A stretch of DNA of 30,331 nucleotides. Source: Clostridiales bacterium. GTDB taxonomy: Bacteria; Bacillota; Clostridia; Lachnospirales; WQUN01. The number at the start of each line of letters is the position of its first letter. The stretch's first letter is position 1. Where the stretch lies: the NCBI GenBank assembly GCA_031273705.1, contig JAISRJ010000137.1, positions 1-30,331 on the forward strand, read 5' to 3'. Below, one piece after another: positions 1 through 30,331 of the stretch. Both the position numbers and the translations under genes were made by a program. A model generated the notes under the pieces. It saw nothing but the letters and a program-made list of their open reading frames with translations. It was not told the DNA's origin and searched no databases.

Positions 1-773
1 CCCGACAGCGTGACCAGCGCGCCGGCAAGCAAACCGGATATTGTCCTTGCGTGTTTATATATTTTACCTTTGTTGGCGTTTTGTTCGTAGATTTCAAACA
101 AATGCTGCGCTATGGTGTATGCCAGCATAAAGGATACCGCGAACAGCGTCGCCATCATTAGGTTGTAACTGATGTTTGACGGGACAAAACTGAGTCTGGT
201 CAGATACGCGGCGAAGTATTGCCCTAAATAGTAATAGTTTATCGGTTGACCGGCGAACCACATATCTTGAGGCGGAAAATATTCACTCCGCAGGATGGAA
301 TTTACAAACCCAAAGTCCATAAATTTTTCCAGTCCTATGATTTCAGGCTTTATTCCACGCAGATATGACCAATAAAACAATAAAAAAATAAAAAGAGTTT
401 CCTGCGAGGATATGCGCTTTAAAATATCTTCGCTCTTTATGGCGTCTTTATAAAATCCCGTCTTTATTCCTATAGCAATATTGACCGCAAGACATAGAGA
501 AAGTACAATAAGAACTGTCGTGGGGGTAAAGGGCATAATTTTTAACGAACATATAACCCATGTTAAGTAACCTGATATAGCGATGCCAATCACCTTAGCG
601 AACATATATCCTCTGGCTTTAAAATCCTTGAATATTAAATTTGTAAGCGGAGCAAATATAAGACCCAACGCCAGCAGAGTAAGCCACCATTTAGCAAACT
701 GTATTACATCCGACCTTAAAAACGGTATCGCAATCACAAGCGGCGCCAGAGGCAGAATATATTTTCCTTTCAC
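1..773 (-). CDS. DUF2298 / Chlor_Arch_YYY-type integral membrane protein (GT-C-like), N-terminal part only; runs off the window edge
   Basis: Not in the ORF track; translated by hand. GTG at 773 with AGGAGG 7 nt upstream (781-786), open to position 3. Reads MKGKYILPLAPLV...LRGIKPEIIGLEKFMDFGFVNSILRSEYFPPQDMWFAGQPINYYYLGQYFAAYL, containing the YYYxG motif and several hydrophobic segments. Confidence 0.85.
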   Translation of the reverse strand, partial: MKGKYILPLAPLVIAIPFLRSDVIQFAKWWLTLLALGLIFAPLTNLIFKDFKARGYMFAKVIGIAISGYLTWVICSLKIMPFTPTTVLIVLSLCLAVNIAIGIKTGFYKDAIKSEDILKRISSQETLFIFLLFYWSYLRGIKPEIIGLEKFMDFGFVNSILRSEYFPPQDMWFAGQPINYYYLGQYFAAYLTRLSFVPSNISYNLMMATLFAVSFMLAYTIAQHLFEIYEQNANKGKIYKHARTISGLLAGALVTLS

Positions 774-795
774 ATTAGTACCTCCTTAGTTCGTA

Positions 796-2088
796 TTAAT
801 CAACAGCTATTATTTTACTTACCCGTTTACCCAAAACAACTGAATAATTTTGCCCTCTGTCCTCCGGGTAGATTTGCGCCATGCTGGCGAGATAAAGGTT
901 TTTTACAGGAGTCTCATAAGGCAGAATCTCTTTTGAATGATTCAACCCAATTACAGGTTGAGTGTACGCCGATCGAGTGATATAAGAATCTACAATTGAT
1001 TCGCGGCGAAAGCCTGTGAACATTCTGCTTACATACTCCAAAAACGTTTCTTTTATTTCCTCGTCCGAGGCTTCATAAAACGGGTCGGACGCGTCGATGT
1101 ATCTTGACAGGTATATGATATGTTTGCCATCGTAAGCCGGATCGCTTACCAGATTTGTATGTTCTATGAATAATACAAAGGGCGCTCCATGTTCCGCCAC
1201 GGTCACCCAATAGTAATCCGAGATTTTATGCTTAACAAACAGTGTAACGCAGATATTGGCCTTGTACTTTGTGGCTAAAGCCTGTTTTACATAATCGGTG
1301 GAAAAATCGCAGATATTAACCAGTTCCGCAGGAGCGCCGGTGAATAGCGCTTTATCGAACACCATTTCCCCAAATTTCGTTTCCACGCCGACCTTCCCGC
1401 CCGCGTATGGCACAATACGCTTTACTTGTTCGTAAGACATAGTGCAATTTGCGGCTAACAGTTTTTCCTCAATCTTCTTGTAAGCCTGATAAAATCCGCC
1501 TTTTAAGTAGCCCAGCATTTCTTTATTTATATTTGAGCGGGTAGAACCGCGCAATTTAAATTTGTTCCAGATCCAGACAGCGGACACATTCTCTGAATCC
1601 ACATCAAACTTTGAATATAAAAGAGCGCGCCAGATTTTATCATAAGCGTCGTTACCGGTTTTAGCTATAAGCCAATCCTTTGCCGTTACGCCCTCCATGC
1701 TGTGGTAATCCTGAATTTTTTTTGCCCGCAAAACCGCTAAGCCCATCCGAACGCGTCCGATAAAGGAAACCGGCGGGAAGAGAATTAAATCTATCGGGTT
1801 GGTAAAGGGATATAGTGTACTGTTCAAATACATTCCGTTCTTGGGTTCCAGCCATATCATTTGGGATGAAAGACCCAACTCGTTAATCAGGTTCAACAAT
1901 TCCGTATCGGTAGTAAATATGTGGTGATATAATAGATCTATATATGTGGAGCCGATGGGTATGGCACTCGCCAGCCCGCCCAAATGCCGCGGACTTTTAT
2001 CAAAGACTGTAATATTGTGCCCGCCCTTCATCAGTTCGTAAGCGGCTGTCAAGCCCGTGGGGCCCGCGCCGATAATTGCGATATTCAT
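796..2088 (-). CDS. NAD(P)/FAD-dependent oxidoreductase (HemY/amine-oxidase-like fold), substrate unknown
   Basis: 430 aa ORF with N-terminal Rossmann motif IAIIGAGPTGLTAAYEL and GGLA motif; C-terminal NLYLASMAQIYPEDRGQN. RBS GAGGAG 7 nt upstream. Confidence 0.85.
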   Translation of the reverse strand: MNIAIIGAGPTGLTAAYELMKGGHNITVFDKSPRHLGGLASAIPIGSTYIDLLYHHIFTTDTELLNLINELGLSSQMIWLEPKNGMYLNSTLYPFTNPIDLILFPPVSFIGRVRMGLAVLRAKKIQDYHSMEGVTAKDWLIAKTGNDAYDKIWRALLYSKFDVDSENVSAVWIWNKFKLRGSTRSNINKEMLGYLKGGFYQAYKKIEEKLLAANCTMSYEQVKRIVPYAGGKVGVETKFGEMVFDKALFTGAPAELVNICDFSTDYVKQALATKYKANICVTLFVKHKISDYYWVTVAEHGAPFVLFIEHTNLVSDPAYDGKHIIYLSRYIDASDPFYEASDEEIKETFLEYVSRMFTGFRRESIVDSYITRSAYTQPVIGLNHSKEILPYETPVKNLYLASMAQIYPEDRGQNYSVVLGKRVSKIIAVD

Positions 2089-2139
2089 AAATAATCTCCT
2101 CTTTTAACAGCTTATGGACATTGCGGAGGGGCATATGAC

Positions 2140-2171
2140 GCGGGGGGACGCCGAGGGCGGCGTCCCCCCGC
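2140..2171. repeat. GC-rich perfect inverted repeat (14-bp stem, 4-nt loop), intercistronic; REP-like or mRNA-stabilising hairpin
   Basis: GCGGGGGGACGCCG-AGGG-CGGCGTCCCCCCGC, abutting the TAG of the 772-aa gene. No U-tract on either strand. Confidence 0.7.
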
Positions 2172-4489
2172 TAGGGTGTGTATTCTGTCTTTAGCACTCT
2201 TAACTCGCGCTCGGTGTCCGCGTACACCACCGTACTTACCTTTTCCATTAATTCCAAGTTCATAACCACATAATTTCCATTAATTAAAAACTCCGGATCT
2301 ACTACAATATAGGAAAGTTTATTGTCGTTTATCAATTCACGCAGACGTTCTTCATCCTGAGTGGTGACAATTTCGTTGAAAATTTCTTCTCTTCCGTTGG
2401 TATCATATCCGCCAGACCAGGCGTAATACGGCCAGCCATAAAATTCTTTCCGGCCGGCAAAATATATTTCATCCACTCCATCCCAATATGAAAAGAAAAT
2501 CTCTTCGGGTTTGGTGTTTTGTTTAAGCCATTTTGAGTACGCGCTTTGGTCTTGTACAATCGCGCTCCTGTTAGGTCCGTCCAGATTCTTTATTGTAAAA
2601 ATATCTATAATACCGGTTATTGTCATAAAAGCCACAATAACTATCGCCACAAGTTTTCCGATAATACTAAAGGCCATTCTTCCCCTAAAGCCATATAATT
2701 TTATCGTAAGCAATTGGCAGACCACATACGCGGCGAATATATTCACCAAGGCTATAGAAATCATCAGAAATTTATGATTTACCGTCACATCCGGCGTTAG
2801 TGAGAGCGTAAATGTCAGGATCAGGGGCGTAATAAACATTAGCCCGAACACGGCGAATTTTTTAAGTTTGAGAATAACGCCCAACGCCGCCACTATAAGT
2901 ACAATGCCTGTTAAGGCGAACAGATAGTTCCTTACTCCTATCGCTGATTTTTCTTCGGCGATAAATCCAAAAACATATGCCGGTTGCGCCAGAGCGATAC
3001 CCGGCGCGAAAAACATTGTTTCCGCCCTGGAAAGTCCGTAAGCGATTACGGCGATTATCAGGTATTCCAGCTTGTGTTTGCTAAATAAACCCAATACGGC
3101 AAGCATAGAAAGCAACGCGATAACAGCCGAGCCATGAAAATACGCCATTGCTCCGATTAGTATGCCTAACGCGATGGGTCTGATTATTTTCGCGGGCAGC
3201 CAGGAGGATTTCTCAAAGAATAAGCGCTTGAATGAAATACCACTTTTATTTTGCTTAATCCTTATTTTTTGAGGCTTTCTTGAACCGGAGGAATCCAAAG
3301 AATCCAAAGAATCCAAATTCTTAAACGCGCTTAATTCGTTTAACGAGTTCGCGGTCTCTTCGGATACGTCGGGGGGTATGTTCGATTCGACAGAGCTGAC
3401 TGGTTCCACCGATAATCTTGGCAATGGCTCGGTATCTTCTAATATAATAGCTTTATTAGAAATATTAGATTTTACGGATACTGTTTCTCTTGATTTTTTC
3501 CGGAGCTTTTTTTTAATTTCTATGAAAAGCGGCATCATCACCAGCAAACCAAAAATCACGACGCTTATTCCCAAAGCAAAGTGTCGCTGATTGGCATACA
3601 CATTCATATTCCACAAGCCCCAATTCTCGTTGGGGGTGTATCCGATAAACGCGGGATTTTTGTATATTATTTTGAAGAACTGTGATATGGAATGCGCGTT
3701 TTCCAGCATGTATCTGGGTCCGGTCATGGAACTTCTGAAAAGAAAAAATATAATGGTTATCATACCGACCAATTTTTTGCCGGTAATAGAAACAGCCAAC
3801 ACATACAGCAGAAGCAAGGCGTTAATCAAAACTATGATACTTAAAAGGTTCATGCCCTTATCCATAGGCATACCAAGGTATTCCAATACCCCTACGCAGA
3901 ATTGGAACATGAAGTGATAACGGATTGTTCCGTCGGGGAAGTGCGGAAATTCGGTAGGAAAATTGCTGCCAAGCGAGAATGAGCGTATCAGCGCGGTATG
4001 AACGGAAAAATCGCTGAATATAGAGTAGCCCATGTTGTAAACCCCGTCTGTCTGAAAGAAGGTATATGTCATAAGCCAAGTAATAAACGCGCCGACCAGC
4101 GCGAAGAAGAAGTACACCGCCGGTTGCTCTATTAAAGACCGAATAAAATCCGCCCATATAACTCTAAGCCCGGCGAACTTGAATCGCCCGGCAGCTTTAT
4201 ATATTCCGACTACAAGCACGAGTACGGCAAAAGTAATAATACATCCGATTTTTAACGGATCATCGGAGTCGCGAAATAAATAGGAAAAGATGTATAATGA
4301 CCAGCCGGTCAGCATCAGACCGCACGAAAAAGCACCGGGGAATATTACGAATACAGCCGGAAATAACGGACTTTCATCCCGCGGGCTAAAAAAAGTATAA
4401 GCCGATGGTCGGAATATATAGGGGAAGCATTTTCGTATAAAGATGTAACCCAAGGCAAGGCTGAGCGCCAATAACAGAATGGCAAGCAT
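2171..4489 (-). CDS. Large polytopic membrane protein, GT-C-like glycosyltransferase related to the DUF2298/YYY family
   Basis: 772 aa with many TM segments. Loop DFSVHTALIRSFSLGSNFPTEFPHFPDGTIRYHF aligns by eye with the YYY loop of the gene at 1-773. C-terminal soluble domain WLKQNT...AGRKEFYGW...R...LSYIVVD resembles that family. Confidence 0.7.
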   Translation of the reverse strand: MLAILLLALSLALGYIFIRKCFPYIFRPSAYTFFSPRDESPLFPAVFVIFPGAFSCGLMLTGWSLYIFSYLFRDSDDPLKIGCIITFAVLVLVVGIYKAAGRFKFAGLRVIWADFIRSLIEQPAVYFFFALVGAFITWLMTYTFFQTDGVYNMGYSIFSDFSVHTALIRSFSLGSNFPTEFPHFPDGTIRYHFMFQFCVGVLEYLGMPMDKGMNLLSIIVLINALLLLYVLAVSITGKKLVGMITIIFFLFRSSMTGPRYMLENAHSISQFFKIIYKNPAFIGYTPNENWGLWNMNVYANQRHFALGISVVIFGLLVMMPLFIEIKKKLRKKSRETVSVKSNISNKAIILEDTEPLPRLSVEPVSSVESNIPPDVSEETANSLNELSAFKNLDSLDSLDSSGSRKPQKIRIKQNKSGISFKRLFFEKSSWLPAKIIRPIALGILIGAMAYFHGSAVIALLSMLAVLGLFSKHKLEYLIIAVIAYGLSRAETMFFAPGIALAQPAYVFGFIAEEKSAIGVRNYLFALTGIVLIVAALGVILKLKKFAVFGLMFITPLILTFTLSLTPDVTVNHKFLMISIALVNIFAAYVVCQLLTIKLYGFRGRMAFSIIGKLVAIVIVAFMTITGIIDIFTIKNLDGPNRSAIVQDQSAYSKWLKQNTKPEEIFFSYWDGVDEIYFAGRKEFYGWPYYAWSGGYDTNGREEIFNEIVTTQDEERLRELINDNKLSYIVVDPEFLINGNYVVMNLELMEKVSTVVYADTERELRVLKTEYTP
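3291..3317. repeat. 3 x 9-bp tandem repeat GAATCCAAA (encodes LDS-LDS-LDS)
   Basis: Copies at 3291-3299, 3300-3308 and 3309-3317, inside a hydrophilic insert of the membrane protein. Confidence 0.9.
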
Positions 4490-4576
4490 ATTAAAACCCT
4501 CTTTACTTTCGTATATTTTGCGCGAGGCACCGTATGGAGTATTAGCTCCGCTGTACCAGCGGTTGAACAGAGATAG

Positions 4577-4604
4577 TTGACGGATGTATTATGTCGATTA
4601 TAAT
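4577..4604 (+). promoter_or_regulatory. SigA-type promoter for uvrC
   Basis: TTGACG-N16-TATAAT, 67 nt upstream of the ATG; RBS GGAGG precedes the ATG. Confidence 0.65.
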
Positions 4605-4671
4605 TACTTTAGCATTAAATATCAACTGGTTAAGGCTGGAATATTTTTGATATTAATTATTCGGAGGAATT

Positions 4672-6525
4672 ATGTTTGACATACAGGAAGAATTAAAAAA
4701 GCTGCCTAAGAAGCCCGGTGTGTACCTAATGAAAGACGCCGACGATAACATTATTTATGTTGGCAAGGCGCTTAATCTTTCCAATCGTGTGCGGCAATAT
4801 TTCCATTCGCCCAACGGACACACCCCCAAAGTGCGGCATATGACCCCACACATAAAAGAGTTTGAATATGTGGTGACAGAGAACGAAGTCGAGGCGCTTA
4901 TTCTGGAGTGCAACCTGATAAAAAAGCACTCTCCAAAATACAACGCCACGCTGAAAGACGACAAATCGTATCCATTCATAAAATTGACTGTCGCCGAACA
5001 ATACCCCAGAGTGTTTCTCGCACGAAAGCACGAAAAAGATAAGGCTAAATATTTCGGACCATACACAAGTTCGACCGCAATTCGCGAATCTCTGGATCTG
5101 ATTCAAAATGTGTGGCCGTTAAGGTCATGCTCACGTCGGCTACCCAGAGATATTGGTAAAGAACGTCCTTGCTTAAACTATCATATTGGAAAATGCAAAG
5201 CCCCTTGCGCCGGAAAAATTGACGAGACTGATTACCGAAAGATTGTTGATGAGGTTATAAAATTTTTGAACGGCAAACAGGATGAAATAAAAAATCGCTT
5301 GACAGACGAAATGCAATCGGCGTCTTTCAACCTAGAGTTTGAACGGGCGGCGGAACTGCGTGACAAAATTGCCGCTCTTAACACACTGTGCGAAAAGCAA
5401 AAAGCGGACAGCGCTTCCGACGACGACCAAGATGTTATCGCCTTCAGCAGAGCGAATGACGAAGCGCTTGTGCAAGTGTTTTTTATCCGCTCGGGAAAAA
5501 TGGTCGGACGTGAACATTACATGCTTAATAGAGTGGAACATCTGATGAGGGAAGAGGTAATGTCCGCCTTTGTAAAGCAATTCTACGCCGAGGCAGCCTA
5601 TATTCCCAAGGAATTGATTGTAGAAATTCAACCGGACGAACCGGAGATTATCGCGAAATGGCTGAGCGCCTTAAAGGGGCAGGGGGTTAGTATCACGGCG
5701 CCCCAAAAGGGAGATAAACTGAAGCTGGTAAAAATGGCTTCAGAAAACGCTTCGTTGGCGTTGTCGTCGTTTGGAGAACATATAAGGCGCGAATTTTTAC
5801 GTACTATCGGCGCAATGAACGAGATAGGGGAGGCATTAGGCATTTCCCACGACTTAAATCGTGTGGAAGCATATGATATTTCCAACACACAAGGTTTTGA
5901 ATCTGTCGGGTCGATGGTGGTATTCGAGCGTGGCAGGGCTAAGAACAGCGACTATCGTAAATTTAAGATTAAGAGCGTAATCGGACCTGACGACTACGCA
6001 AGTATAGAGGAAGTAATTGACAGACGGTTTACGAGATATTTGAAAGAGCTGGAAAACGAAGATATAAAGAACGCCAAGTTTTTAAAACTGCCCGATATTT
6101 TATTCATCGACGGGGGAAAAGGGCAGGTTCACGCGGCGCAAAAGGCTCTAAAGCGGAATAATGTTAATATACCCGTCTGTGGGATGATAAAAGACGATAA
6201 ACACAGGACCAGAGGGCTGTGGTATAACGAACGGGAAATAACGCTGCCCACCGGTTCGGAAGGTTTTAAACTGCTTACCCGCATACAGGATGAAGTTCAC
6301 CGTTTCGCGATAGAGTATCATAGAAAACTGCGGCGGGACACGCAAGTTAAATCTATGCTGGATGATATAAGCGGCATTGGTCCGACACGGAGAAAAGAAC
6401 TAATGCGTCATTTTAAAAGCCTGGAAAATATTCGCAAAGCGGAGATAGACGATCTAATGCAGGTAGAGGGGATGAACCGCCCGTCCTCACAAGCGGTGTA
6501 TGATTTTTTTCGGAGCGGGCTATAA
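4672..6525 (+). CDS. uvrC: Excinuclease ABC subunit C
   Basis: 617 aa: GIY-YIG N-terminus (LPKKPGVYLMKD...IIYVGKALNL), UVR domain (LEFERAAELRD), RNase H-like domain (EAYDISN, IDGGKGQ) and C-terminal HhH (GIGPTRRKELM). Confidence 0.97.
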   Translation: MFDIQEELKKLPKKPGVYLMKDADDNIIYVGKALNLSNRVRQYFHSPNGHTPKVRHMTPHIKEFEYVVTENEVEALILECNLIKKHSPKYNATLKDDKSYPFIKLTVAEQYPRVFLARKHEKDKAKYFGPYTSSTAIRESLDLIQNVWPLRSCSRRLPRDIGKERPCLNYHIGKCKAPCAGKIDETDYRKIVDEVIKFLNGKQDEIKNRLTDEMQSASFNLEFERAAELRDKIAALNTLCEKQKADSASDDDQDVIAFSRANDEALVQVFFIRSGKMVGREHYMLNRVEHLMREEVMSAFVKQFYAEAAYIPKELIVEIQPDEPEIIAKWLSALKGQGVSITAPQKGDKLKLVKMASENASLALSSFGEHIRREFLRTIGAMNEIGEALGISHDLNRVEAYDISNTQGFESVGSMVVFERGRAKNSDYRKFKIKSVIGPDDYASIEEVIDRRFTRYLKELENEDIKNAKFLKLPDILFIDGGKGQVHAAQKALKRNNVNIPVCGMIKDDKHRTRGLWYNEREITLPTGSEGFKLLTRIQDEVHRFAIEYHRKLRRDTQVKSMLDDISGIGPTRRKELMRHFKSLENIRKAEIDDLMQVEGMNRPSSQAVYDFFRSGL

Positions 6526-6599
6526 GGAGCGTATTATACCCGCGAGCGAAATCATTTGCCATCCATACGTTTTTTTAGCACAATACCGCATCAAACGTC

Positions 6600-6643
6600 T
6601 ACTTGCGTACCTTGCGGGTACGCGGCGCGGCCACCTGCAAGTA
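6600..6643. repeat. Nested inverted repeats in the uvrC-MCP intergenic region
   Basis: GCGTACC (6605-6611) / GGTACGC (6617-6623) and TACTTGC (6600-6606) / GCAAGTA (6637-6643). Confidence 0.5.
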
Positions 6644-6739
6644 TAACCATTATTGGAATATCGAATTAATATATCCCAATTAATGAATGATCTGTCTATG
6701 GCGAGGGACACTAGTATTATATTGGAATAGGAGGACTCT

Positions 6740-9052
6740 ATGCTAAAGAACGTAGGAATAAAATTCCGAATAACCGCTATTACACTGGCCATTAATGTGA
6801 TGATTATTACAATTATGATTAGCATGTTCATAATTAGTTTTAAAAAAGCAAATGAAAACAGCAATGAAGAAATGAGGAATAGCCTCTACCAGAGTTTTGA
6901 CGATCTAATTAAATCAGAAGTACAAAATGTTTACTCTCTGTTGGATACTTTTTATCAGAGATATCTGACTGGCGAATTAACCGAAGACGAAGCGCGTTTG
7001 CAAGCGGCAAACACCGTTCGTGAATTGCGATACGCTGATCAAAACTATTTTTGGCTGCATACCCGCGAAGCCTTTTGCATAGTTCTGTATGGTTCCGCTA
7101 AAGAAGGCACAAACAGGTATGAAGAAGTAGACGCTAACGGTTATAAGTTTATGCAAAATCTGGTTACAAGCGCTCAAATTCCGGAAGGAGTCTTTACAGA
7201 TTATTACTTTACAAAGCTGGGCGAAGAGATCCCTCAGCCAAAGCGCGCTTTTAGTTTATTTCATGACGGATTTGGCTGGGAAGTAGGCACCGGTAACTAT
7301 ACCAACGATATTGAAGCTATCGTAATGAAAAAAATAGAGGAATCCAATAGCGCCGCAACAAATATTTTGATGTTAATGATTTCCATATCGATTGTTTTGT
7401 TGGGGCTATCCGCGGGCGCCTCATATATTTTCGCGGGTTCGATGGCTAACCCTATATATAGATTATCAAACGCGGCCAAAATTGTGGCGAAAGGTAACCT
7501 GGACATAGATCGATTGGATTTAATAAAAGACAAGAACGGGTTATTCGGTATTCTTGTAACAAATTTCTTTAAGGTTGTGGATACGTTCAAGTTATTGAGT
7601 ACCGAACTTAATAGAGTATCACACGAACATAATATTGGAGAAACCGAAGCTGTTATAGATGAAGGTTTATTCGCGGGCGCTTATAAAGATGTGGCGTCTG
7701 GGGTAAATGAGATGGTTAAGGCATATGTCATGCAAATGAGAAGTCTGTTGTATTGCCTAAGAAAGTTTGGGTCAGGCAACTTTAATGTAGAGATTCCTCA
7801 GCTGCCCGGTAAAAAAGCCTCGCTTAATCTGGTGCTAGAGGAACTGCGCACAAACCTAAAAGAAATAAACGGAGAAATAGACATACTGGTGCAAAAGGCG
7901 GTGGCCGGCGAATTATCCTCCAGGGCAAATACGAAAAATTTTAAGGGTGATTGGAAAAAAATGTTAGAGGAGCTTAACTCTCTCATGGATTCTATTATTT
8001 CCCCGATAAATGAGGCTGCCGTTGTATTGCGGCATGTTTCGCAAGGTTATTTTGATCTGAAAATTGAGGGCGAATATCAAGGCGATTTTATGCTGATAAA
8101 AAATTCTATAAATGAAACAATAACGAATATCTCTTCATATATAAATGAAATATCAAGTGTTTTAATTGCCATTTCAGAAAATGATTTAACTCGGTCAATA
8201 AACAGAGAATATGTCGGAACATTTGCGCAAATAAAAACAGCCCTTAATAATATAACGGACACATTAAGCGGAATAGTCTCCCATATACAAGATTCCGCGA
8301 GCAGAGTAGCGGATGAGGCCGCTCAAATATCCAAAACCAGTTTAGTACTGGCGGAAGGTTCTTCCAAACAGTCGGCGTCCATACAAGAACTTAACGCGAC
8401 TATAATGGGAATTAACGAGAGTACGAAGGAAAACGCTACAAACACAAAAGAAGCGGAGAATTTGGCGGGGGTTTCCACAAGGGTCGCCTATAAAGGGGAT
8501 CAGAATATGAAAGATATGATCTTGTCAATGGAGAGTATTACAAAATCATCCAAAGATATAGCGAGTATAATAAAGGTTATAGACGATATCGCGTTTCAAA
8601 CTAACCTATTGGCGCTTAACGCCGCCGTTGAGGCAGCCAGAGCGGGAGAGCACGGCAGGGGTTTCTCTGTCGTCGCTGAAGAAGTACGTAACTTGGCGGG
8701 AAAAAGTTCGTCCGCTTCTAAAGAAGTCGCCGATTTGATTGTAGAATCGATAGACAGGGTTGAAGTCGGCTCAAAATCCGCGGATATGACAGCGGAAACG
8801 CTTCATACTATCGCCACGGACGTACAAGGGGTATCTGATTTGATATCGAAGATTACCGAAGCTACGGAAAACCAAGCCCAAGCGCTTAACGAAGTTACCT
8901 TTGGATTAATGCAAATAACCGACGTAGTACATTCTAACTCGTCGGCGTCGCAAGAAGCCGCCGCCGCGGCTCAGCAACTGGCAAGCAGAGCGGAATTATT
9001 AAGAATTTTAGTGGGAAAGTTTAAGTTGGCGATAAAAACAAAGTCAGCGTGA
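6740..9052 (+). CDS. Methyl-accepting chemotaxis protein (TM - Cache sensor - TM - multiple HAMP - MCP signalling domain)
   Basis: 770 aa with two TM segments flanking an sCache_2-like domain (YFWL...D.NG.KF...Y.F.K...K.....GWEVGTG.Y). Signalling hairpin IDDIAFQTNLLALNAAVEAARAGEHGRGFSVVAEEVRNLA. RBS AGGAGG. Confidence 0.95.
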   Translation: MLKNVGIKFRITAITLAINVMIITIMISMFIISFKKANENSNEEMRNSLYQSFDDLIKSEVQNVYSLLDTFYQRYLTGELTEDEARLQAANTVRELRYADQNYFWLHTREAFCIVLYGSAKEGTNRYEEVDANGYKFMQNLVTSAQIPEGVFTDYYFTKLGEEIPQPKRAFSLFHDGFGWEVGTGNYTNDIEAIVMKKIEESNSAATNILMLMISISIVLLGLSAGASYIFAGSMANPIYRLSNAAKIVAKGNLDIDRLDLIKDKNGLFGILVTNFFKVVDTFKLLSTELNRVSHEHNIGETEAVIDEGLFAGAYKDVASGVNEMVKAYVMQMRSLLYCLRKFGSGNFNVEIPQLPGKKASLNLVLEELRTNLKEINGEIDILVQKAVAGELSSRANTKNFKGDWKKMLEELNSLMDSIISPINEAAVVLRHVSQGYFDLKIEGEYQGDFMLIKNSINETITNISSYINEISSVLIAISENDLTRSINREYVGTFAQIKTALNNITDTLSGIVSHIQDSASRVADEAAQISKTSLVLAEGSSKQSASIQELNATIMGINESTKENATNTKEAENLAGVSTRVAYKGDQNMKDMILSMESITKSSKDIASIIKVIDDIAFQTNLLALNAAVEAARAGEHGRGFSVVAEEVRNLAGKSSSASKEVADLIVESIDRVEVGSKSADMTAETLHTIATDVQGVSDLISKITEATENQAQALNEVTFGLMQITDVVHSNSSASQEAAAAAQQLASRAELLRILVGKFKLAIKTKSA

Positions 9053-9073
9053 ATCTATCAATAATACAATTAT

Positions 9074-9100
9074 ACGGGCGATTAGAAGTCGCCCGTTTTT
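9074..9100 (+). terminator. Intrinsic terminator after the MCP gene
   Basis: ACGGGCGA-TTAGAAG-TCGCCCGT followed by a T run. Confidence 0.8.
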
Positions 9101-9121
9101 CAACACTTTTCTTTCTGGCTA

Positions 9122-9150
9122 TTGAAATTTTTGTGTAAAAGGTATATATT
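9122..9150 (+). promoter_or_regulatory. SigA-type promoter for the hprK operon
   Basis: TTGAAA-N17-TATATT, downstream of the MCP terminator. Confidence 0.55.
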
Positions 9151-9204
9151 GTATGCGTATTTACTATCGATTATTCCCAAGTGTAGTTCGAGAGGACTGG
9201 TAGC

Positions 9205-10149
9205 GTGTATCAAGTCGCCTTACATGACCTGATAAAGGAATTCGATTTAAAATTACTATCCGAGAATGTAGATATTTCCAATAAGATTATAACGCACAGC
9301 GACATTAACAGACCCGCGTTGCAGCTTGCGGGGTTCTTTGACTACTTTGACTCGGACCGTCTGCAATTAATTGGTATTGTGGAATATACTTTTTTACAGC
9401 AGCTGGATGTTGATACCCGTTATGAAAACCTGCGTAAGATGTTTGCCTGTAAAATACCATGCTTGGTAATTTCGCGGGGCATGTCGCCCTTTGAAGAAAT
9501 GCTTCGCTTCGCGGATGATTATGACGTGCCTGTTTTGGGCTGTCCGTACAGCACGACGGAATTTATGGGTGAGGTTATACGCTGGCTAAAGGTACAGCTT
9601 GCCAACCGCATTACTCTTCATGGGGTACTGGTGGATATTTACGGCGAAGGCGTTTTGATCATGGGCGAGAGCGGCATAGGCAAGAGCGAAACCGCTTTGG
9701 AGCTGATCCACAGGGGGCATCGGTTCGTCGCCGACGACGCCGTTGAGATAAAGCGCGTCTCATATCAAACCTTGATCGGCAGCGGTCCCGACGTTATTAA
9801 GTATTTTCTGGAACTGCGAGGCATAGGGATTATTAATGTAAAGCACATGTTTGGTGTGGAATCCGTAAAGGCCACCCAGTCAATAGATTTGATCATCAGG
9901 CTGGAGCCATGGGATCAAAACAAGACTTATGACCGTTTCGGATTGCATGAGGAATACATGGATATTTTGGGCAATAAGGTTACTTGTCATTCCATACCCA
10001 TACGACCCAGCCGAAATCTTGCTATTATATGCGAGTCGGCGGCCATTAACCATAGACAGAAAAAAATGGGTTATAACGCGGCTCAAGAGCTAAACGACCG
10101 TGTTATGAACAATATCGCCCATCCAAAGGATTCTTCGGCCACGCGCTAA
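9205..10149 (+). CDS. hprK: HPr(Ser) kinase/phosphatase
   Basis: 314 aa, GTG start. INRPALQLAGFF, HGVLVDIYGEGVLIMGESGIGKSETALELI (Walker A), ADD, LELRGIGII, PIRPSRNLA. Confidence 0.97.
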   Translation: MYQVALHDLIKEFDLKLLSENVDISNKIITHSDINRPALQLAGFFDYFDSDRLQLIGIVEYTFLQQLDVDTRYENLRKMFACKIPCLVISRGMSPFEEMLRFADDYDVPVLGCPYSTTEFMGEVIRWLKVQLANRITLHGVLVDIYGEGVLIMGESGIGKSETALELIHRGHRFVADDAVEIKRVSYQTLIGSGPDVIKYFLELRGIGIINVKHMFGVESVKATQSIDLIIRLEPWDQNKTYDRFGLHEEYMDILGNKVTCHSIPIRPSRNLAIICESAAINHRQKKMGYNAAQELNDRVMNNIAHPKDSSATR

Positions 10150-10185
10150 TGTTTTTATGTATTCCCTCCGATAAAAATAATTAGA

Positions 10186-11151
10186 ATGTGGATAATAGTA
10201 TTGGGGCTGTGTTTTTTGGAACTTCTTGAATCAAAGTTTATCGCGTCAATCGAAAGAGAGGGCATTTTACGACCTCGGCAGCTGCTACTTAACGAACCTC
10301 TAAAACGACATACCACATTTAAAATCGGCGGACCTGCGGACATAATGGCGTTGCCTGAAAATTCTGAACAGATAGCTTTTTTAATAAAAAAGCTAACAGA
10401 GCTGGGCGCAAGATATATGATAATAGGCAACGGAAGTAATCTTTTATTTCCCGATGAAGGATTAAGAGGTGTAATAATCAAAATAGGGGAGAATTTCTCC
10501 GACTTGGAAATAAAAGACAACGTGCTGACCGCGCAATCCGGCAGGCAATTATCCTCGGCGGCGGCGGCGGCTGCCGAGGCGGGGTTATCGGGTATGGAAT
10601 TCGCGTCCGGCATACCGGGGTCGGTCGGCGGAGGGGTTTTTATGAACGCCGGTGCTTACGACGGTGAAATAAAGCATATCTTTGCCGGCGCTGAGGTCAT
10701 GTACCCAAGCGGAGAAATAAGAATTTTATCAAAGCCCGAAATGAACTTTGGATATAGGCATAGTATAGCTATGGATGAAAATCTTGTGATTCTTTCGGCC
10801 ATTTTTAAACTCACGCGGGACGAACGCTCCAACATACAAACTCGGATCAACGTATTGACGCAAAAACGCAGAGAAAAGCAGCCCATCGAAATGCCCAGCG
10901 CGGGCAGTGTATTTAAACGCCCGGAGGGTTACTTCGCCGGTAAACTGATTAGCGACGCGGGATTAAGGGGTTTTATAATCGGCGGCGCGCAAGTCTCCGA
11001 AAAACACGCCGGGTTTATCGTCAATAAAGGCGGCGCGACTTCGGATGATGTGCGACGGTTGATAAACCATATTCAAGTTACCGTTCTAAAACAATTCGGT
11101 GTTTTACTGCAACCGGAGATTAGAATCATAGCCGCGGAAGTAGGAAAATAA
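10186..11151 (+). CDS. murB: UDP-N-acetylenolpyruvoylglucosamine reductase (start uncertain; TTG at 10216 is an alternative)
   Basis: HTTFKIGGPA, GNGSNLL, GIPGSVGGGVFMNAGAY, FGYRHS, QP..MPSAGSVFKRP, VSEKHAGFIVN. The ATG at 10186 has no SD. Confidence 0.95.
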   Translation: MWIIVLGLCFLELLESKFIASIEREGILRPRQLLLNEPLKRHTTFKIGGPADIMALPENSEQIAFLIKKLTELGARYMIIGNGSNLLFPDEGLRGVIIKIGENFSDLEIKDNVLTAQSGRQLSSAAAAAAEAGLSGMEFASGIPGSVGGGVFMNAGAYDGEIKHIFAGAEVMYPSGEIRILSKPEMNFGYRHSIAMDENLVILSAIFKLTRDERSNIQTRINVLTQKRREKQPIEMPSAGSVFKRPEGYFAGKLISDAGLRGFIIGGAQVSEKHAGFIVNKGGATSDDVRRLINHIQVTVLKQFGVLLQPEIRIIAAEVGK

Positions 11152-12050
11152 TGCAATTCTTAATAGTAACAGGGATGTCGGGCGCGGGTAAGAGCACCGT
11201 GTTGAAATTTCTGGAAGACGCGGGTTTCTTTTGTGTGGATAATCTTCCGCCCGCTCTTATCTCCAAATTTGCGGAAGTATGCTCTCTTCCCGGCTCTGAA
11301 ATTAAGCAAGTCGCCTTGGGCATAGACGCCCGTGGCGCGGGTACTATGGTACCAGGTTCGCCGAGTGGTACGTTATTCGAGGAACTCATTTCAGAATTAA
11401 AAAATCTGTCTGTGGATAATTTCCAATATACTATACTGTTCTTAGACGCGTCTGATGAAACATTGGTCAAGAGATACAAGGAAACACGCCATAGCCACCC
11501 TTTGGCTAAAAACGAGAGGGTTATCTTTGGGATAGAAAAAGAGCGTGAGTTTCTGCACAGACTAAAAAAGCAGGCGGATTTTATAGTAGATACCAGTAAT
11601 ACCCTGACAAGACAGTTGAAAGATACGATAAATGAAATTATAATAAAGAATACTACATTCAACAGCCTGATCATTACTGTGTTATCGTTCGGGTTTAAAT
11701 ACGGCATACCGGATGATTCCGATTTGGTATTTGACGTGCGTTTTATGCCCAATCCCTTTTACATCACCGAAATGAGGGAGTTGACCGGCAAGGACGCGCC
11801 TGTGAGGGATTTTGTGATGAAATCCGAAATAAGCCGTCAATTTCATGAAAAACTGCTGGATCTGGTGACTTTTCTAATACCACACTATGTTGATGAAGGA
11901 AAAAATCAGCTGATCATTAGCATTGGCTGCACTGGTGGCAAACACAGATCAGTAACACTGGCCGAGGCGCTCTACAGCGAATTAAAAGAAGATGGTTTCG
12001 CCACACATATCACTCACAGGGATATTGACAAAGACGCGAAACGTTATTAA
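11151..12050 (+). CDS. rapZ: RNase adapter RapZ / YvcJ family P-loop protein
   Basis: 299 aa. IVTGMSGAGKS (Walker A), FCVDNLPP, RHSHPL, SFGFKYGIP, FDVRFMPNP, GCTGGKHRSV. Confidence 0.95.
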   Translation: MQFLIVTGMSGAGKSTVLKFLEDAGFFCVDNLPPALISKFAEVCSLPGSEIKQVALGIDARGAGTMVPGSPSGTLFEELISELKNLSVDNFQYTILFLDASDETLVKRYKETRHSHPLAKNERVIFGIEKEREFLHRLKKQADFIVDTSNTLTRQLKDTINEIIIKNTTFNSLIITVLSFGFKYGIPDDSDLVFDVRFMPNPFYITEMRELTGKDAPVRDFVMKSEISRQFHEKLLDLVTFLIPHYVDEGKNQLIISIGCTGGKHRSVTLAEALYSELKEDGFATHITHRDIDKDAKRY

Positions 12051-12083
12051 TTATATCAGCAAGTATAACTGGCGGGATGGAAT

Positions 12084-12809
12084 ATGTCTTTTTCGTCGGA
12101 AGTAAAGAAAGAATTACTTAGTATTAAACCGACGGCTGAACATTGTATACTGGCGCAGACAATTGCCCGAGAACATTTTGGAAAAAATAAGCTGACTAGA
12201 GCGGGGAAGTTCAGGGTAGGGGAGTCTTTAGAAAAAAACTGCTGTAAACGCGCATATATTCGAGGCGCGTTTATAGAGAGCGGCTCTCTTAACGCACCCG
12301 AAAAGGCTTACCATCTTGAATTTATCAACCCAAATCGCGAATATGTCGATATATTGGTTTACGCAATCGAATTCTTTGATATTCGCGCAAAAGTAACGGA
12401 ACGCAAAGGACATTGGGTTGTATATTTTAAAGAAGGAGAACATGTAGTAGACTTACTTAACATAATGGGCGCTCATAATTCGCTGTTAAATTTTGAGAAC
12501 GCGCGCATTGTAAAAAACATGCGTAACAATGTCAACCGAATTGTTAATTGCGAAACCGCGAATCTCTCAAAAACTGTAACCGCGTCCATAAAACAAATAA
12601 ACGATATAAAAACCATTGCCCGTATAACGGGATTAGGATATCTAAGCACGCAATTAAAAGAGGTAGCGTTAATCCGTTTAAAATATGAAGAAGCCACGTT
12701 AAAGGAGATAGGCGTTATGTTATCACCGCCTGTGGGAAAGTCAGGCGTAAATCACAGATTACGTAAAATCAGCGGAATAGCGGAAAATCTACGAGGAGGA
12801 AAAGTATGA
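12084..12809 (+). CDS. whiA: DNA-binding protein WhiA (unusually short)
   Basis: 241 aa. MSFSSEVKKEL, CCKRAYIRGAF..SGS...PEKAYHLE, NRIVNCETANLSKT, C-terminal HTH TLKEIG...VGKSGVNHRL. Position between rapZ and HPr is typical. Confidence 0.9.
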   Translation: MSFSSEVKKELLSIKPTAEHCILAQTIAREHFGKNKLTRAGKFRVGESLEKNCCKRAYIRGAFIESGSLNAPEKAYHLEFINPNREYVDILVYAIEFFDIRAKVTERKGHWVVYFKEGEHVVDLLNIMGAHNSLLNFENARIVKNMRNNVNRIVNCETANLSKTVTASIKQINDIKTIARITGLGYLSTQLKEVALIRLKYEEATLKEIGVMLSPPVGKSGVNHRLRKISGIAENLRGGKV

Positions 12810-13054
12810 TTGAGCGAAATATTCAGGTTGTTTCCAGTTTGGAGGCTAGGCCGGCGGCGTTATTTGTGCAGACCGCCAGCCAATTCGACAGTAAGATTAA
12901 CCTGAGAATTGATGAAAAAATGATCAACGCTAAAAGTATTATGGGGGTTATCTCGCTTGGCGTGTTGGACGGCCAATTTGTCACCATCTCTGCCGACGGC
13001 ACGGATGAAAAACAAGCTGTAGATAGGCTCGAACGGTTCCTTAGCGCGGTATAA
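12806..13054 (+). CDS. HPr-family protein, Crh-like (His15 position is Glu; Ser46 retained)
   Basis: 82 aa. LEARPAALFVQTASQFDS and NAKSIMG; 4-bp overlap with whiA; RBS GGAGG. Confidence 0.9.
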   Translation: MIERNIQVVSSLEARPAALFVQTASQFDSKINLRIDEKMINAKSIMGVISLGVLDGQFVTISADGTDEKQAVDRLERFLSAV

Positions 13055-13077
13055 GCGCCAATCGGAGGTAGAAAAAT

Positions 13078-14376
13078 TTGTTAGGTGAAATAGGCATATT
13101 GATTCTACTCATGTTTTGTAACAGTCTATTTGCGGCCACAGAAATTGCCATACTCAGCGTAAATCAAAACAGACTGCGTAAGAAAGCTGATATAGGTGAG
13201 AAGAAAGCGATTCTACTGCGGGCGATGATAGAAAATCCCAGCAATTTTCTGGCCACAATTCAGATTGGGATATCAATAATTGCCTTATTTTCCGGCGCGT
13301 TTGCCGCTCAATCATTTGCCGATGAACTTACGAAATTGTTAATTGCGATTGGCGTACCGCTATCCGAACCGATATTGGCACGAATTTCCGTTATTCTTAT
13401 TACGTTGCTGTTATCATACTTTACGCTTGTTTTGGGAGAATTGGTCCCCAAACGCATAGCGATGAAAAAATCGGAATCTATTGCGATGGCAATGGTTATT
13501 CCTATAAATACAATATCACGTATTGCCAGACCATTTGTTAGAATTTTATCCGCGTCTACAAATTTAGTCGCGAAATTATTCGGAGTAACCGCGGAAGATG
13601 CCGGAGACGATGTTACCGAGGAAGAGATTCGTCTGATGGTGGACGCCGGGGGTGATACGGGCGCGATAGACGAATCTGAAATGGAAATGATTAACAACAT
13701 ATTCGAGTTTGACGATAAGACCGCTGACGACATTTGCACGCACAGGACGGATATTGTGGCTTTACCTATAGACGCGGCCAAAGATGAGATTATAGACATT
13801 ATGGAAAACGAAAAGTTCTCGCGCGTACCTGTTTATGAGGACAGTATTGATAATATAATTGGCATATTGCATATTAAAGATGTCTTGAAATACATAATCC
13901 ACAACAATCTTCAGGAGGTTGATTTAAAACAGATTATCCGCAAACCTCATTTTGTGCCATTTTCTGTCAAGACTGACGAATTATTTCAGGATATGCAAAA
14001 AAACAAGATTCATGTCGCGGTTGTGCTGGACGAATATGGTGGCACATTGGGTATTGTGACGATGGAAGATCTTATTGAGGAAGTAATGGGCAATATCTTT
14101 GACGAGTATGATGAGGAAGAGAAATTAATTGTCGCATTGGGTGATAATACATTCAATGTAAGCGGTTCGATAGATTTAGTAGAGATTAGCAGTTATTTTG
14201 ACGTAATGCTGCCGTTGGACGATTATAATACGCTAGGTGGATTCATAATCAGCCAACTGGGGCGTATTCCAACGGATGAGGAACAACCGGAACTGGAATT
14301 TAATGGACTGTTGTTTAAGGTAAGCAAAGTTGAAGAAAAAAGAATCGCGGAAGTTTTGATCTGCAAGACGGAATAA
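13078..14376 (+). CDS. Hemolysin-family / CNNM (DUF21-CBS-CBS-CorC) Mg2+/Co2+ transport-related protein
   Basis: 432 aa, TTG start with RBS GGAGG. FAATEIAIL, TIQIGIS, LVLGELVPKRIA, FSRVPVY, VLDEYGGTLGIVTMEDLIEEVMG, CorC-like C-terminus. Confidence 0.92.
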   Translation: MLGEIGILILLMFCNSLFAATEIAILSVNQNRLRKKADIGEKKAILLRAMIENPSNFLATIQIGISIIALFSGAFAAQSFADELTKLLIAIGVPLSEPILARISVILITLLLSYFTLVLGELVPKRIAMKKSESIAMAMVIPINTISRIARPFVRILSASTNLVAKLFGVTAEDAGDDVTEEEIRLMVDAGGDTGAIDESEMEMINNIFEFDDKTADDICTHRTDIVALPIDAAKDEIIDIMENEKFSRVPVYEDSIDNIIGILHIKDVLKYIIHNNLQEVDLKQIIRKPHFVPFSVKTDELFQDMQKNKIHVAVVLDEYGGTLGIVTMEDLIEEVMGNIFDEYDEEEKLIVALGDNTFNVSGSIDLVEISSYFDVMLPLDDYNTLGGFIISQLGRIPTDEEQPELEFNGLLFKVSKVEEKRIAEVLICKTE

Positions 14377-14392
14377 TAGTTATTAAGGACTT

Positions 14393-14446
14393 AATAGTTC
14401 TCGCCAACTCCCTCTGAATGCGATGGGGGAGTTGGCGATAACTATT
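14393..14446. terminator. Long hairpin between convergent genes; possible bidirectional terminator without a classical U-tract
   Basis: AATAGTT-C-TCGCCAACTCCC-(14 nt)-GGGAGTTGGCGA-T-AACTATT. Confidence 0.5.
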
Positions 14447-14470
14447 CGCGAAAGAATAGTTTAATGAAAT

Positions 14471-14685
14471 ACCGCCCCCGGCTGCGGGCGCAAACGGCTT
14501 TGCGCAAAGCCCCCCAAAGGCGGTTTCGCATAAAGCCGTTCACACCCGCGCAAGTTTGCGTCCGCGCAAGTTTGCGTATTCGGCAATGGTAATAACTTGC
14601 CGCTAACGTGGTAACCGCATAGCGCCAATACTCTAATAAGCGCCTTGCGTGAATGGCTGTTGCGATTCTGCCTCCGGGGGGCGGC
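14471..14685. other. ~215-nt highly structured element (candidate ncRNA or MITE/REP-like repeat)
   Basis: Closed by a 10-bp all-GC stem (14472-14481 / 14674-14684). Contains a 9-bp stem (14493-14501 / 14532-14540), a 16-bp perfect palindrome (14496-14511), a 16-bp tandem duplication (14546-14577) and a hairpin (14581-14602). Confidence 0.45.
14546..14577. repeat. 2 x 16-bp tandem repeat CCGCGCAAGTTTGCGT
   Basis: Exact copies at 14546-14561 and 14562-14577. Confidence 0.9.
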
Positions 14686-14699
14686 TCATGCCGATTTTC

Positions 14700-15848
14700 C
14701 TATATTTGACGCTTTCTTTGCAAGAAAATCGGAATATCAAACGGTACTTCTTCTATGTCCCTTACAGGGCGCATGTCAACCGGTTTGCGTGAGCGATTTT
14801 CCGGTTTTACTTCCTCGCGTACATCATACGCGGGTTGTTTTTCGACCGGCGGAAAGGGTTCAATATTCTTTAACGGTTTTAATCTTGGTTCGCGCACATC
14901 ATCAAGACCTGTAGCTATAACCGTTACTATAACTTCATCTTTCAGCTCATCGTTAATGGTCGCGCCGAATATAATCTCAGCGTTTTGATCAATAGCGTTG
15001 CGGATAATCTTCGCTGCCATATTAATATCACGCAGCCCAAGAGTAGAATCCCCCGAAAAGCTGATAATAGCGCTCTTTGCCCCGTCAATGGTGGATTCAA
15101 GCAGAGGACTTTTAATTGCCATCTCCGCCGCCATCTCGGTACGGTTTTTACCGCTTGCCCGACCTACGCCCATGTGCGCGATGCCCTTTTCAAACATTAC
15201 AGTCCGCACATCGGCAAAGTCTAAATTAATCAATCCGTCTTTAAGTATCAAGTCGCTTATACCCAACACACCTTGCCTTAAAACTTCATCCGCTTTTTTA
15301 AATGAATCTTGCAATGATGTATCGTCGTCTATTAATTCCACAAGTTTTTCATTGGGAATAATAACCAATGTGTCAACATTCTTTTTTAGTTCGCTGATAC
15401 CTTCCAGCGCGTTTTTCATGCGCGGAACGCCTTCAAATTCAAAGGGTTTTGTAACAACGCCAACTGTCAAAATGCCCATTTCACGCGCTATACCCGCTAT
15501 TATGGGCGCCGCGCCTGTGCCTGTGCCGCCACCCATACCCGCTGTTACAAACAGCATATCCGTATCGGCTATCGCCGAAGCAACGGCGTCACGGGTTTCC
15601 TCCGCGGCACGCTTGCCTATTTCCGGTCTGCCGCCCGCCCCTAACCCTCTGGTTAATTTTTCACCTATTTGTAAGCGTGTGGAAGCCTTGGAACGTTCCA
15701 AGGCTTGTATGTCCGTATTAACAGAGATAAAGTCTATGTACTGAATATTGTCTACAATCATACGGTCCACAGCGTTATTGCCGCCTCCGCCTACCCCGAT
15801 AACTTTAATACGGGCTTTACTGTTTTGCATTACGTCTATGTTGATCAA
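14700..15848 (-). CDS. ftsZ: Cell division protein FtsZ
   Basis: 382 aa, TTG start with GGAGG 7 nt upstream. [34 protein letters not shown] (tubulin signature), INLDFADV, C-terminal core FDIPIFL. Confidence 0.98.
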
Positions 15849-15963
15849 GAAATCGCCTCCCTGCTTTTTTCTTTTGAATCAAGATAGAGAATATTCTATC
15901 CATATGGCCAAATACATCACCGCCCCGCAAAACTACATCTTAGAAACTTTAGTGTTTTCTACC

Positions 15964-16695
15964 CTAAGTCAGCGCTTTGAATATATAGCTTCGCTTTATT
16001 TCTCTAATGTCCAAAACCCCCTTAACGGTCTCCGCGTCAGGCAGATTAAAGAATATTTCTTTAACTGTGCGTAACTTTTCATCCCCATTACTGACAGAGC
16101 CGATAGCTACATCCACATTATAGATATGTATATGAATATCCTTTAGTTCCGAAACATCGATCTTCTTAATAAAAAGATCCGCAAACTCATACTTTTGGAA
16201 CCATTTTAATAACATTACAATCACTTCAAAGGCTTCGGGGTTATCCGTCCGCAAAACCTGTCCAGTATTAAAGCTACTGAATTCCAGTCCTTCGATAATC
16301 GGCAGAGCTTCGTCGATACTATCGGCGGTTTTAATAACTTTTCCGTCGCGATCTACGCAAAGATATGAGTTAATATAAGGCACATATCCGCTTAAAACAA
16401 TTTCATCTAAACTTACTCTTACAATATTTGGGAATCGTTTCTGGATAGATACACTCTCTATATGAGGGTTATTGTTTAAAATCTGTTTCGCGCGCGTTAA
16501 ATTAAGCAGCAAGATATTACGCGGCTGTGAAAGCCCCAAAGATTCCACTACGGTTTCTCTTTCAATATGTACATTGCCCACCAAAACCAAATCCGATTCC
16601 GTTACCAAAAAATAAGGAGAAAACACTGTTATCAGCAGCCCCGCGGCCAAAGCGCAGCCTATAAGCGTTATTCTATAACGTAAACTCAAGCCCAT
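15964..16695 (-). CDS. ftsQ: Cell division protein FtsQ/DivIB
   Basis: 243 aa: one N-terminal TM, POTRA-like domain (V.GN.HI...NILLL...NPHIESVSIQKRFPN.VRV), then YLCVDRDGKV and C-terminal G.LDIR. Lies directly upstream of ftsZ. Confidence 0.8.
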   Translation of the reverse strand: MGLSLRYRITLIGCALAAGLLITVFSPYFLVTESDLVLVGNVHIERETVVESLGLSQPRNILLLNLTRAKQILNNNPHIESVSIQKRFPNIVRVSLDEIVLSGYVPYINSYLCVDRDGKVIKTADSIDEALPIIEGLEFSSFNTGQVLRTDNPEAFEVIVMLLKWFQKYEFADLFIKKIDVSELKDIHIHIYNVDVAIGSVSNGDEKLRTVKEIFFNLPDAETVKGVLDIREIKRSYIFKALT

Positions 16696-16767
16696 GCATC
16701 CTCCATTAAATTTAAAAGACAGCCTTGTATATGATTAAGATGATTCGTTTGTAATTATGTTAATTAT

Positions 16768-16796
16768 ATCATACATTCTCTTTTGCACAATGTCAA
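16768..16796 (-). promoter_or_regulatory. SigA-type promoter for ftsQ-ftsZ
   Basis: Minus strand TTGACA (16796-16791)-N17-TATGAT (16773-16768). Confidence 0.65.
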
Positions 16797-16961
16797 CTTC
16801 CGTATCTTTATATTGCAGTTCGTATTGCAACACTTGGCTGCTGTGCTTTTTATTATCAATCAAAACGCGAATTTGCGCAATCATTTTAGGTCTACATTTT
16901 TTTATGTATTTTGCGACGCTTGGGCTCGATTACGACAAAGGCCAGCAAAAGATAAAATAAT

Positions 16962-16981
16962 TTCATATTTGTTCATATTTG
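16962..16981. repeat. 2 x 10-bp direct repeat TTCATATTTG
   Basis: Exact copies at 16962-16971 and 16972-16981, in the divergent promoter region. Confidence 0.8.
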
Positions 16982-17023
16982 AATAAAATCCCAATTTTGC
17001 CATTACATAACATCCATCATGAC

Positions 17024-17053
17024 TTGACAAGAATCGCCACAATACATTATACT
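17024..17053 (+). promoter_or_regulatory. SigA-type promoter for the CpaE-like gene
   Basis: TTGACA-N18-TATACT; RBS GAGGAGG before the ATG at 17103. Confidence 0.6.
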
Positions 17054-17102
17054 ACAGTAGTAGGGGTTTATCTAAATATGCACACGCATTGAGGAGGCTG
17101 AC

Positions 17103-18296
17103 ATGGAGAAGATAAATATTCTTATCGCTGATTTAGACATCCATTACACTTCTAATCTTGAGCGTTTTCTTCGCAAAAACTACGCCGATAAATTCAATAT
17201 ATGCGTAAAAAATTCCATCGACGAAATTCTTAAATTCGTTAATACCTCCCCTTTAAAATTAGATATACTGCTTGCGTCTCCTGAATTGTTGACAGAAGTC
17301 ACCCTAAAATTCGCGGAGCTTACGTTGGTGTTATCCGCCGGACTTATACCTATTCAATTGGAAAAATATCACACGGTAAAGAAATTACAGGACGGCGACA
17401 GCATTGTTAAAACAGTTTTGCAAGAATATAATGAGGTTATAAAAAACAGGAGTGTCTTTTCTAATCCGCACATGCCGGCCAAGGAAAAAAATATACCTAA
17501 AACGGTGAGTAAACGAGAAATTATAAATTCCAGCTATGTGCAGAAAATTCAAGAAATCGCTAATAGCGAGCCAACCGGAGAACCATCCAAAACCGTTAAT
17601 ATTTTAGGAGTATTTTCACCGGTCGGCGGAAGCGGTAAAACAACTATAGCAGCGCTGTTATCCCGTTTTTTCGCGGCAAACAAACCTACTCTGTTTTTTT
17701 CTCTGGAGCAATTACAATTTAGCGAACAAATTTTTAGCGGCGTTTCAAAATACAATCTTTCTGATTTCTTACAAGTAATACATAAACCGGATAAAGAAGT
17801 CATTGCCTATTTAGATAAGATACTTATTCACGATGCTCGGCTGGATGTAGATTTTATAAACAGCCCGCTTTCGTTTGCGGATTTGAACGTTATAAAACCT
17901 GAGATGTGGGAAAAACTTTTCAGGGCTTTAAGGTCATCTAAGCAATTTGAATACATCGTTGTGGATATGGGCGGACATATCAGCGACAAAAATCTGCGCG
18001 TTATGGAACTTTGCGATAAGATCATTGTGCCGGTAGTAGATGACAGATCTTCATTAATAAAAGTAAACCGTTTGATTCATGATCTTGCTCAGTTAAATAA
18101 CAAATCATTGCTTAATAGATTCCTTTACATTCAAAATAAATACAGAGGTTACCAACCTCATCAAGAGATTGAGATTTTTAGAAAACTGTCCTTTGAGGAA
18201 ACAAACGCCATAATGGATATCGGCGGCGAGGAAATCCTTCAAAGACCTATATGGCAAGATATCAGCAAATTGGGGGATATGTTATTAAGAAACTGA
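17103..18296 (+). CDS. CpaE/TadZ-like protein: N-terminal pseudo-receiver domain plus MinD/ParA-family ATPase
   Basis: 397 aa. Receiver-like start ILIADLD with no phosphoacceptor Asp (DILLASP). Walker A GVFSPVGGSGKTT lacks the ParA signature Lys. Walker B-like YIVVDMG. Confidence 0.75.
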   Translation: MEKINILIADLDIHYTSNLERFLRKNYADKFNICVKNSIDEILKFVNTSPLKLDILLASPELLTEVTLKFAELTLVLSAGLIPIQLEKYHTVKKLQDGDSIVKTVLQEYNEVIKNRSVFSNPHMPAKEKNIPKTVSKREIINSSYVQKIQEIANSEPTGEPSKTVNILGVFSPVGGSGKTTIAALLSRFFAANKPTLFFSLEQLQFSEQIFSGVSKYNLSDFLQVIHKPDKEVIAYLDKILIHDARLDVDFINSPLSFADLNVIKPEMWEKLFRALRSSKQFEYIVVDMGGHISDKNLRVMELCDKIIVPVVDDRSSLIKVNRLIHDLAQLNNKSLLNRFLYIQNKYRGYQPHQEIEIFRKLSFEETNAIMDIGGEEILQRPIWQDISKLGDMLLRN

Positions 18297-18310
18297 TGGA
18301 GGCGCTGCCT

Positions 18311-19708
18311 ATGTATGATATAAAGGCTTCTCAGCGAGTGGATCTTTCGGGCGCGTATTTGGTGATTGCGCTTAAAGGCACCCCGTTAATCACTTATCAA
18401 GAGGATATGTTGAAAGAGAATAAACTAAATGGATACTTAGATGTTAATTCCAAATATGAGCGCGGCGGATACAATATATATTATAAAATCAACGATTACA
18501 AGCCGCTATCCAAGGCTTTGCAAAAATATCTGCCGCTTAGCGATTTTTGGAAAATTGTAGATTCGATTTTAGACGCTATGATAGATCGCGATAAATATTT
18601 CTTGTCGGAGAACTCCTTGATCTTACATCAAGACTACATTTTCATGCGAAATACCAGCGACATAAAGTTTGTTTATCTACCCACGAAAATTATGGAGGAC
18701 GCGAACGATACGTTAAAGAAGTTAATTTCATGGTTGCTTGAGAAGTTAGATATTCGTTTTCTTAGCGTGGCTTCTCCTGTGGAGGAGACGCTGAACAAAA
18801 CATACATTGCTCCTATGCAATTAAAAGACGAGATTAAAAAGCTTCGAGAGAATTTTGTGGACAATACTACATTATTATCCCAAATGGTTGTAGAAACGTT
18901 AGCGGAGCGGCAAGAGCAAGATATCGTTTCCCCCACCGAAAAAGATACTCTTTCCTCGAAAAACACAGCTCCCTCATTTAAAAAAAATTCGTATATTTAC
19001 ACAGAGAACAACACCTCTAGTCATTCAAGATATAATACATTCAGCGGCACGGATGAATTCACTATTCCTCCCGCCGGAAAGAATGTATTTGTTCCCGATG
19101 AAAGAAACACGTCCGCTTCTATTAAAAATCAATCGATATTCTCTATATTATCTTCCAGAAGTCAAAATGAAAATAGCCCCGAGACTAAATCAAACAGTCC
19201 CGCCGTGGATCTGACAACCGCCGTAGATACTGAAATCCGTGACGCGACTACAGCCCCGTTATATAAAAAATCCCCGTCCGAAACCCAACCTGCCCAACAT
19301 TATTATACTGCCCCGCCGCAAACGCCTCAGTCCGATCCACCTCAAACTGCCCAGCCGATAGACGTCACTCCCCTCACCTCACCTACACAGCTAAAATCAA
19401 AAAACGCTGTTCTTATCCCAAAGAACGCGGCAAACACCACGTCTGTTTGCATAGACAAACCCAGCTTTACGGTCGGTTGGCTGGAACATTCAGATTTAGT
19501 AATCTTTGAATTTGGGATAGACCGTTCCCACGCGGAATTTACTTTTGATGGAGTTAATTTGCGTCTAATAGATAAAAATTCTAAAGCAGGTACATATGTA
19601 AACGGTGATCGATTAAAAGCCAATGCACCGACGACTATAAAAGACGGCGACATAATCGCGTTTTATAATTCGGAATATACTTTAAAGATAAGCGACAGAA
19701 ACGATTAA
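18311..19708 (+). CDS. DUF6382 (kinase-like, probably inactive) plus Ser/Thr/Pro-rich linker plus degenerate FHA domain
   Basis: Start re-called to ATG 18311 (GGAGG at 18298-18302), giving 465 aa. N-terminus YQEDMLKENKLNGYL...IYYKI...LIL..DYIF...FVYLP matches DUF6382 as I recall it. C-terminal FHA fold (D.VI...I.RSHA.F...L.D.NS..GTYVNG.RL...I.DGD.I.F). Confidence 0.7.
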   Translation: MYDIKASQRVDLSGAYLVIALKGTPLITYQEDMLKENKLNGYLDVNSKYERGGYNIYYKINDYKPLSKALQKYLPLSDFWKIVDSILDAMIDRDKYFLSENSLILHQDYIFMRNTSDIKFVYLPTKIMEDANDTLKKLISWLLEKLDIRFLSVASPVEETLNKTYIAPMQLKDEIKKLRENFVDNTTLLSQMVVETLAERQEQDIVSPTEKDTLSSKNTAPSFKKNSYIYTENNTSSHSRYNTFSGTDEFTIPPAGKNVFVPDERNTSASIKNQSIFSILSSRSQNENSPETKSNSPAVDLTTAVDTEIRDATTAPLYKKSPSETQPAQHYYTAPPQTPQSDPPQTAQPIDVTPLTSPTQLKSKNAVLIPKNAANTTSVCIDKPSFTVGWLEHSDLVIFEFGIDRSHAEFTFDGVNLRLIDKNSKAGTYVNGDRLKANAPTTIKDGDIIAFYNSEYTLKISDRND

Positions 19709-19723
19709 AGAGTTGACAGTTCG

Positions 19724-19755
19724 GCGTAAACAGTGGATGTGCGTAAACAGTGGAT
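19724..19755. repeat. 2 x 15-bp direct repeat GCGTAAACAGTGGAT (period 17)
   Basis: Exact copies at 19724-19738 and 19741-19755; the second touches the rpsT -35. Confidence 0.9.
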
Positions 19756-19783
19756 TGACTTGCCTTGTCACCTTTGTTATAAT
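19755..19783 (+). promoter_or_regulatory. SigA promoter for rpsT
   Basis: TTGACT-N17-TATAAT with an extended -10 TG. Confidence 0.8.
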
Positions 19784-19825
19784 AACGTCTGGTTATGAAA
19801 CGTCTAGTTATTAGGAGGTGAAACG

Positions 19826-20089
19826 TTGGCAAATATTAAATCCGCTAAAAAGCGAATTAAGGTTATTCAAAAAAAGACACTGCGTAACCGCATTGTAAAA
19901 TCCAGCACCAAGACCGCCGTTAAGAAAGTAAGAGCCGCTCTTGCTCAAGGTGATAAATCCAATACCGAGGAAGCTTTCCGCAATGCCGTGTCGGCTATCG
20001 ATAAAGCGGTGTCTAAGGGTGTTTATCACAAAAACACCGCCGCCCGCAAGAAATCACGCCTTGCGAAGCGGATTCACAAAATCGCGTAA
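19826..20089 (+). CDS. rpsT: 30S ribosomal protein S20
   Basis: 87 aa, TTG start with AGGAGGTG. ANIKSAKKRI, KGVYHKNTAARKKSRL. Confidence 0.98.
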   Translation: MANIKSAKKRIKVIQKKTLRNRIVKSSTKTAVKKVRAALAQGDKSNTEEAFRNAVSAIDKAVSKGVYHKNTAARKKSRLAKRIHKIA

Positions 20090-20110
20090 GGTAAAAACGA
20101 ATACGCTCCA

Positions 20111-20154
20111 AATGTAACCTCTTCATTTTGCGATGAAGAGGTTACATTAATTTT
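20111..20154 (+). terminator. Intrinsic terminator after rpsT
   Basis: Perfect 16-bp stem AATGTAACCTCTTCAT-TTTGCG-ATGAAGAGGTTACATT followed by AATTTT. Confidence 0.8.
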
Positions 20155-20243
20155 CGACGATTTTACTGATCCCGCAACTTCGAAAACACCTACTTGTTTT
20201 TTTTGTCATTTTACTTTATCATAATATTAACGGAGTGGAACTT

Positions 20244-21266
20244 ATGAAAACTCATGATTTTTTCTATGACTTGCCCCGCAATTTAATAGCCCAAACACCG
20301 ACGGAGGATCGTTCCGCTTCGCGTTTGATGGTTCTGGATAAACACACGGGAAAATTTGAACATAAACATTTTTCTGATATTATTGATTACCTTTCACCAC
20401 ATGACTGTTTGGTTATTAATGACACAAGAGTCATACCGGCAAGACTGATTGGGCAAAGGCGGACGGGCGGACACGCGGAGTTGCTGCTGCTTACCCGCAA
20501 AGACGAAAAAACTTGGGAAGCTCTTGCGAAGCCGGGCAGAAAGATTCGTATCGGTGATGAAATAAATTTTGGAACACGGCAATTAACCGCCAAGGTCATA
20601 GATATTCTTGAGGATGGTAAGAGACTGATCTCTTTCTCATACGAGGGTATCTTTGAGGAAGTTCTCGACCTGCTGGGAGAAACCCCTCTCCCACCGTATA
20701 TTACTCAAAAACTTTCGGACAAAACCCGATACCAAACAGTTTATGCCGTAAAAGATGGTTCCGCCGCCGCCCCGACAGCCGGATTACATTTTACGCAAGA
20801 ATTATTACGGCAGCTGGAGCAAAAAGGCGTGAAGATAGCAAAATTAACTCTGCATATTGGTTTAGGCACATTTCGACCAGTTAAGACGGACGACATATTG
20901 AAACATAAGATGCACTCGGAATATTATGAAATATCTCCCCGCGTCTCCGATATAATTAACGACACGCGAAACCGCGGCGGACGAATAATCGCCGTGGGAA
21001 CCACCAGTTGCCGCGCGTTGGAAAGCGCCCGCGACGGCAAAAAAGTTCATCCTTCATCCGGCTGGACAGATATTTTTATTTATCCGGGTTATAAATTTAA
21101 AGTCATAGACGGGCTTATAACCAATTTTCATCTGCCTGAATCGACACTGCTTATGCTGGTGTCGGCGCTCGCGGGTCGTGAGCGTATCCTCACGGCTTAC
21201 CAAGCCGCCGTTAATGAAAAATATAGATTCTTTAGCTTCGGCGACGCAATGTTCATTCTACCCTAA
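20244..21266 (+). CDS. queA: S-adenosylmethionine:tRNA ribosyltransferase-isomerase
   Basis: [85 protein letters not shown] 20244 preferred over GTG 20235. Confidence 0.97.
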
Positions 21267-21350
21267 CTAAGACTTCTCAACTTGATAATTGCATTAATAT
21301 ATTCACTGGTAAGCAAGAAGTAAATTCCTTTTTTATTTTGAGGTGATGTT

Positions 21351-22199
21351 TTGTATAAGATGGCGCTGTTGGATATAGATGGAACTACTGTCACGCCGCT
21401 AAAGAGTGTTACGCGCAAGACAAAACAAGTTATTCATCGTATGATAGATAATGGGATTATCGTTTGTATTTGCACGGGGCGAAACGTCGCCAGCACTTTG
21501 CCTGTCGCCAAAAGTTTGGGATTAACAACCCCGTGCATGTGCATAGACGGTATGATTATGTATGACCCTCCTCAAAAAAAAGTAATCTATGAAAGTAAAC
21601 TGCCCAATACTGTAATGCGCGACGTACTTAGCATTGTACATCGGTACAATGTAAACATAGAAGTTATTACCAATAAATACTATTATTGGTATTTACATAG
21701 TAAAGAGATTCGTGGCTACGATTTCTATACACAAAATAGTAACTCACTTGCAATTAGGCTCGGTTCATTGTTCTATAAATATATGTTTGGCGTGCGTAAT
21801 ATTGCGAATTTGGATCGATTTTTTACAGATAACGACCAAATCTACGAGATTGTCGCCATAGGCGATCCTTCGCAAACAGACAGCATAAAAAAAGATCTTT
21901 CAGATCACTCTAATAAAGACATATTAACGCGGATGTTATGGCAAAACCAACTCTTCATAACAGCTAAAGACGTGGGTAAATCGCACGGACTGCGAATTTT
22001 ATGCGAGCATTTTAATATTTCGTCAGACGAGGTAGTTGCTATCGGCGACGACGATAATGATATAGATATGCTTAAAATGGCGGGGGTGGGCGTCGCTATG
22101 GGCAATGCCAGTGACGAGGTTAAAGCCTGCGCGGACTATGTAACATTATCCAATAACGAGGATGGCGCCGCCGTGGCTCTGGAGGAATTGTTTTTGTGA
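21351..22199 (+). CDS. Cof-type HAD-IIB family hydrolase
   Basis: 282 aa, TTG start with GAGGTG. Motifs DIDGT, CTGR, K and GDDDNDIDML; C-terminal ADYVTLSNNEDGAA. Confidence 0.92.
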   Translation: MYKMALLDIDGTTVTPLKSVTRKTKQVIHRMIDNGIIVCICTGRNVASTLPVAKSLGLTTPCMCIDGMIMYDPPQKKVIYESKLPNTVMRDVLSIVHRYNVNIEVITNKYYYWYLHSKEIRGYDFYTQNSNSLAIRLGSLFYKYMFGVRNIANLDRFFTDNDQIYEIVAIGDPSQTDSIKKDLSDHSNKDILTRMLWQNQLFITAKDVGKSHGLRILCEHFNISSDEVVAIGDDDNDIDMLKMAGVGVAMGNASDEVKACADYVTLSNNEDGAAVALEELFL

Positions 22200-22900
22200 G
22201 CGAATTTGTTAGTTTTGAGCACGTGTATAAACGATATAAAATGGGCGAAATAACCGTCGCCGCTCTTAACGATGTTTCTTTTGAGATTTCTCGCGGAGAA
22301 TTCGCCGTTATAGTCGGCGCGAGCGGCGCCGGTAAATCTACGGCTCTTAATATTCTGGGCGGCATGGATACCGGTGACGAAGGCAAAATAATAGTAGATG
22401 GGCAGAATGTTCACGAATATAAGAGAAAACAATTGATTGCTTATCGAAGATATGACGTTGGTTTCGTATTCCAATTCTATAACCTGATGCACAACCTAAC
22501 CGCGTTGGAAAATGTGGAATTGGCTACCCAAATAAGCAAGCAGCCCCTGGATCCCGCCGATGTAATGAAACATGTCGGTTTGGGTGATCGGCTGAACAAT
22601 TTTCCCTCTCAACTCTCAGGAGGCGAACAACAACGCGTTTCTATCGCCAGGGCATTGGCGAAAAATCCCAAACTGCTGCTCTGCGACGAGCCGACGGGTG
22701 CCTTGGATTATATAACGGGTAAAGAGGTGTTAAAATTGCTGCAGGATACTTGCAGGCAAGAAGGCATGACAGTAATTGTTATAACTCACAACCTGGCTAT
22801 AGCGCCGATGGCGGATAAAATTATAAAAATGAAAAACGGCAAAGTTTCGGACATTTCCATCAACTCCACGATCATTCCCGTAGAGCAGATCGAATGGTAG
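22196..22900 (+). CDS. ABC transporter ATP-binding protein (LolD/MacB type)
   Basis: 234 aa, GTG overlapping the HAD stop (GTGA). [38 protein letters not shown]-loop ITHN. Confidence 0.95.
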
Positions 22901-22951
22901 CCGTGCCGAAAACAAGAATCCCAGTACGGCTAAGAAAGGCGGCGAAAAACA

Positions 22952-25888
22952 ATAAAACGCGCGCTGCGTAAAGATGTTTATAGAGAAATTCAACACACAT
23001 TCGGACGGTTTATTGGAATAATGATAATCGTCGCGCTGGGTGTTTCATTCTTTTCGGGATTAGGCGCAACTAGCGCAGATATGAAGATAACCGGCGACGA
23101 CTATTTTGACGAAAAGCAATTGATGGATATACATGTCATAAGTTCCTATGGCATAACGGACGACGATTTGGCGTCTATCGCGGCCGTTTCTGAAGTACAG
23201 TCCGTTTTCCCCGGTTACAATATGGATTCGCTGGCAGAGAATAATGGTTCTTCCTACGTTCTAAAGCTTCACAGCCTGACCGACGCCAACCGGCCCGAAC
23301 TGCTTAGCGGCAGAATGCCGGAAAAAGCCGGTGAAATTTTAATAGAGTCCGAGTTTTTGGGCAAGCAAATCGGCGACAGTTTTAAACTGAAGAGCGGCAA
23401 GGATGTTGACATTCGTCAAAACCTGCGTACAGACACATTTCGTGTCGTTGGCATTATTCGATCACCGTACTATATCTCCAAAGAACGCGGCTCGGGTTCT
23501 ATTGGCTCGGGTTCGGTAGACTATTATGCCTATCTTCATCCGGTTAACTTTCTCCAATCAGTTTATTCGGAAGCCTTTGTAAAGTTAAAAGGCGTTGATT
23601 CATTACTTTGTTTTTCTGACGCTTATAAGGATATAGTCGATGATATTGCCGATAAGATCGAATTGGTCGGCGACACGAGAGAAATAGAAAGATACCATGA
23701 ATTGACTAACGCCGCGTATGACAATCTTGAAGCGGCAAGAGCAAAGCTTGCCGCGCGAGAGGCGGAATTTAGAGAAACTATTTTAAAGAGTGAAGCGGAA
23801 TTACAGGCTTCGATTGCGGAATTGGACCAATCGGAATATGACATGCCGGTCAACCAAGCTTTAATTGATGAGGGTTTAAGGCAATTAGACGTACAGGAAG
23901 CGCAGATTCTCTCAGCTTTAAGAGATATTGACACCGCCGAGTTACAACCTGGCTTGCCTGCAGAAACTCTGGAAACGTTAATGAGTCAAAGGCAGTCGCT
24001 GCGCAATAGCCTGCTTATGATTGACGAATCGCGTAATGAATTGGAACAATCCAGATATAGTATGTTGGCGGGTAACTTGGAGCTTTTGCAAAACAGGCGG
24101 CTTTTGGAAGTTTCGTTAGCCGAACTGGAAATAACCCGCGCTGGTACAGAAGTTGAATTAATTCTCGCTCAAGAGGAGATTGAAGCCGCTCAAAAAGAAC
24201 TGAACGATTTAGAAACTCCCGAATGGTTTGTGTTGGATCGCGACTCTAACCCCGGCTACGCCAGTTATGATCAGGACACGGATAAAATCGGCGCTATCGC
24301 GCGGGTATTCCCACTGTTGTTTTTCTTAGTCGCCGCTCTGGTCAGCTTAACAACAATGACTCGATTAGTCGAAGAACGCCGTGTCGAAATCGGCGCCTTA
24401 AAATCACTGGGATACGGAAACATCAGCATTGTTTCCAAATATGTAGTCTATGCCGCCTCCCCTACTCTGTTTGGAGGTTTTTTGGGCGGATACTTTGGAA
24501 TGAAGTTTTATCCGGCTTTGATTATGGACGCTTATAGCATGTTGTACGCTCTCCCGCCTGCTCAAACACCGGTAAATTATACGTACTGGATAGTGGGTAC
24601 GGGCATTGCGTTTTTTTGTACGGTTTTTGCCGCTGTTTTCTCGTGTATGCGAGAATTAGGCGAAACGCCCGCGTCTTTAATGCGTCCGAAACCACCTAAG
24701 GCTGGCAAACGGACATTTTTTGAGCGTCTGACTTTTTTCTGGAAGCGTCTGTCGTTTACTTATAAAGTTACTATTAGGAATATTACGCGCTATAAAAAGC
24801 GCTTTTATATGACTGTTATAGGTATCGCGGGTTGTACGGCCTTGCTGGTCACGGCTTTTGGGCTTTTGGATTCTATATCGGCTGTTATGACGCTGCAATA
24901 TGGAGAAATTTGCCTATACGACATGTCAGTTACTTTTTCTAATACCGCGAAAAAACAAGATATAACGAAAGTCGGAGATATGCTTCAAAACGCGCGCGCC
25001 GAAGGATATTTAAAACTCTACGAAAAGACAATGGATGCCGTAGATATTGAAAATTTATATACAACCCGGCAAGTAACGCTGATTGTACCCGAGAACATAG
25101 AAAGTTTGAAGCAGTACATTGTATTTCGAGATCGGGTTACTCACGACCAGGTGCATCCCTCTGCCGATGGAGTAATTATAACTGAAAAAATTTCGCAGCT
25201 GCTGGGGCTAAGTCCAGGCGACTCTATTGTAATAAAAGAAGAGGACAAAAATCCTATAACGGCGACGGTTTCAGGTATTGTGGAAAATTATTTCTTCCAT
25301 TATGTTTATATGCCGCCAGAGCTATATGAAACCCTTTACCGTGAAGAATTGGAATATAATGCCATTTACGCCCTGCTAAATGATACGGATTCCAGACTTG
25401 CCAATGAAATTTTGGATAAAGCCGGCGTTAGTTCTCTCACATTTACTAAAAATACAAAAAACACTTTTGACGACACTATGGACAATATGAATTTTGTCGT
25501 GTTTGTGCTGATAGTATCAGCGGGCGCGCTGGCTTTTGTAGTCTTGTTGAATCTCAGCTCTATCAATATCAGCGAGCGAATGCGCGAACTTGCCACCATT
25601 GAGGTACTGGGGTTTTTTGATTCGGAAGTATCTAACTATATCTTCCGCGAAAGCGCGATATTAACCTTAATCGGTGCCTTGGCTGGTTTGGGATTGGGGG
25701 TCGGACTGCATTTATATGTTATTTTAACCGCGGAAACAGATATAGTAATGTTTGGTCGAACGATAAAATCAGCCAGCTTTATATATTCATTAGCTCTCAC
25801 CGTATTTTTCTCTGTATTTACGAATCTGTTCGCCAGTCGTAAGCTGAAAGAAATACAAATGGTAGAGGCGCTAAAAAGCGTGGAATAG
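22952..25888 (+). CDS. FtsX/MacB-type ABC permease with coiled-coil insert; proposed non-canonical ATA start at 22952 (first ATG at 23021)
   Basis: Frame is open from 22934. ATA-AAA-CGC-GCG-CTG-CGT-AAA-GAT reads (M)KRALRKDVYREIQHTFGRFIGIMIIVALGVSFFSG, the usual N-terminus of this family. SD AAAGGCGG lies 9 nt upstream. Two FtsX repeats (TTMTRLVEERRVEIGALKSLGY; NISERMRELATIEVLGF). Confidence 0.9.
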   Translation: MKRALRKDVYREIQHTFGRFIGIMIIVALGVSFFSGLGATSADMKITGDDYFDEKQLMDIHVISSYGITDDDLASIAAVSEVQSVFPGYNMDSLAENNGSSYVLKLHSLTDANRPELLSGRMPEKAGEILIESEFLGKQIGDSFKLKSGKDVDIRQNLRTDTFRVVGIIRSPYYISKERGSGSIGSGSVDYYAYLHPVNFLQSVYSEAFVKLKGVDSLLCFSDAYKDIVDDIADKIELVGDTREIERYHELTNAAYDNLEAARAKLAAREAEFRETILKSEAELQASIAELDQSEYDMPVNQALIDEGLRQLDVQEAQILSALRDIDTAELQPGLPAETLETLMSQRQSLRNSLLMIDESRNELEQSRYSMLAGNLELLQNRRLLEVSLAELEITRAGTEVELILAQEEIEAAQKELNDLETPEWFVLDRDSNPGYASYDQDTDKIGAIARVFPLLFFLVAALVSLTTMTRLVEERRVEIGALKSLGYGNISIVSKYVVYAASPTLFGGFLGGYFGMKFYPALIMDAYSMLYALPPAQTPVNYTYWIVGTGIAFFCTVFAAVFSCMRELGETPASLMRPKPPKAGKRTFFERLTFFWKRLSFTYKVTIRNITRYKKRFYMTVIGIAGCTALLVTAFGLLDSISAVMTLQYGEICLYDMSVTFSNTAKKQDITKVGDMLQNARAEGYLKLYEKTMDAVDIENLYTTRQVTLIVPENIESLKQYIVFRDRVTHDQVHPSADGVIITEKISQLLGLSPGDSIVIKEEDKNPITATVSGIVENYFFHYVYMPPELYETLYREELEYNAIYALLNDTDSRLANEILDKAGVSSLTFTKNTKNTFDDTMDNMNFVVFVLIVSAGALAFVVLLNLSSINISERMRELATIEVLGFFDSEVSNYIFRESAILTLIGALAGLGLGVGLHLYVILTAETDIVMFGRTIKSASFIYSLALTVFFSVFTNLFASRKLKEIQMVEALKSVE

Positions 25889-25896
25889 GAGAGGAT

Positions 25897-27411
25897 ATGC
25901 GTATTCTTCGGATTCAAAATAAACCGGTAAAAATAATCTTACGAATATTAATTACGTTGATAGTCATTCTCGTTATTTTAGCGCTCGCGGCTTTCGCGTT
26001 TTTATATTTATATACGCCCGACAATTTAGCGGAAATGTATGAATACGACACAATAAAACGTTCGGATGTAAGCCAGCAAGTATTGACGACAGGTCATATC
26101 AGACCCTTTGATACACTCCCAATTTTTGTTGACACCGCGCAAAAAGTGGGTAAGGTACACGTAAAGCTCGGCGATACAGTGGAAGCCGGTCAGACGATCA
26201 TCACTTATGATGTAGCGAAGGAGCGAAACGATCTGCAACGCAAGATCGAATCCGCCAGATTAAATATTGAAAACGCGCGACTTAATTTGCAGAGTATATC
26301 CTTACCGGCGGAAGGAAACGAATTGCTGCAATACAACAGCGACGTAACGACAGCGGAATTTAATGTTCAGCAAGCGCAAAATAATATAAAGAATTTGGAT
26401 AAGAAGATAGAGCAGCAATTGAAGGCTCTGGAAACCGCGCAAGAAGATGTTGATAGAAACCAGTTTTTATATGATGCCGGAGAATTGCCCAAAGTGCAGT
26501 ACGACGCCTCTATAACCGTGCTGGAAAACGCGCAATTGGCATTGGAAGATCTGCAAATTACGCAAGAGTCCGGGCAGGACACACTGGAAACACGGCAGAC
26601 CCAATTACAAGACGCCCAGCAAAAACTGTCCAACGCGCAGGATAAAATGTCAGATGAAGCTAACACTATAAAGTATCGTCAACAAGAAATTAGTATTCAG
26701 TTGATAGAACAGCAGATTGCGCAATACGAAGCGGATATGGCTCTGTTTACAGACGAATCCGTCTCGCCTGCCGGCGGAATAGTTACGTCGGTAAATATCA
26801 GCGATGGAGGCATAGCTTCCAGAGGCGCGACATTGATCGAAATTGACGTTACAGAGAGTATAATAGCGGAAGCCGACGTAACCGAGTATGACGTACCCAA
26901 TTTAAAGGTCGGCATGGAATCGGACATTACATCCGGCGGACTGCCCGATAAGATATATAAGGCGCAGATCAGCAAAATCGCTGCGGAGGCTCAAGAGAAG
27001 GAAAAATCATCTGACGATGAAGTAATTGTGCCTGTGCAATTTACATTGACAGCGCCGGATGAAAATTTGAAAATAGGTTATACCGTGGATATTGCTGTAT
27101 ATACCGCAAAGCAAGAAGATGTGCTTGCTCTGCCGATTCAATCCGTGTTGCTCGAAGACGAGGGAGAGTTTGTATATGTATTCGATGGGGAGACATTGAC
27201 CAAAACGCAAATTTCCACAGGGTTCTATGGGGATTCATCTGTGGAAATTGTCTACGGTTTATCGACAGGCGATCGATATGTCATAAATCCTCTTAGTGTA
27301 AACATTCCAAAGGAAAACTGGTTCACAACCGCGCGGGATTGGCTGTACAATACCTTGATGCTATACACGCCGGATTATGCGCTAACCAAAATTAAAGAAC
27401 TAAAATCATAG
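25897..27411 (+). CDS. Efflux periplasmic adaptor / membrane fusion protein (HlyD/MacA-like)
   Basis: 504 aa: N-terminal TM, lipoyl half-motifs (VHVKLGDTVEAGQ; SPAGGIVTSVNI), long coiled-coil hairpin, beta-barrel (V.EYDV..LKVG, LKIGYTV), membrane-proximal domain (LALPIQSV...G...VEIVYGL..GD). Confidence 0.88.
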   Translation: MRILRIQNKPVKIILRILITLIVILVILALAAFAFLYLYTPDNLAEMYEYDTIKRSDVSQQVLTTGHIRPFDTLPIFVDTAQKVGKVHVKLGDTVEAGQTIITYDVAKERNDLQRKIESARLNIENARLNLQSISLPAEGNELLQYNSDVTTAEFNVQQAQNNIKNLDKKIEQQLKALETAQEDVDRNQFLYDAGELPKVQYDASITVLENAQLALEDLQITQESGQDTLETRQTQLQDAQQKLSNAQDKMSDEANTIKYRQQEISIQLIEQQIAQYEADMALFTDESVSPAGGIVTSVNISDGGIASRGATLIEIDVTESIIAEADVTEYDVPNLKVGMESDITSGGLPDKIYKAQISKIAAEAQEKEKSSDDEVIVPVQFTLTAPDENLKIGYTVDIAVYTAKQEDVLALPIQSVLLEDEGEFVYVFDGETLTKTQISTGFYGDSSVEIVYGLSTGDRYVINPLSVNIPKENWFTTARDWLYNTLMLYTPDYALTKIKELKS

Positions 27412-27420
27412 CTGTATTCC

Positions 27421-27467
27421 GATCCGCAAACTTGTAATTTGAGTATGCGGATCCTTATTTTTTCTTT
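27421..27467 (+). terminator. Intrinsic terminator after the exporter operon
   Basis: GATCCGCA...TGCGGATC stem with inner ACTT/GAGT pairing, followed by CTTATTTTTTCTTT. Confidence 0.7.
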
Positions 27468-27494
27468 CTAACAAATTGTTTTTGGACTATAGTC

Positions 27495-27525
27495 AATAAA
27501 GTAGGGCTGCTTTAGCAGCAGCCCT
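27495..27525 (-). terminator. Probable terminator for rhaA
   Basis: AGGGCTGCT-TTAGC-AGCAGCCCT (27503-27525) just past the rhaA stop, followed on the minus strand by ACTTTATT. Confidence 0.6.
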
Positions 27526-27530
27526 GAAAG

Positions 27531-28793
27531 TTATGCGGTTGGCGAACTATTTCTGTGTTGCAAAACGTCCTGTTCATACTGTTTTACATAAGAGAGCCAG
27601 CTTTCATTAGCCGGAACATTTTGATCTTCACAATAGGCAGTCCAGACTTCGCTGAATGGATATGTTTTTAATTCTTCCCGCAAAACCATCAGTTCGGTGA
27701 AGTCGGCATTGTCCTGAAGCTTTTTTAGATATTCCCAAGGGTGGAGCAAGGCGTTAAGGAGGGCTTTTTGTACACTGCGCGCGCCGACAACCCATGCGGC
27801 TACGCGATTTATAGAGGCGTCAAAAAAATCTAATCCGATAAGTACCTTGTCAGCCGCGTCGTTGCGGATTATCTCATTCGCTATCTCCTTAGTCTCATCG
27901 TCGAATAGAACCACATGATCCGAATCCCAATGAACAGAACGGGTGATATGTAGCGGTACTTTGTCAAAGAAAGCCAGCAAAGACGCGATTTTATCGCTTA
28001 CTTTTTCGTTCGGGTGGTAGTGACCGTTATCTAATAGATTATAGACGCTATTGTGACCGGCGGCATAACTCATGTAAAATTCATTACTGCCAACAGTATA
28101 GCTTTCAAGACCAATTCCAAAAACTTTACTTTCCACACTGTCTATCACGTTATCGAATTTCTCTGAAAAAATTTGATCCAAGCTGTCTTTAAGGCGCAGG
28201 CGAGGAGACAGGCGGTCGGCGGGGATGTCCTTTAAGCCGTCGGGAATCCATACATTATGCAGACAATATGTATTCAATTCTTTGGCGATAAAAGCAGCTA
28301 TTCTGCGGCAGGAGACGCCGTGATTTATCCAAAATTCTCTTATCTTTGGATCTGGATGCGAAAGGGTAAGCCCATCCTTTGCTTTTGGATGGCTGAAATA
28401 TGTAGAGTTAAAGTCTATGCCCAAACCTTTTTTCTTGGCGAAGCAAACCCATTTTGTGAAATGTTCAGGCTTAAGATTGTCTCTGTCGGCAGGTTCCCCG
28501 TCAAAGATTGCGTAACTGGCATGAAGATTAATGCGCTTCTTCCCAGGAATCAAGCTTATAGCTTTATCAAAGTCAGCCATTAGCTCATCGGGGGTGCGAG
28601 CCTTTCCGAAATAATTACCCGTCGCCTGAATGCCGCCGCTTAAAGACTGCCCTATGTTTTCAAAGCCATTTACGTCATCCCCCTGCCAGCAATGAATGGA
28701 GATGGGTATGGATTTTAAAACACTAATCGCGTCGCCGATATCAACGCCTATCCGGGCATACTTTTCTTTCGCGTTTAAGTATTGTGATTTCAT
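27531..28793 (-). CDS. rhaA: L-rhamnose isomerase
   Basis: 420 aa. ISIHCWQGDDV.GFE, ATGNY.GKART, NLHASYA, FSHP, HNVWIPDG.KDIPADR, VESKVFGIGLESYTVGS.EFY, LD.GHYHPNE, HITRSVHWDSDHVV, IGLDFFDASINR. Confidence 0.96.
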   Translation of the reverse strand: MKSQYLNAKEKYARIGVDIGDAISVLKSIPISIHCWQGDDVNGFENIGQSLSGGIQATGNYFGKARTPDELMADFDKAISLIPGKKRINLHASYAIFDGEPADRDNLKPEHFTKWVCFAKKKGLGIDFNSTYFSHPKAKDGLTLSHPDPKIREFWINHGVSCRRIAAFIAKELNTYCLHNVWIPDGLKDIPADRLSPRLRLKDSLDQIFSEKFDNVIDSVESKVFGIGLESYTVGSNEFYMSYAAGHNSVYNLLDNGHYHPNEKVSDKIASLLAFFDKVPLHITRSVHWDSDHVVLFDDETKEIANEIIRNDAADKVLIGLDFFDASINRVAAWVVGARSVQKALLNALLHPWEYLKKLQDNADFTELMVLREELKTYPFSEVWTAYCEDQNVPANESWLSYVKQYEQDVLQHRNSSPTA

Positions 28794-28823
28794 TAACGTC
28801 CTCCATGTAAACCTGTTAGCGAC

Positions 28824-28852
28824 ATTATACTACCTTGCCGCTAACTAAACAA
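28824..28852 (-). promoter_or_regulatory. SigA-type promoter for rhaA
   Basis: Minus strand TTGTTT (28852-28847)-N17-TATAAT (28829-28824); RBS GGAGG before the ATG. Confidence 0.6.
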
Positions 28853-28914
28853 CCCATGCATGCAAAAAAAATTAAACATTCGGCTTTTGTGGAACCGCTG
28901 CATATCCCATTTCC

Positions 28915-28951
28915 CTATTTTACTCAACCTATTTTACTCTCTATTTTACTC
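28915..28951. repeat. 3 x 11-bp direct repeat CTATTTTACTC
   Basis: Exact copies at 28915-28925, 28929-28939 and 28941-28951, between the divergent rhaA and tRNA promoters. Confidence 0.9.
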
Positions 28952-28955
28952 AATC

Positions 28956-28983
28956 TTGACAATATTAAAAGGAGAGTTATAAT
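28956..28983 (+). promoter_or_regulatory. Consensus SigA promoter for tRNA-Arg
   Basis: TTGACA-N16-TATAAT, 14 nt upstream of the tRNA 5' end. Confidence 0.85.
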
Positions 28984-28997
28984 AATCGTAGCCTTGC

Positions 28998-29070
28998 GCA
29001 TCTGTAGATCAGTGGATAGAGCGACCGCCTCCTAAGCGGTAGGCCGTGGGTTCGATCCCCGCCAGGTGCA
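28998..29070 (+). tRNA. tRNA-Arg (anticodon CCT, reads AGG); CCA not encoded
   Basis: Acceptor GCATCTG/CAGGTGC; D-loop AGTGGATA (A20 present); anticodon stem ACCGC/GCGGT with loop CT-CCT-AA; T-arm GTGGG-TTCGATC-CCCGC; discriminator A. Confidence 0.95.
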
Positions 29071-29194
29071 AGAGAAACGTTGATTTTACACTATTTGTCA
29101 GAAAGAAGAAGATTCAAAATTAAGTTAGTAAAATCAATTTGACGACTAATTTATAGTCAGAAAAACTGTCAGCATCAAATAGCTTGCTCCACGC

Positions 29195-29245
29195 GAACAA
29201 GGTCGGGTATCCTATGCAGATACCCGACCTTGTTCATATTCTTTA
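29195..29245 (+). terminator. Strong hairpin, probable terminator for the tRNA transcript
   Basis: Perfect 17-bp stem GAACAAGGTCGGGTATC-CTATGCA-GATACCCGACCTTGTTC followed by ATATTCTTT. Confidence 0.65.
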
Positions 29246-29292
29246 ATCTTATTAAATGCAACTTGTCGGTATAAATATTTTTTTCAATGAGC

Positions 29293-29321
29293 TTGACAAT
29301 GAAAATATATGGTGATATATT
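29293..29321 (+). promoter_or_regulatory. SigA promoter for the rrf2-iscS operon
   Basis: TTGACA-N17-TATATT with an extended -10 TG. Confidence 0.75.
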
Positions 29322-29331
29322 TAAAAAAATA

Positions 29332-29350
29332 AAACCAACTAGATTGGTTT
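29332..29350. promoter_or_regulatory. Putative Rrf2 (IscR/CymR-type) autoregulatory operator
   Basis: AAACCAA-CTAGA-TTGGTTT inverted repeat just downstream of the promoter -10. Confidence 0.45.
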
Positions 29351-29373
29351 ACATTGTTTAAGGATTGAGAATC

Positions 29374-29820
29374 ATGAAAATATCCACCAGAGGGCGTTAT
29401 GGACTTAAAGCCCTGATAGATATGGCGCGTCGCAAAGACGAAAAATGCGTTACTGTCGCAAGTATCGCGCAAAACCATGGAATATCGGAGCATTATTTAG
29501 AACAGCTTTTCGCGTCCCTTAAAAAGGCGGGTTTGGTTAAAAGCATTCGAGGTTCAGGCGGCGGATATGTTCTTTCAAAACCACCCGACGAAATTTCTGT
29601 CGGAGACATATTGCGGGTTTTGGAAAGAACTTTTATGACCGTCTGCGCTACGGACGACGAATCCACTCATGTTTGCGCGTCCGGTAATTGTTCTGTATGT
29701 GCCGCTAAACCTGTTTGGGATAAGTTATACGGAAGTATAAACAATATTCTGGAATCCTATAAATTATCAGATTTAGCAAACGGAGATCAAAAGGAGAGTA
29801 AAGATGCCGATATATTTTGA
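29374..29820 (+). CDS. iscR: Rrf2-family transcriptional regulator, IscR-like
   Basis: MKISTRGRYGL.A..DMA, HTH I...YLEQLF..LKKAGLVKSIRGSGGGY.L, Cys cluster in the C-terminal half; directly upstream of a cysteine desulfurase. ATG 29374 preferred over TTG 29365. Confidence 0.85.
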   Translation: MKISTRGRYGLKALIDMARRKDEKCVTVASIAQNHGISEHYLEQLFASLKKAGLVKSIRGSGGGYVLSKPPDEISVGDILRVLERTFMTVCATDDESTHVCASGNCSVCAAKPVWDKLYGSINNILESYKLSDLANGDQKESKDADIF

Positions 29821-30331
29821 CCATGCGGCTACGACTGCCGTTAGACCGGAAGTATTAGAAGCTATGATACCGTTTTTTTCAGAAAACTACGGTAATCCAT
29901 CCAGTGTTTATAGTATAGCCCGTTCCAACAAAAAGGCTCTTGAGCTTGCCCGTGAGCAAACTGCCGCGGCCTTGAACGCCGATCCGATAGAGATATTTTT
30001 TACAGGCAGCGGAACCGAAGCGGATAACTGGGCTATAATCGCAGGTACGGAATTAAAGGCGTTTAAAGGCAAGCACGTTATCACCAGCGCTATAGAACAT
30101 CATGCGGTTTTGCATACCTGCCGGTATTTACAAAAAAAAGGTATAGACGTAACATACCTGCCGGTTAGCGAGGATGGGGTTATCAGGCTATCCGATTTGG
30201 AAAAATCAATCAGACCTGACACTGTGTTAATTTCTATCATGACCGCAAATAATGAGATAGGTAGTTTACAGCCGATTGCCGAAATAGGACAATTGGCAAA
30301 AAATAAAGGTATTCTGTTTCACACCGACGCT
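29804..30331 (+). CDS. iscS: Cysteine desulfurase (IscS/NifS), N-terminal part only; runs off the window edge
   Basis: Translated by hand: MPIYFDHAATT...YGNPSS...FTGSGTEADN...SAIEHHAV...ANNEIGSLQPI...FHTDA. RBS AAGGAG; 17-bp overlap with rrf2. Confidence 0.95.
   Translation, partial: MPIYFDHAATTAVRPEVLEAMIPFFSENYGNPSSVYSIARSNKKALELAREQTAAALNADPIEIFFTGSGTEADNWAIIAGTELKAFKGKHVITSAIEHHAVLHTCRYLQKKGIDVTYLPVSEDGVIRLSDLEKSIRPDTVLISIMTANNEIGSLQPIAEIGQLAKNKGILFHTDA

What the first reader, a model, noticed from the sequence alone, without database searches (positions are those of the whole stretch)
17103..19708. Orphan CpaE/TadZ-like ATPase plus DUF6382-FHA pair with no tad pilus genes, divergent from ftsQ-ftsZ
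Seen: a two-gene unit with its own SigA promoter, bounded by ftsQ and rpsT. Each recognisable signalling module looks catalytically degenerate: the receiver lacks the phosphoacceptor Asp, the Walker A lacks the ParA/MinD signature Lys, DUF6382 shows no kinase catalytic motifs, and the FHA lacks its pThr-binding residues. Known: in Clostridia these two families normally sit inside tad/Flp loci with CpaF/TadA, TadB/C and pilins, and CpaE/TadZ proteins act as polar localisation factors. Inference: a stand-alone, phosphorylation-independent polarity or scaffolding module, possibly co-opted for division or sporulation-site positioning given the shared control region with ftsQ-ftsZ. This is my best protein-level candidate for an undescribed system here.
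Basis: partly seen in the sequence, partly recalled or inferred. Interest (0 to 1): 0.7.

Follow-up and report, generated by a model that had tools for sequence, protein, structure and literature searches.

The report
Gutted Tad pilus operon remnant pair
The two genes are the first-but-one and last genes of a Tad adhesion-pilus operon whose roughly 9 kb core is missing in this uncultured Clostridia genome. They are a predicted binding pair left over from a known machine, not a new cell-division system.

Summary
Gene A (17103-18296) is a TadZ/CpaE-type atypical-receiver plus ParA/MinD ATPase. Gene B (true start 18311, to 19708) is DUF6382, a disordered linker and FHA. They sit between ftsQ and rpsT behind a strong promoter match, and no Tad core gene was found in the 79.6%-complete MAG.

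In every informative relative the orthologues bracket a complete Tad operon: A24-tadZ-cpaF-tadB-tadC-flp-flp-x-tadG-tadE-A24-DUF6382/FHA, with 8.9 kb between the two genes in the same-genus MAG. Here 14 nt separate them, so this is a gutted Tad operon.

Linkage to ftsQ-ftsZ is not conserved. The degenerate receiver, the Walker A without the signature Lys and the motif-less DUF6382 are family-typical. Only the loss of the FHA phosphothreonine-binding Arg and Ser is specific to this lineage.

New here:
- DUF6382 models as a protein-kinase-like (pseudokinase) fold.
- A co-fold supports its docking on the TadZ receiver domain (ipSAE 0.73, best control 0.28).

Both ORFs are intact, and TadZ sits on a long branch. 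The pair may survive as a complex, perhaps serving the genome's type VII secretion system.

The scan has noted similar detached pairs in other genomes (e1-4253299).

The parts
17024..17053 (+). Sigma-70-type promoter match TTGACA-18-TATACT upstream of gene A
   Evidence: 11 of 12 positions. Sequence read. A consensus match only; no expression data.
17091..17097 (+). Shine-Dalgarno GAGGAGG of gene A
   Evidence: It lies 5 nt before ATG 17103.
17103..18296 (+). Gene A: TadZ/CpaE-type protein, 397 aa (P0001)
   Evidence: It is 46% identical to the Tad-operon TadZ of G001, G005 and G021. It falls inside their clade in the tree.
17103..17447 (+). Atypical receiver domain (res 1-115). Ser59 occupies the phospho-acceptor position. 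It is the predicted docking surface for DUF6382 (res 12-26, 79, 94-99).
   Evidence: PF21194 at 21.3 bits. Aligned to 3fkq residues 21-137. Interface.
17448..17573 (+). Inter-domain linker with an insertion of about 39 residues found only in this genome's copy
   Evidence: Alignment of TadZ orthologues.
17580..18293 (+). ParA/MinD-type ATPase domain. Walker A SPVGGSGKTT lies at 17616-17645 and the Walker B-like VVDMGG is kept.
   Evidence: These motifs are invariant among the four orthologues.
18297..18310 (+). 14-nt spacer with GGAGG (18298-18302). This is the junction where relatives carry about 8.9 kb of cpaF-tadB-tadC-flp-tadG-tadE-A24.
   Evidence: compared with L054 coordinates 2846 to 11730.
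18311..19708 (+). Gene B: DUF6382 pseudokinase, disordered linker and FHA, 465 aa (P0006). The longer ORF from 18251 is probably not used.
18311..18859 (+). DUF6382 domain (res 21-203 of P0002): protein-kinase-like fold without catalytic motifs
   Evidence: AF2 pLDDT is about 90. All top 50 VIA matches are kinases or pseudokinases, Z 11.6-13.5. No HRD or DFG motif is conserved.
18923..19396 (+). Ser/Thr/Pro-rich disordered linker, longer than in orthologues
   Evidence: pLDDT under 50. Composition. Alignment.
19397..19705 (+). FHA domain with pThr-binding Arg changed to Trp410 (19478-19480), Ser to Asp424 (19520-19522) and Asn to Ala446 (19586-19588)
   Evidence: FHA folds, Z 13-18. All 14 relatives keep G-R/K and S-R/K-x-H.

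Best explanation
The pair is what remains of a Tad (type IVc) pilus operon.

In relatives the operon reads A24 peptidase, tadZ, cpaF, tadB, tadC, two flp pilins, an unknown gene, tadG, tadE, A24 peptidase and DUF6382-FHA. In this lineage the upstream peptidase gene and the roughly 9 kb core between tadZ and the last gene are gone. tadZ and DUF6382-FHA now abut, with a 14-nt spacer, behind their own promoter match next to ftsQ.

How the pair most likely works in intact systems (inferred):
- TadZ is a ParA/MinD-like ATPase that dimerises on ATP. Its atypical receiver domain is a protein-binding surface.
- The DUF6382 domain is a pseudokinase that docks on that receiver domain.
- The FHA domain reads a phosphothreonine mark, tying pilus assembly to Ser/Thr phosphorylation.

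In this genome the docking surfaces are kept. The FHA has lost its pThr-binding Arg and Ser, TadZ has diverged faster than housekeeping proteins, and both linkers have grown. Both ORFs are nevertheless intact.

I read this as a remnant complex under altered but not absent selection. It has no pilus to serve. If it still has a job, the genome's type VII secretion system is the likeliest client.
For: Origin, shown:
- G001 (same genus by the tool's label) has the full operon, with the orthologues of gene A at L054 1758-2846 and of gene B at 11730-12806.
- tadZ-cpaF adjacency, or an A24-DUF6382/FHA 3' end, recurs in G005, G021, G050, G028, a Lachnospiraceae MAG, 8 metagenome contigs and L101.
- P0001 falls inside that TadZ clade (support 93/98).

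Loss, shown for the recovered 79.6%:
- tblastn with all 13 G001 operon proteins finds only the two window genes, plus one weak A24 hit.
- The only T2SSE and T2SSF genes are PilB (with an MshEN domain) and PilC.
- There is no TadE match.
- There is one DUF6382 gene.

Lineage-specific change:
- The FHA Arg-to-Trp and Ser-to-Asp changes occur only here among 15 sequences.
- The TadZ three-taxon branch is 0.59, against 0.33 and 0.31. For FtsZ the figures are 0.10 against 0.23 and 0.15.
- The terminal branch in the tree is 0.98 against 0.51.

Binding, predicted:
- ipSAE is 0.73 (runs 0.73, 0.73, 0.75) and the best of 3 controls is 0.28. That mark was reached by 58 of 80 solved complexes and 2 of 110 mismatched pairs.
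- The runs agree in at least 38% of contacts and the partner's pLDDT is at least 71.
- Replacing the DUF6382 chain gives 0.00.
- 12 of 16 DUF6382 interface residues are invariant, against 52 of 205 in the domain (p = 2e-5).

Fold.
Against: - The MAG is 79.6% complete. Contig C95, which carries the orthologues of the two genes upstream of the G001 tad locus, ends exactly where that locus would begin. A short A24 peptidase gene also sits at the edge of C193. A tad core elsewhere is therefore not excluded.
- No reads could be laid on the junction, so a mis-join is not formally excluded.
- The rate comparison rests on three housekeeping proteins. RpsT does not show the contrast.
- The interface-conservation test is not independent of the predictor, which saw the same alignments.
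- No relative closer than 47% identity exists in the databases searched. Selection on this branch cannot be measured and the time of the deletion is unknown.
Confidence: 0.7

Rival explanations
1. Split locus. The Tad core genes are present in the unrecovered fifth of the genome and the pair still serves a pilus from a distance.
For: - Completeness is 79.6% in 343 contigs.
- C95 ends just where the G001 tad locus begins.
- An A24 peptidase gene at the C193 contig edge is the last gene of an operon that runs off the contig.
Against: - In all relatives examined the core lies between these two genes. A split would need the core excised as a block.
- The C193 peptidase is only 30% identical over 69 residues to G001 A24_2. 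Orthologues in other genera reach 37-39% over the full length.
- It could equally serve the PilB/PilC system on C128.
- The FHA has lost residues that all pilus-linked relatives keep.
Confidence: 0.12
2. Co-option by type VII secretion. After loss of the pilus the pair is kept because it works with the genome's T7SS, as TsfV (TadZ-like ARD ATPase) and TsfJ/TseJ (DUF6382-FHA) are proposed to do in T7SSf and T7SSe.
For: - Garrett et al. 2024 (PMC11217815) list DUF6382-FHA and a TadZ-like-ARD ATPase as T7SSe/f components.
- This genome has an EssC with an FHA domain, a Ser/Thr kinase, a PP2C, FHA proteins and three WXG100 genes on C119 and C279, and no DUF6382 gene there.
- Both ORFs remain intact despite a long TadZ branch.
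Against: - By sequence the pair is Tad-derived, not T7SS-derived.
- G021 has both a Tad locus and an EssC with only the Tad-linked DUF6382 gene. G001 and G005 have the gene without any EssC. The gene therefore tracks Tad in this clade.
- The FHA here cannot read the marks that the T7SS kinase would write.
- No test of contact with EssC was run.
Confidence: 0.13
3. One reading: a stand-alone polarity module co-opted for division or sporulation-site positioning, sharing a control region with ftsQ-ftsZ.
For: - The pair is divergent from ftsQ across 407 bp.
- In G021 the tad 3' end lies 3 kb upstream of ftsQ-ftsZ.
- TadZ belongs to the ParA/MinD superfamily.
- An earlier scan note (e1-4253299) reports another detached pair beside ftsZ in a different genome.
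Against: - The linkage is not found in G001 or G005.
- It is not found in 17 further loci of the order.
- Where it exists, the orientation differs.
- Nothing ties the proteins to FtsZ except position.
Confidence: 0.04
4. Assembly artefact. The join between gene A and gene B is a mis-assembly of a metagenome bin.
For: This is a MAG from short-read assembly, and no reads could be inspected.
Against: - The junction is a clean stop, 14 nt with GGAGG, then ATG.
- No repeat at the junction matches elsewhere in the genome.
- The contig is the longest of the bin, with synteny on the ftsZ side.
- The upstream A24 gene is missing as well, which a single mis-join would not explain.
Confidence: 0.03

Closest known systems
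TadZ/CpaE of Tad (Flp, type IVc) pili; solved example Eubacterium rectale TadZ (PDB 3FKQ)
   Same: - The two-domain architecture is the same: an atypical receiver without a phospho-acceptor Asp, plus a ParA/MinD ATPase.
- The Walker A has the form SPxGGxG, without the signature Lys.
- It is orthologous by tree to TadZ genes that sit next to cpaF.
   Different: - There is no cpaF or any other tad gene beside it.
- It has a 39-residue linker insertion.
- Its terminal branch is 2 to 3 times longer.
- It keeps the canonical GKT Lys that ErTadZ lacks (GTS in 3fkq).
Intact Tad operon of the same-genus MAG (JAISGK010000058.1, locus L054/L068/L102)
   Same: The first-but-one and last genes are the orthologues of genes A and B (46% and 37% identity).
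   Different: That operon has 11.7 kb and 12 genes, including cpaF, tadB, tadC, two Flp1-like pilins, tadG, tadE and two A24 peptidases. Here only two genes remain, and the FHA is pThr-blind.
TseJ/TsfJ (DUF6382 + FHA) and TsfV (TadZ-like ARD + ATPase) of T7SSe/T7SSf (Garrett et al. 2024, PMC11217815)
   Same: The same two domain architectures occur together outside a pilus locus. The DUF6382-FHA protein is cytoplasmic like TseJ, with no TM helix.
   Different: - The pair is not in a T7SS locus.
- By sequence it is nearest to Tad-operon copies.
- TsfJ has two TM helices.
- The paper describes TsfV as an AAA+ ATPase.
Pseudokinase-FHA pairs: EssB/YukC with the EssC FHA domains (PMC9600267, PMC9436818); Rv3910 kinase-homology domain with FhaA (PDB 3UQC, 3OUN)
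   Same: A catalytically dead kinase-like domain and an FHA domain act as assembly parts of an envelope machine. 3uqc is among the structural matches (Z 12.1, rmsd 3.0, 176 aligned residues).
   Different: - Here both domains are in one soluble protein.
- The predicted partner of the pseudokinase is a receiver domain, not an FHA domain.
- EssB itself was not among the 50 listed matches.

Membership tests
TadZ/CpaE | N-terminal atypical receiver domain lacking the phospho-acceptor Asp | tested here: met
   PF21194 scores 21.3 bits, below the 27.4 cut-off. The domain aligns to 3fkq residues 21-137. Ser59 stands at the acceptor position, and orthologues have Ser or Thr there.
TadZ/CpaE | C-terminal ParA/MinD-type ATPase with a variant deviant Walker A | tested here: met
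   AAA_31 scores 25.7 and CbiA 24.2 bits, just under cut-off. 3fkq is the best PDB match. Walker A reads SPVGGSGKTT, against SPCGGVGTST in 3fkq.
TadZ/CpaE | Encoded in a tad locus beside cpaF/tadA | tested here: not met
   There is no cpaF in the window or in the recovered genome. The feature is met by all orthologues examined.
TadZ/CpaE | Groups with bona fide Tad-locus TadZ in a tree | tested here: met
   It forms a clade with the G001, G005, G021 and metagenome TadZ, with support 93/98.
Tad/Flp (type IVc) pilus system | CpaF/TadA motor, TadB/TadC platform, Flp pilin, TadE/G pseudopilins and a dedicated A24 peptidase | tested here: not met
   Only PilB/PilC and one non-orthologous A24 were found. 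The genome is 79.6% complete, so absence is not proven.
DUF6382-FHA proteins (TseJ/TsfJ type) | N-terminal DUF6382 and C-terminal FHA | tested here: met
   DUF6382 scores 78.2 bits (cut-off 26.7) and FHA 50.4 bits (cut-off 20.7).
DUF6382-FHA proteins (TseJ/TsfJ type) | Encoded in a T7SS (essC/WXG100) locus | tested here: not met
   essC and the WXG100 genes lie on other contigs, C119 and C279.
Canonical FHA (phosphothreonine reader) | Conserved Gly-Arg, Ser-x-x-His and Asn that contact pThr | tested here: not met
   The positions read G-W410, D424-R-S-H427 and A446. The fold is kept (Z 13-18).
Active Hanks-type protein kinase | Catalytic motifs VAIK Lys, HRD and DFG | tested here: not met
   The fold is kinase-like. 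The family conserves only L, Y-x-P and YQxxMxxxN. YLP stands where DFG would be.
MinD (division-site ParA) | Signature Lys of the deviant Walker A (KGGxGK[ST]) | tested here: not met
   Val174 stands at that position. The MinD models score 23-25 bits against cut-offs of 213-508.

The most novel reading that the evidence does not exclude
The TadZ-type ATPase and the DUF6382 pseudokinase-FHA protein form a self-sufficient, portable organiser complex held together by a receiver-domain/pseudokinase contact. Clostridia would attach this complex to different envelope ATPase machines, the Tad pili and the T7SS. Here it has outlived its pilus because it now serves another machine, such as the genome's T7SS, in a phosphorylation-independent way.
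Probability: 0.2. Interest if true: 0.65.

Novelty: new variant of a known kind. Interest (0 to 1): 0.38.

Why it matters
On its own this is reductive evolution of a known machine, not a new system. Two points are worth keeping.

1. It gives DUF6382, a domain of unknown function, a concrete and testable role. The domain occurs in many Clostridia Tad loci and in the newly described T7SSe/f systems. The proposed role is a pseudokinase that docks on the atypical receiver domain of TadZ-like ATPases. That would also explain what the long-puzzling "stripped-down" TadZ receiver domain binds in monoderms.

2. The genome is a natural experiment. Exactly the two predicted partners were kept intact while everything between them was lost. 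This argues that the pair is a functional unit and points to the interface residues worth mutating.

Tried and rejected
- Sequencing runs holding 16700-19800: none was listed, and no RNA holder was listed. The junction could not be checked with reads and expression could not be assessed.
- Metagenome scan with P0001 alone: no relative found. The scan with the TadZ alignment found 8 loci, all A24-tadZ-cpaF and none closer than 44%.
The 4-sequence alignment found only the known relatives plus one Lachnospiraceae MAG.
- Search for a closer relative, to measure selection or find a second orphan pair: the nearest DUF6382 domain among 1.8 billion representatives is 47% identical. The word-index search found 3 proteins. 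P0010 and P0012 turned out to be ordinary Tad contexts.
- Remnant of the upstream A24 peptidase gene in the 407-bp ftsQ-tadZ spacer: a profile search of all six frames gave 1.8 bits, which is nothing.
- Small ORFs in that spacer (67 aa twice): no support as genes.
- Foldseek on the full-length model returned only FHA matches, so the domain had to be modelled alone.
- EssB/YukC did not appear among the 50 listed structural matches of DUF6382. That does not exclude a relationship.
- Look-up of earlier scan notes by the sequence of P0001: nothing.
- The idea that the 289-295 aa gene before DUF6382-FHA in G005 and G021 is a TadZ: no similarity. It is a different Tad-locus gene.
Full report
**What is there**

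The window is contig C277 of a metagenome-assembled genome of 2.17 Mb in 343 contigs, 79.6% complete. Two co-oriented ORFs lie between ftsQ (15964-16695, minus strand) and rpsT (19826-20089, plus strand).

Gene A (17103-18296, 397 aa):
- It scores just below the Pfam cut-offs for TadZ-like_ARD, AAA_31 and CbiA.
- Its best solved relative is Eubacterium rectale TadZ (3fkq), aligned over both domains.

Gene B carries DUF6382 (78 bits) and FHA (50 bits). Alignment with its orthologues and with the database copy of the same protein (465 aa) puts its start at ATG 18311, behind GGAGG. The genes are therefore separated by 14 nt and do not overlap.

A promoter match of 11 out of 12 positions (17024-17053) and a GAGGAGG ribosome-binding site precede gene A. 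Neither protein has a hydrophobic segment long enough for a membrane helix.

**The four "degenerate" features**

Three are properties of the families, not of this copy.
- The receiver domain has Ser59 where a response regulator has its phospho-acceptor Asp. The orthologues have Ser or Thr there.
- Walker A reads SPVGGSGKTT. The solved TadZ reads SPCGGVGTST, so the missing signature Lys is normal for these TadZ proteins. This copy even keeps the canonical GKT.
- DUF6382 has no conserved kinase motif in any member.

The fourth is specific to this copy. The FHA reads G-W, D-R-S-H and S-K-A-G-T. All 14 relatives aligned keep G-R/K and S-R/K-x-H.

**Where the pair comes from**

In the MAG that the tool labels as the same genus (G001; record JAISGK010000058.1, "Clostridiales bacterium"), the orthologues sit 8.9 kb apart on one strand. 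Between and around them lies a complete Tad operon, in this order:
1. A24 peptidase
2. tadZ
3. cpaF
4. tadB
5. tadC
6. two Flp1-like pilins
7. a 225-aa unknown
8. tadG-like
9. tadE-like
10. A24 peptidase
11. DUF6382-FHA

The same layout, or the half of it that a contig holds, is seen elsewhere:
- in G005 and G021, another genus of the family;
- in G050, G028, G041, G053 and G052 of the order;
- in a Lachnospiraceae MAG;
- in eight metagenome contigs, all A24-tadZ-cpaF;
- in contig L101, which has A24 followed by DUF6382-FHA.

In a tree, P0001 falls inside the clade of these Tad-operon TadZ proteins with support 93/98. The intact operon is therefore the ancestral state, and the abutting pair is derived.

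**Is the core really gone?**

- tblastn of all G001 operon proteins against the whole recovered genome finds only the two window genes and one weak peptidase hit.
- Family searches find a single T2SSE ATPase, which is PilB-like with an MshEN domain and sits next to a two-domain PilC.
- There is no TadE match.
- There is one A24 peptidase, at the edge of contig C193.
- There is one DUF6382 gene.

Three caveats apply. A fifth of the genome is missing. Contig C95 carries the orthologues of the two genes that precede the G001 tad locus, and it ends exactly where that locus would begin. No reads were available to check the junction. I put a split locus at about 12% and a mis-join at about 3%.

**Linkage to ftsQ-ftsZ**

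On the ftsZ side synteny is conserved (CNNM transporter, ftsZ, ftsQ). The region upstream of ftsQ is not.
- In G001, ftsQ is on a different contig with no tad gene within reach.
- In G005, the block HI0933-like, FAD-dependent, ftsQ, ftsZ is separate from the tad 3' end.
- Only G021 has the tad 3' end upstream of that block, and there it is on the same strand as ftsQ, not divergent.
- None of 17 further DUF6382/FHA or TadZ loci of the order has ftsZ or ftsQ within the roughly 8 to 20 kb fetched.

The shared control region is therefore an accident of this genome.

**What DUF6382 is**

The AlphaFold2 models are confident for residues 21-200. The full-length model has pLDDT about 90 in this domain, and the domain-only model has mean pLDDT 86.9 and pTM 0.81.

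Every one of the 50 best exhaustive structural matches is a protein kinase or pseudokinase, with Z 11.6-13.5 and 163-194 residues aligned. They include TYK2, JAK2 and IRAK3 pseudokinase domains, S. aureus PknB, and the kinase-homology domain of Rv3910 (3uqc), which is itself an FHA partner.

With no conserved catalytic motif, DUF6382 is a pseudokinase. The linker (about residues 225-382) is disordered and rich in Ser, Thr and Pro. The FHA fold is intact.

**Do the two proteins bind?**

I co-folded three chains: the DUF6382 domain, the FHA domain and TadZ, with TadZ as the scored partner.
- ipSAE was 0.73 (0.73, 0.73, 0.75) against a best control of 0.28.
- That mark was reached by 58 of 80 solved complexes and 2 of 110 mismatched pairs.
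- The runs agree in at least 38% of contacts, and the partner's pLDDT is at least 71.
- Replacing the DUF6382 chain dropped the score to 0.00.
- The counts hold only roughly, because my own four-row alignments were used and the job had three chains.

No solved complex of this kind is known to me, and the PDB holds no DUF6382 sequence match. Recall from a template is therefore unlikely.

The contact joins two DUF6382 segments to helix 1 and the 94-99 loop of the TadZ receiver domain. The segments are residues 47-57, the family's YQxxMxxxN motif, and residues 114-120, the YxLxE motif. Twelve of 16 DUF6382 contact residues are invariant among the four orthologues, against 52 of 205 in the domain (p = 2e-5). 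On the receiver side it is 8 of 16 against 39 of 115, which is not significant. This test is not independent of the predictor.

The model supports binding; it does not show it.

**State of the remnant**

TadZ of this genome sits on a long branch.
- The three-taxon branch length is 0.59 against 0.33 and 0.31. For FtsZ the same lineage has the shortest branch (0.10 against 0.23 and 0.15), and likewise for FtsQ.
- The terminal branch in the tree is 0.98 against 0.51 for G001.
- Every other member of the clade is 54-60% identical to G001 TadZ but only 40-44% identical to P0001.
- The DUF6382-FHA branch is about equal to the others where half would be expected, which is a weaker signal.

Both linkers have grown. 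Yet both ORFs are open, and the ATP-binding motifs and predicted interface residues are kept.

Inference: that much extra protein change without a single stop or frameshift is hard to reconcile with long neutral decay. Either the deletion is recent, or the pair is still under altered selection.

**A possible client**

The genome encodes a type VII secretion system on contigs C119 and C279. It comprises:
- a Ser/Thr kinase;
- an SLH protein;
- a small FHA protein;
- an EssC with an FHA domain;
- a LytTR response regulator;
- three WXG100 genes;
- a membrane FHA protein;
- a PP2C.

Garrett et al. 2024 (PMC11217815) list DUF6382-FHA (TseJ/TsfJ) and a TadZ-like-ARD ATPase (TsfV) as components of T7SSe and T7SSf. 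In the order sampled here, the DUF6382/FHA gene is often followed by PP2C and/or a kinase. This holds both at the end of Tad loci and in one EssC locus.

Co-option by the T7SS is thus conceivable. Against it, in this clade the gene tracks Tad and not EssC: G001 and G005 have the gene and no EssC. The FHA here is also pThr-blind. I give it about 13%.

**Earlier notes of this scan**

Other windows have yielded detached TadZ-like/FHA pairs (e1-4253299, read there as T7SS-derived and often beside ftsZ) and Tad loci with FHA/PP2C/kinase cassettes (e1-4327389, e1-4316440). These gave me the T7SS comparison to test. For this genome the sequence evidence points to a Tad origin.

**Verdict**

This is a new variant of a known kind: a Tad operon reduced to its TadZ and pseudokinase-FHA genes. 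Interest is moderate to low for the locus itself. The predicted receiver-pseudokinase contact is the part worth testing.

Noticed in passing
L012 (G000:C119:1-11153) and L013 (G000:C279:1-5468): The same genome carries a type VII secretion locus, split over two contigs. C119 has an 838-aa Ser/Thr kinase, a 748-aa SLH protein, a 136-aa FHA protein and an EssC with an N-terminal FHA domain that runs off the contig. C279 has an ATPase fragment, a LytTR response regulator, three tandem WXG100 genes, a 239-aa membrane FHA protein and a PP2C. There is no DUF6382 gene at this locus.
   Followed up: partly
L099 (G000:C193) 7206-7700, minus strand: A short (164-aa) A24 prepilin peptidase is the last gene of an operon that runs off the contig end. 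It is convergent with a class II tRNA synthetase gene. It is not orthologous to the Tad-locus peptidases of relatives and may serve the PilB/PilC system on C128.
   Followed up: partly
G000:C95, end of contig (about 5176-6104): The orthologues of the two genes that precede the tad operon in G001 lie at the very end of this contig. The genome's equivalent of that site cannot be read.
   Followed up: partly
L005/L063 (G021:C166) and L066 (G005:C201): In genus g5 a block of an HI0933-like flavoprotein, an FAD-dependent protein, ftsQ and ftsZ is conserved. In G021 the Tad operon ends directly upstream of it on the same strand. In G005 it does not.
   Followed up: yes
L054 (G001:C21) 1104-1733 and 11045-11632; 6529-6723 and 6815-7009: The intact Tad operon of the relative carries two A24 peptidase genes, one at each end, and two tandem 64-aa Flp1-like pilin genes.
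   Followed up: no
L082-L096 (order-level relatives): The DUF6382/FHA gene is commonly followed by a PP2C phosphatase and/or a Hanks kinase. This is seen at the 3' end of Tad loci and in one EssC-WXG100 locus (L083), which suggests a movable phospho-switch cassette.
   Followed up: partly
window 18251-18310: The longest ORF of gene B starts 60 nt upstream of the conserved start and overlaps gene A by 46 nt. The extension is not conserved and is modelled as disordered (pLDDT about 40).
   Followed up: yes
window 14998-15744, plus strand: A 248-aa ORF lies antisense to ftsZ. It also gives tblastn matches in relatives, but only because it shadows the conserved ftsZ frame. It is not a gene.
   Followed up: partly
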